Virus record (IMG/VR): IMGVR_UViG_3300042906_000857
Coordinates: 67,297-131,296 of that record
Reading direction: 5' to 3' (one strand)
DNA: 64,000 bases
Source of the DNA: a virus
Lineage: Duplodnaviria; Heunggongvirae; Uroviricota; Caudoviricetes
How positions within the stretch are numbered: position 1 is the stretch's first letter; every line of letters starts with the position of its first letter. This document shows positions 1-64,000 of this stretch, piece after piece. Under the pieces are notes generated by a model. It did not search any database, was not told the origin of the DNA, and saw nothing but the letters and a program-made list of their open reading frames with translations. The translations under genes were made by a program, and so were the position numbers.

Positions 1-589
1 GTGTATCATGCATCAATTCTTTTGTATGACTATCTGAAACATGAGATGGAACGCCTTGTTTGAACTTTCCTATGTCTTTATTCTTGGCATGTTCACGCAT
101 CTTAGTGCCTGACATACCTGTTGTACCTTCTGCATCCGGATCACGGTGTCCAGCAGAATGTACATTAATCTTTTTGAAATTGTACAATGAAGTTTTGTGT
201 GTACCATTATAGGCGTGCAACTTCTTCTTCATTTCATCAGTACGGTCAGAACCAACTACCATGTGCAGGTGAGTTACACCTTTCTTGTGTAGTTCTGCTG
301 CGTGATGTAAGAATGTTGGATGATCTTTGGATGAAGCATGGAAGTTTGTTCCTGGAGAGTATCTTTTCAGATGCTTAACCTTCTGTACAGCTGATAAAGG
401 ATTCTTCTTGCTGTCTTGTGAATGTGATGTAACAACAGAATGAGTTGCATTGTGTTTCTTTGCAATCTCTTTTACTTTATCAATCAACTTCAAGTGACCT
501 GTTGTAGGCGGATTCATCCGGCCAAACGTCATCACATGATGGTGTTCACTTTGTTTCTGTTCTTCAACTAACTCTAAAAATGATTTCAT
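1..589 (-). CDS. HxGH-type (cytidylyltransferase-like) nucleotidyltransferase, partial, runs off left edge
   Basis: Not in ORF track. ATG at 589-587 overlaps upstream stop (ATGA). Reads MKSFLELVEEQKQSEHHHVMTFGRMNPPTTGHLKLIDKV...VVGSDR; the FGRMNPPTxGH motif is typical of T4-like phage cytidyltransferases. Confidence 0.8.
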   Translation of the reverse strand, partial: MKSFLELVEEQKQSEHHHVMTFGRMNPPTTGHLKLIDKVKEIAKKHNATHSVVTSHSQDSKKNPLSAVQKVKHLKRYSPGTNFHASSKDHPTFLHHAAELHKKGVTHLHMVVGSDRTDEMKKKLHAYNGTHKTSLYNFKKINVHSAGHRDPDAEGTTGMSGTKMREHAKNKDIGKFKQGVPSHVSDSHTKELMHDT

Positions 590-1779
590 TTACGTACTTT
601 TAACAAATTCTGTTTAGCAAATTCTGCACGGTTAACCAATTTTGTTGGTTGATTATCGTGGTGTACAACGAAACCTTCTGGTTTAGATTTCTTACCTTCA
701 ATGTGGTGTTGGTAACGTCCTTCGTGTGTTTCCAAAGAATTTACCAAAGCATTTTTGGCTTGATGTAAGTGGTGGTGCATACTAAACAAATTACCATAAT
801 GTGCTTTGTGTTTATCCACATGAGCAATTTGTGACTTACCTTCACCAGTCTTTTCAGCCTTTGACTTTTCAGTTTTCACTTTAGCTGCTTGCTTTTCATG
901 TTCATTACTCAAGTGATCTTTGAAACCTTTAACAGAAGGCACTTCATCATGTCTAACTGTTTTGTTAATGTATGTAGATAGATGACCAGTTTCTCCACCG
1001 TGTTTGTGGTGAACTGCATCATACATTTTGTGGCCATGTGTATCGTGGATATCTTTGGCTGCAGCCATGTGTTTTTGGAAAGTGTGTTCATTCTCAGGTG
1101 AATGTTTAACTTTGCTGGTGTCATGTTCCGCACCGTGCAGGTGAACATCAGAATGTTGTTTGAAATTGTGGTGGTCAACATGAGGTGAAGCACTTTTCAT
1201 GTCATCACTGTATTTTTGATGAACCACAATACCAACTTTTGACTTTTTAACCTTATCGGCATCTTCTTTACTCTTAGGAGTATAAGTGATTGTGTTTGGT
1301 GTAAAAGACACTTTACTGTCTTTGGCTTCAACAATAAATTCTTCATGTAGGTTTTTAGTGTCTGCATGGTGCATCAAGTCACCTTGGTAAACACCATGTT
1401 TTGGTGATACTTTCGGTAGATGTTTGAGTGCATGTTTAAGTGTTTTTGCAAGACCAGGTGCGTGTCCGTGGTTCTTGTCAATGTCTGCTTCCGTGTGATT
1501 AATCTTAGGATTCTTGTTGAATGCCGACTTAGTTGCAACAAAGAACTTACCATTTTTTGGATGATGGCCAAAGACTAAAGATGGAGAACCATCATACTTC
1601 ATTGTTAGGTCACTGGTATTTGCACCGGCTTTCATGTGACCATGAGCCTTCATTAGTGCTGCATGAGCGTGTTCGAAACCAGCGTGGCCGTGCATCAAAG
1701 GACGATCCTCTGCATGATGAATATGCTTGAGTTCGGCGCCTTCGGCTTCTTCCTTTAGAAAGGATTGGAATGTTAACAT
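586..1779 (-). CDS. His-rich conserved T4-like phage protein with ligase/covalent nucleotidyltransferase-like motifs
   Basis: 397 aa; KYDG, YQGDLM, EGFVV, TKLVN appear in ligase motif order. Confidence 0.6.
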   Translation of the reverse strand: MLTFQSFLKEEAEGAELKHIHHAEDRPLMHGHAGFEHAHAALMKAHGHMKAGANTSDLTMKYDGSPSLVFGHHPKNGKFFVATKSAFNKNPKINHTEADIDKNHGHAPGLAKTLKHALKHLPKVSPKHGVYQGDLMHHADTKNLHEEFIVEAKDSKVSFTPNTITYTPKSKEDADKVKKSKVGIVVHQKYSDDMKSASPHVDHHNFKQHSDVHLHGAEHDTSKVKHSPENEHTFQKHMAAAKDIHDTHGHKMYDAVHHKHGGETGHLSTYINKTVRHDEVPSVKGFKDHLSNEHEKQAAKVKTEKSKAEKTGEGKSQIAHVDKHKAHYGNLFSMHHHLHQAKNALVNSLETHEGRYQHHIEGKKSKPEGFVVHHDNQPTKLVNRAEFAKQNLLKVRK

Positions 1780-1825
1780 GTATTATACCTCTTGAAATGC
1801 AACACACTTTGGTTGCCTGTAGGTT

Positions 1826-1866
1826 TATTTATAACGGATTATATCACAGACCAACAAAATTGTCAA
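1826..1866 (-). promoter_or_regulatory. Tandem sigma70-type promoter (TTGACA-17-TATAAT) and T4 late promoter (TATAAATA)
   Basis: -35 at 1866-1861, -10 at 1843-1838, TATAAATA at 1833-1826. Confidence 0.75.
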
Positions 1867-1889
1867 TTGTTCGGTCCAATATATAGTAC

Positions 1890-2588
1890 TCAATAATGTT
1901 CGATTTCACCGTTTCCGGCCAGCCAACCCCAACATTTTATGGTATCAAACTCGGTCAGATACTCTTTTGGTATGTTTTTGAAGTGAGCATGTTCAGTATC
2001 CAAACCAGTATCACAATCCGCCAGATTCTTGTGGATTACTCCCAAGTATGTATCAATTAATGACGGACAGAAGGAAAACATTCTAGTAATTAATAAATCA
2101 GTAGCATCATCCCTAATTGGTGTCATCCAGGTTGGGATTCTTTTCTTAAATACAAATTTACCAAAAAGATTATCATATTCAGTAATATCAAAAGAATCTT
2201 CAAGTTCAGACCTTGCAGAAAACTTGAATATACGTTTCACATCACTTAACATCTTGGTGATTCGTGGTTCGTATTTCATGGCTGATAATGTATTGAATAG
2301 TAATAGATTTTCTGCATGACTTTTCATACCATTTTCTGAACACCGTTTTACATTTGGTTCACCACTCATATCAATATACAAATTGACCATGCCAGTAATT
2401 GTTTCTCGTTCCAATTCACTAATTGGTCTAACAGAAACGTCAGAGAATATAATCATCACATTGGGTACTTTTTGTCTGATTGATTTTAAGCTTGCAATTG
2501 TTTGTGCAAACCTATCATCATCAGTGAAAGCACCAATTGCAGGTTTAAGTGCAGAAGTAACAATAAAAAGGTTTGTATTTGGTATCAT
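1890..2588 (-). CDS. Hypothetical protein, possibly glycosyltransferase-like
   Basis: 232 aa ORF within the glyco cluster; no decisive motif. Confidence 0.45.
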   Translation of the reverse strand: MIPNTNLFIVTSALKPAIGAFTDDDRFAQTIASLKSIRQKVPNVMIIFSDVSVRPISELERETITGMVNLYIDMSGEPNVKRCSENGMKSHAENLLLFNTLSAMKYEPRITKMLSDVKRIFKFSARSELEDSFDITEYDNLFGKFVFKKRIPTWMTPIRDDATDLLITRMFSFCPSLIDTYLGVIHKNLADCDTGLDTEHAHFKNIPKEYLTEFDTIKCWGWLAGNGEIEHY

Positions 2589-3622
2589 AAGTATCGGTCC
2601 AAGGTATCGTCATCACGGAAAATATTAATTGCTTCAGCTCTAGGATAAGGGTTTGCATTATTAAAATCATTAATCAATATGCGTCTAGAGTTCTGTAATC
2701 CAGAAATTAATTCAAAACTCTTGAATCCTAAACCATATAATATGTCTCTTGTTTTAGAATTATATCCATTCTCTCTGGATGTTGTGAATACAAATTGAGC
2801 ACCTTTGTCTTGTAATGCCAACAATTTTGCCACATTCTTTTTGAGTGGTACTGGTTCTTTATCGTAAGATTTAACTCCAACTCGGCTTTGTGCTTCAATA
2901 ATTGTACCATCAATATCACAAAAAACGACTGGTTTATCATTGTACTCAAACCAATCTTGTGCAGTACCCACATCAATATAATCTATAACTTGTTTCTCGT
3001 TGAAAATTTGTAAGTCACTTATACACATTCCAATTATATCAGATACAAACACTTCACGTTTACTTGTAATACGTTTAAATGCTGATTTATACATCAGTGC
3101 AGAAGAAAACTTATAACCACCAACGCAGAATGTATCAGATACAACTTCTTTCTCAACTATGTCGGTTATAATACCTTGATTGTTAGAAACTGTAAAACTT
3201 TTGGAAGATAACTTCTTCAATACTTCATGTTGAGATATCTTTGATACACATACGTAGTTACCAGATTCAATTTCATGTTCAAAGAAACTATCACAGTCTT
3301 TGATAAAGATTTCTTCACTGAATAGGCCAAGTTTTTCGATTATCTGATATACGGTGTCAGCGGGACCTTTAGTTGGTTCATCCAACACCACAACATTAAC
3401 TGAATCACCAAATTCATGTTTCAGAAATTCTATTGCATTGTATTTCTCATCATGCTCTTTGAGAATACCAATAGTAATGGGTAGATTCAACCTCAAAAAA
3501 GGTTTGATGGCATTGGCCAGCATGAGTTCATGTTTATAATCATACAACAGGTATTTCGGTTTCATATCCGGAAACCTTGTTGATAATCCTGCTGCAGGTA
3601 CAATTACGTGCATTTTAACCAT
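2585..3622 (-). CDS. NTP-transferase (nucleotidyltransferase) fused to HAD phosphatase
   Basis: N-terminal VIVPAAGLSTRF...KPKYLL; C-terminal FCDIDGTI HAD motif. Confidence 0.75.
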   Translation of the reverse strand: MVKMHVIVPAAGLSTRFPDMKPKYLLYDYKHELMLANAIKPFLRLNLPITIGILKEHDEKYNAIEFLKHEFGDSVNVVVLDEPTKGPADTVYQIIEKLGLFSEEIFIKDCDSFFEHEIESGNYVCVSKISQHEVLKKLSSKSFTVSNNQGIITDIVEKEVVSDTFCVGGYKFSSALMYKSAFKRITSKREVFVSDIIGMCISDLQIFNEKQVIDYIDVGTAQDWFEYNDKPVVFCDIDGTIIEAQSRVGVKSYDKEPVPLKKNVAKLLALQDKGAQFVFTTSRENGYNSKTRDILYGLGFKSFELISGLQNSRRILINDFNNANPYPRAEAINIFRDDDTLDRYL

Positions 3623-4356
3623 AGTCTGTTAATCTCTTTCATAATGAAATTATAATTTGCATCACCCTTAGTAGTATGTAGATACACTCTTAATAACATT
3701 AATATTAAAAGTGAATCATCAAATGCATTTGGGTATAATTCTTTTAAATTGTCCTGGATGTTTTGTAGTTTGGTGTCTAAGCGAACACCTTCATTGCGTA
3801 AGAACCACTTGCATTCCAAGTCCTGGCGCATCTTGGATATATCAAAAACGTATGAATCATATTCAACAGTCACAGGATCAATCATATTGAATCCGGTATC
3901 GGTATAAAGTATATTCTCCAAAGTCATATCACCATGATACATCGAACATGGTAAAATCTTAGGCAATCTATCAATCAGTTCTTCTTTAGTGAATGGTAAA
4001 CCACTGTCAGGTTCCAGCCAACTCAATTTACGTAAATATATATCCGTGTAATCTTTATCCTTAGAATGTTTATAGAAGGATGTGATTGTCTTGTTTATAA
4101 AATCGACAAGTGAATGTATTCCATTATGAATCAGATAAGTTTTCATATCCAGTCCATGAATATATTCCATGTCTAAACAATTATCTTGCCAATTATATAT
4201 TTTTGGAACAGGATAACCAGCAGCATAAAGTGCAGTTAATCTTTCAACATTTCTTTCAACGTTGTTAACTTTCCTTACAAACAATCCACGTTTATCTTCC
4301 AATAAATGGATTGTGCTGCCGGAATGTCCAGTAAGTTCCTTTACGACTTTGACCAT
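3604..4356 (-). CDS. APH/choline-kinase-like phosphotransferase
   Basis: GHSGS P-loop-like segment, HGDMTLENIL catalytic loop, IDP. Confidence 0.75.
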   Translation of the reverse strand: MVKVVKELTGHSGSTIHLLEDKRGLFVRKVNNVERNVERLTALYAAGYPVPKIYNWQDNCLDMEYIHGLDMKTYLIHNGIHSLVDFINKTITSFYKHSKDKDYTDIYLRKLSWLEPDSGLPFTKEELIDRLPKILPCSMYHGDMTLENILYTDTGFNMIDPVTVEYDSYVFDISKMRQDLECKWFLRNEGVRLDTKLQNIQDNLKELYPNAFDDSLLILMLLRVYLHTTKGDANYNFIMKEINRLWLKCT

Positions 4357-5018
4357 TTTTCATAATCATCACGAATCAATGAATGCCATGTTCCATTGTG
4401 AGCACCTGGTGGAAATGGATTATTCATATTAACGTACACCAAGTTTTCACCGTGTAGGTTGTGTTCGTGTAAATTGGCTCTCATTAAATCTTCACCAATG
4501 AATTGATTTCCTGCATCATAGTATTTGTCTATATTCTCATATGTGGACATATACTTATTCATTGTTTCCTGTGAACCAAAAGCAAACTGGTCATTGCCAA
4601 AGTCACGTTCAGGCACCATACGACAATTGGGTATATACAACTTTGTGTTATCTAATGTTTCGAATGGTATAAACCTGTTCAAAGCATAATCTGTGCGAGT
4701 TCTAATCACCCAATCATAATCACTAAAAATAAGTTTGTTGCATTGATACATCGAATAGAACATTCTATACGTGAACCTTGGTGGATACTTTTCCGCATTT
4801 GGTGTATTGGTGTAATGTTTATCGAAATCACCCAATGGTGGAACTTCAAAAGCATAGCCAACAGGTTTGTATAACTCAAGAAGTTTGCGTTCTTCTTCGT
4901 ATTTCCAGCTGTGAATATACACATCTACGTCATAGTGATCTAGTAGATTACGTTTGTAGTATTCAAAACCTTCAGCAAATGACCTACATTGGCCAGAAAA
5001 ACATAATGCAATTTTCAT
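4341..5018 (-). CDS. Putative glycosyltransferase-like protein (paralog A)
   Basis: MKIALCFSGQCRSF...IRTRTD...NDQFAFG pattern; similar to the next gene. Confidence 0.5.
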   Translation of the reverse strand: MKIALCFSGQCRSFAEGFEYYKRNLLDHYDVDVYIHSWKYEEERKLLELYKPVGYAFEVPPLGDFDKHYTNTPNAEKYPPRFTYRMFYSMYQCNKLIFSDYDWVIRTRTDYALNRFIPFETLDNTKLYIPNCRMVPERDFGNDQFAFGSQETMNKYMSTYENIDKYYDAGNQFIGEDLMRANLHEHNLHGENLVYVNMNNPFPPGAHNGTWHSLIRDDYEKWSKS

Positions 5019-5722
5019 CTGTGTATACTCACTGGAATGTCATCAATCGAAAACGCAACCTTGTTCATTACCAAATTTCTTAGTAACATCATGTGTGGAC
5101 AGTATCTTTGTTCCATATGAATCTTTATATCACCTTCTGGATATTTCTTTTCGTTTCTCAACCACTCAACAAATTCAGGTTCAAATTGTGTTGAATGTAA
5201 TTTCTCGTAATTGTCATAAATGAAATAGTGTTTTGCATCTTTATGTGGCATGATTGCAAAGATATCAGATACAAGATTATAAGATTCGTTGAATGGTGTA
5301 ACCAAATGAGGTACATCCATACAACCAAAGGTTTCAATATCTAAATCGTAACGACAGTAAACTATCGTGTCATAATCTTCATCAATCAAATCAAATGCCC
5401 GTTTACGGCTATAATTCATTGCTGCGTTCTGTGCAATCTTATCAATAGATAAAGGTTTACGATTTGCAAACAGAATACGTTTTTCTAAAGGAAGAAATTG
5501 TGTGATATTTTGTTTCTGTTGAATTATCTTTACAGGACTGAGTTTATCACTTATTGAAAAGTATTGTCGTTCAGTTTCCTTTTCACTAACATCTTCCCAT
5601 AGGTGGCAATAAACATCTAATTGATTGTAGTCAATAAAAGATTTAATTTTCTCCCAAGTCTTATCAAAGGACCTGTATTGACCAGATAATACTATTGCGC
5701 CCCTCATTTGATCCAGTACCAA
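5015..5722 (-). CDS. Putative glycosyltransferase-like protein (paralog B)
   Basis: AIVLSGQYRSF...VYCRYD...SDIFAI, same pattern as 4341-5018. Confidence 0.5.
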   Translation of the reverse strand: MVLDQMRGAIVLSGQYRSFDKTWEKIKSFIDYNQLDVYCHLWEDVSEKETERQYFSISDKLSPVKIIQQKQNITQFLPLEKRILFANRKPLSIDKIAQNAAMNYSRKRAFDLIDEDYDTIVYCRYDLDIETFGCMDVPHLVTPFNESYNLVSDIFAIMPHKDAKHYFIYDNYEKLHSTQFEPEFVEWLRNEKKYPEGDIKIHMEQRYCPHMMLLRNLVMNKVAFSIDDIPVSIHR

Positions 5723-6273
5723 ACATCAGATTCGGTTGTAAGAATTTCCTTACCGACAGATAAAGCAAATTCTTTGGCTGCACGGTTCACACCCTCAATA
5801 GCAGTAAAATCGTGGCCCGCAAATATACCACCTGGTTTAACTAGATGATAAAAGTTTGCACAATCTTTAGTCAATTGTTCGTAAGTGTGCAATCCATCAA
5901 TGAACACTACATCAAAATCTGGAAGTGCTGATGTGACTGCTGCGTCATCGGAATATTTACGAATCAAATTAAATCTATTTGAATAACCTTTAAGTCGATT
6001 CATAAATCTTTCATAAACGGCTTCACGTTCATTTAGATTGTTGCCATTCCAGTCAACATAATTCTCATAAGGATCAACACCAATCAGATAACATTCAGGA
6101 TTACTGTCCAATAAAAATTGTGTAGTATCTCCAATGTCACAACCAATTTCTAAAACTGAAGGTTTGGTGATTTGTGCAATCATGGCACCAAGGCCATAAC
6201 CAGAACATTTAAAGTTTGGTGTTGGTCTTGTATAAAGTTGTGTTTCAGTATTGAATGTAATAGTATCGTTCAT
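5704..6273 (-). CDS. Class I SAM-dependent methyltransferase (Methyltransf_24-like)
   Basis: VLEIGC, GVDPY, VFIDGLHTYE, GGIFAGHD. Confidence 0.85.
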   Translation of the reverse strand: MNDTITFNTETQLYTRPTPNFKCSGYGLGAMIAQITKPSVLEIGCDIGDTTQFLLDSNPECYLIGVDPYENYVDWNGNNLNEREAVYERFMNRLKGYSNRFNLIRKYSDDAAVTSALPDFDVVFIDGLHTYEQLTKDCANFYHLVKPGGIFAGHDFTAIEGVNRAAKEFALSVGKEILTTESDVWYWIK

Positions 6274-7133
6274 TATGCAGTCCTGTAAGTAAAAAATGAA
6301 TTTGGATCCTCTTGGCCAAATTTCTCAATAACCAATTCTTTCCATTTTGGTACTCTATCGTATTGGTGAACAATGCAGTGTGGAACATGGTTCCAATTTG
6401 TTATCAAACCAGTTTCGTAATTAAGTAGTGGTTGTGCTTCTGTTAAGAGTGGTCCGAAATGTTCCATTTTGTATGGATCACCAGTAGTACCAAGTTGTAC
6501 AGCCCAGCCATCATTTTGTGTTGTGAACAGGAATGCATCTTTATATGGTTGTGTATTAATTAACACATTATAGACCGCCTGGTCAACGATAGGAATTGGC
6601 CGGTTCGTTGCATTAGTGAAGATATTGAAACACATATCTCTAACGTAGTCGGATTGACCACCGAACGTTCCAACGTTGTATATTAGATTGTCTTTGAATC
6701 GATTATAAACATCTGGTCCATAAGTCTGCATCAGATTTTGATTGCCCCACGGTTCATCTTTGTAATACATAGACTCCGAACCAGCAACCAGTTTCTTATC
6801 ACCCAAGGTCACAGCAATCCAATGGCATGGGTCTTTTTGGAAATAAACATCTTTTACATCCGTAGTCACAACAATATCATAGTCTTGCCAGTTGTGAAAT
6901 AGGAAGTCATAGATAGCCCAAAATCTTGCTACGTGAATTGGTGCATTGATTTTTGGCATGTCGTATAGTTTAAAACCACACTTAATCAATTCTTCTCGTG
7001 TTTCGGTGCTTGCATCACCAACAACCATCACCTTGTCACCTTTGAATCCACAACTATCTATGGAAAGTACCCAAGGTTTTAATTGATTGAAATTGTATCC
7101 AGTAAACGCACCTATAATTAAATTTTTCGCCAT
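6273..7133 (-). CDS. Putative GT-A glycosyltransferase
   Basis: TTDVKDVYFQ DxD-like motif, NVGTFGG, DQAVYN. Confidence 0.55.
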   Translation of the reverse strand: MAKNLIIGAFTGYNFNQLKPWVLSIDSCGFKGDKVMVVGDASTETREELIKCGFKLYDMPKINAPIHVARFWAIYDFLFHNWQDYDIVVTTDVKDVYFQKDPCHWIAVTLGDKKLVAGSESMYYKDEPWGNQNLMQTYGPDVYNRFKDNLIYNVGTFGGQSDYVRDMCFNIFTNATNRPIPIVDQAVYNVLINTQPYKDAFLFTTQNDGWAVQLGTTGDPYKMEHFGPLLTEAQPLLNYETGLITNWNHVPHCIVHQYDRVPKWKELVIEKFGQEDPNSFFTYRTA

Positions 7134-7834
7134 GGGAATTCTCCATTATATTTTTCATTCATAATCTTGTTACCGTTAATAAAAAACTCTGCATTGACGG
7201 AACCAGGATTGCCGTCAACACGATATTGTACTGTGTAATTACCTGTGCAATCAAACTTTGGAAAGTGTTGGGCAATCGTTGATAGAAATACTCTATCTTG
7301 ACCCCAGCCACCATGCCATACAGATGCTAATTTTATCGCAATTTCAGTTTTAATGCAATAGTTATTTGTATCAATATGATTAATGCCATGATAAGATTGC
7401 CATTTGCCTAAAGATTCACAATCATCTTTACACACGAATTCACCATCTTTGTTCGTAATGTTCCGTAAGGAATAAGACCAATCTAGATTTTTTTCTTCTA
7501 TGGTTTTGGTACAGTACTCTACGTGGTGCGGATCAAACCAACAATCTTGGTCGAGATATAGAATATACTCTGTGTTGATTAGATGTGTAAATGCAGCATA
7601 GATTCTATGGCCATAAAATCCATTGGCACCAACGTTGATGGGTATTGTGCAAAATTTAAACTTTGGATTGTCCATCCATTTGTTTGAGACTGCCATTGCA
7701 GCAATCTTATCATAATGTTCTGTGCCATCACATACAACATAACATTGTGTATCAATTGTCTGATTCAATACAGACTCAATAGCATTCCGTACCTCAGGCG
7801 CACCCGTGGTCGGTATAATCACCGTAGCTTTCAT
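7118..7834 (-). CDS. Glycosyltransferase family 2
   Basis: TVIIPT...AIESVLNQT, VVCDG, YLDQD. Confidence 0.85.
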   Translation of the reverse strand: MKATVIIPTTGAPEVRNAIESVLNQTIDTQCYVVCDGTEHYDKIAAMAVSNKWMDNPKFKFCTIPINVGANGFYGHRIYAAFTHLINTEYILYLDQDCWFDPHHVEYCTKTIEEKNLDWSYSLRNITNKDGEFVCKDDCESLGKWQSYHGINHIDTNNYCIKTEIAIKLASVWHGGWGQDRVFLSTIAQHFPKFDCTGNYTVQYRVDGNPGSVNAEFFINGNKIMNEKYNGEFPWRKI

Positions 7835-7836
7835 AA

Positions 7837-8160
7837 TTAACCTCTTGTCAATTTCAATATTTGTTCAATTTGTTTTTCAATTGCTGGTTTACGATTAGGC
7901 CAGAAGATATATTCTTTATCACCTGTACTATGTAGTTTCTTTAGGAAAGGAATAATCAGTTTCTCAACTTCAGCCAGTCGAGTTTCAGTTTCAGTCAGTG
8001 TAGTTTTATAAGTTTCAACTGTCTGTACACTTTCTCGAATAGCGGAATTGTATTCATGTTCTGAGACTGCTGAAAATCCAAAATCATTTTCTGAATCTTC
8101 ATAATCTTTTAAAATTTTATCAAAGTCTTTTAGTGCCATTTTATTTGTAAGAGAAGTCAC
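7837..8160 (-). CDS. Conserved hypothetical phage protein
   Basis: 107 aa, coiled-coil middle, operonic spacing. Confidence 0.55.
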   Translation of the reverse strand: MTSLTNKMALKDFDKILKDYEDSENDFGFSAVSEHEYNSAIRESVQTVETYKTTLTETETRLAEVEKLIIPFLKKLHSTGDKEYIFWPNRKPAIEKQIEQILKLTRG

Positions 8161-9223
8161 ACATTATACGAGTTGGATAACCATCACCACCTTGCGTATC
8201 ACGAATGTTTAGTTTTAGAATATATTTCTTTGTTTCAATTTCCATATCTATGCGTTTACCTGAACCACTTTTTCCGCCGTAGTAAACCATACATGATGAT
8301 GGTGTGGCTGCATCTTCCATATAATTTTTATCTATCTCTGTGGATTTAATCTCACTACTTAATTTATGTACAACATGATAACCGTGGCCGATGCCAGATA
8401 TCAGAAACTTTTTCAGTGAATTTCTTTGTTTAGAATTCATTGTTTTCCAAACATCTTCAACCAATGGTTTTTTTAGATTGCCATTGTATATGTCACAAAA
8501 TAATGCGGGAGTTATATTAAACATCTTTAATAGTTTTAATCCATCCGCATTTTTAATCACACCACTTTTTATTTCTGTTGGTGACAGAACAGTTTTAATA
8601 CCCACATTAAAAAATGTGACGGTTGTACCCAATTTCAAACTCAAATAAACAATATTCTTTTTACCATCAGTTAACGTAAGGTCTGTAACAATCGGCCCTA
8701 AATTGTTATCACTAACTGGAATCTGTGATGAAATCAAAACGTCAGGAGAAAAAACTAAAGGCCGTCTATTGTTTAATTCTCCGACTTCTTTAATATCCAA
8801 ACTTTTCCATTTTCTGAGTTTGTAAGTTTCTGATATATCTTCTATGGCCTTACGAGATTTTTCATCAGTAACAGGTTCACCGTTCCACCATTGACGTATA
8901 TCATTTGCAAAAATGCCTTCAAAAGCATTACCTTTGTTGGCAACACCACGGCCACCTGATGAACCATTGCCAAACTTCATTGACACTTTTGTTGCTTTGG
9001 CTTTGGTTTTGATATCTTTAAGTTCTATATCTCCTTGGAGACTTCGACTTATGTTTATGCCTGCTAATTTTGCAGGATCAATATTGATTGGACTATCAAC
9101 TTTAGGAAATTTAGATTTGACATAGGCAAAAATAGCAATAATCTCATCAACCTTACTTTTGTCACCAGTTTTTAAGGTGGTCTTTATTTCTACGGCTGAT
9201 GTTGGAAAAAATGTATATGCCAT
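8141..9223 (-). CDS. Putative PD-(D/E)xK nuclease
   Basis: GNAFE...VTDLTL...YLSLK catalytic-like arrangement. Confidence 0.45.
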   Translation of the reverse strand: MAYTFFPTSAVEIKTTLKTGDKSKVDEIIAIFAYVKSKFPKVDSPINIDPAKLAGINISRSLQGDIELKDIKTKAKATKVSMKFGNGSSGGRGVANKGNAFEGIFANDIRQWWNGEPVTDEKSRKAIEDISETYKLRKWKSLDIKEVGELNNRRPLVFSPDVLISSQIPVSDNNLGPIVTDLTLTDGKKNIVYLSLKLGTTVTFFNVGIKTVLSPTEIKSGVIKNADGLKLLKMFNITPALFCDIYNGNLKKPLVEDVWKTMNSKQRNSLKKFLISGIGHGYHVVHKLSSEIKSTEIDKNYMEDAATPSSCMVYYGGKSGSGKRIDMEIETKKYILKLNIRDTQGGDGYPTRIMCDFSYK

Positions 9224-9246
9224 TTGTAGTGTTCAAATAGAAGTAT

Positions 9247-10353
9247 TTATCTAATAATTTGAATCTCTTTTCCAGAAGTCCAAATCTCCAATTCGTCACG
9301 CAATCGACCTTCATTGTGGAGTGTAACATATCGGTTGACGGCTTTGTTTCTCCACCATTCAATCAAGTTTACCAGTTTGTGTTTTTCATAGTTTTCACCA
9401 GGAATAAGCACGTCCGTCTTACAAGTCACATAATCAACCATGTTTTTAAAACCATAGTCACTGATATAATATCTCTTTTGTTCTGTCAACCCTTTTGCCT
9501 TGAGAATCGTTGCTGAGAATGTGTCCCCTTCAGGAGTACCTTTAAGTGCAAGCTTGGTTAATGAAATAATCTTCATAGAGATTTTAAGTTTCTTACTAGA
9601 AGCATCATCCTCAACCAAAGGTCCAACTCTATCTTGCACATAATCACGTAAATCCGAATATGGTTTACCGTGCATCATAGGCAAAAAGTCACTGTCTGTC
9701 AAGCCTTTGTAACGAATATATGGTTTCATTCCGTCATATTGTGATACGGTCTTTGAACTGCCATACAAAGATGTTGTTTCAAAGAGACAAAGATTCATGC
9801 CATATTTCTTATTAACAATCTCACGTACCTCATGTGAGGTACAAATTGCAGCCAGTAGTTTGCCGCCGAGATAATTGTATCCAAATGGTTGTGCAGGAAC
9901 AATAACAAAACCCATCATTGCGGAATCATTGAATCGTTTACCCCATGCAGGTTGTTGTGTGAATACTTGGCCAAGTGTATCATTACGTGGTTTACAATTA
10001 ATCACTGGTGAACCCAAACGTATGAAACCAACAAACTTTCCAGTAGTAGTTTCTTTGACAGCCAAACGAATTTGGCGGCCAACAGGTGCAATATTAACGT
10101 GTGAACTGGTAATGTTCAACAAGTTGTTCCATGTTTCACCATCAATCTCACACACCTCAAAGTTCATGTCTTTTGGATGCATTGTGAAGTTACTGAATAA
10201 ATCTTCTTCCAGTGGAAACAAGGGATTACTCGGTAATTCTGAAAGTGAATTCAATTTCTGGTCACGCATGTATTCATCAATGCGGTCAAAGTTACCAAAG
10301 TAATCTTCAAAAGCATTGGCACAATGTACTGCGTCTTTAAATTCTAATTTCAT
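9247..10353 (-). CDS. DUF4338 / DruA-like protein (copy 1)
   Basis: GRQIRL, VIVPAQPFGYNYLGGKLLA, ETTSLYG. Confidence 0.7.
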   Translation of the reverse strand: MKLEFKDAVHCANAFEDYFGNFDRIDEYMRDQKLNSLSELPSNPLFPLEEDLFSNFTMHPKDMNFEVCEIDGETWNNLLNITSSHVNIAPVGRQIRLAVKETTTGKFVGFIRLGSPVINCKPRNDTLGQVFTQQPAWGKRFNDSAMMGFVIVPAQPFGYNYLGGKLLAAICTSHEVREIVNKKYGMNLCLFETTSLYGSSKTVSQYDGMKPYIRYKGLTDSDFLPMMHGKPYSDLRDYVQDRVGPLVEDDASSKKLKISMKIISLTKLALKGTPEGDTFSATILKAKGLTEQKRYYISDYGFKNMVDYVTCKTDVLIPGENYEKHKLVNLIEWWRNKAVNRYVTLHNEGRLRDELEIWTSGKEIQIIR

Positions 10354-11744
10354 ACTTTAAAGTCATTAAAAGATTTCTTTTGTGGTCGTTCACGTTCACC
10401 AAATGTATTCAGTGGTTTGTTTTGGCCAGCATCAACAATATCATTTTGTGCTGATTGTTCAACATCATATAATCTCATCTTTGCACGGTCAACACCAAGT
10501 GTGAATCTTTTATATAGTGTTGGATCATTATATCGATTCTTCAATTGCTTAACCATAATTTGACCAAGTTCTTCCAGTTCTTCGGAAGAAATCAAAGCAA
10601 ACATCAAATCTGCTGTCGCTGGCAAACCAAAAGACTCACTGGTATCTTCGAGTCCTGGGTCAGAACTTGAAAAACCGGATCTTGTGGTTTGAGTTGCAGA
10701 TACAATTGGTACTCCGAATTCAACTGCAAGGCCACGCAATTCTTCAGCAATGGCCTTGACGTAGGTGTAACTGTTAACATTGGCACCGGCTTTGATTCTG
10801 GACGAACAGCAAATATTAAGATAATCAATAAAGATAATATCAGGTACGAAAGACTTTTTAAGATTAAGTTCATTCAATAATGTCCTAAAGTGTGTGGCCG
10901 AAGCTGATGCAGTAGGATACTCTTTGATAATTAATTTGCCTACGGTTTTCTCACGTAGTTTTGCAATTTTCTTATCGTACATATCTTTAGGTAAGTTGAC
11001 CAGGTCATCAATCGTTACGTTCAAGAGGTTTGCATCAATACGTTCAGCAATTCTTTCTTCCGCCATTTCCATGGTGATATAGAGTACGTTCTTGCCTTGT
11101 ACCATACAACCGGCAGCAACGTGACACATGAACAATGATTTACCAACACCGGTACCTGCAAGAGCAATGTTAAGTGTCTTTGCAGGTAAACCACCTTTGG
11201 TAATCTTGTTGAAGAAATCTAAATCAAAAGGAATACGTTCTTCTTTTCTGTGGTAGAATTCATATCGTTCCTCAGCATTTTCCAAATAGTCATGGCCAAC
11301 AGAACTGTCAAAACTAATTGATAGTGCATCAGATAAGATTTTAGGTATTGAACCTTTGTCATTTACTTTATCTTTTCCATCAAGAATTGAGATAGAACCC
11401 AACACAGCATTATAGATTGCCTTTTCTTGGCAAAACTTTTCTGTCTTATCTACCAGCCATTCAATCTTGGAATGTTCATCTTTGGCTTTGACAATTTCTT
11501 TAATGCAAATGTCACAGCGTTCTAGTTCATCTTCTGTAAGATTACGTTTGTCTCTGACAGCCAATTCAATTGCTTCAATTGTTGGTGTCGAGTTATAAGT
11601 TTCAGTAAACGATGATATTTCGTTAAAAATTACTTTGTCGGTTCTGTCCGTGAAATACTCATCTTTAATGAAAGGTAGTACTTTACGTAAATATTCTTCA
11701 TTGTAAATCAGATTCTTGAGAATCGTTTGTTCCAGCCTCATCAA
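10350..11744 (-). CDS. gp41: Replicative DnaB-like helicase
   Basis: AGTGVGKS Walker A, IFIDYLN, ATQTTR, KNRY. Confidence 0.97.
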   Translation of the reverse strand: MMRLEQTILKNLIYNEEYLRKVLPFIKDEYFTDRTDKVIFNEISSFTETYNSTPTIEAIELAVRDKRNLTEDELERCDICIKEIVKAKDEHSKIEWLVDKTEKFCQEKAIYNAVLGSISILDGKDKVNDKGSIPKILSDALSISFDSSVGHDYLENAEERYEFYHRKEERIPFDLDFFNKITKGGLPAKTLNIALAGTGVGKSLFMCHVAAGCMVQGKNVLYITMEMAEERIAERIDANLLNVTIDDLVNLPKDMYDKKIAKLREKTVGKLIIKEYPTASASATHFRTLLNELNLKKSFVPDIIFIDYLNICCSSRIKAGANVNSYTYVKAIAEELRGLAVEFGVPIVSATQTTRSGFSSSDPGLEDTSESFGLPATADLMFALISSEELEELGQIMVKQLKNRYNDPTLYKRFTLGVDRAKMRLYDVEQSAQNDIVDAGQNKPLNTFGERERPQKKSFNDFKV

Positions 11745-12021
11745 TAATATCCTGTTCTATGTTACCCGACATAATTTCAACCAATAAATCACCCAAATAA
11801 TCTTTGAAGTCTATGTCCTTCTCCAACTTGGATGGTTTCTTAACTGTTGATTCTAACACATCATAAGCAAAAAGTAAATGCATTAACTCATCTTCTTCCT
11901 TAAATTTAACTTTACCATATTTGAAAATGGTATCTTTATAAGGACCTTCTAATAGTTTAATGTGTACCGTAGTCTTATCATCCTTGGGATAGATGAAACA
12001 GTAATCTAAACCTTCAATCAT
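11698..12021 (-). CDS. Conserved hypothetical protein at the gp40 syntenic position
   Basis: 107 aa between uvsX and gp41; no recognisable gp40 similarity. Confidence 0.55.
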   Translation of the reverse strand: MIEGLDYCFIYPKDDKTTVHIKLLEGPYKDTIFKYGKVKFKEEDELMHLLFAYDVLESTVKKPSKLEKDIDFKDYLGDLLVEIMSGNIEQDIIDEAGTNDSQESDLQ

Positions 12022-13098
12022 TTAAACACCATTCATAGTTGCAACGTCAAAAGTTTGGTCAATATCGGTTTCCATAATATTGCCTGCGGAGATGCAGTAC
12101 TTTTCTTCGATGAAATCCCTAAAGGATTTTTGTTTTAGAATTGGCATCCAGAATTCTTTAGTATCAGTTTCTTTGATACGATATTTTTTTTCTTGAACTT
12201 CACCAGTATCTACGTTACATTGAGAGTACCAACCATTTGTTGGTTTAACCACATGCTTGGATTCCAATGCAATGTCAAGTAAGCCAGACCAAGTGCTAAT
12301 ACCGCCATCATAAGATACAGTAACAGGTATTTTAGATTTTTCTTTAACATAACGGGATTTTTCTACGTTGATAATAAAATTATAACCAACGACTTCTGTA
12401 CCTTCTTTTTCTTGTTGACGGCCAATAATGAAAATATTATCGGCAGAATAATAACTTCCTGTACCACCACCAACGATGGCTTTCGGGAACATACCAATTT
12501 CCATATAAGTGTGATTCACCACAATCATTGGAATATCTTTCAGATTCAAGTGTGGTGTTACCATACGGAACAAAGATTTAACTTGTTTAGCACGAGACAT
12601 ATCAGCCACAGATTTTTCTGCTAAGGCATCTTCAACTTCTTTTTTGGATGCCAGATTACCAATCGAATCGATAATGATAATCAACTTATCACCACGTTCT
12701 AGGTTGGTCAATTGTGACATTACATCGAACTTCAATTGTTCAATGTCAGTAAGAGGAGTATGAAGAACACGATTAGTGTCAATGCCGAAGGAATCGAAAT
12801 AAGATTGAGGAGTGCCAAACTCAGAGTCATAAAACAAAAGTGCAGCTTCTGGATATTTGTCCAAGTAAGATTTTGCCATCAATAAAGAGAACGCTGTCTT
12901 AAAGTGTTTTGATGGACCTGCCCACATGGTAAGACCAGGAGTTAAGCCACCGTCTAACTTGCCTGAAAGTGCCACGTTGATAATTGGCACTGCTGTTGGA
13001 ATCATGTCTTTGGCATTGAAGAACTTTGATTTAGATAAAATAGCAGAGTCTTTGATACTACTATTCTTTTTGATTTTTTCCAATATACTCATATTCAT
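12022..13098 (-). CDS. uvsX: RecA-like recombinase
   Basis: AGPSKHFKT Walker A, YDSEFG, IDSIGNL. Confidence 0.97.
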   Translation of the reverse strand: MNMSILEKIKKNSSIKDSAILSKSKFFNAKDMIPTAVPIINVALSGKLDGGLTPGLTMWAGPSKHFKTAFSLLMAKSYLDKYPEAALLFYDSEFGTPQSYFDSFGIDTNRVLHTPLTDIEQLKFDVMSQLTNLERGDKLIIIIDSIGNLASKKEVEDALAEKSVADMSRAKQVKSLFRMVTPHLNLKDIPMIVVNHTYMEIGMFPKAIVGGGTGSYYSADNIFIIGRQQEKEGTEVVGYNFIINVEKSRYVKEKSKIPVTVSYDGGISTWSGLLDIALESKHVVKPTNGWYSQCNVDTGEVQEKKYRIKETDTKEFWMPILKQKSFRDFIEEKYCISAGNIMETDIDQTFDVATMNGV

Positions 13099-13101
13099 CC
13101 T

Positions 13102-14130
13102 TTAAAATTTACCACCATCCATATCACGTTTTTCTCTAAACGAATATGATGCATCATAGTCATACTTAGGTTCCAGTTTTTTGTGTTGTTCATTACTTTT
13201 ACCTATTGGTGGTATAGACTCACCACTCATACCATCGATAACAATATTGTCTATGTTTTCTTTATCAATTTCTACTGTATCTTTCTTAATAACAACTTCT
13301 TCCTTCACTTCCTTTTTTTCTGGAACAGGTTCAACTGGTTTATCAATTGGCCAAATTTGTTCTTTGGAAATAAACACTTTCTTCGGTGAATTCATCAATG
13401 ACATATTAGCAGCAATCAATAACAAAATTGCCAACGGATCAAACACAACAATGATTAACAAAATAACCAATCGCACCGCTCTATCTACAAATTCCGAATC
13501 TGACTTTTCATCATAGACCAATGCTGCAATGTATTTTATTGGTCCAATATCAGCCTCTACCTTTTTGAACTCATTAGATATAGGTGAACGTTCTTCGGAG
13601 TACTTAGCAAGAACTTCCTGTGACTGTTTAATTTCTTGCAATATTCTAATACGGTCTTTCTGTTGGGAACGGCGAATTGCTTGCGCTTTATCGGTACCCT
13701 TTTCATCCGTTGTTCGACCCATCGTTTGGTCCACAACTTCATCATACTGTTTAATTGCCTTACGATTAACATCAATGTTCTCCTTCTCGGTCTTTATTCT
13801 TTCATCCAATACTGCAAGTCTTTCAACTAACGGTGCATTATCAACAGAATGTTCCAAGTGTGCCTTGGACAAGTAACCAAATATACCCATCGAGGTAATC
13901 AACATCAAAATTATTGTTGCTATGGACAAATAAGATTTCATAAAGAATGGTGATGTTGTCCAGTTACGATACAACCAAGACACGGTCACCAGTTTTGCTA
14001 AACCTAAAGTTCCACCCATCAACACCACTGGCCAAAATGCACCAGGGAAAATTGTTGCCAGTCCAACCACAGAGTAATATTCAGCAACTACTGATAATGC
14101 AATTGCAGTAAAGAAGGTTAAAAATATCAT
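13102..14130 (-). CDS. Membrane protein with coiled coil, conserved in T4-like phages
   Basis: Three N-terminal TM helices, coiled coil, VVFDPLAILLL TM segment. Confidence 0.65.
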   Translation of the reverse strand: MIFLTFFTAIALSVVAEYYSVVGLATIFPGAFWPVVLMGGTLGLAKLVTVSWLYRNWTTSPFFMKSYLSIATIILMLITSMGIFGYLSKAHLEHSVDNAPLVERLAVLDERIKTEKENIDVNRKAIKQYDEVVDQTMGRTTDEKGTDKAQAIRRSQQKDRIRILQEIKQSQEVLAKYSEERSPISNEFKKVEADIGPIKYIAALVYDEKSDSEFVDRAVRLVILLIIVVFDPLAILLLIAANMSLMNSPKKVFISKEQIWPIDKPVEPVPEKKEVKEEVVIKKDTVEIDKENIDNIVIDGMSGESIPPIGKSNEQHKKLEPKYDYDASYSFREKRDMDGGKF

Positions 14131-16673
14131 CCAAAAAAGTCCTCAAGAGAATTAGTCTTTTCGATTTTCCATTTCATACAGTTTAGAATTACACGAATTG
14201 GTTCTACGAAAGATTTATCGAATTGTACATCATAATCTATGTAGTTGTCAAGCCCAAACTCTTTAGGAATCCTAGAAGGGAAAGAAATAACGGTATCTTT
14301 GAAGTGATTTGGCATCTTCAAATAGGCAAACTTAATCTTTTCACCTTCTTGGATTATCTGGTACTTCTTTTCAAGTCCCATTGCTTTTAAGTGGTGATTA
14401 TAAAGTATGGCACCTTTCACATGAATTGGTGTACCTTTTTTGTACATCATTACCGAATCTGAATATGTGCTAAGCCCATTCAATCCACGAGGGAAAGAAA
14501 TTTCTTCTGGTGGTAACTTCTTAAATTCTTCTCTGAAATCACTAATAAACTTCTGTACATCATTCTCGGTACCAGTCATCATCAACTTAATAACCTGTTT
14601 CATCTTCTCACGAATAGCAGAAGGTGTGGATGATTTAATCATTTCCAAACCCATGACTTTCATGTGAGGTTCAGCATACTGAACACCTTCGTTATTATAC
14701 ACATTTAGAATGTATCGTTTCTTGGCAGTCCACACACCTTTGTCCGAAAGACCTTCACGTTTCATTTGCATCTTTTGGTCATATGCATGTACATATTCGG
14801 CAAGTTCTTCATAAGACTTATCGATGTATGGTTGAATCTTATCTTCACACACACGGTCCATAAACTCAATAATCTTTTGTTTAGGCATACCGATTTGGCC
14901 ATCAACACCATAAACTTTATCAACCAGTTCACCAAGGCGCAAATAGATAGAATCGGTATCTGATGCAATAACATAATCAGCTTCAGTGCCGAGAAGTTTA
15001 TTCATGTAAGCATTAATCTTCGCCTCAATCCATCGAATGGATAACTGACCAGCAGAAGTAACACCCAATGCCATACGTAGGTCATAGAATCTAAAATACT
15101 GAGAACCAAGAGCACCATAAGCAGAGTTAAGTGAAACCTTCTTCGCCAATTGCAAGTTATTAAATCGAGCTACTCGTTTTTCAATCTCATATTTTTTAGA
15201 ATCATCTTTTTCATCTTCGTATTCCTGTTGTGCTTTCAACATCAACTTCTTAAACTTTTTACGATCTTCGTACATTTCAACCATCATGTTTGGAAGAAAG
15301 CCTTGAATGTCTGTGCGAAAGAATTGACCGTTCGGTGTTAGTGTAACGTTTTCTAGTTTGGATGTATCAACAGATTTTGATAACATCTTATCAACAGAAA
15401 CACCAGAAGAAATGATTTCACGCATTTCAGGTGTATAGTTTTGAGGTTCAATTAGTGTCTCAGGTGAAACATTATATTGCATCATCAAATGTGGATATAG
15501 ACTGTTCAAGTCGAAACTGGCAACCCAATGATGTAAACCTGTTTGCACCTCTTTAACATATGCGCCTTCGAATGCTGCGTCTTTGTCCTGTACGTCACGA
15601 GGTGGTACAATAATGTTCTTGTTCAATAAATGGTTATATGTCAGTGCATCCCACATACGTGTTTGTGCAAATACATCTTCGTAATTACATTTGGTATCGT
15701 ATGCAAGAGTTAAAGCCAATTCAATCAACTTCAACTTATCTTCCAGCTTCAGAATCAACTTAACGTCTTTAATGTTGTATTCAATAAACTTCTGATAGTT
15801 TAAACGATACAAGGCATGAAGGTTATCATATTCATCATATGAAATCTTACCTTCACCAAGTTCAACTTGAGCAATATTATCCAAACGATAGGATTCTTGT
15901 GACTTACCACCTGGTGCATACCATTTGTATAATTCAATATAGTCAAGTGATTCAACACCAACAAGTGAGTATGCAATTAACATACGACCATTGATATTGG
16001 TTTTGCGTTCTGAGATATATTTCCACGGAGATAAATTTCTAGCTTCATCTTCACCTAGAATCTTACGAAAACGATTCACCAAATATGGAATATCAAAGAA
16101 CTTAGTATTCCAACCGGTAATCACATCAGGACATTTTGCCATCCAGAGTTGTAAGAACTTTTTACATAAAGACCATTCATCTTTACATTTGACATACATC
16201 TCATCACCTTGCGTCACATAGTCACCACAACCAAACACATAAGTTTGGCCATTGGTGTATGTTATAGCAATTGCAGTGATAGGTTCATTTGCAAGATAAG
16301 GATCAGGGAAACCATTTTCTGAACCAACCTCAATATCGACAATGCCAATTAAAATCTTTTCTTGGTCCCAGTCAACCATCTTTTTGTGTTGATCGGCAAT
16401 GAATGCATATTCATATCTGGTGTTGCCATAGATTTTAACTCCACCTTGTACATTCGCAAACTGCTTAACGTAATCTCTTGCCTCGTGAATACCATCGAAT
16501 GTCTTTTTGTCGAGGTACTGGCCATTCAAAGTTTTGTAATTGGTTTCACGCTTTGATGGAATGTATAAAGACGGATCATAATCAATCCGTTGTTTAATTC
16601 TTTTACCATCCATCACACCACGGTAAAGAATCTTACCGCCGATACTCTGAACGTTTGTGTAGAAATTTGCCAT
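14127..16673 (-). CDS. gp43: Family B DNA polymerase
   Basis: DIEV exonuclease motif, FDLNSLYP, KVSLNSAYG, SDTDS, KKRY; no intein or intron seen. Confidence 0.98.
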   Translation of the reverse strand: MANFYTNVQSIGGKILYRGVMDGKRIKQRIDYDPSLYIPSKRETNYKTLNGQYLDKKTFDGIHEARDYVKQFANVQGGVKIYGNTRYEYAFIADQHKKMVDWDQEKILIGIVDIEVGSENGFPDPYLANEPITAIAITYTNGQTYVFGCGDYVTQGDEMYVKCKDEWSLCKKFLQLWMAKCPDVITGWNTKFFDIPYLVNRFRKILGEDEARNLSPWKYISERKTNINGRMLIAYSLVGVESLDYIELYKWYAPGGKSQESYRLDNIAQVELGEGKISYDEYDNLHALYRLNYQKFIEYNIKDVKLILKLEDKLKLIELALTLAYDTKCNYEDVFAQTRMWDALTYNHLLNKNIIVPPRDVQDKDAAFEGAYVKEVQTGLHHWVASFDLNSLYPHLMMQYNVSPETLIEPQNYTPEMREIISSGVSVDKMLSKSVDTSKLENVTLTPNGQFFRTDIQGFLPNMMVEMYEDRKKFKKLMLKAQQEYEDEKDDSKKYEIEKRVARFNNLQLAKKVSLNSAYGALGSQYFRFYDLRMALGVTSAGQLSIRWIEAKINAYMNKLLGTEADYVIASDTDSIYLRLGELVDKVYGVDGQIGMPKQKIIEFMDRVCEDKIQPYIDKSYEELAEYVHAYDQKMQMKREGLSDKGVWTAKKRYILNVYNNEGVQYAEPHMKVMGLEMIKSSTPSAIREKMKQVIKLMMTGTENDVQKFISDFREEFKKLPPEEISFPRGLNGLSTYSDSVMMYKKGTPIHVKGAILYNHHLKAMGLEKKYQIIQEGEKIKFAYLKMPNHFKDTVISFPSRIPKEFGLDNYIDYDVQFDKSFVEPIRVILNCMKWKIEKTNSLEDFFG

Positions 16674-16981
16674 TAACCTGTGATAATTTGTGTTGAAGGT
16701 AATACGATACCTGAACCGAAAATTTGTTTGTAGTTACTAATAAAATCTTCAGCGGGAACATAGGAGTATACAACATGTTTCTTAGCAATTACAAGCTCTT
16801 GATCCGTTTTTTGTTCAGCGTGTAGTGGGAATGGTGCAAAACCTACGTTAGGTTGTCCGTCTTTGCCACGTACCACAGCAATACCAACAGTGTTCATTAA
16901 AATTAAAGATGTTTCATCCTCACCAACTTTTTCGGCAAGAACATCTTCACCAGTAATTAATTTAATTGCAATAATATCCAT
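16673..16981 (-). CDS. Small Sm-like-fold hypothetical protein
   Basis: IIAIKLITGEDVLAE beta pattern; AGGAG SD upstream. Confidence 0.5.
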   Translation of the reverse strand: MDIIAIKLITGEDVLAEKVGEDETSLILMNTVGIAVVRGKDGQPNVGFAPFPLHAEQKTDQELVIAKKHVVYSYVPAEDFISNYKQIFGSGIVLPSTQIITG

Positions 16982-17010
16982 TTTTTTTATCTCCTAATGT
17001 TTACAGAATA

Positions 17011-17018
17011 CATAAATA
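17011..17018 (+). promoter_or_regulatory. Late-type promoter (CATAAATA) for the plus-strand island
   Basis: The same CATAAATA variant precedes gp3, gp18 and gp13 on the minus strand. Confidence 0.5.
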
Positions 17019-17073
17019 CATATATGGTCGAAATTTTGACACCAAGTTCATCGACCATCAACGTTACACCGTT

Positions 17074-17102
17074 ATTATACATCATGCAGTAATAAAAGGC
17101 AA
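17074..17102 (-). promoter_or_regulatory. sigma70-type promoter for the gp43 operon
   Basis: TTGCCT-17-TATAAT. Confidence 0.65.
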
Positions 17103-17135
17103 CAAGCTAATTAGGCAAATTTAAAAGGAATAAAA

Positions 17136-17603
17136 ATGTTCAAAAAGTTACCAGTGTTGGTTCTTTTTGTTATGGTTTCATCATCAGTGGTCGCACAATC
17201 CGACCCTATCGTAACTGATTCGACTTCTAAAAGTTCAGTAACCTCCACTAGTGAGACTACTGTAAAATCACCACCACCTTCAGCAATTGCTCCAGGTATC
17301 ACTGTAATCAACAACGATGTTTGTGCTGTGGCTGCTTCTGGCGCTGTACAAACACAAATCCTAGGCATCTCCGTAGGCGGAACTGCAAGAGATTACAATT
17401 GTGAACGTATTAAGTTATCCAAAAACCTGTATGATATGGGTATGAAGGTTGCTGCGGTTGCTTCACTTTGCCAAGACCGTAGGGTTTTTGATGCAATGAT
17501 GAATGCTGGCACACCTTGTCCTGTTGATGGCAAGATTGGTTCTGAAGCCAAAGTGGTTTGGGAATCCGACCCATCACGTATACCTAAACCCGTTAAAGAA
17601 TGA
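17136..17603 (+). CDS. Secreted Cys-containing hypothetical protein
   Basis: Signal peptide (MFKKLPVLVLFVMVSSSVVA), conserved-looking Cys positions. Confidence 0.7.
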   Translation: MFKKLPVLVLFVMVSSSVVAQSDPIVTDSTSKSSVTSTSETTVKSPPPSAIAPGITVINNDVCAVAASGAVQTQILGISVGGTARDYNCERIKLSKNLYDMGMKVAAVASLCQDRRVFDAMMNAGTPCPVDGKIGSEAKVVWESDPSRIPKPVKE

Positions 17604-19288
17604 AAACAACACTAGCCTTTGTGCTGGTGATGTTTTCTTTATTATGTAACGCACAAAATGTAACAGGAAATCTGGTAACGGATCCTAACTTTACCAACAC
17701 AACTGGTTGGACTGTCACGGGCCATGGATCCAATACTAGTCATCCTGTTGTGGGACCAGGTCAATATTCATTTGGAACACAAGGCTCTATTGCTCAATCT
17801 ATTGCTATCAATAACGCATTGTCTGGTAGTGGAATTTCTGTAACGGGTATTCAGTACGGTTGGAGATTTGCTTTATACTGTAACAATCCTGTGGGTGGTA
17901 ACTCTAACACATGCCAATCAGGCACCGGTGCATCAGATACATTGACCGCAAACGTAAATGTTACCAATAGTAGTGGTGGAACTATATTTGATAGAACACA
18001 TAACTATAACACAAGATTGTGGGCGTGGGTTAATGAAGCACAAGATGTAAACTTCACCTCAACTCCTTTGGCGTCAATGGGTCATATCAACATGACATTT
18101 ACTGGTACTGATGGTGGTGCGTCAACAGGTGATCCATACATGGGACCATCAATAAGTTCAGTGTATGCTAGACTGAAGTATGGTGTAGAAACAGTTGATC
18201 CTTGTATAACAGATGCTTTGAGTTCTCCATCATGTCCCGGTTATCAACAAGCATACACCAACCAACAGTGCGCTTCAAATCCTCTTTATTCAACATCTTG
18301 TTCCGGTTATGCAATAGCATATAAGACACAACAATGTTCAGTAAACCCACTATACGCAACTGATTGTCCTGGTTATGCAACAGCCTACAAGTCACAACAA
18401 TGTTCTATAAGTCCTTTATATGCCACTGATTGTCCAGGATATGCAGAATCATATAAGACACAGCAGTGTTATGTGAGTGCTTTGTATGCAACAGATTGTC
18501 CTGGTTATGCAATTGCATATCACGACCAACAATGTTCTATAAACGCTTTGTATGCAACTGATTGTCCTGGTTATGCTGATGCTTATCTGAAATCACAATG
18601 TATCAAAGATTCGTTGTATAGTACTCAGTGTGAAGGATACAAGACTGCATATGCTATTAAGTATCTGGTCAATTTAAGTCCGGCTGTAACGAGTGCTGTT
18701 AACCAACAATTAACCACGACTGTTGAGATACAGAAAGCTGATCCAACTAACGTTGTATCAGCAACAGGTGATTCAACCGTTGATTCTGTTGTATCAGCAC
18801 CTTCAACGACCTCTGTAACATCAACAACATCCCCAACGAGTGTAACTGCTCCAAAGGAAAATTCAGCAGCCAACTCAACAACTAATCCACCAGCACTTCC
18901 ACCACCAGCAGCTAACAAACAGGATGACAAACAAGAGAAGAAAACAGATTCTCAAATGGCTTCTATGGAAAAGAAATCTGGTGGCAACAAAGAAAATGCT
19001 AAGAAGGAAGCTGGCGAAAAGGGTAAACAACTTGCCAATGAGATTGCATCAGCCACAAGTATTGAACAACAACAAGCGATTCAAGGTTCTCTGGTTGGTG
19101 TAATGAATTTTGTTCCAGGTTTTTCATCGTATAGTACTGCGTTGATACCTGATATAAACGGTTTAAAAATGGCCAAACAATATAATAAGCCTGTGATTGA
19201 TAATTTATCAGCTCAGAGAAGAATGAGTGGTGCTAGTGATTCAAAATGGCAAGAAATGGTAGATTCACAATTCAACTTAGGAAAATAA
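17600..19288 (+). CDS. Secreted protein with seven 22-aa Cys-rich repeats and a Ser/Thr-rich linker
   Basis: Signal peptide; QQCSxxxLYATDCPGYAxAY repeats. Confidence 0.75.
   Translation: MKTTLAFVLVMFSLLCNAQNVTGNLVTDPNFTNTTGWTVTGHGSNTSHPVVGPGQYSFGTQGSIAQSIAINNALSGSGISVTGIQYGWRFALYCNNPVGGNSNTCQSGTGASDTLTANVNVTNSSGGTIFDRTHNYNTRLWAWVNEAQDVNFTSTPLASMGHINMTFTGTDGGASTGDPYMGPSISSVYARLKYGVETVDPCITDALSSPSCPGYQQAYTNQQCASNPLYSTSCSGYAIAYKTQQCSVNPLYATDCPGYATAYKSQQCSISPLYATDCPGYAESYKTQQCYVSALYATDCPGYAIAYHDQQCSINALYATDCPGYADAYLKSQCIKDSLYSTQCEGYKTAYAIKYLVNLSPAVTSAVNQQLTTTVEIQKADPTNVVSATGDSTVDSVVSAPSTTSVTSTTSPTSVTAPKENSAANSTTNPPALPPPAANKQDDKQEKKTDSQMASMEKKSGGNKENAKKEAGEKGKQLANEIASATSIEQQQAIQGSLVGVMNFVPGFSSYSTALIPDINGLKMAKQYNKPVIDNLSAQRRMSGASDSKWQEMVDSQFNLGK
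18197..18658 (+). repeat. Coding tandem repeat, 7 x 66 bp
   Basis: Recurrent tgattgtcc(t/a)gg(t/a)tatgc at 66-nt period. Confidence 0.85.
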
Positions 19289-19289
19289 A

Positions 19290-19853
19290 ATGTCAGAAGA
19301 AATCAAAGATGTTAATGCTAAAATTGACGAAGCAGAAGCAGCAGTTAAGAAATATGCAAGTAAAGATACAGTCATCAGTATTGGTGGTTATGAATTTACA
19401 CCAGCCAAATTGATGGTTGCGTTTACTCTTGCATCTTCATTGTTAGGTGGTTTATATGGTGCGTTTGAGGTCTATAAAGACTATCAAGGCATGAAGAAAC
19501 GTATTGCTGAATATGTGGCACCAGACTTAACGGTGTTTGATAAACGTTTGGCTGTCATTGAAGAAAACTCAGGTAAGACTGCCGATTACACCCGTGATAT
19601 CAAGAATGATTTAAAAAGTGATATTCGTAGAGTTGAGGGTGTGGTTGAAGGTGTTGAACGTGGTTCAAAACAAGCTCAACGTGAAAATGAAAATGAAATC
19701 AAGTCATTGCGTGTTGATGTTCGTACAAACCTAGACAAGAGCCGTGATGAGATGGACAAAACCAAACAAGTTATAGATGGTAAGATGGATAAGTTGTCTC
19801 GTGAGATGGATAGCAAGATTAAGCAAGCGTTAGATAACCCACTATCAAAGTGA
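19290..19853 (+). CDS. Single-pass membrane protein with coiled coil
   Basis: TM LMVAFTLASSLLGGLYGAF followed by a charged helical region. Confidence 0.65.
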   Translation: MSEEIKDVNAKIDEAEAAVKKYASKDTVISIGGYEFTPAKLMVAFTLASSLLGGLYGAFEVYKDYQGMKKRIAEYVAPDLTVFDKRLAVIEENSGKTADYTRDIKNDLKSDIRRVEGVVEGVERGSKQAQRENENEIKSLRVDVRTNLDKSRDEMDKTKQVIDGKMDKLSREMDSKIKQALDNPLSK

Positions 19854-19854
19854 C

Positions 19855-20103
19855 ATGACTATGCATAAGAAAATAGTAATCACCTGTGTACTGCTATTTT
19901 CTTCTATTATGTACACCGAGAACGCTTTCTGTTTACAACCAGAATATCTTCCGGTGTTACCTGTTCGGAATTACAAACACTGGCAAAAATTGGAAAAGGT
20001 TTGTGAAACGGGTAGACAAACTTATGGTGCAAATGAGTTTTTGGAAAACGGCAAAATCTGTCGTTGGATGTTGGTATCTTATTGGCCAGAGAATAAGAAA
20101 TAA
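19855..20103 (+). CDS. Small exported hypothetical protein
   Basis: Hydrophobic N-terminus; tight operonic spacing. Confidence 0.45.
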   Translation: MTMHKKIVITCVLLFSSIMYTENAFCLQPEYLPVLPVRNYKHWQKLEKVCETGRQTYGANEFLENGKICRWMLVSYWPENKK

Positions 20104-20582
20104 TGGATCCGTTCACCGCATTTGCCATGGCTCAAGGTGCTGTTAAAGGCATCAAAGCTGCTATGCAGTTGGGTAAAGACGTAAAGGAACTGTACGGACA
20201 ATTCAGTCAATTCTATTTGTCTGCGGATCAAGTTCATGTGGCCAGCACACAGATGCGTATTGCGGCTGTCGGTAAAACTGATGCACAAATAAATTCAGAT
20301 TCATTAAAGATTGCCATGGCATCCAAGGCACTGAGAGATAATGAGAAGGAATTAAAAGACATATTGTTTTGGTCAGGAAATGCTGATGTATGGAATGAAA
20401 TGATGGCAGAACGTACTAGAATGTCAAAAGAACGCCGTGCTTTAGAGAAGGCAGCTGAAGATAAGAAGCAACGTGATAGAGAAATGATGTATAATACTTT
20501 GATGAACGCACTGTTGGCAATTGGAATAATGAGTACAACAATTCCTCTAATAGCACTTATATGGCACCTTATCACGAAATAA
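20103..20582 (+). CDS. Hypothetical protein with C-terminal TM helix
   Basis: 159 aa; starts MDPFTAFAMAQGAV; C-terminal hydrophobic segment. Confidence 0.6.
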   Translation: MDPFTAFAMAQGAVKGIKAAMQLGKDVKELYGQFSQFYLSADQVHVASTQMRIAAVGKTDAQINSDSLKIAMASKALRDNEKELKDILFWSGNADVWNEMMAERTRMSKERRALEKAAEDKKQRDREMMYNTLMNALLAIGIMSTTIPLIALIWHLITK

Positions 20583-20632
20583 ACACACATATATATTATA
20601 TTAAACAATTTATTCATTAAAAGGAATATAAC

Positions 20633-21175
20633 ATGGCAGAAGAAAAGAAACCATTGTCTCGTTCAGAACGTGAAGCACTAATTAAAGACAAAGCTGGATG
20701 GGTTATTACTGTATTGGCTGCACTACTAGCACTCACCACATATTTTGGTGGAAGTAATAGTTCTAAAGTATTGACGAATACAATCGAGGCCAATAATACA
20801 TGGGCTTTCTATCAAGCAAAAAGCATTAAAGGTACGTTGGCTGAAATGGCATTAGATGATGCTGTACGTGTTAAAGACACCAAGAAGATTGAACAATTAA
20901 CTGCAAAGATTGACCGTTACGAGAATGAACCAAAAGAAGGTAAGAAAGCTCTAATGGAAAAAGCACGTGGACTGGAAGCAGAACGTTCGGTAGCCAAAGC
21001 ACGTAGTCCATGGTACACCTTTGCAGGTTCACTATTTCAAATTGCAATCGTACTATTAACAGCGTCAATACTGGCAGTTAATAATAAGTTATATGATGCA
21101 AGTCTTGTTGTTGGTGCTGTTGCAGCAATTCTATTGTCCCAAGCTATTTGGTTGTGGTTGCCGTTTGTAATTTAA
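20633..21175 (+). CDS. DUF4337-like membrane protein
   Basis: ANNTWAFYQAKSIK motif, three TM segments, AAGGA SD. Confidence 0.7.
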   Translation: MAEEKKPLSRSEREALIKDKAGWVITVLAALLALTTYFGGSNSSKVLTNTIEANNTWAFYQAKSIKGTLAEMALDDAVRVKDTKKIEQLTAKIDRYENEPKEGKKALMEKARGLEAERSVAKARSPWYTFAGSLFQIAIVLLTASILAVNNKLYDASLVVGAVAAILLSQAIWLWLPFVI

Positions 21176-21178
21176 TAT

Positions 21179-21892
21179 ATGCGTAAACTTTTAATTATGG
21201 CCGCTTTCATGGCGGCATCTACATCATGGTCATCACCTATTACTGCACACAGTTGGTTAGTAACTGACGATAAAGGTAAAATAATACAAGGTGAGAACAC
21301 AAAAGAAGTGCGTCCAATTGCATCTATAACAAAATTGATGACTGTTATGGTTGTACTGGATGCCAAACAAAATCTTAGTGAGAGACTAGGTAAATTTACT
21401 AGAAAAGAATTGATCCAGATGGCTCTGGTTCGTTCCAATAACGAAGCTGCAAGTAAGTTGTGTAAACATTATCCAGGTGGAACTTCCTCTTGTGTTCGAG
21501 CAATGAACTCCAGAGTATATTTTATGGGATTGTCTCAAACCAAATATGTGGATCCAACTGGTTTGAATGTTATGAATGTAAGTACTGCTGAAGAATTGGT
21601 GGACATTGTGCAAGAAGCAAGTAAATATCCATTGATTGTACAGTCTAGTAAACTATCAGAAGTTAAAATTAAGAAACGCAAAAAGTGGTTAGTGTTCAGA
21701 AACACGAATCCAATTATTGGTAAAAGGTATGACTTTGTTGTAAGTAAGACTGGTTACATCACCGCTTCAGGTGGATGCATCGTAATGATGTTAGACACCG
21801 ATGTTGGTACGAGAACAGTTGTGGTACTAGGAAGCAAAAACACGCATACAAGAATACCTGAAGCGGAATTTGTTTTCAATACTTATAATTAA
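21179..21892 (+). CDS. D-alanyl-D-alanine peptidase, peptidase S11 (PBP5/PBP7-like)
   Basis: SxxK (ASITKLMT), SxN (RSNN), KTG (SKTGY); signal peptide. Confidence 0.9.
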   Translation: MRKLLIMAAFMAASTSWSSPITAHSWLVTDDKGKIIQGENTKEVRPIASITKLMTVMVVLDAKQNLSERLGKFTRKELIQMALVRSNNEAASKLCKHYPGGTSSCVRAMNSRVYFMGLSQTKYVDPTGLNVMNVSTAEELVDIVQEASKYPLIVQSSKLSEVKIKKRKKWLVFRNTNPIIGKRYDFVVSKTGYITASGGCIVMMLDTDVGTRTVVVLGSKNTHTRIPEAEFVFNTYN

Positions 21893-22310
21893 CTGAATCG
21901 TTATTTTCTCGGTAGACTGAAGCACCATTTTTCAGGTGAAATCTACGAGCTAGTTCCGTCTTTGGACTGTAGGTAACATAATCAACAATATTTGGTTTGT
22001 CGGATTTCATGTACTTAACAGATTCGACAATCAATTCACGTCCAGCACCTGCAGCATAACTCCAAATGGTGTAGAACACCGCAACGGTTGGTGACACTAC
22101 TGCATCCAATAATTCATCTATGGTAGATGGTATTGAATCGTGGTACATCACACAAACTATAGCTGACACCACATCATCGGTTTTTAAAACCAGAACTTCT
22201 GAATTTTTAGATACTCTTACGTTGCGTGGAATATCTGGACGAACTGGATCATCCTTTAAATATTCCAATAATGGATTTTCTAATGAATTTATTTTTATTA
22301 GAGTTTTCAT
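21876..22310 (-). CDS. GNAT-fold protein (malonyl-CoA decarboxylase C-terminal-like)
   Basis: VAVFYTIWS...GAGRELI...YVTYSP resembles the MCD pattern TAIFYSIS...FGNFLI...FVTLSP. Confidence 0.45.
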   Translation of the reverse strand: MKTLIKINSLENPLLEYLKDDPVRPDIPRNVRVSKNSEVLVLKTDDVVSAIVCVMYHDSIPSTIDELLDAVVSPTVAVFYTIWSYAAGAGRELIVESVKYMKSDKPNIVDYVTYSPKTELARRFHLKNGASVYRENNDSVNYKY

Positions 22311-22323
22311 TTTTTATCATTAT

Positions 22324-22396
22324 TGGTTGCGGGCCTCGGAGTCGAACCGGAACTGAGGATTATGAGCCCACTGTGATACCATTTCACCAGCCCGCT
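22324..22396 (-). tRNA. tRNA-Met(CAT), initiator-like
   Basis: CT-CAT-AA loop, 1:72 mismatch, GGG in anticodon stem, encoded CCA. Confidence 0.8.
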
Positions 22397-22399
22397 ATA

Positions 22400-22570
22400 T
22401 TATTCTTTTACAACTTGTCTATTCATTATCTCATTAAAGGCTTCATCTTCAGCCTCGTCATCATCAATTTCTACTGGTGTTTTTCTTCTAAAGATTTCAT
22501 CAAAGTTTTTACCATATGTTTCTTGTGAAACACTATATGGTCTTGCATTTGAACCTTTACCACCATCAGA
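22400..22570 (-). CDS. Small conserved phage protein (MSDGGKGS...)
   Basis: GGAG SD before MSDGG; the ORF track start at 22597 is probably too long. Confidence 0.5.
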   Translation of the reverse strand, partial: SDGGKGSNARPYSVSQETYGKNFDEIFRRKTPVEIDDDEAEDEAFNEIMNRQVVKE

Positions 22571-22574
22571 CATT

Positions 22575-22820
22575 TTATTCTCCGTAGATGTATGCAATAT
22601 CTTCTACTTTTACAATAAAGTAATCCTTTACTGCTGCTGCTTTACCCCAATCAGGTTGTACAACATCACCAACCGATAATTCACTTGCATCAGGACCAAC
22701 AGCAATAACTCTAGCCTTATCAGGTTCTTCGGAATGTTTTAAAATAATTCCTGAAGATGTTTGTTTGATGTTCTCAATGCGCTCAATCAAAACTTTATCG
22801 TGTAACGGCTTAATAATCAT
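22575..22820 (-). CDS. groES: Co-chaperonin GroES
   Basis: IKPLHDKVLI, TSSGIIL, VIAVGP. Confidence 0.9.
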   Translation of the reverse strand: MIIKPLHDKVLIERIENIKQTSSGIILKHSEEPDKARVIAVGPDASELSVGDVVQPDWGKAAAVKDYFIVKVEDIAYIYGE

Positions 22821-22834
22821 AATGTCCTAAAAAA

Positions 22835-22898
22835 TGGAGCGGGTACCTAGATTCCCACTAGGATTATGGATGGACCCACAAATGTTGGAAACACCCGC
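22835..22898 (-). ncRNA. Degenerate tRNA-like RNA
   Basis: GCGGGT/ACCCGC-T-CCA acceptor; no normal D arm; T-loop TGGGAAT. Confidence 0.5.
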
Positions 22899-22904
22899 AT
22901 AAAC

Positions 22905-22978
22905 TGGAGCGGAATATCAGAATCGAACTGATGACTGGAGATTGGAAATCTCTAATTTTGCCATTAAACTAATTCCGC
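22905..22978 (-). tRNA. tRNA-Gly(TCC)
   Basis: TT-TCC-AA loop, GTTCGATTC, CCA. Confidence 0.92.
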
Positions 22979-22986
22979 ATGTATGT

Positions 22987-23015
22987 ATTATATATGAAAA
23001 AACTTGTAGAGTCAA
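22987..23015 (-). promoter_or_regulatory. Internal sigma70-type promoter
   Basis: TTGACT-17-TATAAT. Confidence 0.7.
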
Positions 23016-23039
23016 TACTTTTTTTTAAAGTGTACCATT

Positions 23040-23113
23040 TGGTGCCCCATGACAGAATCGAACTGCCGTAACCTGATTACAAAACAGGTGTAATACCATT
23101 ATACTAATAGGGC
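23040..23113 (-). tRNA. tRNA-Thr(TGT)
   Basis: TT-TGT-AA loop, CCA. Confidence 0.92.
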
Positions 23114-23121
23114 GAAAGAGT

Positions 23122-23196
23122 TGGAGCGGGCAGCGGGAATCGAACCCGCAACTAAACCTTGGCAAGGTCTTGTGTTACCACTAGCACCATGCCCGC
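23122..23196 (-). tRNA. tRNA-Gly(GCC)
   Basis: TT-GCC-AA loop, CCA. Confidence 0.92.
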
Positions 23197-23215
23197 TTAT
23201 GTTATTATTATATAG

Positions 23216-23300
23216 TGGTGCGAGGAGCGGGACTCGAACCCGCACGCCATAAAGACAAGAGATTTTAAGTCTCTCACGGCTACCATTACGTCATCCTCGC
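23216..23300 (-). tRNA. tRNA-Leu(TAA)
   Basis: CT-TAA-AA loop, long variable arm. Confidence 0.92.
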
Positions 23301-23307
23301 ATTGCTC

Positions 23308-23382
23308 TGGTCCGGCGTGAGAGAATCGAACTCCCATCAGAAGGGTAGAAGCCTACTGTACTATCCATTGTACTAACGCCAG
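23308..23382 (-). tRNA. tRNA-Arg(TCT)
   Basis: CT-TCT-AC loop, CCA. Confidence 0.88.
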
Positions 23383-23387
23383 AGATT

Positions 23388-23461
23388 TGGTGCTCTTAAC
23401 AAGAATTGAACTTGTATCTCATCCTTACCAAGGACGTGTACTACCACTGTACTATAAGAGC
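23388..23461 (-). tRNA. tRNA-Thr(GGT)
   Basis: TT-GGT-AA loop, CCA. Confidence 0.9.
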
Positions 23462-23467
23462 TTAATT

Positions 23468-23552
23468 TGGTGCCCCAGGTCGGACTCGAACCGACACGCC
23501 ACAAGGACATGAGTTTCTAAGACTCACACGGCTACCATTACGTCACCGGGGC
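23468..23552 (-). tRNA. tRNA-Leu(TAG)
   Basis: CT-TAG-AA loop, long variable arm. Confidence 0.92.
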
Positions 23553-23558
23553 ATTATT

Positions 23559-23634
23559 TGGTGCAACCTGTAGGAATCGAACCTACTTCAATGCCGCTTC
23601 AAGACACCGCTATGACCACATCAGCTAAAGTTGC
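23559..23634 (-). tRNA. tRNA-Phe(GAA)
   Basis: Stem GTGTC/GGCAT around TT-GAA-GC. Confidence 0.85.
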
Positions 23635-23639
23635 ATATT

Positions 23640-23713
23640 TGGTACCTCGTTGGAGAATCGAACTCCCGTATGCACCGTGTAAGGATGCCGTTCTACCATT
23701 AAACTACCGAGGC
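23640..23713 (-). tRNA. tRNA-Val(TAC)
   Basis: CT-TAC-AC loop, CCA. Confidence 0.9.
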
Positions 23714-23723
23714 AAATTTACTT

Positions 23724-23797
23724 TGGGGTGACCTATGGGAGTTGAACCCATACTAAGAGATTCACAATCTCGGGTGCTGCCGCTACACTAAGGCCAC
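23724..23797 (-). tRNA. tRNA-His(GTG)
   Basis: TT-GTG-AA loop, C73 discriminator. Confidence 0.9.
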
Positions 23798-23840
23798 ACC
23801 AAAGTAAACTTTGGGATAATTTTTGGTTTATCATCACCGT

Positions 23841-24338
23841 TTAAGATTCTAACAATTCCTGTTCTGCCAAGATTCTTTTCAATCTGTCAGCGCAGAAAGA
23901 TGCTGCTGGAGCGTCAGGTTTAACCATTGGAGTCATGTTACATGTACCTTTGATATAACCGATAGCTTGTTGCACAACGCATGAGGATCCGTGCAGGTCT
24001 GATTTGTTCAAGTCCAAGTGAACTTCAACATGATAATCTTCCAACACTTCTGATAGATTTTGAAATAATTCAGAAACTTTGTAAACTTCGGTCATCAGTC
24101 TCATTGCAGGTTTACTTTTCTTGTGGTCGTAATCTAATTCACGATCCACATAACCAAAGATTTTACAACCATGACGGCCATCAATATGAACAACTACAGC
24201 AAGTGCATAATCGGCATACCAAACACCATTGATTCTAATTCTTTCAGAATCAGCACCAAGATAAACTTTAGTGTCTGGTCCTTGTTTTGCTAAATATTCT
24301 TTAACATCTTGTATGTCGAACTTACTCATATCATTCAC
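23841..24338 (-). CDS. RNase H-like protein (YkuK/DUF458-like)
   Basis: VYLGADSE, LMTEV, VEVHLDLN, ASFCAD acidic tetrad pattern. Confidence 0.7.
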   Translation of the reverse strand: MNDMSKFDIQDVKEYLAKQGPDTKVYLGADSERIRINGVWYADYALAVVVHIDGRHGCKIFGYVDRELDYDHKKSKPAMRLMTEVYKVSELFQNLSEVLEDYHVEVHLDLNKSDLHGSSCVVQQAIGYIKGTCNMTPMVKPDAPAASFCADRLKRILAEQELLES

Positions 24339-24351
24339 CTTTCTTTAAATT

Positions 24352-24425
24352 TGGCACCCCGGGAAGGACTCGAACCTTCACAAACAGTTTTGGAGACTGT
24401 CGTGCTGCCATTACACTACCGAGAT
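24352..24425 (-). tRNA. tRNA-Trp(CCA)
   Basis: CT-CCA-AA loop, G73. Confidence 0.92.
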
Positions 24426-24432
24426 ATAATTC

Positions 24433-24506
24433 TGGTACCCTGTAGAGGTAACGATCCTCTGTCTATCGGTTATCAGCCGATTGCTCTACCTTTAAGCTAA
24501 CGGGGT
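24433..24506 (-). tRNA. tRNA-Ile(GAT)
   Basis: CT-GAT-AA loop; atypical T-loop ATCGTTA. Confidence 0.85.
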
Positions 24507-24511
24507 ATATA

Positions 24512-24587
24512 TGGAGGGTCATAGAGGACTCAAACCCCTAACTCAAACTTCGTAGGATTGTGTGATATTCAGTTTCACCAACGACCC
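24512..24587 (-). tRNA. tRNA-Arg(ACG)
   Basis: CT-ACG-AA loop, GGGTCGT/ATGACCC acceptor. Confidence 0.85.
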
Positions 24588-24992
24588 AAATAATTTTCCA
24601 GCGTGATGTTTTCTGTGACAATTTGAACATAAACACGCACACTTATTAACTTCATCAAGAATTTGTTTTTTACTAGCTTCCGATTTATTGGAAATATCAA
24701 ATTCTTTTTCTGCACTGTCTATGTGATGAAAGTCTAAACAAACCGGTTCAGATTCTCCACACACACAACAGCTTAAGGTTTCTTTCAATTTCAAAAACCA
24801 TTCTTTATTTTCTTTTTTATATTTTTTTATTCTATTCAAATTTGTTGAATGGTGTTTATAATAAGACTGTTTACTTTTTATTTTACGACACTCATCACAA
24901 AAAGTGATTCTTGTTCCCTTTGATTTGTTTTTGAAGGCAAATTTCTCAATTGGGAATATTTCGCCGCAACAATTACATTTTTTTGTTTCCAT
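24543..24992 (-). mobile_element. Free-standing HNH (homing-type) endonuclease gene
   Basis: CxxC Zn sites, LDFHH...N..C..LCSNCHRKHH; late promoter upstream. Confidence 0.8.
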
Positions 24993-25003
24993 ATATTTTT
25001 CCT

Positions 25004-25034
25004 AGATACGAACTTATTTATAAAGTTTGTATCT
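25004..25034 (-). promoter_or_regulatory. TATAAATA late promoter in the loop of a 12-bp hairpin next to the HNH SD
   Basis: AGATACAAACTT-TATAAAT-AAGTTCGTATCT, then AGGA. Confidence 0.7.
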
Positions 25035-25040
25035 TTTATA

Positions 25041-25116
25041 TGGTAGTAACGGTGAGACTCGAACTCACGATAAACACCGTATGAAGGTGGTGCATTAGCC
25101 ACTATGCTACGTTACC
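25041..25116 (-). tRNA. tRNA-Met(CAT), elongator Met or Ile2
   Basis: TT-CAT-AC loop, CCA. Confidence 0.8.
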
Positions 25117-25245
25117 ATAGAAAAACACACTCGGCTCTCCTTACAACCTTGTTCCTGTCAATTCAGGATGAAACTGGATGAACCCAGTGGCTCCCCTTGG
25201 TTGTTTTTATCTGTCAATTCAGATTGAAAGTGTGTTTATCTATAG
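25115..25245 (-). ncRNA. Class I closed-stem RNA cassette a
   Basis: CTATAGATAAACACACT...AGTGTGTTTTTCTATGG; two internal CTG-AATTGA-CAG hairpins. Confidence 0.6.
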
Positions 25246-25248
25246 CTA

Positions 25249-25376
25249 CCATATAGAAACACTCTGATAAGTGCTTGAATCTTGTGGTGACCCTACTTCA
25301 CGGTAGATTATTGCAATGGTCGACATATGCAATATGCTGTTTTTCCGCTGTAGTCACACAGAATGTTTTTATATGG
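25249..25376 (-). ncRNA. Class I closed-stem RNA cassette b
   Basis: CCATATAAAAACATTCTG...CAGAGTGTTTCTATATGG. Confidence 0.6.
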
Positions 25377-25448
25377 TGGACCGCCGGGGAGTCGAACCCC
25401 GTACTCCTACGTGCAAGGCAGGTGTGTTCCCAAGTATACCAGCAGCCC
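25374..25448 (-). tRNA. tRNA-Ala(TGC)
   Basis: CT-TGC-AC loop, G3:U70. Confidence 0.92.
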
Positions 25449-25498
25449 ATAATTGACAATTTATCCTATTATACGCCGTCAATAAAGGCGATTATTTT

Positions 25499-25572
25499 TG
25501 GTCTCGGTAGAAGGAATCGAACCTTCGCCACATGGCCCCAAACCACGCATGATACCATTTCACCACACCGAG
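25499..25572 (-). tRNA. tRNA-Pro(TGG)
   Basis: TT-TGG-GG loop. Confidence 0.9.
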
Positions 25573-25578
25573 AAATAT

Positions 25579-25653
25579 TGGCTCCAGAGGCAGGGATCGA
25601 ACCTACGACCAATTGATTAACAGTCAACTGCACTACCGCTGTGCTACTCTGGA
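25579..25653 (-). tRNA. tRNA-Asn(GTT)
   Basis: CT-GTT-AA loop. Confidence 0.93.
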
Positions 25654-25660
25654 ATATTGA

Positions 25661-26100
25661 ATTTGTAAGCCTACGCCGCATTTATCGTAGATTTATTCAG
25701 GACTTACCGGCCGGTATAGCCTGACCTCGTCAAGATTATCTCTCGAACGATGGATATCACTTGGGATTCGTCCAGTACAGTCCCCATTACGGACCTCCGC
25801 AGTTGCCCGAGGGTGGGAGTTGAACCCATTAACCTTTTACTGCTTTGGTCCTTCGAAGAAACCTAGACAGCGTGACTTCACTTGCTGACACTTACAAAAC
25901 TAAAATGTAGTAGGCAGAGACAAAACTCTATTAGTTTGCGCTTCGATATTTAACGCCACCTTCGTGGATCCGCAACGCCATTTACTCTAGTACCAGACTA
26001 GAACTACAAAACTAAATCTGTGGCAGGTGAGGTATCTAGTTAGTCGTTCTAAAAGCAACCAACTTGCCCATTCTCCTTTTACTTTCCTTACCACAAAACT
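25661..26100 (-). ncRNA. Three tandem class II structured RNAs, each starting AGTTTTGT
   Basis: Units ~26100-26019, 26013-25905 and 25901-25661, each with a terminal helix. Confidence 0.55.
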
Positions 26101-26174
26101 GGCGACTCGTGGGAGAATCGAACTCCCATCTACGGATAGACAATCCGCGATAATGACCATTATATGAACGAGCC
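26100..26174 (-). tRNA. tRNA-Asp(GTC)
   Basis: TT-GTC-TA loop, G73. Confidence 0.92.
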
Positions 26175-26258
26175 TAAAAATTTAACGTGGAGCCTTTCAC
26201 TTACCACGATTAGTACACTAAAGTACTTGAAGGTTACACCCAACCTTTAAGAGTGATT

Positions 26259-26351
26259 TGGTGGAGCAACTTGGAGTCGAACCAAGATTGTTTACCCAAA
26301 GGGATCAGATTTACAGTCTGAGGATGCACACGCCATAGCATCAATTGCTCC
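26259..26351 (-). tRNA. tRNA-Tyr(GTA)
   Basis: CT-GTA-AA loop, long variable arm. Confidence 0.9.
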
Positions 26352-26360
26352 AAATTCTAA

Positions 26361-26459
26361 CATATGTAAACACACTAGAGTTTTACGATAAACTACGCTC
26401 TCAAGGTTCTGCTCAAGACCCCATAGGTTTGCCTATGTTTCTAATGTGTTTGCATATGG
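26361..26459 (-). ncRNA. Class I closed-stem RNA cassette c
   Basis: CCATATGCAAACACATTAG...CTAGTGTGTTTACATATG. Confidence 0.6.
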
Positions 26460-26531
26460 TAGGGGCACAGAGAATCGAACTCTGATAGACCGGTTAAAAG
26501 CCGGATATTCTAGCCGTTGAATTATACCCCC
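26457..26531 (-). tRNA. tRNA-Lys(TTT)
   Basis: CT-TTT-AA loop. Confidence 0.92.
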
Positions 26532-26589
26532 ATTATCTTACCACTCTTGTCACTTTCCATGACAGTCTCCTTTTTAAAAAAAAATATTA

Positions 26590-26800
26590 CCATATTAAAA
26601 TACATTAGGGTGTGATTGTCGTTCCAGAACTACATCTGGATTCTCACGGCTTCGTCTGCCGATAAGACAATCTCCACATTACTTGCCAATTTATTCTAGC
26701 GCCATCGGAAGGCTTCATGTAATCTTAGTGAGAATGATGCGGCCATCAAGTGCTCCTAAGTCACCTACTAGAATTGGTAACCTAATATATTTTAATATGG
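26590..26800 (-). ncRNA. Class I closed-stem RNA cassette d
   Basis: CCATATTAAAATATATTAGG...CCTAATGTATTTTAATATGG. Confidence 0.6.
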
Positions 26801-26872
26801 TACTCCGTACGAGAGTCGAACTCGTCTTATTGGGTTGAAAACCCAGTGTCCTAACCGATAGACGAACGGAGT
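26798..26872 (-). tRNA. tRNA-Glu(TTC)
   Basis: TT-TTC-AA loop. Confidence 0.92.
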
Positions 26873-26888
26873 ATATTAACTCTACAAA

Positions 26889-26960
26889 TTTTTAAAGAAC
26901 AGTGTGTATTATATACCAAATACACACTCTTGTCAATACCAGTGTTGCATAATAACAACA
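26889..26960 (-). promoter_or_regulatory. Promoter TTGACA-17-TATAAT with upstream TGTTG-N8-CAACA box and downstream boxA-like motif
   Basis: Box 26943-26960, -35 26936-26931, -10 26913-26908, TGTTCTTTAAAAA 26901-26889. Confidence 0.8.
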
Positions 26961-26995
26961 TCTGTTTTTACATTGATTTCTCAACGCAAGAATGT

Positions 26996-27047
26996 ATTAT
27001 AACAGAACTGGCCACTTTGTCAACCAGTGTGTTGTTTTTTTACAACA
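26996..27047 (-). promoter_or_regulatory. Promoter TTGACA-16-TATAAT with TGTTG-N8-CAACA box
   Basis: Box 27030-27047, -35 27023-27018. Confidence 0.7.
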
Positions 27048-27069
27048 TTTGTTATTCGCAAATAAAGAA

Positions 27070-27145
27070 TGGAGTGGGTGACAGGACTCGAACCTGCATT
27101 ATCCGGACTTGCAAACCGGCACCTAGCCTTTCAGAACACACCCAC
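27070..27145 (-). tRNA. tRNA-Cys(GCA)
   Basis: TT-GCA-AG loop, U73. Confidence 0.88.
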
Positions 27146-27146
27146 A

Positions 27147-27341
27147 TTATTTTTTCTTACGTGATATCCAACCATCATAGTTTGGATCAGTCACTTCATC
27201 AACACCAAACTTACCTACAAATTCCATTTCACCATTGGTGATAGTCACGAATGTACCGTAACCTATTGCAAACTTCATTGCATCAAGCAATGATTCAAAC
27301 TCTTGCAACGGTAATTTGTTTTCACTTATAATTTTCCACAT
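27147..27341 (-). CDS. Small hypothetical protein
   Basis: 64 aa, AAGGA SD, fills the gap between two tRNAs. Confidence 0.55.
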   Translation of the reverse strand: MWKIISENKLPLQEFESLLDAMKFAIGYGTFVTITNGEMEFVGKFGVDEVTDPNYDGWISRKKK

Positions 27342-27359
27342 ATCATATCATCCTTAATT

Positions 27360-27436
27360 TGGTACCTCTACTCTGATTCGAACAGAGAAACTCCTCCTTT
27401 TGAGAGAGGTGACTTTACCAATTTGTCCATAGAGGC
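27360..27436 (-). tRNA. tRNA-Leu(CAA) with short variable loop
   Basis: CT-CAA-AA loop; 5-nt variable region. Confidence 0.8.
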
Positions 27437-27438
27437 AT

Positions 27439-27530
27439 TGGTACCAGCGTAGGGATTCGAACCCTATCAAGAACGCTAATCTGGCGCTAAAAGGCTTATA
27501 AGACCTCTCTGACTACCCAGTCTCGCTGGC
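27439..27530 (-). tRNA. Non-canonical tRNA, anticodon TAT (Ile), long variable arm, minimal D-loop
   Basis: CT-TAT-AA loop, GGTTCGAATCC T-arm, GCCAGCG/CGCTGGT-A-CCA. Confidence 0.7.
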
Positions 27531-27535
27531 ATATT

Positions 27536-27624
27536 TGGCGGAGAGTGTGGGAATCGAACCCACTCACCATATCACTACGGCGACAGATTAGCAATCTGCT
27601 GCATTACCATCCTGCCCACTCTCC
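27536..27624 (-). tRNA. tRNA-Ser(GCT)
   Basis: TT-GCT-AA loop, long arm, G73. Confidence 0.92.
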
Positions 27625-27764
27625 AATTGTTCAATTCTATTTGCTGCTTCTTCTAATAAATCAGCAATTCTATCTGGTGCATTTTCTTGCACCGATTTTC
27701 TTGTAGTAATTTGCCTACGAATTTCAGCACGTTTTCTTAATCGATAAATTAAATCTTCTTTCAT
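27588..27764 (-). CDS. Small conserved phage protein (MKEDLIYRLRKRAEIRRQI...)
   Basis: AAGGA SD; C-terminus runs into tRNA-Ser(GCT). Confidence 0.6.
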   Translation of the reverse strand: MKEDLIYRLRKRAEIRRQITTRKSVQENAPDRIADLLEEAANRIEQLESGQDGNAADC

Positions 27765-27779
27765 AAGAATTCCTTTTAA

Positions 27780-27871
27780 TGGCGGAAGACGGAGGAGTCG
27801 AACCCCATCCAATTTCTCAGAACCTGGTTTTCAAGGCCAGTCGCAGGACCAACCCCGCTGCATCATCTTCC
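27780..27871 (-). tRNA. tRNA-Ser(TGA)
   Basis: CT-TGA-AA loop, long arm, G73. Confidence 0.9.
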
Positions 27872-27940
27872 ATATAGAAACACACTAGCATGAACCTGTT
27901 GTCAATTATCCCTGCGGGGAACTAATATGTTTTTATATGG
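27870..27940 (-). ncRNA. Class I closed-stem RNA cassette e
   Basis: CCATATAAAAACATATTAG...CTAGTGTGTTTCTATATGG. Confidence 0.6.
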
Positions 27941-28011
27941 CACCCGGAGTAAGAATCGAACTTACAATAGCAGAGTCAAAGTCTGTTGTGTTGCCACTAC
28001 ACTATCCGGGA
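27938..28011 (-). tRNA. tRNA-Gln(TTG)
   Basis: CT-TTG-AC loop, G73. Confidence 0.9.
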
Positions 28012-28028
28012 GTATTTTACTCTACAAA

Positions 28029-28100
28029 TTTTTAAAGAACAGTGTGTATTATATACCAAATTCGATGACTTGGCAATACGTGTGTTGTTTTTATGCAACA
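28029..28100 (-). promoter_or_regulatory. Promoter TTGCCA-17-TATAAT with TGTTG-N8-CAACA box and boxA-like motif
   Basis: Box 28083-28100, -35 28076-28071, -10 28053-28048; 28019-28061 is identical to 26879-26921 (43 bp). Confidence 0.8.
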
Positions 28101-28102
28101 CC

Positions 28103-28137
28103 AAACAAAAAACCCTTAGAGGTTGAATTCTAAGGGT
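28103..28137 (-). terminator. Intrinsic terminator of the putative attenuator
   Basis: ACCCTTAGA-loop-TCTAAGGGT followed by TTTTTGTTT. Confidence 0.85.
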
Positions 28138-28173
28138 CTTGTGTTTGGAATCTTTTCTAAGAACTTTTTATCT

Positions 28174-28284
28174 TTAGTCCTCATTCTCTACACAAAACCC
28201 GGTCGGCCATGACGCATCGGCACAATTAATACTTGTGCGATACTCCGATTGGGACGTAAAGGGTTTATGGGATATGAGGGACAC
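28174..28284 (-). CDS. 36-aa leader peptide MSLISHKPFTSQSEYRTSINCADASWPTGFCVENED (contains all 20 amino acids)
   Basis: GTG start 28284-28282, TAA 28176-28174; lies between a promoter and a terminator. Confidence 0.7.
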   Translation of the reverse strand: MSLISHKPFTSQSEYRTSINCADASWPTGFCVENED

Positions 28285-28319
28285 TTTTTTTCTTTCGAGT
28301 TATATTTAACGATGTTTGT

Positions 28320-28348
28320 ATTATATAGTAAACTTTATACCTTGGCAA
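28320..28348 (-). promoter_or_regulatory. sigma70-type promoter for the leader/attenuator
   Basis: TTGCCA (28348-28343)-17-TATAAT (28325-28320). Confidence 0.8.
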
Positions 28349-28368
28349 GCGGTTTCACAAAAAATATT

Positions 28369-28881
28369 TTAATTTATTTTTTTCCACTTGATAGGTTTTG
28401 GTACCAAAGGTGCGGTCGGATTTTGAAATTCACTGAAAACTTCCCATAGATGTTCTGCTGTTACATACTTTGTAAGCAATCCAATCTCACGGCCGTAAGC
28501 ATCTATTTCCCATGGATGTGACCAGTATTCAACCTCATCGGAGTTTATTTTTTTACCACGCCATGTCGATAGTTGTTCATTGGTTTCACCCTCGATATAC
28601 TGTTTGATGTGAACCATCTCATGTGCTAACGTGGCCAAGATACCTCTGGCACCTAGACCTGGATGAACCTCAATTAAGAATTCTCTTGGTTGTTTTCTGG
28701 AGTTGTAATCTTCTATGCTACAAAATCCATATTCGTTTATCTTACTGTCGAAACGTACAGTAGTGAAACAATTGTTACGTATTCTTGTATTGGTAATCAA
28801 TTCTTTGGCGTAGAACTGGATAGACCTCTCAACGAAAGGCTTGAATGATTCCTCGGGACAGTTTAGAATCTTCAAATTCAT
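28369..28881 (-). CDS. Zincin-like metallopeptidase (SprT-like HExxH)
   Basis: TLAHEMVHIKQY...PWEIDAY. Confidence 0.75.
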   Translation of the reverse strand: MNLKILNCPEESFKPFVERSIQFYAKELITNTRIRNNCFTTVRFDSKINEYGFCSIEDYNSRKQPREFLIEVHPGLGARGILATLAHEMVHIKQYIEGETNEQLSTWRGKKINSDEVEYWSHPWEIDAYGREIGLLTKYVTAEHLWEVFSEFQNPTAPLVPKPIKWKKIN

Positions 28882-28937
28882 GCGAACTCCAGTTTATTTT
28901 TTAACCGATAATACTCACTCCTTAGCTATTTATGGAC

Positions 28938-29366
28938 TTACATCTTTTCCACTTTGATACCAGATTTCTCAAGGAAGTTTAATCCTGCCATGTCCCTATA
29001 ACTATTCCGATAGTATACAGAAGATATACCGCTTTGGTATATAAGTTTGGCACAGTCAAGACAAGGAGCGTGAGTAATAAATATATTAGCATCAAGACCG
29101 CTTTCGCTTGATTTGGCCAGCTTCGCAATTGCATTAGTTTCAGCATGAAGAACCTCAGGTTTAGTTTTCAACGTTACGGTATCATCGCTGTGTTGAATAG
29201 TATCTTCACAGTTATTATCCCATCCAGACGGCATTCCGTTATATCCAATTGATATAATTCTGTCATCCTTAACAACAATTGCACCAACGTGTAACCTTTT
29301 GGCAGAGGACAATTCAGCAAAGGTTTCTGCAACCTTCATAAAAGTATCAAGAAATTTCTGTTTCAT
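28938..29366 (-). CDS. cd: dCMP deaminase
   Basis: LHAETNAI, THAPCLDC, IGYNG. Confidence 0.92.
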   Translation of the reverse strand: MKQKFLDTFMKVAETFAELSSAKRLHVGAIVVKDDRIISIGYNGMPSGWDNNCEDTIQHSDDTVTLKTKPEVLHAETNAIAKLAKSSESGLDANIFITHAPCLDCAKLIYQSGISSVYYRNSYRDMAGLNFLEKSGIKVEKM

Positions 29367-29379
29367 TTTGTTTTATAAA

Positions 29380-29454
29380 TGGTGGGCCGACTTGGAATTG
29401 AACCAAGACTCCGCCGATTATGAGTCGGAAGCTTTACCATTAAGCTATCGGCCC
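29380..29454 (-). tRNA. tRNA with CAT anticodon, Ile2 (lysidine)-like
   Basis: CCGA-CTCATAA-TCGG, GGGCCGA acceptor. Confidence 0.8.
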
Positions 29455-29460
29455 CCTTGT

Positions 29461-29670
29461 TTATTTAATGTATTCTAAACCGTCTTTACGCATCCAGTGT
29501 AACTGTTGTGTCAATTCATTGGATGGAAAAAACTTAGACACACCAATGAACTCCACACCTTCAATTTCTTTTGAAGGCCAGTGTTTGAATGTATAGTAAA
29601 CGTCCAGTGTAGATTTTACCCGCACTTTTATTGGACTTGGTGTTTTGATGTTTCGGTTTTCCAATTTCAT
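29461..29670 (-). CDS. Small hypothetical protein
   Basis: 69 aa downstream of a sigma70 promoter. Confidence 0.55.
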   Translation of the reverse strand: MKLENRNIKTPSPIKVRVKSTLDVYYTFKHWPSKEIEGVEFIGVSKFFPSNELTQQLHWMRKDGLEYIK

Positions 29671-29679
29671 AATGATCCT

Positions 29680-29718
29680 ATTATAGTCGAAAAAAAGGGC
29701 TCTGTCAAGAGCCCCTTT
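29680..29718 (-). terminator. Intrinsic terminator overlapping a TTGACA-17-TATAAT promoter
   Basis: GGGGCTC-TTGACA-GAGCCC-T7; -10 at 29685-29680. Confidence 0.7.
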
Positions 29719-29724
29719 AAATTA

Positions 29725-29790
29725 TTACCGAAACTTGTCCGGATAATTTAATCGTTCCCATTCATCATCGGATACTGGCCACCAGTTCAT
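29725..29790 (-). CDS. 21-aa micro-ORF MNWWPVSDDEWERLNYPDKFR
   Basis: ATG overlaps the previous stop (ATGA); ends just before the terminator. Confidence 0.45.
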   Translation of the reverse strand: MNWWPVSDDEWERLNYPDKFR

Positions 29791-29957
29791 GTTGGCCATC
29801 CATGTAAACGTTGTAGGTTTATTTGTTCAAACCTGCGTTGAAGATAGTCAATGTCTTCCACAGTCTTAGGATTGTTAGAAACAATGTATGCTTCTAACGC
29901 TGATCCGTAAGTCTGTGGTTTACCAAAGTTCCGTAAGAACTTGGATAAGAATTTCAT
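29787..29957 (-). CDS. 56-aa small protein (MKFLSKFLRNFGKPQTYGSALEAYIVSNNP...)
   Basis: Not in ORF track; ATGA overlap with the hsp20 stop. Confidence 0.55.
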   Translation of the reverse strand: MKFLSKFLRNFGKPQTYGSALEAYIVSNNPKTVEDIDYLQRRFEQINLQRLHGWPT

Positions 29958-30409
29958 TTCTCATCCTTTTCTTTCACAACGATTTTCTTGATTGCATCTT
30001 GGCCTTTGACCATGTTTGCTAACCAAATCTTTAACATTCCATTGGTCATTTCAGCATTTTCAATTTCAATTTTGTCATTGAGTTTGAATTCACGGCTGAA
30101 ATTACGATTGGCGATACCTTTGAAGATAAAGTTTTTATCGTCTAGTTCTTCATCTTGAGTATTACCTTTCACAACCAATTTGTTACCTTCTAGTGTAACT
30201 TCAATATCAGATTTGCCGAAGCCAGCAACAGCGATTTCGATAACGAACTTGTTATCTTTGATCTGCTTGATATTGTATGGAGGGTAAGAAACGGTCTTGG
30301 CGACTGTCTTTGCCATGTCTTGTAGGTCTTTGAACATATCTTCATAACCTACTGCGAATGGATCAAACTTGTGGAAGTCGAATAAACCAGGTAGTTGTAG
30401 CTTTGTCAT
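29954..30409 (-). CDS. hsp20: Small heat-shock protein Hsp20
   Basis: YPPYNI, IEIAVAGF, KGIANRNFSREF, NGMLKI. Confidence 0.95.
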   Translation of the reverse strand: MTKLQLPGLFDFHKFDPFAVGYEDMFKDLQDMAKTVAKTVSYPPYNIKQIKDNKFVIEIAVAGFGKSDIEVTLEGNKLVVKGNTQDEELDDKNFIFKGIANRNFSREFKLNDKIEIENAEMTNGMLKIWLANMVKGQDAIKKIVVKEKDEK

Positions 30410-30565
30410 AATTGCTCCTTAATAAGCGAGTTTTTAAAATTGCAACCCCGAAGGCATTGCATAAAATCCAGGTTACCTTATCTGGTCCGAACTTTCGTGC
30501 CGGAGGTGTAATTACACGGACGCCTTTTACCGTAGCATCTAACGGCCCTAAGGTGGGCCTATTAT
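30410..30565 (-). ncRNA. Structured 5' leader of hsp20
   Basis: At least four hairpins between TATAAATA (30578-30571) and the AAGGAG SD. Confidence 0.5.
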
Positions 30566-30585
30566 ATCTTTATTTATATTGGGTG

Positions 30586-30993
30586 TCAACCGTTTTGTGG
30601 TTTTTTACCAATATTATATTTTGGTACCAATTGCCAGTCTGATTTTTCTTTATGTGAAATGATCTTCACTTGAGATAGAAAGATTGGTACTGGAACTTCA
30701 GTTTGTTTTTTGTCAACAATCTTAACTAAGCCCCAATCTTCCAACAGATTTACAATAGCATTTCTGCGTGATAGGTCATTCTCAGTTAAATCAGTTTCTT
30801 TACCATCAAGAGCAAATAACTCTTTGAAGTGAACTATGTAATATTTACCACGTTTGTGTAGAATATGGCAAGATTGATACAGTGTATTGTCCTTCTTGGA
30901 AGCAACACCGATACGTGTTAACGTTTCACGTACCTTCAAAAAATCATCACTTTCTTCTAATAATACCTCAACTAGATCCTTAATTTCAATCAT
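30586..30993 (-). CDS. regA: Translational repressor RegA
   Basis: DFLKVRETLTRIG, LYQSCHILHKRGKYYIVHFKELF. Confidence 0.97.
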   Translation of the reverse strand: MIEIKDLVEVLLEESDDFLKVRETLTRIGVASKKDNTLYQSCHILHKRGKYYIVHFKELFALDGKETDLTENDLSRRNAIVNLLEDWGLVKIVDKKQTEVPVPIFLSQVKIISHKEKSDWQLVPKYNIGKKPQNG

Positions 30994-31364
30994 TTCATTC
31001 CGCCTTTAATTGTTTTTATTTTTATTTCAGCGATTTGTTCATCTGTAAGAATACGTAGAGCATCTTTTGCTTTTTGGTTTGAATAACCAAAATAAGTCTT
31101 TACAGATTCAATATCAACATCTCTATTAGACTTCTGCCACGGTTGGTACGTCCGTTTCATAGGTCTGATATTATTTAGAAGATACTGGTATTGCATGTCA
31201 GGATCAAGTCCTGGCCACATATTCATTTCATTTGAATACAATACACAATCTACATGATAGGATAAAGAACGATTAATGAGGAATGGTTTATATTCTTTGA
31301 AGTTTAATTCATCAACGGGTTTCTTTTTGTGTAGTAATAAATCTACAAATTCGAATGGTGTCAT
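30990..31364 (-). CDS. gp62: Clamp loader small subunit
   Basis: YKPFLINRSLS, YFGYSNQKA; synteny. Confidence 0.9.
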   Translation of the reverse strand: MTPFEFVDLLLHKKKPVDELNFKEYKPFLINRSLSYHVDCVLYSNEMNMWPGLDPDMQYQYLLNNIRPMKRTYQPWQKSNRDVDIESVKTYFGYSNQKAKDALRILTDEQIAEIKIKTIKGGMK

Positions 31365-32293
31365 TTGAATTCACATTCCACCATGATTTCTGTAAGACAG
31401 GCAATGAGATTAATCTCGTGGTCTGCTACGAATGCTGCTTGGTATTGATACTTAGCAAGAATTAGAACCAATTGTGGAACTGAATTAGGTTTAAGAATCT
31501 CATACAATGCATCATAGATGTTTCTAAAGATACGTGTTTGGTCATTATCCAAGTTCATTGTAACCCATTTACGGCAGGCTGCAAAGTCTTTACCTTTTAA
31601 GGATTTAGTGAGTTCTTCCATTCGAATATCAGAAACAGATGCAAGGATGCCATGGTCAATACTTCCAGAGATTCCATAACGTTGCAATTCATTTAGAATA
31701 CGGCGATTGTCAGGAAAGTGTTTAGTGATAACCGCAGCAACAACATCTTTACTGTACGTGATGTTCTCTTGTGTTAGAATATATTCCACACGTTTGAAGA
31801 AAGCGGATGCCATCTTGGCTTTGCTGCCATTGGCCTTGAAATCAATTACTGTACAACGTGAATGAATCGGATCAATAATACGATTTTTAAAGTTACAAGT
31901 AAAAATGAAAGAACAATTCTCTGCATATTCTTCAATACCTGCACGTAAGATTGCCTGAGCGTTTGGTGTTAGATAGTCTGCCTCATCCAAGATGATGACC
32001 TTACGACCACCGGTGAGTGACATTGACGAAGCATAGTTCTTGATTTTGATACGAATTGTATCTACACCATTTTCATCCGAGCCATTGATGATAATGTAAT
32101 CACAACCAACCTGTTCACAAAGAGCTCGTGCAACAGTGGTCTTACCCACACCTGCGGAACCTGCAAACAATAGATTGGGAATCTTATTTTGGTTTACAAA
32201 TTCCTGGAAGGTATTTTTAAGACCTTCTGGTAGAATACAATCCTCAATAGTTTTAGGACGGTACTTCTCTACCCATAACATATGTTCTGACAT
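31361..32293 (-). CDS. gp44: Clamp loader AAA+ subunit
   Basis: WVEKYRP, GVGKT, LDEAD, SRC. Confidence 0.97.
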   Translation of the reverse strand: MSEHMLWVEKYRPKTIEDCILPEGLKNTFQEFVNQNKIPNLLFAGSAGVGKTTVARALCEQVGCDYIIINGSDENGVDTIRIKIKNYASSMSLTGGRKVIILDEADYLTPNAQAILRAGIEEYAENCSFIFTCNFKNRIIDPIHSRCTVIDFKANGSKAKMASAFFKRVEYILTQENITYSKDVVAAVITKHFPDNRRILNELQRYGISGSIDHGILASVSDIRMEELTKSLKGKDFAACRKWVTMNLDNDQTRIFRNIYDALYEILKPNSVPQLVLILAKYQYQAAFVADHEINLIACLTEIMVECEFK

Positions 32294-32348
32294 TCAAATT
32301 CTCCATAATATAATAAAATCAAACCGGTAGTGCGAAACCGGCGGTTCG

Positions 32349-32624
32349 TTATTTAATGTCGTTCATACTCTCAAACAAGGCTTCAAACTCTTTGGATTCT
32401 GCAACCTCAGTCTGGAATGAATTCTTAAACTGAGTCTTTGCCATACGTTTGATAATCTTTTTAGGAATTTTTAATTCTTCATTTGATACTTCAATAATGT
32501 CCTTGATAGCCTGATTGTTGGAATCATTGCGTTGCATATGCAATACAACTTCTTCAATATAACCTTTAAGTTGTTTTAATTGTACATCATCAAAAGAACC
32601 GAACAATGTATTAACTTTGGTCAT
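32349..32624 (-). CDS. T4 DsbA-like dsDNA-binding protein
   Basis: Start at MTKVNTLFG; ELKIPKKIIKRMAK...EFEALFE resembles the DsbA family pattern. Confidence 0.55.
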   Translation of the reverse strand: MTKVNTLFGSFDDVQLKQLKGYIEEVVLHMQRNDSNNQAIKDIIEVSNEELKIPKKIIKRMAKTQFKNSFQTEVAESKEFEALFESMNDIK

Positions 32625-32625
32625 A

Positions 32626-33306
32626 TTATACTCCGCTGAAAGAAAGGTCTGAATCTTTAGATTCGATTGCGATCCAATATTGAATATCTTCTTTTGTATT
32701 TTTGAAAGATGATAAACCTTTGCTGCACAATTGAACACTGTAAGAACCTGGAAGCATCTTAAAGTTTTCAGTTAAGAATACTGCTTTGAATTTCTTACCA
32801 TTGCCATCAGAAATTTCTGTGGAGTTTGTGTGTGAAGAATTGTCTTTAGGATCAAAAGATGTGATTGAAATCTTTTCACCATCAGATTCAATTGCAATGT
32901 TAGGTGATTGTAAAACACTTGCACTCTTTAGAATGGAACTCAAGTCATCCTCGGTCAAGGTAAACTCAACATCAACTGATGGTAGAGTCAACTCTTTTTC
33001 TGGAGGTGTAACAATCATGTTCTTGGCTGTCTTACGATATTTAATCTTGCTGTGTTTATTTTTAAAAATAACATTCAAGGAATCGAATTCTAACTCAACA
33101 TCCTTATTCAAGGAATGTACTGAAAGGAATTGGTTCAAATCATAGATACAGAAATCATCTGTAAACTCATCTTTAACGGACGCTTTTGCAAGAACCGTTT
33201 TAGTTGAAGAAATGGTTGTAAGGCTTTTACCTTTTTTAAACTCAATACCTGGATTGATGTTCGCAAAGTTTTTCAAGACCGCAAGGGTCTCATTAGTTAG
33301 TTTCAT
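32626..33306 (-). CDS. gp45: Sliding clamp
   Basis: MKLTNETLAVLKNFANIN, IYDLNQFL, YWIAIE. Confidence 0.96.
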   Translation of the reverse strand: MKLTNETLAVLKNFANINPGIEFKKGKSLTTISSTKTVLAKASVKDEFTDDFCIYDLNQFLSVHSLNKDVELEFDSLNVIFKNKHSKIKYRKTAKNMIVTPPEKELTLPSVDVEFTLTEDDLSSILKSASVLQSPNIAIESDGEKISITSFDPKDNSSHTNSTEISDGNGKKFKAVFLTENFKMLPGSYSVQLCSKGLSSFKNTKEDIQYWIAIESKDSDLSFSGV

Positions 33307-33964
33307 GATATACTCCGTTTAATTCACTCATTATACTCGAACCATAAGATTTGGCAAGGCATTTAATGAGGTTTGTTTTCAAGTCTTCCAGTGTTCCTAC
33401 GTTATCAATCTGGTGGTCAATAGTACCACCAAGCCAACGCCATTCAGATTCATGTACACCGGATTTTTGCAGCATAAACTGCTCAGCTTTATTATCACCG
33501 TTGTTAGCATAACCAGCAATATCGTACCAGTGAGGTGTAATACCACGTTGTACTTCAATTAAGATGCCATTGTTATTAGTAACAAAATCCATTTCATTTC
33601 TGAAACGAACATCTGTGATTACAAAGTTTTCATTAGGATTAGATGCAATGTATTTTTTGAGTTTTATAACCCAAAATTGTTTGTGGAATACATCACGTCC
33701 AACTTCTGTGCCCATTAGTTGTAAGGCCAACCTTGGAGTAAACTCTTTACCAAATTCTTTAGACCAGAATTCGTCAGGTTTTTCTCGCCACTGTCTTGAT
33801 TGTTCCGTATCACCTTCTAACAGATGACGAGGCCAATCAAACATTTCAGCGGCAACATCCTTAACACCTTTAGCAAAACTCAACGGAGTAAAGCCAAGTG
33901 TTTTAAGAATGTCGCCGGCTGTGCCTTTACCTGAACCAATGAATCCAAGTAAACCAACAATCAT
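33293..33964 (-). CDS. gp1: dNMP kinase
   Basis: GFIGSGKGT, TPRLALQLMGTE, DVRFRNE. Confidence 0.92.
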   Translation of the reverse strand: MIVGLLGFIGSGKGTAGDILKTLGFTPLSFAKGVKDVAAEMFDWPRHLLEGDTEQSRQWREKPDEFWSKEFGKEFTPRLALQLMGTEVGRDVFHKQFWVIKLKKYIASNPNENFVITDVRFRNEMDFVTNNNGILIEVQRGITPHWYDIAGYANNGDNKAEQFMLQKSGVHESEWRWLGGTIDHQIDNVGTLEDLKTNLIKCLAKSYGSSIMSELNGVYHETN

Positions 33965-34782
33965 TACATTTCTCCGACAAAATTTGCCACTGCTGGCATA
34001 TCACCCTTGAAGTGGTATGTACCGATGTGGTCTGTACGCATCCAAGGACACAACCAAATTGATCCACCCATTTTACGCCACAATTGACAGAACATATAAT
34101 CTTCTGATAAGTAACGGTCAGAACCACCACCTGTTGCAGAATCAACAGTGTCAATCAATGTATCAAAGTATGCATGAATGTAACGAGAACCATCGAAGTG
34201 TGCTTGTCCTACGTGGTCTGGTTTGTAACGTAACTGCGGATATGCAGCTGCGAATTTTGGAAACACATCACGGTTAACCAACATCAAACCTGTACCAATT
34301 TCTAGAACTTCTAGTGGTTCGGACACGCTGAATTTATCTGTGCCTTTAACTGGATTAAAAACATAATCACCAGTAACAGTTTCAAGTAAACCAACATCAA
34401 TGTCAGGATTCTTTTCAATGGCCTTTTTCACTGAACGCCATTTGATGGCTTTCTTAGGATAAGGTGCACCGATAACATCTTTGTCCATGGCAAGAAGTGC
34501 AATAATGTCTTGTGGATTAAAGTGAATGTCTGCATCGATAAACAAAAGATGTGTACATTCAGAACGGTTAATGAACTCATCAACCAGATAGTTTCTAGCA
34601 CGAGTAATTAAAGACTCGTTGAAAAGAAATGAGAATTTCACTTGTACACCATATTGCATACACAATGCTTGCAAATCAAGACATGCCTTAGCATATAGTC
34701 CGTGATTCATTCCACCATACATTGGTGTTGCAACGAAAATACTTTTCTTTTGAAGTTCCTCTTTTTTAATTGAAATTTCCAT
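33964..34782 (-). CDS. GT-A glycosyltransferase-like conserved phage protein
   Basis: THLLFIDAD, GTGLML, YLSEDYMFC. Confidence 0.65.
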   Translation of the reverse strand: MEISIKKEELQKKSIFVATPMYGGMNHGLYAKACLDLQALCMQYGVQVKFSFLFNESLITRARNYLVDEFINRSECTHLLFIDADIHFNPQDIIALLAMDKDVIGAPYPKKAIKWRSVKKAIEKNPDIDVGLLETVTGDYVFNPVKGTDKFSVSEPLEVLEIGTGLMLVNRDVFPKFAAAYPQLRYKPDHVGQAHFDGSRYIHAYFDTLIDTVDSATGGGSDRYLSEDYMFCQLWRKMGGSIWLCPWMRTDHIGTYHFKGDMPAVANFVGEM

Positions 34783-34796
34783 TATCTCTCCAAAAA

Positions 34797-34833
34797 TAAA
34801 AAAAAGGGGAGAACCACCGATGGTGGTCTCCCC
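34797..34833 (-). terminator. Intrinsic terminator
   Basis: GGGAGACCACC-ATC-GGTGGTTCTCCC followed by a U-tract. Confidence 0.8.
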
Positions 34834-34845
34834 AGCAATTACCGA

Positions 34846-35118
34846 TTAAGCAGTGAAGCTGTAACCAGTTTTAAGTGCAGCACGAACCATAGCTTTGGTT
34901 GGTGTACCCATACGATAAACGGAAACTTTAGTACCATCACCACGAGTTTTGGTGTTAGTATAGATAACGTTACCTTCTTGACGCAATTCATCAATACGTG
35001 CAGACACGTTGGTGATGCCGAAGCGAGCACGAGCTTGTGCCACAGAAAGAGTGTTGTAACCCTCAGACTTGGTCAAGTAGTTAAGGATTTTGGCTTTAGC
35101 GGATAGTTTTGTGTTCAT
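34846..35118 (-). CDS. Winged helix-turn-helix DNA-binding protein
   Basis: SVAQARARFGITNVSARIDELRQEG; GGAG SD before MNTKLS. Confidence 0.7.
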   Translation of the reverse strand: MNTKLSAKAKILNYLTKSEGYNTLSVAQARARFGITNVSARIDELRQEGNVIYTNTKTRGDGTKVSVYRMGTPTKAMVRAALKTGYSFTA

Positions 35119-35171
35119 ATGAACTCCTAATAATAAATTAAAACAATGTCTTGCAATCAGCAAGTACTCAC

Positions 35172-35200
35172 ATCATATCATTATATAGTGTGTGTGTCAA
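35172..35200 (-). promoter_or_regulatory. sigma70-type promoter for the HTH gene
   Basis: TTGACA-17-TATGAT. Confidence 0.7.
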
Positions 35201-35221
35201 GCATATTTACGGTATACTTGT

Positions 35222-36343
35222 TTATGTACCAAATTTAAAGACTTTGGTAACATTCACCCCAACAGGATTACCATTTTTATCAACGATAGTTTCCTCATTG
35301 GGATTTCCTCCTTTAGATGGATCCGGATTTAATAAGCACGGTAACCATCCTTTATTCTTAAATGGAATTTTTTCAATAATTTCTTCCACAGATTTTTTTA
35401 AACCAAATTGTTGCATAATGGTTTGAATCCATTCCGCCTCATCATATACAGCAGATTTAAATTCTTCTTCCCATTCTTTGCGTTGGTCGTATAATGCTGG
35501 TGCTTGTTTTGGCTTAGAAAGGAAAAAATGAAATTCAATATCTTGAAATCCATACTTCTTGATTAATTTTTTTGCACCGGCAAAAGATGTGATTGGATTG
35601 GAATAAGGAGGAATATAACCCAACTTATTTGTTTTTGCATGATTCGCATCACCTTTGTAAGGAATATTAAACTTCTTTGCAGCTTCAGATGTTGAATTTA
35701 AGCCTTCGCCACAATGATATGTTAATAAATTTGAATATTGTGATTTGTGGCCACGAATCAAATCGAAGATTGATTTTCTTTCTTTTTTGGATTTATCAGC
35801 AGCAACCACATCAATAAACCAAACAATCTCATCATCATCATTACTAATTTCTGATGCATTAATGGCTTTTAATGTTTGCATAACAATATCGTTTTTCGTA
35901 TGCTGAGTTTTTGGAGTTTTTTGTTGGTTGCCGACACCATTAAACAATGTCTTAGCTAACGGAGAATCAAATTTATATACATCATATATCATATGAGTAA
36001 CATCTAGTTCTCTTAAAGATTGGTCTCTTGTGTGTCCAATTAAACCATCATATAATTCTTTGTTTTTTGGGTTTTGAACTAAAATAGGAGGATATTCTGT
36101 ATGAATAAATCCATTCAATTGAAAAGTAATTTTCATTTCTGAAGCATTTCCTTGAACGATTTTAAGTATTCGACTTTGATCCTCAATATAATATGTCACA
36201 CGATCCAAACCAATAATTTTTCGCTCAACAAAATGACATTGTTTTTGTATTTCTTTTGGCAAATTTGGCAAAGCCAAAAAATATGGATTTTTGCTAGGTG
36301 GGCAAAGTTTTAATGATGATTCTATATCTAAATGCAATTTCAT
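35222..36343 (-). CDS. Hypothetical protein, possible ParB/Srx-like N-terminal domain
   Basis: PPILV...YDGLIGHTR resembles the ParB GxxR motif. Confidence 0.4.
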   Translation of the reverse strand: MKLHLDIESSLKLCPPSKNPYFLALPNLPKEIQKQCHFVERKIIGLDRVTYYIEDQSRILKIVQGNASEMKITFQLNGFIHTEYPPILVQNPKNKELYDGLIGHTRDQSLRELDVTHMIYDVYKFDSPLAKTLFNGVGNQQKTPKTQHTKNDIVMQTLKAINASEISNDDDEIVWFIDVVAADKSKKERKSIFDLIRGHKSQYSNLLTYHCGEGLNSTSEAAKKFNIPYKGDANHAKTNKLGYIPPYSNPITSFAGAKKLIKKYGFQDIEFHFFLSKPKQAPALYDQRKEWEEEFKSAVYDEAEWIQTIMQQFGLKKSVEEIIEKIPFKNKGWLPCLLNPDPSKGGNPNEETIVDKNGNPVGVNVTKVFKFGT

Positions 36344-36409
36344 TTAATTTTCCTTAATTCAGGTGTTGTAATATCACAGAGATATTACTGTTTGGTTTAA
36401 ATTATCAAA

Positions 36410-37681
36410 TTATCTGCCAACTTGTGGTAGATATTTTGCTTTAGTTTCCTCCCAGGACAAGTAAATCAAGTCATCATAGAACAAGGAGTCGTAGGAAACC
36501 GTGTTCTTCTTCTTCAACATTGATATACGACCTTTGGCATATTTGGTTTTCCAAATCTCCGTTAAGGTCTCCTCACTGGTATCAAATGATTTTACCAGTT
36601 CTTTGTCACCAATCTCTTTACGTAGATATTCGTTGGTGTTATCATAGAGGGGAGAAAAGTAGATGCCCCTCTGATGTTCTGTACGTATGAGCTCTTTGGG
36701 AATACCCAACTTACCATACGCAAAATTTAGTGTTCGATTTTTGTGGTCACGTTTAAGTGGAAGACCATTTGGTTTTTTGGATTCCCACCACTCGAAATAC
36801 TTCTCTGTGTAGTTTTCTTTTACCCAATCATATACCATTCTTAGAGTCTGTCTGGATGGTTCGAAAGCAACCGATCCAGATGAGAATCCCATTTTATTCC
36901 AATGCTCAAGACCATCATATTGAGACAAACCATTAGACTTGGTATTGCCATATAAAGAGGTTGTAGTGACGCCAGCAAGTGTATCTCCATATCGTACCTT
37001 CCAATCGTTTTGTACTGTGTCAGATAAACACAATAATGCCAATAATTTACCACCCATGTAATTATAACCAAGTGGTTGCAAAGGCACAATCGTAGAACCA
37101 ATTGCAGTATGGTTAATCATGTTGCCTGTAGTCTTTAAGTCTCGTGGCCAACCAATGGCTTTGTCTCGTGGAGTAAGGTCTAAGAAGTCGGATGAAATAC
37201 AAATGACACCAAGATACTTGTCCGTCTGTCCATCAATCACTGTGTAGAAAAGGTTACGGCCAATGTTGGAGTTGTTTTTCATTGTAGATGAAAATGTACG
37301 AACTGTGTTCCAAGTTTCGGCAAGGTCACCATTGGACAACTGCAAAATAGGACGTAGTTTCTGGTAATCATCAGGTGATTCTGGCATCCAAAACTTTGAT
37401 TTAACCTTTTCAATCAACTTGCTTTGGTTGATATCAATCAATTGAGTTTCATATCCTTCAAGTGTATTCAACTCACGAGTAGGATACTTCTCATGTACTT
37501 CACACCATTTCTGATACAATGTGTATTCACGCACATCCATCTTTGAAGCTTTGGACAAATCTGTAATGAGTCTTTGCTTTACTTCATCGGTGTCGATGTG
37601 AACGAAACGTTCAGGTTCATTTTCGATTTTCCATAAACGCCATTGTTCTTCAACGGAAGGAAATACTTTTTTTGTTGCCAT
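36410..37681 (-). CDS. DUF4338 / DruA-like protein (copy 2)
   Basis: GRNLFY, TIVPLQPLGYNYMGGKLLA, TTTSLYG. Confidence 0.7.
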   Translation of the reverse strand: MATKKVFPSVEEQWRLWKIENEPERFVHIDTDEVKQRLITDLSKASKMDVREYTLYQKWCEVHEKYPTRELNTLEGYETQLIDINQSKLIEKVKSKFWMPESPDDYQKLRPILQLSNGDLAETWNTVRTFSSTMKNNSNIGRNLFYTVIDGQTDKYLGVICISSDFLDLTPRDKAIGWPRDLKTTGNMINHTAIGSTIVPLQPLGYNYMGGKLLALLCLSDTVQNDWKVRYGDTLAGVTTTSLYGNTKSNGLSQYDGLEHWNKMGFSSGSVAFEPSRQTLRMVYDWVKENYTEKYFEWWESKKPNGLPLKRDHKNRTLNFAYGKLGIPKELIRTEHQRGIYFSPLYDNTNEYLRKEIGDKELVKSFDTSEETLTEIWKTKYAKGRISMLKKKNTVSYDSLFYDDLIYLSWEETKAKYLPQVGR

Positions 37682-38284
37682 TTATTTTGCGGATTTTTGT
37701 AACTGTTTCATTCGTGCAGGATTAAAAAATTTACGTCTAATCTTTTCCAATTTCTTTAAACCAAATTGCAATGCAAGTGGTTTTACACGTTGAGTATACA
37801 TTATTCCGTTCATGTGGTCAAGCTCGTGGAGAAAACATCTTGCAGTCATACCATCGAAAGTTTTGGTATGTTTTGTTCCTGTATAATCTTGGTATTCTAT
37901 CACAACACTTCTTGGTCGTGTCATCTTCAGCATCAATAGGGGGAAAGAAAGGCAACCTTCTTCCATGTGTGCTTCACCTTCACTGGATATAAGTTTTGGA
38001 TTGAAGTATGCCACATATTCTTCATCTACACCCATAACAAATACACGGTGTGTAAATCCACATTGATTGGCAGAAAGACCAAGGCCATTGTGTTGCTTAC
38101 AAGTTTCTACCAATGAGGAAGCAAACCCATTAGGATCAACTGGTGGTTTTTCAAAATCAAAATCAGGTAATACTTGATGTAGTACCGGTGAATTTAATTC
38201 AACCAAGTCAAAGGTTTTTAATTTTGGTTGTTCTTTTACCGATACATCGGTTACTTCTGTATTAAATGTAATCACTTCACTCAT
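37682..38284 (-). CDS. def: Peptide deformylase
   Basis: GLGLSANQCG, EGCLS, HELDHMNG. Confidence 0.95.
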   Translation of the reverse strand: MSEVITFNTEVTDVSVKEQPKLKTFDLVELNSPVLHQVLPDFDFEKPPVDPNGFASSLVETCKQHNGLGLSANQCGFTHRVFVMGVDEEYVAYFNPKLISSEGEAHMEEGCLSFPLLMLKMTRPRSVVIEYQDYTGTKHTKTFDGMTARCFLHELDHMNGIMYTQRVKPLALQFGLKKLEKIRRKFFNPARMKQLQKSAK

Positions 38285-39999
38285 TTTGCAATCCTTGAGA
38301 AATTGTTTTTCTTTTCAAATTTAATGACCGAACGGAACTTATCGAACAGTTGGTCGCCTTTATGTGAGATAACAAACACATTGGTGTCTGTACCCATTTC
38401 ATGTATCAATTTTAAGAATTCTTCTGTACCAACCGTATCAAGGCTAGAATCAAATACTTCATCTAATATCAACAAGTTTGTATTGGTAGAATTCTTCAAC
38501 TTGGCAATTTGTCGCCATGTAAAGAGTAATGCCAAGTCAATACGCATCTTCTCACCTTCGGAGAAATTGGCATAAGAGAATTCATCACGGTGTCTACTCT
38601 TAATTGTTTCTTCAAAGTTTTCATTGATGTTAAAGTTGACAAAGAAGTCCATTGCAGTCAGGTACTTGTTAATCAACTTATTCATAATTGGCAAATACTG
38701 TTTGATAATTTTGGTTTTAATGCCAGTATCTTTCAACAATGCGGCCGCATAATCATAATATTGTTTTGCTTCTGAACCCTCTTGTTGTGCCTCAGTGTGC
38801 ATAATCAAGTCGGTACGTAAATCTCTCAATTTAATATTATCTACTTCCACATCATCATACTTAACAGACAGTTCGGTTATTTCCTTTTGTGTCTTGACAA
38901 TGTAGTTAGAGATTGCTGCCATAGTGGCATTGTGTTTTGTAATCTCATTGGAATGATCGTTGATGTGTTTGATAACGACAGAAACGTTTTGCATTTCATC
39001 GGTAACTTTCTTCAACTCCGTGGAGATTTCTTCCAATCCAGATTGCTGAGTGGCAACCTTAGTCTTACGTTCTTCAACCTGTAATGACTTAAAGTTGGAC
39101 TCAATAGATTGTTTGCAAGTAGGACAAGAATCATTATGTTCATAGAACTCAATGTCTTTTACATTCTTCTTAATGTTACTTTCAACCTTACCTTGTAGTG
39201 TAAAAAGAGATTTGGATTTCTTTTCCAGTTTCTCTTTCTTATCACCCACTTTAGAAGTAAGTACAACAATATGCTTGTTGATAAGCTCGACCTGTTTGAG
39301 TATGTTCTTTAACTGTTTCTTTGAAACGTCAACATCTTCTTTCTTTTTGGTAATCTCATCATCGTTATGTTTTTTGTGTTCTTCGATGTTGGTCAATTGC
39401 ATCGCAATCTTTTCCTCAATCAACTCAATTGCATAACGACCTTTGGTCATGTTTTCTTTGAGTGAACTCATCTTGTCTTTTAAGACAACGTTCATGGAAG
39501 AAAAAATCTGAATGTCGAGCAAGTCCTCGATGATTGTTCTTCTATCTGATGATGAAAGTTGCATGAACGGAACAAAGGATGCTGAACCAAGAATTACGAC
39601 TTGCGTAAAGGACTTATAGTTTAATTTGAGAATGTTCTTCTCTAATATTTCTTGATAGTCTTTTGCAGCTGCATCTTGGTTCAGCAAAACCGAATTGCAG
39701 TAAATCTCAAACACATTAGGTTTGATACCACGTACAATCTTGTATTTTTTCTGACCAATATCAAATTCAACCTCAACAAGCGCATCACGGCCATTAATCG
39801 AATTTAATAATTGTGGTTTGTTTATTTTACGAAATGGTTTACCAAATAAACCAAAACACAAGGCATCTAGAATGGTAGATTTACCTGCGCCGTTGTGGCC
39901 AATAATGAGTGTGTTAGTTGACCTAGTAAAGTCAACTTCGGTAAACGAGGCACCTGTACTTAAAAAGTTGCGCCAACGTATCTTCTGGAATAAAATCAT
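38281..39999 (-). CDS. gp46: SbcC/Rad50-like recombination ATPase
   Basis: GHNGAGKS, CPTC hook, FSEGE, LDEVFD. Confidence 0.97.
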   Translation of the reverse strand: MILFQKIRWRNFLSTGASFTEVDFTRSTNTLIIGHNGAGKSTILDALCFGLFGKPFRKINKPQLLNSINGRDALVEVEFDIGQKKYKIVRGIKPNVFEIYCNSVLLNQDAAAKDYQEILEKNILKLNYKSFTQVVILGSASFVPFMQLSSSDRRTIIEDLLDIQIFSSMNVVLKDKMSSLKENMTKGRYAIELIEEKIAMQLTNIEEHKKHNDDEITKKKEDVDVSKKQLKNILKQVELINKHIVVLTSKVGDKKEKLEKKSKSLFTLQGKVESNIKKNVKDIEFYEHNDSCPTCKQSIESNFKSLQVEERKTKVATQQSGLEEISTELKKVTDEMQNVSVVIKHINDHSNEITKHNATMAAISNYIVKTQKEITELSVKYDDVEVDNIKLRDLRTDLIMHTEAQQEGSEAKQYYDYAAALLKDTGIKTKIIKQYLPIMNKLINKYLTAMDFFVNFNINENFEETIKSRHRDEFSYANFSEGEKMRIDLALLFTWRQIAKLKNSTNTNLLILDEVFDSSLDTVGTEEFLKLIHEMGTDTNVFVISHKGDQLFDKFRSVIKFEKKNNFSRIAK

Positions 40000-41066
40000 G
40001 CTTGTTCGATGTTCAATGCTTCAACATAAAGTTCTTTTAACAATTTTTTTAACTCACCATTATCTATGGAATCTTCATTAATAGAATCAACATATTTGTT
40101 TAGAATGGTCAAGGTATCTTCCGCTTGGTCAACCATGTCATCATCAACACCTTCCAAAATGTCGGTGAAATCTTCTGCAATAGTAATGTCAATTGGATTA
40201 ACATTATACAGGCTATTCATGAATTTGTCAAACAAATACGGATTGGTTTTGTTCATTACAACCACTTTGACATAGGTACCAGTGTATGGTTTGAAATCTA
40301 TATCTGTAATTTCTTTGATGCTTTTATCTTTATCATCATATACAATTTTGTGGAACATCACATTAGGATTTCTTACAAAATCCAATTTCTTATCATCTAG
40401 ATCAAAGAGATGGAAACCACGAGGATCATTGTAGTCTTGCCAAGTAAGTTCGTATGGATTTCCAAGATAGTAGATATCATTGGCTGAAGATTTATGGTGA
40501 TAGTGACCACTGAAAGTGTATTCAAATTTATTGAATATGCCACGGTTAAGACCTTCTTCTGACGGCATGCCACGATACATGGCAAATCCTGCAATCTCAA
40601 AATGTCCCATGCAAACAGATGCTTTGGTATTCTCCAACATCTTCATAGATTCATCCACATTTTCAGGACATATCCAAGGCATCATACAAATCAATTCTTC
40701 ACCAACGCAGATTTCTTTTGGTGAATCGATTACATGTATGTTATCATATTCTTTAAGTAAAAGGTCAACCGAATTTACATCATTGGTGTTCTTGAAGTAT
40801 GTGTCGTGGTTGCCAGCCAGCATATGAATTTTGATATTCTTTTCACGCAAAGGATCAAAGAACATTTCTTTGGTACGTTTCAATGAATAAAAGTTTACAT
40901 ACTTCCTACGGTCAAAGGTATCACCGAGTATTAATACGGTATCAATCTTCTCCTGTTCTAAAATAGGAAAGAATGTTTCTTTATAAAACTTTTCATAAAA
41001 ATCCAGGAAATGAATCGAATCATTCCTTGCGCCAAAATGTTGGTCGGTGATTATCGCAATTTTCAT
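39996..41066 (-). CDS. gp47: SbcD/Mre11-like nuclease
   Basis: TDQHFG, GDTFD, GNHD, SGHYH. Confidence 0.97.
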   Translation of the reverse strand: MKIAIITDQHFGARNDSIHFLDFYEKFYKETFFPILEQEKIDTVLILGDTFDRRKYVNFYSLKRTKEMFFDPLREKNIKIHMLAGNHDTYFKNTNDVNSVDLLLKEYDNIHVIDSPKEICVGEELICMMPWICPENVDESMKMLENTKASVCMGHFEIAGFAMYRGMPSEEGLNRGIFNKFEYTFSGHYHHKSSANDIYYLGNPYELTWQDYNDPRGFHLFDLDDKKLDFVRNPNVMFHKIVYDDKDKSIKEITDIDFKPYTGTYVKVVVMNKTNPYLFDKFMNSLYNVNPIDITIAEDFTDILEGVDDDMVDQAEDTLTILNKYVDSINEDSIDNGELKKLLKELYVEALNIEQA

Positions 41067-41083
41067 TTATAACAAATATTAAT

Positions 41084-41482
41084 CTATCTTAATTCTAATA
41101 CACGTTGTCGTAACTCAGTGGTACTAAAACTATGCTGCCTACTATTGAAATATACCGAAATTGGTAAATTAAAACCGGTAAATTGTTTGTCCCGGTATTC
41201 TTCTCCGATGATTCTAACATCAATTGGGTAAGAAGTCAATAGGTCCATCAACTCTTTTTCTGTGGAATATGGTACAATTTCATCAACGTGCTTGCAGGCC
41301 TGTAATTGTATGAATCTTTCCAGAAGGGTTTGTACCGGTTTATTCTTCTCCGGTCGGTCAATGGTAGGATCCGATTGTAATCCTACGATGAGGTAATCAC
41401 ATTGACTCTTTGCTTCCTGTAACATCATTACGTGTCCTGCGTGGAACAAATCAAAACAAGAACAGGTAAATCCCACTCTCAT
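41084..41482 (-). CDS. Glycerol-3-phosphate cytidylyltransferase (TagD-like)
   Basis: FDLFHAGH, RQHSFSTT; start at MRVGF. Confidence 0.85.
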   Translation of the reverse strand: MRVGFTCSCFDLFHAGHVMMLQEAKSQCDYLIVGLQSDPTIDRPEKNKPVQTLLERFIQLQACKHVDEIVPYSTEKELMDLLTSYPIDVRIIGEEYRDKQFTGFNLPISVYFNSRQHSFSTTELRQRVLELR

Positions 41483-41512
41483 ATCACCACCTAATTTATT
41501 CTTTCTCATAAT

Positions 41513-42055
41513 TTACTCCATGAATTTTTCTATACCTTTGGGTTTCTTGGCTGCATCCTTTTCCGCTTTCTTGGCATTTCTGGCACTCTCATATGTTCCA
41601 ATGAATTCGGCAATATTGTCGTACAGTTCGAATTGTTTTGAAGAACCATCTTCTGACTCCAACATCTCAAACTCATCCAGTACACCATACATCTCTGTGG
41701 CCTTATACTTGACGTACAGTTGTTTCTTTTCCTTTTGGATTCTACGTAAGAACGCATAGTAGATTACCTGTGTAAAGTATGCAAATGGATTCTTAGATTT
41801 GGTAGGATCAAAGTTCTCAAAGTACATGAGACAGTTCTCAATGCCATCGGATACCATTTCATCTCTATAGGTGTAGTTGATAAAGTTTGGTTTGTGGGAA
41901 AGACCTTCACCAATCTTCATAAAGCACTCACCAATGTAGTTTGGTATGTTGGGTTTAGTTTTGTTTTCCAATTTTGCCGCAGCGCATTGTTCCTTGTAAT
42001 CTACCAAGGCCTTTAGGAAATCTTCGTTGTTAATGTAATGTTTAATTTTGCTCAT
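41513..42055 (-). CDS. gp55: Late-transcription sigma factor
   Basis: HYINN, YTYRDEMVSDGIENCL, NPFAYFTQ. Confidence 0.97.
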   Translation of the reverse strand: MSKIKHYINNEDFLKALVDYKEQCAAAKLENKTKPNIPNYIGECFMKIGEGLSHKPNFINYTYRDEMVSDGIENCLMYFENFDPTKSKNPFAYFTQVIYYAFLRRIQKEKKQLYVKYKATEMYGVLDEFEMLESEDGSSKQFELYDNIAEFIGTYESARNAKKAEKDAAKKPKGIEKFME

Positions 42056-42077
42056 TCAAGTATACCATAGAAAGTTG

Positions 42078-42106
42078 TTGACAAGGGGCTTGACATGTGA
42101 TATAGT
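42078..42106 (+). promoter_or_regulatory. Antisense sigma70-type promoter
   Basis: TTGACA-17-TATAGT with extended -10 TG. Confidence 0.55.
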
Positions 42107-42127
42107 TCACGGTGTCCCCCAATGATG

Positions 42128-42487
42128 TTAATGTAATAAGGATTTAGTTAAGTCCTTCTCCTCAAAAGCTAGTAACACCTCATCTGTTAAAGCTACCTCT
42201 TTATCTTTAAGATTTTCTTCCTTCATTCTGCGGAGAGATTCCACATAATATTCCGCAAAATCATCGTTTGGATCCATTGTGCAGAGTATATCTTCCTTGT
42301 TCACGTAAACAAAATTATCTTTCATTACCGCAACAGGCAACCAATACTGTAACATGAGGTTTACACCTCGGATTTCGAACAACATTGGATCTACAATTTT
42401 ATATTGGTCATTTGTTGGTGATGATACAGAAGTGCAATCGCAGATTACATCCAAACCATCTTTGAATCTTACAATTTTAATTTCCAT
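42128..42487 (-). CDS. Sm-like-fold hypothetical protein
   Basis: IKIVRFKDGLDVIC beta pattern; usual position between uvsW and gp55. Confidence 0.55.
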   Translation of the reverse strand: MEIKIVRFKDGLDVICDCTSVSSPTNDQYKIVDPMLFEIRGVNLMLQYWLPVAVMKDNFVYVNKEDILCTMDPNDDFAEYYVESLRRMKEENLKDKEVALTDEVLLAFEEKDLTKSLLH

Positions 42488-43973
42488 TTTTTAATCCTAT
42501 GTTGTAGATTTTAAAGGGGAACTTCTCCTCATTATATATCTTTACTCTTTCCACAAAATGTTGCAACGTAAAGTTCATATGTTTTTTGTGTCTGAGGTCA
42601 TCTGCGATATCATAGAGTGTCGCCATTTTCTTTCCTGCCGATTGTCGTAAACCTCGTCCAATAGATTGAAGATTGCGAACTCGTGATTTGGAAGGAGATG
42701 CGAATATGATATTATGCAAATTACGAATATTAATTCCAGTACTAAAGGTACCAAAACTAGCCACAACAATAGCGTCATTTTCTGTCTCCATAATTTTACG
42801 AATAGCTTCACGATCATCCGTATCTACTTTACCGTGAACAAAGAACACTTTACGTCCATTTGCTTTCTCTTTGATGATTTCAAACAGAATCTTTCCATGT
42901 TTTTCCACCATCTGAAATAATACCAATGTATTGGTGTTTAAACTAATTGCAAGATTTCGAATGAATCTATTACGATTCTCATTCAGAATCAAGTATTCTA
43001 TTTCTTCTTGGTACGTGCAACCTTTCATGCTCTCTGCAATCTCAGGTGAATGTTTCAATACCAAACATTTAATCTCAAAAGGAGATAACTGATTAGTGTC
43101 AATCAGTTCTTTTGTAGTTGTGACCTTCTCTACTGCACCGAATAGACCTTCCAAAACCAACTTGTGAGTCTTTGTTCCATCCAAAGTACCAGTAAGTCCA
43201 ACTCTGTACTTAGTGTTTGTTGCTGAAGTTAGAATCGTAGTAAGAGATTGTGCTTTGAAAAGGTGAGCCTCATCACCAATGATGTATTCAAAATCTTGAA
43301 AATATTCTTTAGGTAACTGGTAAAGTGATTGCCAAGTTGAGATTATTAACTTCTTGTCCGATACTTTATCTTTACCTTGATAGATTCTGTGTACGTTTTC
43401 CTCCACATCGAAACCATTGTGTGAAGAATAGTCTTGAAAATCGGAGTATAACTGTTCAACCAATGAGGTTGTCGGTACGATAATCAAGCCTTTAAGGTTC
43501 TGATACTGCAACAACTGTCTGAATATCAGATATATGATTAGGGACTTACCAGAAGCGGTAGGAGACAACAATAACGCTCTACGCCTTTGCATTGTATGTA
43601 TGAACGCATTACGTTGGTGGTCACGTACTTTAATTGCGTTACCTTGAGAATGTAGATTCAAAGTATCAAAGAACTTCTCCGCATGGTAAACTGAGTACTC
43701 ATCTTCCAGTTCTTCTAAGTCATACGTATATCCACGTTCAACGCAGAACTCCTTCAGATACGGAATCAATCCAAGATATATTTGACTAGTCTGTAAATTG
43801 AATAGTCTTATCTTTCCATCCCACAATCTATTACGGAAGGCTGGAACAAATTGATAACCAGGTACAAAGAACGTAAAGTACTCTGAGATTTCCATAGTGA
43901 TGTGTCTCTCGCCAACTATCTTGGCATAGACCTCATCTTTTTTTGTTATGGTTAAATCTTTATTGTCCTGCAA
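42477..43973 (-). CDS. uvsW: SF2 RNA-DNA/DNA helicase
   Basis: SPTASGKS, GDEAH, QSIGRGLR; probable TTG start near 43973. Confidence 0.95.
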   Translation of the reverse strand: MQDNKDLTITKKDEVYAKIVGERHITMEISEYFTFFVPGYQFVPAFRNRLWDGKIRLFNLQTSQIYLGLIPYLKEFCVERGYTYDLEELEDEYSVYHAEKFFDTLNLHSQGNAIKVRDHQRNAFIHTMQRRRALLLSPTASGKSLIIYLIFRQLLQYQNLKGLIIVPTTSLVEQLYSDFQDYSSHNGFDVEENVHRIYQGKDKVSDKKLIISTWQSLYQLPKEYFQDFEYIIGDEAHLFKAQSLTTILTSATNTKYRVGLTGTLDGTKTHKLVLEGLFGAVEKVTTTKELIDTNQLSPFEIKCLVLKHSPEIAESMKGCTYQEEIEYLILNENRNRFIRNLAISLNTNTLVLFQMVEKHGKILFEIIKEKANGRKVFFVHGKVDTDDREAIRKIMETENDAIVVASFGTFSTGINIRNLHNIIFASPSKSRVRNLQSIGRGLRQSAGKKMATLYDIADDLRHKKHMNFTLQHFVERVKIYNEEKFPFKIYNIGLKNGN

Positions 43974-44394
43974 CGAATTTCTCCCATGATATAAAGTCAC
44001 GCAATTGCCATGTGCGTTGTTTCAATTCATTCATAATAGATTCAATTACAGATACGACTTCCTCATGGTATACTTTTTTCTCAAGTAACTTGATGAGGTC
44101 TTTGTCTGCTTCGAGATATGTGGTTATGTCAGACTTGAGTGCAAACTGAAATGGTTCCCAACCATATTCAGATAGTTCTTCCTGAGACATTTTACCAGTG
44201 AAGTACTCCCATTTGACCTTACGCATACGCAAGTAATCAAAGTGAGCCTTCTTAGAGGCAATACGGTGTTTAGTAAGTATACTTACGTATTTACTATGAT
44301 ACTTGGGAATCTTTAAGAGCTCTTTGCTAGGCTCTGTACGATCTATGTCCGCATCTGATTCCCACATTTTTAATATCTGTTCAAGTGTTTCCAT
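43960..44394 (-). CDS. uvsY: Recombination mediator
   Basis: KIPKYHSKY, EYFTGK, YLEAD; synteny. Confidence 0.9.
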   Translation of the reverse strand: METLEQILKMWESDADIDRTEPSKELLKIPKYHSKYVSILTKHRIASKKAHFDYLRMRKVKWEYFTGKMSQEELSEYGWEPFQFALKSDITTYLEADKDLIKLLEKKVYHEEVVSVIESIMNELKQRTWQLRDFISWEKFVAGQ

Positions 44395-44428
44395 TTATGT
44401 TTAATAATATAGTCAAATTAATATGTCC

Positions 44429-44457
44429 ATTATATCATAAAAATATTATGCTGTCAA
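44429..44457 (-). promoter_or_regulatory. sigma70-type promoter for uvsY-uvsW
   Basis: TTGACA-17-TATAAT. Confidence 0.75.
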
Positions 44458-44958
44458 GTATTTGTATGATTGATACCTAAATGTGGCTCTTGCGGTGATA
44501 AGGTTGTCCGCAGATTGGGTAGTGTCAAACTGAATATCTCCGATGGTCAAAGGAAATACATTTAGATATTGTATTCTTATAATAGGATTATTCAGTCCAC
44601 TTAATATGGTCAGTGTGGCGTCAGAAAAGTGTTTGATAGATTGCAACTCTCTACTACCGTCTCTGGATTCAAATCCATCTGGATCAGCCATAGACAAGAA
44701 CCAATTATATAAGTTCTTCCATGATTGCAATTCTTCATCAATTAGAAATTCTATTTCCAGTGGAGAATAGGTTAACTTGGTACCTGGAGAATACATGTCC
44801 AAAAATGGCGTAGCCCTATTAACTTCACCTAGAGAAACTCCAGGTAAATTAACCGATTGACAAAAATATTGTACAGTTTGAATTCTATTAAACGTCAACA
44901 AGAATTTTGTTGGTTGTAGTAAATTAGTATTCTGAGGACTTCTAGTAATTGCAGTCAT
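44446..44958 (-). CDS. gp3: Tail completion / tube terminator protein
   Basis: NLLQPTKF, FCQSVNLPG, FLIDEEL; position after gp23. Confidence 0.8.
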   Translation of the reverse strand: MTAITRSPQNTNLLQPTKFLLTFNRIQTVQYFCQSVNLPGVSLGEVNRATPFLDMYSPGTKLTYSPLEIEFLIDEELQSWKNLYNWFLSMADPDGFESRDGSRELQSIKHFSDATLTILSGLNNPIIRIQYLNVFPLTIGDIQFDTTQSADNLITARATFRYQSYKYLTA

Positions 44959-44987
44959 TTTATCTCCTATATTACTATTTATGAGCC

Positions 44988-45017
44988 AAAAAAAAGGACC
45001 ACCGAAGTGGTCCTTTT
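44988..45017 (-). terminator. Intrinsic terminator after gp23
   Basis: AAAAGGACCAC-TTCG-GTGGTCC-T8. Confidence 0.9.
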
Positions 45018-45054
45018 AAAACTGTCACTCTTAACGGTGACTTTTTTTCAACGA

Positions 45055-46404
45055 TTACATCAAGTTTTTAACTTGGAAAATACGGTAGTAAACATTACTA
45101 CGAGCATTCAATGCACCGTTACCAGTTGTCAAACCAGTTGCGAATGGGTTTGCAACCATGCCGTAACGAGTTTTGAAACCGATTTTAGGTTGGAATGTAT
45201 ATTGGTCAACCGCACGAACCATTTGTAGAGGAACGTATGGGCAATAGAACAAACCAGCATCATAAGGAGAAGAACCCTTATAACCAACTGTTACCAATTC
45301 TTGGTTGGATGTGTATCCACCAAAGTATGGGTCGATGTACACTTTGATACGACCGTGTAACATACCTGCGAAGGTGTTACCAGTGTCATCAACTTGCAAG
45401 TCAGCAGACAAAGCAGGAGTGTATTGTAACACACCAGCCATCGCCATTGCGGAAGCAACGTCAGATGATACAATCATCACGTTACCTTTACCACGACGAG
45501 TTTGTTTAGCAATAACGTTAGCATCACGTTCGATTTGGAAAATCAAACCTTTGAAACGTTCAACTGACCAACGACCGTTAGAGTCTGTATCCAAGTCGAA
45601 AGAACCAGCAGTTGTAGTACCATACTGAGCACCGGCAACAGCGCAAGTATAGATAGTACGGATAACTTCACGGTTAATTTCAGCCAAGATTTCTGTAGAC
45701 AGAATGTTTGACAATTCTGTTTCAGCATCTAGACCATGGATTGCTTTCAAGTCTTGAGCGAGTTCAAGTGAGTACTCAGCTTTCAACGCACGGGATTGAG
45801 CAGTAACAGTAACCTTCTCGATAGAGAAAGCCATTTGACTGAACATACCTGTATCAGTATCAGCACCCAAACCTTCAGCACGACTTGTTGGCATGCCGAT
45901 ACCAGTTGTGTAACTGTTAGCAACCAAATCACCACCAGCATTTGTTACAATGTCAGTTGCGTTGTTACCACGGAAACCGTATGGATTTGCAGCAGAACCA
46001 GCACCAGAGAACAATGTGTTTGCTTCATTGAAGAAAGCTTCATTGCTGTTTGATGGACCACCAGATTGTGTGTTGTAACGAGCACGCATCGCAAAGATCA
46101 AGCCTGTTGGGCCTGTCATTGGTTGAACGCCAGCAACATCATAAGCAATTAGGTTAGGCAACGCACGGCGAACCAAACTAATCAAGATTGGGTCGTAGTT
46201 AGAAATGCCAGCACCTGTTGCATTACCAGGAGTTGCAGAGTAAGTAGTCTCGTTCAATGCTTGTGCATCGGTAGACATAGCTTGTTGTTGGTTTTCCAAA
46301 ACCAAAGCTGTAACAGCCTTTTTGTATGGATCTTTAATCGCTTCTAATTCTGGGTGTTCCAGAACTGGTTGCCATTTTTTTTGTAGTTCTTCGGTTAGAA
46401 ACAT
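45055..46404 (-). CDS. gp23: Major capsid protein
   Basis: VQPMTGPTGLIFAMR, SRALKAEYSLELAQDLKAIHGLDAE, KTRYG. Confidence 0.98.
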   Translation of the reverse strand: MFLTEELQKKWQPVLEHPELEAIKDPYKKAVTALVLENQQQAMSTDAQALNETTYSATPGNATGAGISNYDPILISLVRRALPNLIAYDVAGVQPMTGPTGLIFAMRARYNTQSGGPSNSNEAFFNEANTLFSGAGSAANPYGFRGNNATDIVTNAGGDLVANSYTTGIGMPTSRAEGLGADTDTGMFSQMAFSIEKVTVTAQSRALKAEYSLELAQDLKAIHGLDAETELSNILSTEILAEINREVIRTIYTCAVAGAQYGTTTAGSFDLDTDSNGRWSVERFKGLIFQIERDANVIAKQTRRGKGNVMIVSSDVASAMAMAGVLQYTPALSADLQVDDTGNTFAGMLHGRIKVYIDPYFGGYTSNQELVTVGYKGSSPYDAGLFYCPYVPLQMVRAVDQYTFQPKIGFKTRYGMVANPFATGLTTGNGALNARSNVYYRIFQVKNLM

Positions 46405-46445
46405 TAGTTTTCTCCTTGTTAGTTTCTGTTAGTGGTAAAGTTTAT

Positions 46446-47717
46446 TTATTTAGCCACTGTTTTAGATATTGCGGATGCGTATTGTGCCATTGCTGGGTCA
46501 CCTGAAACAGAAGTTTTAGGTTCATCTTCAATTAACACTTCTTCATTTAGAGCAGAACTGTTTCCAGACTTAACTTTGTTTTGAAAGTATGAATCTACCA
46601 AAGTTTCTAGTTTATGTCCAAATTCTTCCTCAGTAGTAAACTCAACGCTCTCTGCGAGTGTTTTCAATTTTTCTACTTGGGTCTGCGTCAGGCCTTCACA
46701 TACTGCATGTATAGCCTCTGTCTTTTTGTGTTCGTTAAGTTCTCTTTTCATTGCAACAGAAGATTTGATTTGTTCGTTGATTGAAGATTCTAATTGTTCA
46801 ACCTTAGTTGTCAATTCTTCAACAACATCAACTTTTTCTTCTGGAATGTCGATATAGTGTTCTGTGAATAGGTCACGCATACCACGGATGAAATCTTCAA
46901 CGATTTCGGAACGTAGACCAGATTCGATAGCCAATTGATTTTCTTTAAAGAATTCTTCAGCCATATAGTCGATGTACTCATCTAACTTGGTAGCCAAATC
47001 TTCTTTAACTGTTTCAACAGCAGATTCAAATTCTTCAAACAGAGCTTCTTCAACTTCTTCCACAATAGATTGTGAACGAGCAATAACTGCTGCTTCGAAA
47101 ATTGTAGTTGCTTTCTCTTTGAATTCTTCGGAAAGACTTTCACCAGAAAGAAGTGCGCCAACGTCTTGGTCCATTTGTTCTTTCATTTTTTGTTTCTTCA
47201 TCATCTTCTTAATCATGGCCGCATCTTGTGCTGAATCTTCATGACCTTTTTCTTCTTTTTCTTCAGCAACTACTGTCTCATCATTTTCTACTTCTTCTGG
47301 AACAGCATGGAAAGTAGCGCCTGGATTAGACTTCATAGTTTGTGTAGCAAGTTTTGCCTTGATACGGTCACGAATTGCTGAGTAGTCAGTCGCAGCAGCT
47401 TGTTGAACTGCGTGTTCTGAACCTTCTGAGTCAGCAGGTCCGCTTAGTTTGGAACCTGGTTGCGAACCTACTGGAGGTGTTGCACCTGGAGGTGTTGCGC
47501 TTGGTGTACCTTTGGTGTAGTCTGGTTTGCCATCGGCAAGTTTGTCTACAACGTCAGCAACTTGTCCAACATCTTTGGTGCCATAAGCAACCGCAGCGGA
47601 TAGTTTTGATGCACCGTCTTTGCCACCACGTTTTGATGAAAGGTTAGCTTCAAAGTTTTCTTTAGCACCTTCTGTCAAAATGTTTTTAGCGGCGTCTGTC
47701 AGATTAAATTTTCCCAT
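46446..47717 (-). CDS. gp22: Prohead core scaffold protein
   Basis: Acidic coiled coil, LSEEFKEKATTIFEAA; TATAAATA at 47753-47746. Confidence 0.9.
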   Translation of the reverse strand: MGKFNLTDAAKNILTEGAKENFEANLSSKRGGKDGASKLSAAVAYGTKDVGQVADVVDKLADGKPDYTKGTPSATPPGATPPVGSQPGSKLSGPADSEGSEHAVQQAAATDYSAIRDRIKAKLATQTMKSNPGATFHAVPEEVENDETVVAEEKEEKGHEDSAQDAAMIKKMMKKQKMKEQMDQDVGALLSGESLSEEFKEKATTIFEAAVIARSQSIVEEVEEALFEEFESAVETVKEDLATKLDEYIDYMAEEFFKENQLAIESGLRSEIVEDFIRGMRDLFTEHYIDIPEEKVDVVEELTTKVEQLESSINEQIKSSVAMKRELNEHKKTEAIHAVCEGLTQTQVEKLKTLAESVEFTTEEEFGHKLETLVDSYFQNKVKSGNSSALNEEVLIEDEPKTSVSGDPAMAQYASAISKTVAK

Positions 47718-47754
47718 TTTGAGAATCTCCTTGATTTATATTGGATATTTATAA

Positions 47755-48399
47755 TTAAAGTTTTTTAAGGAAGTTTTCGAAGATACTTAAACTTACTGCT
47801 TCGATTTCTTTACTTGAGGCCTGACGAATTTCTTGTTTGGCCTCCTCGTACTGTTGTTCCGACCAAACGCCGTTTACCAACATCCACTCTTTACCTTCCA
47901 TAATTCCTTGTACGAAAGCACCAGGGGCAGAAGGGTCTGCTACAATATCTGCCGCTGTGGCTAGATGAAAGTCTCCTTGAACGACATTGATGCCGTTTTC
48001 CATTTTAAGGGAACCCATACCACGAGAAGATACACCTAATTGTGCGCCGCCCTCGATAAGACTCCTTGCAATGTTACCCATAGGGGTTTCAAGAATTTTT
48101 GCTTTGCCTATCCAAGCATTTCCCTCTTGTCGTAAACCAACAATTAAATGTGATACACGGTCAAGGTTAATAGATGGGGTGTCTGGATGACCCAGTTCAC
48201 CAAAGGCACGATTTTTTGAAATGTATTCTTCTGAATAACGATTAACTTCATTACGCATAGTTTCTTCTTTATACATGCGTTTGTTTTTGTTAACCGATTC
48301 AGCTACTAGAAACGGACCTTCAATGAAAAGAGTTTTCTTTCCATCTTTTTCTTCCGTTAAATAACTTACTGACTCTGAGAGTTCTCGTATTAGTTTCAT
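47755..48399 (-). CDS. gp21: Prohead protease
   Basis: GELGHP, GVSSRGMGS, DIVADPSAP. Confidence 0.97.
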   Translation of the reverse strand: MKLIRELSESVSYLTEEKDGKKTLFIEGPFLVAESVNKNKRMYKEETMRNEVNRYSEEYISKNRAFGELGHPDTPSINLDRVSHLIVGLRQEGNAWIGKAKILETPMGNIARSLIEGGAQLGVSSRGMGSLKMENGINVVQGDFHLATAADIVADPSAPGAFVQGIMEGKEWMLVNGVWSEQQYEEAKQEIRQASSKEIEAVSLSIFENFLKKL

Positions 48400-48407
48400 T
48401 TTAGTCC

Positions 48408-48932
48408 TTATGGTCTAATGGCGTAACTGCCATAGTTAAATGCAGCAGGATCATTAAATTGACCACGTTGATAGTATTCGTTTTCTTTACGTACTTCTAA
48501 GATGATTGTATAAACACTGTTTGCAACCATACCTCTAGTAATAAGTCCAATGTCACCAAGACAATTCGCAGTTGCTTTAGCATCATTCGGTATTGTTGTC
48601 CAATTGCCCATACCGTCAAATTCACCATTTCCATTTAGATGGAAAATGTATTTAACTGTGTCAGCATGCCAGAATAAACTTACTTGGCCGGCGCCATCTG
48701 CACAATCATACCAAACACGATTGATTGCTAAACCGTAATATGGCAACGGGCCTGTGTTTGCGGTTGAAGAAAGTAAATTTGCTTTTGAACTATCTAATGC
48801 ACCAGATAATGTGTTTGCTTGAATTCTTCGGTGGTCATTCTCTTGGCCAGTACCATCAAAAAACCCAGTCAATTTAATAACTGCATGTTCTGTTGTGTCT
48901 TTAATGACTTGATATCCATATGAATTTGCCAT
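48408..48932 (-). CDS. Conserved head-region hypothetical protein
   Basis: 174 aa between gp20 and gp21; TATAAATA at 48967-48960. Confidence 0.6.
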   Translation of the reverse strand: MANSYGYQVIKDTTEHAVIKLTGFFDGTGQENDHRRIQANTLSGALDSSKANLLSSTANTGPLPYYGLAINRVWYDCADGAGQVSLFWHADTVKYIFHLNGNGEFDGMGNWTTIPNDAKATANCLGDIGLITRGMVANSVYTIILEVRKENEYYQRGQFNDPAAFNYGSYAIRP

Positions 48933-48981
48933 TTGTAATCCCTGTTATTGTTTAGATAATATTTATATAATTATAATGAGA

Positions 48982-49164
48982 TTAAGATTCTTCAGCTTCA
49001 GGCTCTGGTTGAACATTGTCACCCATTAAATTCTTTGCAACTTCAGCTTTATGTGCCTCTATGTGAGACATAACTCTATCTGAAATAGCAGAATACAATG
49101 CATCACGCATTTCTTTTGCGTTGTCTTGTTCAGCATAGTCTACAATTGTTCGTGCTTGTTCCAT
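48982..49164 (-). CDS. Small acidic prohead core protein (gp67-like position)
   Basis: 60 aa, AGGAG SD, directly after the portal gene. Confidence 0.55.
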   Translation of the reverse strand: MEQARTIVDYAEQDNAKEMRDALYSAISDRVMSHIEAHKAEVAKNLMGDNVQPEPEAEES

Positions 49165-49177
49165 GTTTCTCTCCTAA

Positions 49178-50869
49178 TTATAATATACGTTTCAATTTAG
49201 TGAACGTGTTTTCCAAAATTAAATCACCTTCTGGTGTATCGTTTTCTTCTTTTTTGGAAGAAGTTTTCTTCATGTCAGCTTGCGCTTTTAAATCTTCTGG
49301 ATGAGTTGGTTGTGCAGGTATGCTACTCATCATCTGTTGTTGTGCAATGTCATTAGATACACCTACTGGTATACCTAAACCTTCTTCTTTTTCTTTATCT
49401 ATCTGTTTCTGAATTACTTTAATTTCATCATCATTCATACGCAATACATTTTGTTGTATCCATTGTTGAGAGAAATATCTTCCAGTATAAGGATCAACAG
49501 CAGATAACAGTGACAATCTTTGCGTCATTAATTCCGCTTCTTTAAGTTCGGAGAAATTATTGTCTTTAATAAAGTCGTAATGTACGTTTTCTTTAAACAA
49601 ATCCCATTCTTCATTTGTACAGACACCTTTTAGTACACACTGTACACGCAAAGCCTGGTCAAATACATCCGAGAATTTGCTTCGTAGTCTATCAACAAAC
49701 TTAGAAAACTTTAATTCATCACGAGTAATTTCTGATGTACGTCCCAATGAGAAACCTTGATTGGGTTCTAAACGAGAGATAGGTACACTCAAAGCACCAT
49801 ATAATTTCTTTTGGAAGTACTTAACGTCTTCCAGTTCACCCAGGTTTTGACCACCAGGCAATGTTGTAATCTCTGTACCTTTACCACCTTCACGGCGAGG
49901 TAACCAAAAATCTTCAAGCATAGACATATGTTTACGGTCATCACGTACTTCACCTGTGTTTGAATCATACACAAGTTTGTTTTTGTACTTAACCATAATG
50001 TCACGCAGATATTGTTCCGCTTTTAATTTCGGTAAGTTACCTACGTCAATATAAAATATACGGCGTTCTGGTGCTCTCGAAATACGATATATGACCGTTG
50101 CATCCTCAATCATACGTAATTGATTGAGTGGTTTAATTGCTTTATGTAGATAACTCAGCACGACCGCACGGCGTGAATCCATAAGGCCAGAAACGACCGA
50201 AATGATAGAGTCAGTAGTAATGCGTACACCTGTTGGACCGTAGTTGGAAGAACTTCCTGTCACGACCTTGTCATTGTATATGTAATACTCATTAACCGGT
50301 TTCATAATGTCCGCACCAGTGCGTTCATCTTTTTGTTTTTTGATTTCTCGTACCTTACGTAACTTACGTGGGTCGATGTATCTTAACTCTTTAATACCTT
50401 CTTGTGGATTATCACGGTCAATAATGATGTGATAATACATTCTACCGTCAACATAGTAACGGCGAAAAATATCTTGAGCCATATTTTGATAGTTAATCAA
50501 ACGAAGAATATTATTAAATTCTTCCTTAATGGCCTTCTTAATTTTATCATTTTGCTTCAAGTCATCCAAAACAATCTCGGTAATTTTACCGTCATCATCT
50601 TGAACAATAGCTTCATTAACTATATCATCTATCGCCGATTCAATTTCAGGTTGCATTGCCATCTCACGGTATCGAGAAATGAGTTCTACCTCATTCTTTG
50701 CAGTACCATCAAGGTCAACGTATGTGCCATAGTAAGCGGCAGATGTAATAGTTAATGCACCATCATCCGAACTTGGAGGTGCGAATGACTGTTGCGTAGT
50801 CGATTCTTCTTCATCCTTTGCACGGGATATAGTGAAACCGAAAAGTGAAAATTTATTTGTATTTGCCAT
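49178..50869 (-). CDS. gp20: Portal protein
   Basis: YRISRAPERRIFYIDVGNLPK, EDFWLPRREGGKGTEI. Confidence 0.98.
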   Translation of the reverse strand: MANTNKFSLFGFTISRAKDEEESTTQQSFAPPSSDDGALTITSAAYYGTYVDLDGTAKNEVELISRYREMAMQPEIESAIDDIVNEAIVQDDDGKITEIVLDDLKQNDKIKKAIKEEFNNILRLINYQNMAQDIFRRYYVDGRMYYHIIIDRDNPQEGIKELRYIDPRKLRKVREIKKQKDERTGADIMKPVNEYYIYNDKVVTGSSSNYGPTGVRITTDSIISVVSGLMDSRRAVVLSYLHKAIKPLNQLRMIEDATVIYRISRAPERRIFYIDVGNLPKLKAEQYLRDIMVKYKNKLVYDSNTGEVRDDRKHMSMLEDFWLPRREGGKGTEITTLPGGQNLGELEDVKYFQKKLYGALSVPISRLEPNQGFSLGRTSEITRDELKFSKFVDRLRSKFSDVFDQALRVQCVLKGVCTNEEWDLFKENVHYDFIKDNNFSELKEAELMTQRLSLLSAVDPYTGRYFSQQWIQQNVLRMNDDEIKVIQKQIDKEKEEGLGIPVGVSNDIAQQQMMSSIPAQPTHPEDLKAQADMKKTSSKKEENDTPEGDLILENTFTKLKRIL

Positions 50870-50892
50870 ATATTGTGTGTAATTATAAAATC

Positions 50893-50923
50893 AAAAAAAC
50901 ATTGGAGGGCACTAGGCCCTCCA
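50893..50923 (-). terminator. Intrinsic terminator after gp19
   Basis: TGGAGGGC-CTAGT-GCCCTCCA then a U-rich tract. Confidence 0.75.
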
Positions 50924-50929
50924 CTAATA

Positions 50930-51472
50930 TCAAGTTGTTGTGTCTGTTTCCCAGAATTGATAAGCAAACGTTGCAGTATACTCCTCAATTGCGTCATTTG
51001 AACCCCAATCTAGGTCGATTGGTGCCAAATCAAGTGGGAACACACCAACAAATTTATACCTCTTCAATTCGTTACCAGTTTTTCCGTATTGTATTACACT
51101 AGCGTCAATTGAATATCCGTTGGAACTCAAAGCCGCAGCATTTCTTACATTACCCGAATGACTATTGATAGTATTCATCCAGTTTTCTAAAGAATTTCTG
51201 ATAACAAAATCTTCATCGTTAATAATTGTCAATGTCCAGTCGGCGAAACTTCTGTTGCCAGCAAATTTCATTTCACGACCGAAGTAGTAAACAGGAACAG
51301 TACCTATTGTAGAGCCTGGTAGTTGAGCTGTCTTTGCCATAAATGTTATTTTTTGGCCAGCAGCTGTAGCGTTTTGTACGATTGTTGGGAATATTAGAGA
51401 AACCGAAAACAGATTAGGACGGGCACCGTCTCCAATCATGTTCGCTCTAAATTCTGATACATTGAATGCCAT
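50930..51472 (-). CDS. gp19: Tail tube protein
   Basis: GDGARPNLF, KFAGNRSFADWT, IEEYTATFAYQ. Confidence 0.96.
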   Translation of the reverse strand: MAFNVSEFRANMIGDGARPNLFSVSLIFPTIVQNATAAGQKITFMAKTAQLPGSTIGTVPVYYFGREMKFAGNRSFADWTLTIINDEDFVIRNSLENWMNTINSHSGNVRNAAALSSNGYSIDASVIQYGKTGNELKRYKFVGVFPLDLAPIDLDWGSNDAIEEYTATFAYQFWETDTTT

Positions 51473-51498
51473 TGTTTTCTCCTATTATCGTTTATTTA

Positions 51499-53190
51499 TT
51501 AAGCTGCACCAACGATTGTCACGAAGTCAACACCAGTTCCAACTGCAATAAAGTTTAATTGGATGTAGTTAACGGAACGAGCAGGCTTAATGTATATATC
51601 ACCAACAAATTGGTTGCTATCAATAACCTGTTGTGTATTATTAGTTGAATCGCAAACAACTCTGAAATCAGTAATACCACGGCGACCTTGGATTTCACGC
51701 AAGAACGGAGCGACTAAAGCAATAAACTGTGATCTTGTGAATTCATCATTCAACTCAAACATAGAATACTTGGCTGCTTGTGCAATTGACTTTTCAAGTG
51801 TGATAAACAATCTACGAACATTGATACGGTCAAACGCAGAAGGTTTTGCCAACAACGTTTTATCACCAAACAACAATGTACCTTGACCTGGCATTGAGAT
51901 AACAGGATTAACACCTGCTGCATACAATGTATCACGGAAAGATTTTGTTGGGTTCCAAGCTAACTTGATACTGTTTTTAATTGCACCACGATTGAAACCT
52001 GCTGGTGAGAACCATGGGTCTCTGTTGTTGTCTGTGAAAACACAAAGACCAGCAATATCACCATTCAAAGGTATCCAACGGTATGAATTGTTATATTTGT
52101 CGAATTGATATTTCCAACCAGAATCGGCAACAACGTATGAAGAACTTCTTGATAGTGCGGTTAACCAGTTTAAAATGTTTGAAGTTTCTGAACCAGCTTG
52201 ATTAACAACGTCAACGTAACGTGGAGAAATGAACGCCACGCAATCTGCACGACCAACAGCAAGTGTGTCGATAACATATTGTTGAACTGTAACTGAGTGT
52301 CCGCCTGTTAGAACCAACGCAACATCAATACTTTCCTTATTTGAAAATAAGTCATACGCTAATTGTATGTTACCGTCAGTAGGAACAGCATTCGTACCTG
52401 ATGTTAAGTTGGTAACAATGTTTGTCAACGGACGGCCGAATGTTCTTCCTGCTGCCGTTCTATCCCAAGTTGAACTTGTTGTTGCATAATCAACAGGACT
52501 CATTGAGTAAACGTATTTTGAGTTGTTAGATATAACTTGTTTGTAATAGTTTGTATTGCCATTGATTGTTGCGTCAGACGCAGCTGAGACAAAACCGTAA
52601 GTTTCTAATACAGAACCAGCTGAACCTGTTAACAAACCGTCTTGGTCAACTACAACGATGTGCATTTCATCACTTGCACCATTTACTGAACTTGCATATT
52701 CAGATGTACCTGGTGCGGATGTAAAGTAGTTTTTGTATGCCCAAGTACCATAAGTTGTAGTATTTGCACAAACATGAACAGTCACGGAGTTACCTAGTGT
52801 ACCAGGATATCTTGCAACAAAAGCTCCATAAGCATTACTGTTGTCAACGTCAAGGTATGCAGCTTCGTAAACATCTTCATTTTTAATCTGTATGTTACTT
52901 CCGTTACCGTCAGTTGCGTTGTTAGCAAGATTGCCAACCGCACGTACTATATTTAAGTTATTACCATAAGATAAGAAACTAGATGCGGTAAAAAATGATA
53001 CTGCTGAACCCGAATCTGGCTTACCGTAGGTTTTAACAAGTGTAAGCTCACTGTCTATTTGTTTTACTTTCTCTGCTGGACCCCATTGGAATGTCCCAGC
53101 AAATGCACCGGCCGTTTGTTGCGTAGAAGGTACAACTGTTGTTGCATCAATTTCCGACACATTTACGCCTGGAGAGATTTGAAATGCCAT
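51499..53190 (-). CDS. gp18: Tail sheath protein
   Basis: SPGVNVSEID, WFSPAGFNRG, RINVRRLF. Confidence 0.97.
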   Translation of the reverse strand: MAFQISPGVNVSEIDATTVVPSTQQTAGAFAGTFQWGPAEKVKQIDSELTLVKTYGKPDSGSAVSFFTASSFLSYGNNLNIVRAVGNLANNATDGNGSNIQIKNEDVYEAAYLDVDNSNAYGAFVARYPGTLGNSVTVHVCANTTTYGTWAYKNYFTSAPGTSEYASSVNGASDEMHIVVVDQDGLLTGSAGSVLETYGFVSAASDATINGNTNYYKQVISNNSKYVYSMSPVDYATTSSTWDRTAAGRTFGRPLTNIVTNLTSGTNAVPTDGNIQLAYDLFSNKESIDVALVLTGGHSVTVQQYVIDTLAVGRADCVAFISPRYVDVVNQAGSETSNILNWLTALSRSSSYVVADSGWKYQFDKYNNSYRWIPLNGDIAGLCVFTDNNRDPWFSPAGFNRGAIKNSIKLAWNPTKSFRDTLYAAGVNPVISMPGQGTLLFGDKTLLAKPSAFDRINVRRLFITLEKSIAQAAKYSMFELNDEFTRSQFIALVAPFLREIQGRRGITDFRVVCDSTNNTQQVIDSNQFVGDIYIKPARSVNYIQLNFIAVGTGVDFVTIVGAA

Positions 53191-53267
53191 TTTATTCTCC
53201 TTGAATTATTATGTTCTCTTGGCAAAATACCATATAGTATATTTATGAAACGCTGGATTTACAAATT

Positions 53268-54947
53268 TCACAAGTCTTTTCTAAAGAAGTTTGCGTATGT
53301 TTCTCCACCATCAGCGAGTTCCCATATATCATCACCAATTATCTCGAAGTCGTGTTCTAAACCATCTTCAATAATTGGTGCTGGCAAAAGGTCCTCATCC
53401 ATTTGATTCATATTTTCTAACTGAATCTGTTTACGAATGTCGTGATTTACAATTTCTTTGAAGTATTGCTGAGTTGTTACCCATGCAAATATCACCAAAG
53501 ACATAACCAAGTCATCATTTGCACCATCTTCCGCACTAAATGAGTTCTTTTGTTGAACAAACGTAGTCAATTCGGAGTAAGTATCAAAATCATTAATAAC
53601 TAATTTGTCACCTTCAATCAAGGTTTTTAGGTTGGAACAACCAATTGCCTTAACTTGAGGTGACATTTTCAGGCCCATTTGAATACCACGAGCAAATCCT
53701 GCTGATAGTTGTTGTGGTTTCTTGTTGCCTGTAAATACTTTCCATAGATTCTCATACTCAAAATCTGCGTGTAGTGAGTCTGCAACCTGTGGATTATTAT
53801 TTATTTCTATTAAAACATACGCATCATTGTAATACTTGGCTGCATTGTATATGACGGTAGGATATAAAATTGGTGTGATTGACGAACTTTTATACACCGC
53901 AACTTGTTTGTATGGTGTTTCTGATATGTCTATAACTTGAAATGCAGAACTGTCCAGATTCTTACCTTCTGAAACGTCAACACAAATTGCATATAGGTGG
54001 TCTGTATTACTCTCGTTTACACCTTCTTTGACTGGGTGTTCATATATCTTCAACATATCATGGTTGGCAATTGGATCACTGTATGCCAACTGTTGAAGTT
54101 TATAACCAGATATTAGAGTATTGGTAGAACCTAAGAACTCAGTTTCAAACTCTTGCTTGAATTGTCGTTCAGAGGTGTTGCGAATTGTTTCTTCTTTCCA
54201 TTTCTCATCACGGCCTGGTACCATTGACCAGTGAATCTCAAAGTTTATATAATTATTTTTCTTGTTCAAAGAATCCATCCACAACTTGTAGAACAGATTC
54301 ATACCGTTAGGTGTTGACACAATAATAATCTTTGTCTTTTTACCAGATGAAATTACAGGATAAACGGAGTTAAAGAATTCTTCTGCAATATTATTAGGAA
54401 CGAAAGCAAATTCGTCCAAGAATACAATGTTAAAAGAACCACCTCGAATGGCGGAACTAGATGTGGACGCAGCGATAATCTTAGAACCGTTCTCTAGTTC
54501 AACGTTACCTTTATTCCAGGTAAGAACACCTTGTTGCAACCACATTGGTAAATTCTCATAAGCCAATTGGTATTTTGAAAGAATGTCTCTTGCAAGAGAA
54601 CCTTTGTTTGCCAGAACGGCACAGTTTTGTGTGTCAGTAAAGATAGTTGCCCACAACATATAAGCAACAGTGGTTGTTGTTTTTCCAACCTGACGAGGAC
54701 ATTTAGTAATAACGAAACGATTGGATGCAAACAACCGAATCATTTCCTCTTGAAACCCCCACATCGCAAAGTTGATTAGACCTTCATCAACGTTGACAAT
54801 TTTAATATAGTTTTTGGCAAAGTATACCGGATCACTTGCACATTTAACATATTCATCAATCTGTTCTTTGGTGTACTCTACCTTAACGCCAGCCTTCTTT
54901 AATAAGGGATTGTCCCGGTATGCATCACCACTATGCAATTCACTCAT
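53268..54947 (-). CDS. gp17: Terminase large subunit
   Basis: PRQVGKTT, LDEFAF, STPNG, DDLVM. Confidence 0.97.
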   Translation of the reverse strand: MSELHSGDAYRDNPLLKKAGVKVEYTKEQIDEYVKCASDPVYFAKNYIKIVNVDEGLINFAMWGFQEEMIRLFASNRFVITKCPRQVGKTTTTVAYMLWATIFTDTQNCAVLANKGSLARDILSKYQLAYENLPMWLQQGVLTWNKGNVELENGSKIIAASTSSSAIRGGSFNIVFLDEFAFVPNNIAEEFFNSVYPVISSGKKTKIIIVSTPNGMNLFYKLWMDSLNKKNNYINFEIHWSMVPGRDEKWKEETIRNTSERQFKQEFETEFLGSTNTLISGYKLQQLAYSDPIANHDMLKIYEHPVKEGVNESNTDHLYAICVDVSEGKNLDSSAFQVIDISETPYKQVAVYKSSSITPILYPTVIYNAAKYYNDAYVLIEINNNPQVADSLHADFEYENLWKVFTGNKKPQQLSAGFARGIQMGLKMSPQVKAIGCSNLKTLIEGDKLVINDFDTYSELTTFVQQKNSFSAEDGANDDLVMSLVIFAWVTTQQYFKEIVNHDIRKQIQLENMNQMDEDLLPAPIIEDGLEHDFEIIGDDIWELADGGETYANFFRKDL

Positions 54948-55354
54948 TCTTTACCTCTGAGTAACTTATTCAATTCAGCAGTAGAACCTATGAATATAGC
55001 TTTATCTATTTTAGTGTCTCCATCTTTTTCGGGACCATTCATAACACGCATCTGTTTCTGTACTGCTAATAGTTCTTTGTTTGCATCTACTACGTTTTTT
55101 AATAGTGTGCCATAGACCTCAAAGGCTCGTGGGTGTTGTCCTGCTTTGGCGATATTCAATATTTCATCCATGGCATCTTTGCCTTGGTCAATCAACTCTT
55201 GTAAATTATCTTTAGTCTGTTGATATGCATCAGCCAAATCTTCTTTTAGGTCTGGTTCATTTGTATCTGGTGTTACAGTGACTAAACTTTTTTCTTTAGG
55301 TTCAATCGGTGTAACATCAAATATTTTTTCCATATTCTTGTCAAATGTATTCAT
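54944..55354 (-). CDS. gp16: Terminase small subunit
   Basis: Start MNTFDK; HPRAFEV, IFIGSTAELNKLL. Confidence 0.9.
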   Translation of the reverse strand: MNTFDKNMEKIFDVTPIEPKEKSLVTVTPDTNEPDLKEDLADAYQQTKDNLQELIDQGKDAMDEILNIAKAGQHPRAFEVYGTLLKNVVDANKELLAVQKQMRVMNGPEKDGDTKIDKAIFIGSTAELNKLLRGKE

Positions 55355-55370
55355 ATTATTTTCCATAAAA

Positions 55371-57176
<1,806 letters not shown>

Positions 57177-57196
57177 TTATTTCTCTCATTTATTGT

Positions 57197-58210
57197 TTAC
57201 TGGTTTGCGGCCTTATTGATTGTAAGTATCGTATTCAATGTGTTATCAGCCTTGGCATCTTCTTTATCAACCGACATGAAATCGATATCAGAAGTAACTT
57301 TACCAACTGCATCAACTTCAACAAATTTCAGTGGGTTCAAGTTATACGATGTGAAATTATAGTTCGCAAGGGTATTTATTCCGTATATAGGTTGACTTGA
57401 CACAAAGTTTCCTGTTAGTTCTTTTACTCTTAATACGTTGTCGGTAAACTGTACGACTATTCCTGTTGCAGTTGAATCGTCAGAATTGTAACCTTGATAT
57501 ATCTTTTCACCAACCTTATACGTACCGTAACCAGAATTTAAATCCATATAAAATTCAATAACTTCTGCTGTCGTTATTAAATTGTAAACGGAAACAAAAG
57601 CACGATTGATAACGTTTGTCTCTGATGGTTTACCAAAAACAAAACCTTTGACAGTAAAGTTTAAGGTCCAAACAATCATTCTTGTGTCGTTCTCTCTAGG
57701 TCCTTCATATGTAATTTCATGTGAAGTTGAGTTCAGAATGACAGGTACCTCTTTGATGATTCCCATTTCAGGAATCAAATTCAATTTCATCGTGTAGTCT
57801 GGTGTAAAGAACGGTAGAATGTGTTCTATTATTTGTGTACCATCTTCAATGTTTCTAACGTATATGTAAAGACTAAAATCAAAGTTGTAGGGTACAGGAT
57901 TGTATTGTGAAATTATACCAGTAGCTGTAGATGCAAAATTCTTAACGTTTGTATTTTGTTTTCTATTTGCATCATATTGCATACCAGTCATTTCAAAAGA
58001 CAATCGTGGTAGAGTTACTTGCACCTTTTTGTCTAGAGCCATATCTTCCTCTAGACGCATGATATAACGTTCTTTAGTTGCATACGCAATAGGAACAATA
58101 AATCTTTCAGTCTCATCAAGGTTGCCATCGAACCTGTATAGTGTAATACTATCAAACAGATTGCCAAATCCAACAACCAATTTTCTTATGACACGATTGT
58201 ATGTTGACAT
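57197..58210 (-). CDS. gp15: Tail sheath stabiliser / terminator
   Basis: VPIAYATKE, LPRLSFEM, QIIEHILPFFTP. Confidence 0.93.
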   Translation of the reverse strand: MSTYNRVIRKLVVGFGNLFDSITLYRFDGNLDETERFIVPIAYATKERYIMRLEEDMALDKKVQVTLPRLSFEMTGMQYDANRKQNTNVKNFASTATGIISQYNPVPYNFDFSLYIYVRNIEDGTQIIEHILPFFTPDYTMKLNLIPEMGIIKEVPVILNSTSHEITYEGPRENDTRMIVWTLNFTVKGFVFGKPSETNVINRAFVSVYNLITTAEVIEFYMDLNSGYGTYKVGEKIYQGYNSDDSTATGIVVQFTDNVLRVKELTGNFVSSQPIYGINTLANYNFTSYNLNPLKFVEVDAVGKVTSDIDFMSVDKEDAKADNTLNTILTINKAANQ

Positions 58211-59091
58211 TATATTTTTCCGAACGGATTAGATTCTGTGAAGTCTATGATATTATTTGCCGCATTAAACAAATACGCATTATCATAAGTTTCATTTCGT
58301 GTACTGTCTTTTAGTGGATCAAAAGATGACAGGTAATATCGTGCATTGCTTGTTGCACCAATAATAACTTGGCTGCTTTGGAATTCACCTGCAACATTTG
58401 TCACCTTCAGAACATCATCAATTGTGTTCCACTCTTGTACAATTGCAACCACTGACGCATTGGCCTGTGTGAAGTCAATTGACTGGAATACAATTTCTCT
58501 TGCTTCATATGTTCCAGTACCAACACCAGTATTCAAGTCGATAGTGTAACTTGATTGAATCATTACATCATCAATATCTTCCACACCAGTATCGATAACT
58601 TCTTGAGAATACTTGAATTTCTCTAGTTCCAATTCATAGAAATATGGAATCTTTCGGCCTAACATAAAGAAGTCTTTAGTTTGATTTGTGAATTTGATTT
58701 CAAATATCTCACCAGTACCATTCAAAAACGGTACATAAATCAGATCACCCTCTCGTGGTCTGGTGAAATGATCTTGTGGAACACGTTGAGAGAAAGACCT
58801 CTTAGACAACATAATATTAATGTTGTTCTTAATTTCCAAGCCAAACTTGGAAAAGAATTCTCTTTCACCACCGTACTCCAAAGAACTCGATAGATAAAAT
58901 TCAATAGGAAATGCTGAACTGAATTTTTTAACCGGATCTTCACCGTACAAAATATCACGGTCAGTTTCATTTTCAATAGGTAGATAATAGGCGTCATGCC
59001 CCATAATCTTGATTGATTCAACAATCAAATCTTCAACTACTCGCTGTTCAGCAAGAGAGTTGTAATTGTTAAAATAGACCGAAGTTGCCAT
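58210..59091 (-). CDS. gp14: Neck protein
   Basis: RPREGDLIY, FSKFGLEI, NPFG C-terminus. Confidence 0.93.
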   Translation of the reverse strand: MATSVYFNNYNSLAEQRVVEDLIVESIKIMGHDAYYLPIENETDRDILYGEDPVKKFSSAFPIEFYLSSSLEYGGEREFFSKFGLEIKNNINIMLSKRSFSQRVPQDHFTRPREGDLIYVPFLNGTGEIFEIKFTNQTKDFFMLGRKIPYFYELELEKFKYSQEVIDTGVEDIDDVMIQSSYTIDLNTGVGTGTYEAREIVFQSIDFTQANASVVAIVQEWNTIDDVLKVTNVAGEFQSSQVIIGATSNARYYLSSFDPLKDSTRNETYDNAYLFNAANNIIDFTESNPFGKI

Positions 59092-59092
59092 A

Positions 59093-59869
59093 TTAGTTCA
59101 TGAACATTTCAAGAGGTGCGCCGTACTTGTCACCAATTTCGGCATGTAACATATCTATTTCGTTTTTGGCTTCAGTATAAATCCTGTCGCCATTTAATTT
59201 AACACCACCTGGTAATTGAATACCTTCAAACTTTTTAAGGTTATTACCCCAAGAACGTTTGATAAGTGCTGTTGCATATTCTTTTAACCAACGGTCATTC
59301 CATGCCATTGTATATACATCCGGATCAATCAACGCATAACATTCGGCAATAACTGTCGTACCAATTGGTGCTTCACTGCGTCCCCATGCCCAATCGATAT
59401 ACAACCTTTGCATATGTCTCTGGAATCGAATAGGAACCTCACCAGTGAACATCAATTCCAAAGAACGAAGATGTTGTTGAGTCAGTGTGTAATTGATGTA
59501 GGACGCCGAAGTAAAGTCATACAATTCATTTAAACGTAATTGGTATCTCAAGTCAAACATATTGACTGACGATTGTGAATCGGATATCGGAAACACTCTG
59601 GTGATACCAGCAATTTGCAGTACGTTATTAGATGAGTCTTTTGCTTCTGTCAGATTCAGGTACTTATTATTGATATCCGTTTGGTCAATTTTTTTGATGT
59701 AATATATTTTTTGTAGTCCATCAAAGTGGTAGTCTTGCCAATATTGCAACGCATCATCGATACGATCTTCCACCTGGTCATCATCAACGTTGATTTCGAT
59801 GACAGGAAACCCTAATCTGCGTAAGCAATATTCTTTGAAAGCTGTTCTGGTTGTAATTGGCTGCGACAT
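59093..59869 (-). CDS. gp13: Neck protein
   Basis: YCLRRLGFPVIEINV, WLKEYATALIK, LPGGVKLNG. Confidence 0.95.
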   Translation of the reverse strand: MSQPITTRTAFKEYCLRRLGFPVIEINVDDDQVEDRIDDALQYWQDYHFDGLQKIYYIKKIDQTDINNKYLNLTEAKDSSNNVLQIAGITRVFPISDSQSSVNMFDLRYQLRLNELYDFTSASYINYTLTQQHLRSLELMFTGEVPIRFQRHMQRLYIDWAWGRSEAPIGTTVIAECYALIDPDVYTMAWNDRWLKEYATALIKRSWGNNLKKFEGIQLPGGVKLNGDRIYTEAKNEIDMLHAEIGDKYGAPLEMFMN

Positions 59870-59915
59870 TATTTCCCCCTATTAGGGGTATTTATGTTTC
59901 TTGGAACAACTAATA

Positions 59916-61400
59916 TTAGTATCGAATGACGATACGACCACCACCAGCCCAAGAAGTGCTGGCGTTTCCGCCTTGGCCAGCAGACCTGTTTGAAGCATTA
60001 ACTGTACCTGATGCTCTGTCTGCATCAGCAGAATTACCTGGAGTACTAACACCTGTTCCAGCAATAAGTGATGTTGTACCAGTTAGTCCACCAATATAAC
60101 CTGATCCTCCGCCACCTGCGGAATGTCCCCAGCTGCCGTTTCTACGGCCAGAACCGCCGCCATAATAACCACCACCAGCACCGCCGCCGTATGTAACTGT
60201 ACCGCCTGTTAATTGTCCGCCGTATGTGGTTTCACCTTCACCTCCTGGTGTACTCGAACCACCGGCACTTTGCGTTCCGCCTTGGCCGCCAGTGCCTACT
60301 CCACCTGGGCCATGTCCTGCGGTACCTGTTGTACCACCACCATGACCACCGCCGCCTTGAATTGAACCACCGCCACCGCCGCCAGCAGCAGCAATCACAT
60401 TTGCAAATGCTGTACCACCACTAAACACATATGAACCACCGCCACCGCCGTGATCTTGACCACCGCCCACACCGCCACCGAAACCACCTGCATCGTTGCC
60501 TGTGCCAGTGCCTTCTACAGAACCATAACCGCCACCACCTACTCGTAATGTGAATGTTTCTCCTGGTGTAACAGTTCTAAATCCACTTGCATAACCACCA
60601 GACCCACCAAATTCTGTAGTGCCAGCACCACCACCGCCAGCACCCCAAACTTTAAATTGTACCGATGTTACTCCATCTGGAACTGTCCAAGTTTGATCTG
60701 CTCCACCGCCGACAGCAGGCATACCAAAAGCAACAACCACCGGTTCTGTTGTGACTGCAATACTAAAATTTCTATCAGTATCTTGGCCTTGACCATCTGT
60801 TGCTCGAATCGCAAAGTTGTATGTGGTTGAACCTGATACACCAGGTGCTGTTCCTGATATTACACCTGTGTTGGCACTCAATGTCATTCCAGCAGGCAAA
60901 GTGCCAGAGTACAAACTGTATGTTACTGGTGCATCACCTGTTGCAACAACGGTTGTGTTTGCGTTTGCTGTGTTTCGTAAAACCGATAAGATTGAACCTG
61001 AAGCTGTTGTCCAAACTGGTGCAGGACTATAAATTATTCCCGGTACAGATAGTGTGGTACCACCATCTGCATTGATGACGTATATGACATATGTACCAGT
61101 TGACAAAGCAGGTGTAACAAAGGTAATCAGTGTATCACCAACATAAGTTACAGTCGGTGCAGGAGTTGTTCCCACGACAACAGTAACACCAGCCGCAAAG
61201 CCTGTACCGTTCAAGGTGATTGTTTGTCCACCGCCCGTATCAGCAGCAGTATCATTTGATGGATAACCAATACTTGTTACCTTCAAAGCAGAAGTTGCTA
61301 ACGAGTAAGCAGTATTAGCTTTATTATATACTCCAGGTGATAACACTGAGAAGTCTTGTGTGTTATCTAGTCCACTTGGTTGTATTTTTGTTAATGCCAT
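59916..61400 (-). CDS. Fibre/adhesin protein with IPT/TIG, putative Ig and glycine-rich domains
   Basis: GTGF..G..V.VG (IPT), LPAGMTLS..GVISGT (Ig), VWGAGGGG Gly-rich C-terminus. Confidence 0.75.
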   Translation of the reverse strand: MALTKIQPSGLDNTQDFSVLSPGVYNKANTAYSLATSALKVTSIGYPSNDTAADTGGGQTITLNGTGFAAGVTVVVGTTPAPTVTYVGDTLITFVTPALSTGTYVIYVINADGGTTLSVPGIIYSPAPVWTTASGSILSVLRNTANANTTVVATGDAPVTYSLYSGTLPAGMTLSANTGVISGTAPGVSGSTTYNFAIRATDGQGQDTDRNFSIAVTTEPVVVAFGMPAVGGGADQTWTVPDGVTSVQFKVWGAGGGGAGTTEFGGSGGYASGFRTVTPGETFTLRVGGGGYGSVEGTGTGNDAGGFGGGVGGGQDHGGGGGSYVFSGGTAFANVIAAAGGGGGGSIQGGGGHGGGTTGTAGHGPGGVGTGGQGGTQSAGGSSTPGGEGETTYGGQLTGGTVTYGGGAGGGYYGGGSGRRNGSWGHSAGGGGSGYIGGLTGTTSLIAGTGVSTPGNSADADRASGTVNASNRSAGQGGNASTSWAGGGRIVIRY

Positions 61401-61415
61401 TTTTATTTTTCCTAA

Positions 61416-64000
61416 TTATTTTGTATAAAGAGCTTGTGCTGGTGGAGTGAATGTGGAGGTGTATCGTGCAACACCTTTGGTGATACGTAGGTCATCAATA
61501 TAACCAGTAAAATAATTTCCAACATGACTGATGCCTACCTCTAACGATCCGGATGCACTATAATTTCTAGCATCAGCTACGCTGCCGTCTAAAACCCCAT
61601 TAACCCATAGTTTCACAGTTCCACTTTGTCGTGTAACTGCTATATGATACCATTGATTTGTGGAAAGTGATGTGGTACCAGTTAATAAATTAGCAGGTGT
61701 TTGCGGAGTTATAGTTCCCCATTGTAATTTATTTGCAGGTAATATATAAAGTGTCCATCCTACACCATAACCAAACATAATTCCAGAGTCACTACCCAAA
61801 CTACTCCATTTGATCCAACTTTCAATAGTAAAATCTCCTGTACCCCATGAAACGTTTTGATTAGAAGGTGTAATCAAATAATCTCCAGTGCCGTCAAAGT
61901 ACATAGCGCCTGTACCATATTTAACTGCAGCTGAAGAAACTTTTGAATCTGCAACAGTGGTATAATTACTTTGCATGGATTGGTCTACAATACTAGCATT
62001 TGTTCCTCTGAGCAACAAAGCTGTAGTTTTGAGTACATTCAATGGTGTTGTATTTGGTGTAAAATTGCTTGAGTATAAACCTGTTTTTGTAATTCTAAGA
62101 TCGGAAATATAACCATTGTACTGATAGTGTACAGTATTAACAGTATCATACCCAATATATAAAGGTAGGTCATTATCACTTGGTAAAGTTATTGAAGTGG
62201 GACCTGCTGCTGAGGTTCCATTAATGAAAATTCGTGCGGAACCAGCAACGCAAGAAAGTGCAACATGATACCATTGACCTGTTGTAATTGTTCCTGCCGA
62301 AGTTGCAATACCTGTACCTGGCCAAGCCGGGCCCGCTCCAATAATACCATTGGAAGATAAAGTAACCGTATAACTAGCAGGAGTATCATTTACGTTAAAC
62401 ATTAAAAATCTGCAAGGACCAGCGGGCAAAGCATTAACATACATATACAGTTCTATTGTCCAATTGCCGCCAGATAAATTAAATGCATTGGAAGTTGGCA
62501 AGGATAATCTATGTCCATTTATATACATAGAACCACCATGAATACTTGGAACATATCCCGTAGTAGTACCAAATGGTGAGAATCTGCTTACAGTTGTATC
62601 ACCATTTTTAGTAACTACAAAATTATTAGTACTGTTGTCTTTAAAGTTATTAGATTGGCAAGTTAATAGACTCGTATTAGCAATTGCTGTTAGTGGTGTT
62701 GTACTTGGAGTAAACGCTGCAGTATAGAGTGCAGTACCTTTTACAATGCGGAGATTTGAAATATTTCCTCTAAAATAACTGCCATCACTGTTATAGTTAG
62801 CGTAGTAAGTTCCAATGAATAGTGTACCGCCAGCACCAGCACCACTAAACGAATTTGTTGAATAAACTGATACTCCGTTAACATACATGCTAAAGTTACT
62901 GCCGTATCTTACTGCGGCAATATGTGTCCAAGCATTATTTTGGATTACACTGACAGCAGAAGTATAAGTATTGGTCCAGCTCCAGTTTCCGGCAGGATTA
63001 GTCTGCCACATTAGGCTTCTATCATTGTTGATCTGCCAACTGTTCCAGGTTGAACTTCCACCGGCACCTGATGTTAAAATAGTATTGTTACCGTTTGAAG
63101 TTACATAGACCCAACATTCAACAGTCCAATCTCCAGTACTGAGATTATAGTTAGAAGTAGCTGGAGTAGATAGATAAGCTGTTGTGCCATTAAAGTAGTT
63201 GCTCCAATTTGATCCGAACGGACTAAATGACCCTTGTGTTGGTGTGCCAGTATTGGTTATTGCAAGGTTATTTGGTCCTGAATCCACAAATATATTATTA
63301 TTATTTGGTACTGGACTTTGTAAAGTTAGTAAACTTGTACCTGAAATTGCTGTTAGTGGACTAGTTGGTGGTGTAAATGCTACAGTGTAAACTGCCGTAC
63401 CTTTTACTATACGTAGGTTGGAGATGTAACCAAAAGTTCCGTATAAATTAGTACCATTCATACCACCAATATATCTAACATTTGCAGAGTTATTCAAATT
63501 TGTACTATTAGTTGCTGTACCTACTGATACACCATTAATATATAGTTTCATTGTTGTACCTGAACGTACAACAGCGATATGAGACCATACCTTCAATTGC
63601 AATCCCACACTAGAAACGATCCAGTTAGTTAAATCTCCACCAACAGAAATTCCTTGTGTATAGTTCCAATAAATTTGTAAAGCACTATCGGTACCAGTTC
63701 TATAACCATAAAACATTTGATTAGTACTAGGTGTAGGTGTAGAGAGCGGAGCTTGAGTAGGATTAATCCACATTTCAATAGTAAAATCACCTGTACCAAA
63801 ATCATTCGCTGAACTAGCTGGTGTTGTCAAATAGTTACTTCCACTAAAACTTGTAGAACCTAGTGTAACAGAAGGTGTAGTTTCAAACGGAATTTTTTGT
63901 GAGACTGAAACACTAGTATTGGTAATTGCAAAAGCATTAGTACTATTATCTTTAATACGATTATTTTGTAAAATTAAAAGACTTGTACCGGAAATTGCTG
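61416..64000 (-). CDS. Multi-LamG (ConA-like lectin) fibre protein, partial
   Basis: Repeated GDFTIE.W...WxHIAV.R..G...GYISNLRI units; the frame stays open to the window edge. Confidence 0.85.
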   Translation of the reverse strand, partial: AISGTSLLILQNNRIKDNSTNAFAITNTSVSVSQKIPFETTPSVTLGSTSFSGSNYLTTPASSANDFGTGDFTIEMWINPTQAPLSTPTPSTNQMFYGYRTGTDSALQIYWNYTQGISVGGDLTNWIVSSVGLQLKVWSHIAVVRSGTTMKLYINGVSVGTATNSTNLNNSANVRYIGGMNGTNLYGTFGYISNLRIVKGTAVYTVAFTPPTSPLTAISGTSLLTLQSPVPNNNNIFVDSGPNNLAITNTGTPTQGSFSPFGSNWSNYFNGTTAYLSTPATSNYNLSTGDWTVECWVYVTSNGNNTILTSGAGGSSTWNSWQINNDRSLMWQTNPAGNWSWTNTYTSAVSVIQNNAWTHIAAVRYGSNFSMYVNGVSVYSTNSFSGAGAGGTLFIGTYYANYNSDGSYFRGNISNLRIVKGTALYTAAFTPSTTPLTAIANTSLLTCQSNNFKDNSTNNFVVTKNGDTTVSRFSPFGTTTGYVPSIHGGSMYINGHRLSLPTSNAFNLSGGNWTIELYMYVNALPAGPCRFLMFNVNDTPASYTVTLSSNGIIGAGPAWPGTGIATSAGTITTGQWYHVALSCVAGSARIFINGTSAAGPTSITLPSDNDLPLYIGYDTVNTVHYQYNGYISDLRITKTGLYSSNFTPNTTPLNVLKTTALLLRGTNASIVDQSMQSNYTTVADSKVSSAAVKYGTGAMYFDGTGDYLITPSNQNVSWGTGDFTIESWIKWSSLGSDSGIMFGYGVGWTLYILPANKLQWGTITPQTPANLLTGTTSLSTNQWYHIAVTRQSGTVKLWVNGVLDGSVADARNYSASGSLEVGISHVGNYFTGYIDDLRITKGVARYTSTFTPPAQALYTK

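What the first reader, a model, noticed from the sequence alone, without database searches (positions are those of the whole stretch)
25115..27940. Five RNA cassettes sharing one closing helix but with unrelated interiors
Seen: 25115-25245, 25249-25376, 26361-26459, 26590-26800 and 27870-27940. Each is closed by about 17-20 bp matching CCATAT-x-AAAACAYAYTAG ... CTAGTGTGTTT-x-ATATGG, with differences that keep the pairing. Four begin with the CCA of the upstream tRNA (Ala, Lys, Glu, Gln). Two end on the 5' GG of the next tRNA (Met, Ser). The interiors (~35-170 nt) are different multi-hairpin folds, and AATTGAC recurs in a and e. Inference: a modular carrier stem releasing diverse small RNAs (decoys or anti-defence RNAs), or a helix that gates tRNA end maturation.
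Basis: partly seen in the sequence, partly recalled or inferred. Interest (0 to 1): 0.75.

Follow-up and report, generated by a model that had tools for sequence, protein, structure and literature searches.

The report
Stem-closed small RNA cassettes behind phage tRNAs
In the tRNA gene cluster of an uncultured T4-like lake phage, five small RNA modules are each clamped by the same kind of 18-20 base-pair stem that starts on the CCA end of a tRNA; related phages keep the stem but swap what it holds, and no RNA database or paper that I searched describes this arrangement.

Summary
All five cassettes lie on the minus strand, co-oriented with a tRNA array of 29 genes. Each is closed by an 18-20 bp AU-rich helix. 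Four start on the CCA of tRNA-Ala, Lys, Glu or Gln, and two end on G1-G2 of tRNA-Met or tRNA-Ser(UGA).

In 159 related IMG/VR loci I found 243 such cassettes, against 7 in shuffled sequence. Partner arms covary: 18.4 pairs with the true partner against 14.8 with shuffled partners. G.U pairs outnumber A.C, so the helix is selected as RNA on the tRNA strand.

Interiors fall into about 80 unrelated families, and "empty" 39-nt hairpins also exist. Two window cargos are real RNA families. Cargo d (about 210 nt) has 26 of 48 pairs with compensatory changes. Cargo a (about 95 nt, twin AAUUGA-loop hairpins) is 94% identical across 23 junction contexts, more conserved than the neighbouring tRNA-Lys. 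Interiors b and e fold no better than chance.

My best reading is small RNA genes punctuated by tRNA ends and cut out by host tRNA-processing enzymes, with the stem acting as processing frame and protective clamp. Cleavage sites and function are untested.

There is no Rfam match. T4 rnaC and rnaD are the closest known setting. This scan has already noted the same class on other DNA (e1-5379362, e1-5407729, e1-306025).

The parts
27870..27940 (-). Cassette e: 19-bp closing helix with a 33-nt interior. It runs from C74 of tRNA-Gln to G2 of tRNA-Ser(UGA).
   Evidence: Fold. The same cassette sits behind tRNA-Ala in L139. An RNA-library contig aligns exactly to 27870-27940 with unlike flanks. The interior alone gives z 0.0.
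26590..26800 (-). Cassette d: 20-bp closing helix with a 173-nt multi-helix interior, starting at C74 of tRNA-Glu.
   Evidence: Fold (z -6.7). Alignment A2 holds 41 sequences, with 97% of cells paired and 26 of 48 pairs showing compensatory change, against 8-9 in slid controls.
26360..26459 (-). Cassette c: 18-bp closing helix with a 62-nt interior, starting on the CCA of tRNA-Lys. tRNA-Tyr follows 9 nt after the 3' arm.
   Evidence: Fold (z -4.9). Interior alone gives z -2.1. An RNA-library contig covers 26361-26461.
25249..25376 (-). Cassette b: 18-bp closing helix with a 90-nt interior, starting at C74 of tRNA-Ala.
   Evidence: Fold. Related interiors sit behind Phe, Gln, Leu and Ala tRNAs (family 5). 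Interior alone gives z -0.8.
25115..25245 (-). Cassette a: 18-bp closing helix with a 93-nt interior carrying two AAUUGA-loop hairpins. It lies 3 nt after cassette b and ends on G1-G2 of tRNA-Met.
   Evidence: Fold (z -5.8). Alignment A3 covers 23 contexts, with the interior 94% identical on average and covariation in the stem. An RNA-library contig bridges a and tRNA-Met (X16 record 9).
24989..25043 (-). Sixth, reduced cassette behind tRNA-Met: a 7-bp outer helix starting on the CCA, plus an inner hairpin. Its 3' strand holds the ribosome-binding site and ATG of the HNH endonuclease gene.
   Evidence: Fold (z -4.5). ORF 24543-24992 matches HNH endonuclease families.
27938..28011 (-). tRNA-Gln(UUG), first gene behind promoter 28076-28048. 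Its CCA opens cassette e.
27781..27871 (-). tRNA-Ser(UGA). Its G1-G2 close cassette e.
   Evidence: Rfam match at 27784-27871; relaxed ARAGORN. The orthologous position in relatives is called tRNA-Ser(tga).
26798..26872 (-). tRNA-Glu(UUC), first gene behind promoters 27023-26996 and 26936-26908. Its CCA opens cassette d.
26457..26531 (-). tRNA-Lys(UUU). Its CCA opens cassette c.
25374..25448 (-). tRNA-Ala(UGC). Its CCA opens cassette b.
25041..25116 (-). tRNA-Met(CAU). Its G1-G2 close cassette a, and its CCA opens the sixth hairpin.

Best explanation
The five elements are small RNA genes built into the phage's tRNA operons. Each is an RNA whose two ends form one long AU-rich stem (P1).

The stem is placed so that its first pairs are C74-C75-A76 of the upstream tRNA against U(-1)-G1-G2 at or near the start of the next tRNA. 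The host's own tRNA-end enzymes therefore define the cassette's ends. RNase P would cut at the 3' side, before G1. An endonuclease acting after the CCA (RNase E or RNase P-type trailer removal), or RNase III within the stem, followed by exonuclease trimming, would make the 5' side.

After excision the stem would clamp both ends and protect the RNA. Because the stem is shared, different cargo RNAs can sit in the same frame and are exchanged between phages and between tRNA junctions.

Shown here: the stem is real, selected at the RNA level and tied to tRNA 3' ends; cargos are swapped; cargos a and d are conserved structured RNAs; the cassettes occur in RNA libraries.

Inferred: the cleavage sites, the enzymes, the stability of the released RNAs, and what any cargo does.
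For: Stem:
- 18-20 bp in all five cassettes.
- 260 stem-closed cassettes found in 159 related loci plus the window's own array, against 7 in shuffled sequence.
- Positions 1-7 and 9-18 are paired in 97-100% of 170 distinct arm pairs, with several pair types at most positions.
- Arms make 18.4 pairs with their own partner against 14.8 with shuffled partners, a difference of 27 sd.
- Outside position 8 and the frayed inner end, G.U pairs far outnumber A.C, so the tRNA strand is the selected RNA strand.

Link to tRNA ends:
- 154 of 190 distinct cassettes start on the CCA of a called tRNA.
- 100 of 192 are followed by a tRNA within 15 nt, and in 27 of these the arm's GG is tRNA nucleotides 1-2.
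- Where the same cargo sits behind a boxA-type leader with no tRNA upstream, the first pairs change from CC/GG to UU/AA and the helix is kept.

Cargo:
- About 80 unrelated interior families.
- Interiors are at background identity while the flanking tRNA and arms are conserved.
- d: 26 of 48 pairs show compensatory change against 8-9 in slid controls. a: 11 of 43 against 1-3.
- Cargo a averages 94% identity, against 71% for the adjacent tRNA-Lys.
- Both a and d are always co-oriented with the tRNAs.

Expression: contigs from four metatranscriptomes of four studies cover a, c, e and part of d, and one bridges a and tRNA-Met.

Precedent: E. coli RNase P removes hairpins lying 2-7 nt behind the CCA (PMC4176162).
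Against: - No RNA ends were seen. The runs available were assembled contigs, and RNA libraries can contain DNA.
- A stem that begins on the CCA should hinder RNase P and 3' exonucleases acting on the upstream tRNA rather than help them (PMC4176162 notes poor RNase P cleavage when the 3' trailer is long).
- Interiors as a class are only slightly more structured than random genomic segments (mean z -0.77 against -0.43). Interiors b and e are not structured above chance.
- 'Empty' 39-44-nt hairpins exist, so cargo is not required.
- The phage encodes no RNase III, RtcB, Ro60 or CCA-adding enzyme. Every processing step therefore rests on an unknown host.
Confidence: 0.5

Rival explanations
1. The stem itself is the functional unit. 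It is a spacer hairpin that links the 3' end of one tRNA to the 5' end of the next, and acts as an RNase III-type processing stalk, an exonuclease barrier or a timing gate for tRNA maturation. Its loop merely tolerates insertions, so most interiors are passengers.
For: - Minimal 39-44-nt hairpins bridge tRNA-Gln directly to tRNA-Ser, and tRNA-Lys to the next tRNA.
- Occupancy is very high behind the two promoter-proximal tRNAs: Gln 66 of 77 and Glu 55 of 67.
- Interiors b and e show no fold above chance, and the class mean is weak.
- The stem is AU-rich and 18-20 bp, with a recurrent A.C at position 8 in 35% of arm pairs. This resembles the weak spots of RNase III sites, which is a resemblance from established knowledge and not a test.
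- boxA-like motifs behind the promoters recall rRNA operons, which use such stalks.
Against: - Cargos a and d are strongly conserved, with covariation. Cargo a is more conserved than the tRNA next to it.
- Cargos a and d keep a closing stem even where no tRNA precedes them.
- Typical cassettes are 70-130 nt, not minimal hairpins.
- The cultured relatives DLP_6 and BUCT-ZZ01 have similar tRNA arrays without any such stems, so tRNA processing does not need them.
Confidence: 0.2
2. The shared stem is a protein-binding handle, as in Y RNAs bound by Ro60. The cassettes would be a set of RNPs that share one host or phage protein and differ in their variable module.
For: - Sequence is conserved beyond what pairing requires at positions 1-6, 9-10, 13, 15 and 17, with a recurrent mismatch at position 8.
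Against: - There is no TROVE/Ro60 gene in this complete 172-kb genome.
- There is no Y RNA or YrlA match in Rfam, even at E up to 5.
- The outermost conserved pairs belong to the flanking tRNAs and would be lost on processing.
- Arms within one genome are no more alike than arms of different genomes (0.52 against 0.52). One shared protein site would predict the opposite.
Confidence: 0.12
3. The cassettes are DNA-level elements, either miniature inverted-repeat mobile elements or recombination cassettes. Their terminal inverted repeats would be the arms, and they would spread among tRNA junctions.
For: - The same cargo is found at six or more kinds of junction.
- Tandem duplications of cassette plus neighbouring module occur in L040 and L020.
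- The outer arm, CCATAT/ATATGG, is a palindromic site.
- HNH endonuclease genes often sit directly behind cassettes.
Against: - The excess of G.U over A.C shows that pairing is selected on one strand, as RNA.
- Cargos a and d are always in the sense orientation.
- The arm motif pairs up only inside the tRNA array of the genome.
- No tyrosine recombinase or Y1 transposase is encoded, and no target-site duplication is visible.
- There is no sign of homogenisation of arms within a genome.
Confidence: 0.08

Closest known systems
Phage T4 small stable RNAs species 1 (rnaC) and species 2 (rnaD)
   Same: They are non-tRNA small RNAs encoded inside a T4-type phage tRNA cluster, co-oriented and co-transcribed with tRNAs. 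They are thought to be released by tRNA-processing enzymes, and their function has been unknown for decades (annotation).
   Different: rnaC carries a tRNA-like T arm and rnaD ends in CCA. Neither is closed by a long stem that starts on the CCA of the preceding tRNA. They share no sequence with the cassettes, and they show neither a common stem nor swapped cargo.
RNase III processing stalks (leader-trailer helices around 16S and 23S rRNA; phage T7 early RNase III sites)
   Same: A long duplex formed by sequences flanking an RNA inside a polycistronic stable-RNA transcript. boxA-like motifs follow the operon promoters, as in rRNA operons.
   Different: These stems are 18-20 bp, enclose RNAs of 3-180 nt and share tRNA end nucleotides. 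Cleavage by RNase III is untested, and the phage has no RNase III of its own.
Intervening segment of two-piece (circularly permuted) tmRNA genes
   Same: A hairpin-like segment lying between an upstream CCA end and a downstream 5' G, removed during maturation.
   Different: The flanks here are ordinary, complete tRNAs. ARAGORN finds no tmRNA. The Rfam permuted-tmRNA model scores 16-17 bits against a threshold of 47.
Y RNAs / YrlA (Ro60 partners)
   Same: Small RNAs whose ends form a conserved stem around a variable module, sometimes encoded next to tRNAs in phages.
   Different: There is no Ro60/TROVE gene and no Rfam match. The stem here is AU-rich and fused to tRNA ends.

Membership tests
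Any Rfam 15 family | Covariance-model match at or above the gathering score | tested here: not met
   Only tRNAs pass the gathering score. At E up to 5, nothing credible overlaps the five cassettes.
T4 rnaC/rnaD-type stable RNAs | Encoded within a phage tRNA cluster, on the same strand as the tRNAs | tested here: met
T4 rnaC/rnaD-type stable RNAs | Sequence or structure homology to rnaC or rnaD (T-arm-like hairpin, CCA 3' end) | tested here: not met
   The folds and sequences of T4 rnaC and rnaD lack the CCA-anchored closing stem. The phage database gave no match beyond tRNAs.
T4 rnaC/rnaD-type stable RNAs | Accumulate as discrete stable RNAs in infected cells | not testable with these tools
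   Only assembled metatranscriptome contigs were available.
RNase III processing stalk | Leader-trailer duplex of about two helical turns enclosing the RNA | tested here: met
   18-20 bp in all five cassettes, maintained by covariation.
RNase III processing stalk | Staggered cleavage by RNase III within the duplex | not testable with these tools
   No end data. The phage has no RNase III gene and the host is unknown.
Two-piece tmRNA intervening segment | Flanking pieces assemble into a tmRNA (tRNA-Ala-like domain plus tag reading frame) | tested here: not met
   ARAGORN finds no tmRNA. RF04321 scores 16-17 bits against a threshold of 47. The flanks are complete tRNAs.
Y RNA / YrlA | Ro60 (TROVE) partner gene and a match to the Y RNA models | tested here: not met
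Miniature inverted-repeat or IS200/IS605-derived element | Dispersed copies in either orientation; cognate transposase or recombinase | tested here: not met
   The arms pair up only in the tRNA array. Cargos are always in the sense orientation. No Y1 transposase or tyrosine recombinase is present.
TIGR-Tas guide arrays | Nop-domain Tas protein encoded with the array | tested here: not met

The most novel reading that the evidence does not exclude
The shared stem is a universal adaptor. It lets this phage lineage plug any small RNA into its tRNA operons and have the host's tRNA-end enzymes cut it out and deliver it. The hypervariable cargos would then be an exchangeable arsenal aimed at the host.

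Cargo a is one example. Its two hairpins display UUGAC, the same letters as positions 34-38 of the phage tRNA-Gln anticodon loop, and it could be a decoy for a tRNA-targeting defence or enzyme. It may be relevant that the tRNAs most often followed by cassettes are Gln(UUG), Glu(UUC) and Lys(UUU), the classic targets of anticodon nucleases.
Probability: 0.2. Interest if true: 0.85.

Novelty: new variant of a known kind. Interest (0 to 1): 0.62.

Why it matters
Phage tRNA clusters are usually read as codon-usage or anti-defence tRNA supplies. The RNAs between the tRNAs have had no explanation since T4's species 1 and 2 RNAs were described.

This lineage shows a regular rule for such RNAs: a covarying stem fused to tRNA ends, with interchangeable cargo. 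It also supplies two well-defined and very conserved cargo families (a and d) that can be synthesised and tested.

If the stem does direct excision by tRNA-processing enzymes, it is a natural expression scaffold for small RNAs. The cargos would then be a new pool of phage regulatory or counter-defence RNAs.

Tried and rejected
- Rfam at gathering and at permissive thresholds: only tRNAs matched.
- INPHARED phage records, near and distant modes: only tRNA matches.
- Literature searches: no description of CCA-anchored stem cassettes. One search failed on a term that was too short.
- Phage-encoded partners: no RNase III, RtcB, Ro60/TROVE, CCA-adding enzyme, Nop/Tas, tyrosine recombinase or Y1 transposase.
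- The PF04308 (YkuK, RNase H-like) gene inside the array was considered as a stem-specific nuclease. I rejected it as specific, because Stenotrophomonas phage DLP_6 has the same gene in its tRNA array but no CCA-anchored helices.
- Promoters inside cassettes, suggested by the TTGACA words in a and e: none has a -10 element at a usable spacing.
- Homogenisation of arms within a genome: none (0.52 against 0.52).
- Family 0 of the interior clustering was an artefact of single linkage through the extended arms.
- Folding the 464-nt Ala-b-a-Met stretch as a whole gave promiscuous arm pairings and is not informative.
- The scan of bacterial genomes for the arm pair gave six short MAG contigs from lake bins, probably mis-binned phage. 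No host can be named from them.
- Stretches of the window without cover in the RNA libraries, and the depth figures, were not used as evidence. No sites where molecules begin or end were reported.
- The pattern scan for cargo a also picked up unrelated tandem repeats of giant-virus contigs, which I discarded.
Full report
**Setting.** The window is part of a complete 172,157-bp IMG/VR virus record. It carries T4-type replication genes: a clamp loader, a dCMP deaminase and Hsp20. A tRNA array lies on the minus strand at 22324-29454, with 28 ARAGORN calls plus a tRNA-Ser(UGA) at 27871-27781 that Rfam and relaxed ARAGORN recover. All five elements of the finding lie on this strand. Consensus sigma-70 promoters precede tRNA-Gln (28076-28048) and tRNA-Glu (27023-26996 and 26936-26908), each followed by a boxA-like word.

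**Observation.** Read 5' to 3' on the minus strand, the cassettes are e (27940->27870), d (26800->26590), c (26459->26360), b (25376->25249) and a (25245->25115).
- Each folds with an 18-20 bp terminal helix containing at most one mismatch. Whole-cassette z-scores are -3.1 to -6.7.
- The arm consensus occurs 8-9 times in the window against 0.5-0.7 expected. It pairs up only in this array within the whole genome.
- b, c, d and e start on C74 of tRNA-Ala, Lys, Glu and Gln.
- a and e end on G1-G2 of tRNA-Met and tRNA-Ser(UGA).
- A sixth, reduced copy follows tRNA-Met (25043->24989). Its 3' strand carries the ribosome-binding site and start codon of an HNH endonuclease gene.
- In the Gln-e-Ser context the stem forms alongside both cloverleaves.

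**Relatives.** No cultured phage shares the region beyond its tRNAs. Two neighbouring proteins recovered 159 IMG/VR loci from lake metagenomes.
- A stem-based scan, with outer anchors allowed one mismatch and at least 16 of 18 pairs required, found 264 cassettes against 7 in block-shuffled sequence.
- After removing the antisense copy of the window's own region, this left 243 minimal cassettes in 112 of 160 sources, 190 of them distinct.
- 154 of the 190 start on the CCA of a called tRNA: Gln 59, Glu 52, Lys 11, Ala 10.
- Occupancy is 66 of 77 distinct tRNA-Gln contexts and 55 of 67 tRNA-Glu contexts, but only 11 of 64 for Lys and 9 of 59 for Ala.

**The stem is selected as RNA.** Over 170 distinct arm pairs, positions 1-7 and 9-18 are paired in 97-100% of cases, with several pair types at most positions.
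- Position 8 is an A.C in 35% of pairs.
- Arms make 18.4 pairs with their own partner against 14.8 with shuffled partners, a difference of 27 sd.
- Outside position 8 and the frayed inner end, G.U pairs greatly outnumber A.C. This means the tRNA strand is the strand under selection.
- Arms within one contig are no more alike than arms from different contigs, so there is no sign of gene conversion.

**Interiors.** Clustering gives about 80 unrelated families. The largest "family" was an artefact of extended arms.
- Next to conserved tRNAs (0.7-0.9 identity) and arms (about 0.8), interiors sit at background identity of about 0.4.
- RNA-library contigs exist that share both arms of cassette a but not its interior (table 5).
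- Lengths run from 39 to about 240 nt, with a median of 98. The shortest are plain hairpins that bridge tRNA-Gln to tRNA-Ser, or tRNA-Lys to the next tRNA.
- Folded without their arms, interiors are only slightly more structured than random segments (mean z -0.77 against -0.43, p = 0.006).
- For the window the values are d -2.9, a -2.4, c -2.1, b -0.8 and e 0.0.

**Cargo d is a real RNA family.** A conserved 23-nt word recovered 47 contigs.
- The 41-sequence alignment A2 has 97% of cells paired, and 26 of 48 pairs show compensatory change against 8-9 when partners are slid.
- It has long invariant unpaired blocks.
- The same cargo occurs with different stem sequences, and sometimes with no tRNA upstream.

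**Cargo a is also a real RNA family.** It was recovered by its twin hairpin word and occurs in 23 distinct contexts.
- These are behind tRNA-Lys, Glu or Asn, behind a tRNA-like module, behind another cassette, or directly behind a boxA-type leader.
- Its roughly 95-nt interior averages 94% identity, while the adjacent tRNA-Lys averages 71% and the arms 76-88%. There is a caveat: 20 of the letters were fixed by the search pattern.
- The stem covaries, with 11 of 43 pairs against 1-3 in slid controls.
- Where no tRNA precedes it, the first two pairs are U-A instead of C-G. This shows that CC/GG belong to the tRNAs while the helix itself is what is kept.
- Both a and d are always co-oriented with the tRNAs.

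**Expression.** Four metatranscriptomes from four studies hold contigs over cassette a (one of them bridges a and tRNA-Met), c, e (aligned exactly to the cassette, with unlike flanks) and part of d. Contigs cannot show RNA ends, and RNA libraries may contain DNA.

**Mechanism.** The geometry pairs A76 of one tRNA with U(-1) of the next. RNase P cutting before G1, and an endonuclease cutting after the CCA, would therefore excise a hairpin-closed RNA.
- RNase III could instead cut mid-stem, leaving short tails for RNase P and the exonucleases to trim, as happens in rRNA operons.
- E. coli RNase P is known to remove hairpins 2-7 nt behind a CCA (PMC4176162).
- The phage encodes none of RNase III, RtcB, Ro60, a CCA-adding enzyme, Nop, an integrase or a Y1 transposase. 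Host enzymes must therefore act.
- All of these steps are inference.

**Comparison with known systems.**
- T4 rnaC and rnaD share the setting but not the architecture.
- rRNA-type RNase III stalks share the leader-trailer logic.
- Intervening segments of two-piece tmRNA share the CCA-to-G placement, but the flanks here are plain tRNAs.
- Y RNAs share the stem-plus-module design, but neither the partner gene nor a model match is present.
- The cultured phages DLP_6 and BUCT-ZZ01 have comparable arrays, and the same RNase H-like gene, but no CCA-anchored helices.

**Earlier notes of this scan.** The scan describes the same class on other DNA (e1-5379362, e1-5407729, e1-306025). My results agree with those notes and were obtained independently on this window.

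**Verdict.** This is a real, widespread and uncatalogued class of stem-closed RNA cassettes fused to tRNA ends. I classify it as a new variant of the "small stable RNAs in phage tRNA clusters" kind. The function of the stem and of the cargos remains open.

Noticed in passing
window 25654-26100 (minus strand): A 445-nt ORF-free stretch between tRNA-Asp and tRNA-Asn contains a T-arm-like hairpin. RNA-library contigs over 25728-25935 reach summed depths of 27,900-46,800 in run X16 and 470-1,500 in the other runs, far above the neighbouring bins. Part of this may come from look-alike RNAs of other organisms.
   Followed up: partly
window 23841-24338 (minus strand): A 165-aa PF04308 (YkuK/DUF458, RNase H-like) protein is encoded inside the tRNA array and is about 90% identical across relatives. 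Stenotrophomonas phage DLP_6 has its homologue inside its own tRNA array, next to GroES as here.
   Followed up: partly
window 24543-24992 and 24989-25043 (minus strand): The ribosome-binding site and ATG of an HNH endonuclease gene lie in the 3' strand of a reduced cassette behind tRNA-Met. In relatives, ORFs also start directly behind cassettes; one of them has a Cys-rich start like this HNH gene.
   Followed up: partly
window 26532-26589 (minus strand): Behind cassette d come a run of nine U, a strong ribosome-binding site and a 12-codon mini-ORF with two Lys codons. The mini-ORF ends inside the 5' end of tRNA-Lys. It could be a weak terminator plus leader peptide.
   Followed up: no
window 28048-28020 and 26908-26880 (minus strand); L223, L239, L186: A boxA-like word (TGTTCTTTAAAAA) follows the array promoters. 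In some relatives, cargo a or cargo d sits directly behind such a leader and a small hairpin, with no tRNA in between.
   Followed up: partly
window 26928-26901 (minus strand): A 10-bp perfect inverted repeat spans the -10 element of the tRNA-Glu promoter. It shares the GTGTGT/ACACAC words of the cassette arms.
   Followed up: no
window 25115-25245; alignment A3: Cargo a is an internal duplication: twice a 5-bp hairpin with loop AAUUGA, followed by ...AAGGGGAGCC. The loop plus its closing C reads UUGAC, the same as positions 34-38 of the phage tRNA-Gln anticodon loop.
   Followed up: no
relatives L002-L160: The tRNAs most often followed by a cassette are Gln(UUG), Glu(UUC) and Lys(UUU). From established knowledge, these are the three tRNAs with a thiolated U34, and they are favoured targets of anticodon nucleases. 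Gln and Glu are also the promoter-proximal genes, which may be the simpler explanation.
   Followed up: no
L040:4394-5208, L020:12931-13800: Tandem arrays alternate stem-closed cassettes with CCA-ended, T-arm-bearing tRNA-like modules that ARAGORN does not call. L040 holds a duplicated cassette-plus-module unit.
   Followed up: partly
window 586-1779 (minus strand): A 397-aa protein matches DUF6267 (E = 5e-92).
   Followed up: no

Follow-up and report, generated by a model that had tools for sequence, protein, structure and literature searches.

A putative leader-peptide attenuator, rich in amino-acid kinds, at the head of the tRNA array in uncultured freshwater T4-like phages

Results and discussion

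The locus and its source phage

The window, which is the whole stretch of 64,000 nucleotides analysed here, is part of a 172-kb IMG/VR contig from an uncultured T4-like myovirus of lake origin. The phage encodes a gp43-type DNA polymerase, a gp23-type capsid protein, a dCMP deaminase and an Hsp20 protein, and the nearest cultured relatives of its capsid protein (about 65% identity) are found in Methylophilales phage Melnitz and Pelagibacter phage Mosig. A search of sequencing runs showed that this stretch of DNA recurs in many lake-water metagenomes. The features considered below all lie on the minus strand and are listed in the direction of transcription.

28320-28348, minus strand: promoter P1, TTGCCA-17-TATAAT, with 11 of 12 consensus matches
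28174-28284, minus strand: leader ORF from ORF translation, 36 codons plus stop, with GTG at 28284 and TAA at 28176-28174
28261-28269, minus strand: segment 1, CATAAACCC, codons 6-8, able to pair with segment 2 in the MFE fold
28207-28253, minus strand: central hairpin H, approximately codons 11-26, from folding and conservation, including the invariant GAGTATCGCACA and TCATGG
28190-28200, minus strand: segment 2, GGGTTTTGTGT, codons 29-32, 5' strand of the putative antiterminator, from complementarity
28134-28144, minus strand: segment 3, ACACAAGACCC, 3' strand of the putative antiterminator and base of the terminator 5' arm, from complementarity
28101-28148, minus strand: intrinsic terminator, with 5' arm 28148-28129, loop 28128-28121, and 3' arm plus U-tract 28120-28101
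28083-28100, minus strand: inverted repeat TGTTG-N8-CAACA, seen in the sequence 6 nt upstream of the -35 element of P2
28048-28076, minus strand: promoter P2, TTGCCA-17-TATAAT, between the terminator and tRNA-Gln, with 11 of 12 matches
27938-28011, minus strand: tRNA-Gln(UUG), the first gene of the array, from ARAGORN and Rfam
27784-27871, minus strand: tRNA-Ser(UGA), with a long variable arm and encoded CCA, missed by ARAGORN and detected with Rfam as tRNA-Sec-like at 34 bits

Transcription from P1 is predicted to start at about 28313. The leader ORF specifies the peptide MSLISHKPFTSQSEYRTSINCADASWPTGFCVENED, in which all 20 kinds of amino acid occur, the initiator included, through 29 distinct codons and without runs of any single regulatory codon. 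Segments 2 and 3 form a duplex of 11 pairs with an energy of -18 kcal/mol (z = -4.7 against shuffles), and 13 nt separate the end of segment 2 from the leader stop codon. A terminator caller reported 12 pairs at 28140-28109 followed by the U-tract, and the MFE stem extends over 28148-28101 at about -25.7 kcal/mol. The whole 221-nt unit folds at -63.5 kcal/mol, compared with -39.8 +/- 3.9 for shuffles (z = -6.05). Downstream, ARAGORN identified 27 tRNAs, which together with tRNA-Ser(UGA) serve all 20 amino acids.

The components of this unit had been proposed in an initial annotation made from the sequence alone, and as a description it has held up well. The TTGCCA-17-TATAAT promoter is present at 28348-28320; the 36-codon ORF does contain every amino acid and 29 distinct codons; the proposed 11-bp complementarity of codons 29-32 with 28144-28134 is real, with one of its pairs being G-U; the overlap of segment 3 with the terminator 5' arm is borne out, segment 3 being the base of that arm; and the 28 downstream tRNAs are accounted for as 27 from ARAGORN plus the one tRNA-Ser(UGA). 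The caveat attached to the ORF also stands for the window's own copy, which begins with GTG behind an A-rich stretch offering only a weak Shine-Dalgarno sequence.

Relatives of the unit

Related loci were gathered in two ways, through the flanking gene for a 170-amino-acid protein and through a DNA pattern for segments 2 and 3 that is independent of that gene. A profile search then found the element in 120 places, representing 82 distinct sequences of which 70 were full-length and unique, and the carriers of these homologues are related uncultured freshwater T4-like phages. Wherever a locus leaves room for it, the array begins 73-246 nt (mostly 75-120 nt) downstream of the element, and its first tRNA is almost always tRNA-Gln(UUG); this position holds also for the loci found by the DNA pattern alone. 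The promoter P1 is kept in the homologues as TTGCCA/TTGACA-17-TATAAT. The short ORFs of high amino-acid diversity, together with a covarying 2:3 helix, that the initial annotation had recommended seeking upstream of the tRNA arrays of related phages are present in these loci.

A loose core pattern applied to metagenome and genome collections gave mostly chance matches. At least 17 metagenome loci, mostly on JGI "Ga" contigs, passed the family HMM, and bacterial genomes carrying the element were absent among the matches listed by this pattern and HMM. Comparison by blastn of the element and two of its homologues with 50,697 phage records returned either nothing or tRNA matches only, giving no cultured carrier, and an exact 21-mer scan of IMG/VR with the element produced zero matches.

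Evidence for a translated leader

One reading frame is open in essentially all of the homologues (about 70), giving ORFs of 30-46 codons; lack of conservation as an ORF, which the initial annotation had named as refuting its proposal, is thus not what the relatives show. The N- and C-terminal parts of the leader peptide are wholly different between clades, and translation appears to be initiated by three different means. Several lineages have GGAG or AGGA 5-7 nt before a GTG or TTG; others, like the window, combine an A-rich leader with GTG or ATG; and in a large group represented in both major clades an ATG lies exactly 6 nt after TATAAT. The start codon of these TATAAT-N6 variants is always ATG, and the arrangement TATAAT-N6-ATG is, judged by its spacing, the geometry of a leaderless mRNA. 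Gap runs in the alignment are multiples of three in 9 of 13 cases inside the ORF compared with 4 of 33 outside it (Fisher P = 0.0003), and in-frame insertions occur even within hairpin H. Substitutions likewise respect the frame, since pN/pS is 0.51 in the leader; the corresponding value for the flanking protein gene is 0.19. A chance ORF was rejected on the basis of frame conservation and start signals, and we infer that the leader ORF is translated.

The conservation of the leader is nevertheless not that of an ordinary protein gene. Its synonymous rate is depressed (pS 0.33, compared with 0.57 in the flanking gene), the entropy at the three codon positions is flat (0.92/0.91/0.97), and the conserved residues EYRT and SW are invariant at all three positions of their codons (GAG TAT CGC ACA and TCA TGG). 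The leader codons are also rare for this phage, with a mean ln w of -0.85 against a null of -0.33 +/- 0.085 and a GC3 of 0.51 against 0.30; for example, GGG makes up 1% of the phage Gly codons and CCC 4% of its Pro codons. Most of the conservation in the leader is, on this evidence, at the RNA level, which is the signature expected of a regulatory leader, and the flat codon-position constraint and the rare codons fit such a leader better than an ordinary protein. Codon 4, ATA (28273-28275, minus strand), is kept in 32 of 54 aligned homologues, and an unusual tRNA-Ile(UAU) at 27439-27530 is found in the array of the same phage as this ATA-bearing leader.

These data bear directly on the possibility that the unit is an early gene in its own right, whose small product of about 36 residues has a separate function and which is carried on a promoter/stem-loop cassette typical of the plastic regions of T4-type phages, with the 2:3 pairing a by-product or a means of tuning mRNA stability. 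Such a gene would account for the conservation of the ORF and for a pN/pS of 0.51, which indicates some constraint at the amino-acid level, as well as for the two Cys residues conserved in many members; and the ORF is bracketed by its own promoter and an efficient-looking terminator, followed by P2, so that tRNA expression does not require it. We nevertheless consider it unlikely. Constraint on third codon positions is as strong as that on the first two, conserved residues fall where the RNA helices have invariant nucleotides, codon choice is strongly non-optimal, the D/E clade has lost the two Cys residues, and neither Pfam nor PHROG returned a single family match for the leader peptide. The invariant position of the element before the first tRNA also counts against an independent peptide gene, as do two further properties, amino-acid coverage and helix covariation, that are described in the following sections.

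Amino-acid coverage of the leader

Given the phage's own amino-acid composition, a 36-residue peptide would contain all 20 kinds with a probability of about 0.0016, and among 15,264 windows of that length from the phage's proteins there was not one with 20 kinds. The property extends to the relatives: of the 61 unique ORFs, 42 are complete with 20 kinds and 55 have 19 or more, counts that are inflated by relatedness, although the property holds in about 8-10 divergent lineages. A shuffle test of coverage, suggested in the initial annotation, gave a mean for the 61 ORFs of 19.5 kinds compared with 16.8 in stop-free dinucleotide shuffles; the other two frames of the same ORFs hold 15.4 and 16.2 kinds. 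Column-shuffled chimeras among representatives reached only 17.7-18.0 kinds, and 0 of 2000 shuffles attained the observed mean. As the chimeras fall short, the clades reach completeness by different arrangements: Cys is within the core in one clade but precedes EYRT in the other, and His, found near the N-terminus in one, follows SW in the other. Why a folded or bioactive peptide should keep all 20 kinds is not obvious.

A match between leader composition and the content of the array was unsupported in L025, a relative with a reduced but complete array of 14 tRNAs. Its leader has 17 kinds of amino acid, and the overlap between the two sets is 12, against 11.9 expected; on this comparison the leader looks generic rather than matched to its array.

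Conservation of the RNA helices

The best partner of the terminator 5' arm is formed by the last codons of the ORF in nearly every homologue, with 2:3 energies of -16 to -24 kcal/mol and z values of -3 to -7. In almost all members the distance from the end of segment 2 to the stop codon is 0-18 nt, with two outliers at 22 and 25 nt. The two deep clades differ in the sequence of this helix, one pairing GGGUUUUGUGU with ACACAAGACCC and the other GAGGGUAGUGGAAC with GUUUCACAACCCUC. In a swap test, pairing of segment 2 with a segment 3 from the same clade gave -16 to -23 kcal/mol, but only -6 to -13 kcal/mol when segment 3 came from the other clade, and anchored pair counts revealed double compensatory changes at six positions of the helix. 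The antiterminator of the initial annotation is accordingly seen to covary across two deep clades. RNAalifold on plain MAFFT alignments, of the stretch from segment 2 to segment 3 and of the leader, returned zero pairs because the two clades are misaligned in them; the 2:3 pair table was fitted with RNAduplex, and duplex energies, the swap test and anchored pair counts were used in place of RNAalifold. In the D/E clade part of the 2:3 helix, GTTTCAC (GUUUCAC), lies outside the terminator stem, and for this reason the terminator alone cannot explain conservation of the helix. The covariation of 2:3, nucleotides outside the terminator stem included, likewise counts against an independent peptide gene.

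The terminator itself is conserved, and its apical stem covaries among homologues. The stem of hairpin H shows compensatory changes, from CACAA/TTGTG to ACCA/TGGT and from TATCAC/GTGATA to CACCAC/GTGGTG, and the hairpin has been lengthened in homologues by in-frame insertions. The remaining helix, 1:2, is less convincing. The pairing of segment 1 with segment 2 that the initial annotation described does appear in the MFE fold, and the AACCC motif of segment 1 is kept in homologues, the leaderless D clade having it in another codon register; but the helix is statistically weak, being no better than in shuffles (z about 0 to -2.8).

A scan with cmscan of positions 21500-30000 against Rfam (E <= 1) gave no match in 28100-28350, the matches in the region being tRNAs only, and the models for the trp leader (RF00513), the his leader (RF00514) and the T-box (RF00230) were all unmatched at this threshold. 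A degenerate tRNA or T-box was rejected, in that no model matched.

It might be argued from the conserved structure that the switch is ribosome-free: a ligand, protein or tRNA bound by hairpin H and the invariant nucleotides that flank it (GAGUAUCGCACA ... UCAUGG) would stabilise the closed domain, so deciding between 2:3 and the terminator, and the ORF would be secondary. The layout does resemble that of an OFF-riboswitch, in that helix 1:2 would close a domain whose inner, conserved hairpin carries invariant nucleotides, next to an expression platform, and both the constraint on synonymous sites and the fold z of -6 would be expected of one. Set against this, the helix that would close the domain is the weak one, Rfam offers no match at E <= 1 with the T-box and known leaders included, and a purely RNA-level element leaves unexplained why all 20 amino acids are kept and why pN/pS is below 1. 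Moreover, frame, start and stop position are maintained by different means in different clades, the leaderless forms always having ATG, and indels in the ORF are mostly multiples of three even in hairpin H. We regard a ribosome-free switch as quite unlikely.

The tRNA array and the second promoter

The initial annotation had cautioned that a boxed promoter downstream of the terminator might bypass it, and P2 is such a promoter, conserved in most lineages. Further promoters lie inside the tRNA array, and similar boxed promoters are found in the window at 27023 and 26936. Because of P2 and these internal promoters, transcription of the tRNAs is independent of read-through from P1. The proposal that the leader controls the whole array therefore finds no support in that form; read-through could at most be an added, regulated contribution, and a switch at this position can, to judge from the arrangement of promoters, only add regulated transcription to a tRNA supply that is constitutive or separately regulated.

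The exceptions to this limit are L025, L034 and L035, which lack P2 and in which a tRNA starts within about 10 nt of the attenuator U-tract (L025:3000-3110; L034/L035 approximately 3745-3830). In the D/E clade the sequence GGAAGTG after the U-tract is the same as the 5' end of the L025 tRNA-Ser, as if P2 had been inserted there. The inverted repeat TGTTG-N8-CAACA is kept in most relatives, and might serve P2-type promoters as an operator or form a hairpin in the read-through RNA from P1. Nearly all relatives have the motif GTTCTTTAAAAA(T/G)TT between P2 and the first tRNA (28012-28047, minus strand), perhaps as a leader or processing signal. Relatives carry tRNA-Ser(tga) in the same slot after tRNA-Gln. 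Two protein genes have been inserted between sub-blocks of the array, an HNH endonuclease gene at 24543-24992 and a PHROG 11311 gene at 23841-24338, both on the minus strand.

Four freshwater metatranscriptome runs contain contigs that lie, at 88-99% likeness, on tRNA genes and the spacers between them (27354-28055); these contigs cannot prove transcription of this very phage's array and, as they stop short of the leader, are silent on its expression.

The terminated leader transcript, of about 210 nt, might have a role of its own as a small stable or trans-acting RNA, to which the peptide need not contribute. For such a role it counts that the unit joins a strong promoter and a strong terminator to an RNA with much structure, and that conservation at the nucleotide level is high. 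There are precedents in trans-acting attenuator RNAs, of which rnTrpL is an attenuator-derived example, and in the stable RNAs C and D found at the T4 tRNA cluster. Trans-acting attenuator RNAs are documented in Sinorhizobium in the account given in PMC6614838. A role of this kind leaves unexplained the maintenance of the ORF, the presence in it of all 20 amino acids and the covariation of 2:3, and we consider it very unlikely as the explanation of the unit; it is in any case compatible with an attenuator rather than exclusive of it.

A proposed mechanism and its limits

The reading that we prefer, at a probability of roughly 0.6, is that the unit would be a ribosome-mediated (leader-peptide) transcription attenuator, reporting general decoding speed at the head of the phage tRNA array. 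P1 would start a transcript of about 210 nt whose ORF runs through segment 1, hairpin H and segment 2. A fast ribosome, with its A site at approximately codons 26-36, would cover segment 2 while the polymerase makes segments 3 and 4; with segment 2 covered the terminator would form, and the transcript would end at about 28103. If the ribosome were instead slowed within approximately codons 1-25, or were absent, segment 2 would be free, the 2:3 antiterminator would form first, and the polymerase would read on through P2 into tRNA-Gln and the array. That stalling would lead to read-through, and read-through to changed tRNA output, we infer from these sequence features. With nearly every amino acid present once or twice and encoded by rare codons, read-through would report a shortage of any charged tRNA; and because the ORF holds nearly every amino acid in rare codons, the report would be a general one rather than that of a single amino acid.

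The geometry of this proposal was examined in a masking simulation, in which a 28-nt ribosome footprint was placed at each codon and the transcript was folded as it would be before segment 4 is synthesised. With the A site anywhere from codon 1 to about codon 25 the 2:3 helix formed; at about codons 26-36 it was lost. In window-type sequences a ribosome exactly on the stop codon masks, with the assumed footprint, only 2-3 nt of segment 2. Equilibrium folds gave the 2:3 helix without a ribosome in five of six representatives, and for this reason the classical three-state logic is not established. Of the 1:2/2:3/3:4 scheme in the initial annotation, 2:3 and the terminator stand, but 1:2 is weak and in most representatives 2:3 folds at equilibrium with no ribosome present. 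The logic may be a simpler, two-state one, with a ribosome on segment 2 leading to termination and slow or absent translation leading to read-through.

The sensing window deduced in this way contains 16.3 kinds of amino acid, against 13.2 expected, and is usually without Trp, Val and one of Ala/Gly, because of which the claim that stalling at almost any codon would induce the array is overstated. Segment 2 has the codons for Trp, Val and Gly/Ala at its edge or within it, and on this model a stall there should favour termination, not read-through. The stronger proposal, that leader ORFs have been selected to contain every amino acid so that slow decoding of any codon switches the terminator off and brings extra transcription of the tRNA array, is one that we advance tentatively, at somewhat less than even odds. 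The causes of slow decoding in such a general sensor would be starvation, cleavage of tRNA by host defence, or tRNA depletion.

If this is true, the unit would be a general and self-correcting sensor of translation capacity, built on attenuator logic. With all 20 amino acids in a leader that precedes tRNA genes, that logic would reach as far as global decoding capacity and would give a virus control of tRNA supply, which bears on why phages carry large tRNA arrays and on how these are deployed to counter anticodon nucleases or the depletion of host tRNAs. At about 250 nt the unit is compact, its family is large and covariation occurs in it naturally, so that clean mutational tests in a coupled transcription-translation system should be simple even though the phages are uncultured.

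Comparison with known systems

Attenuators are textbook sensors of single amino acids for biosynthetic operons. A full-text search of the literature turned up no account of an attenuator that precedes phage tRNA genes, nor of a leader containing all amino acids. T-box riboswitches (RF00230) resemble the phage unit in that a choice between terminator and antiterminator is tied to tRNA charging ahead of translation-related genes; however, they bind uncharged tRNA through a specifier loop and a T-box bulge and do not need an ORF, whereas here an ORF is maintained. The promoter-early stem-loop (PeSL) cassettes of T4-type phages, which Arbiol and colleagues are said to have described in 2010 as recombination and insulation cassettes, are alike in having a stem-loop terminator directly followed by an early sigma70-type promoter (here the terminator and P2), in a plastic region with small ORFs. 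Pairing with an upstream ORF, or a tie to the first tRNA, is unreported for PeSL cassettes, and both are features of the phage unit.

The closest likeness is to the enterobacterial attenuators (trpL, hisL, leuL, thrL, pheL, ilv), which share with it a promoter-proximal short ORF, an intrinsic terminator that precedes the genes under control, an antiterminator that competes for the terminator 5' arm so that only one of the two can form, a segment 2 placed where a ribosome near the end of the ORF would mask it, and a peptide whose sequence is itself poorly constrained. The differences are that the enterobacterial leaders have runs of one regulatory codon, where here nearly every amino acid occurs once or twice; that biosynthetic enzymes rather than phage tRNA genes lie downstream of them; that the phage ORF is longer and runs through segment 2; that the phage unit has a second promoter after its terminator; and that it has no similarity to them in sequence or in Rfam. 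The likeness to trp and his attenuators drawn in the initial annotation therefore holds for the ORF, the terminator, the 2:3 helix and the placement of the stop codon, but not for runs of cognate codons, which are absent, or for 1:2, which is weak. Although it fails on two of the defining features of such systems, cognate-codon runs and control of biosynthetic genes, the phage unit would, as far as its sequence and predicted folds indicate, work like an attenuator of the trp/his type.
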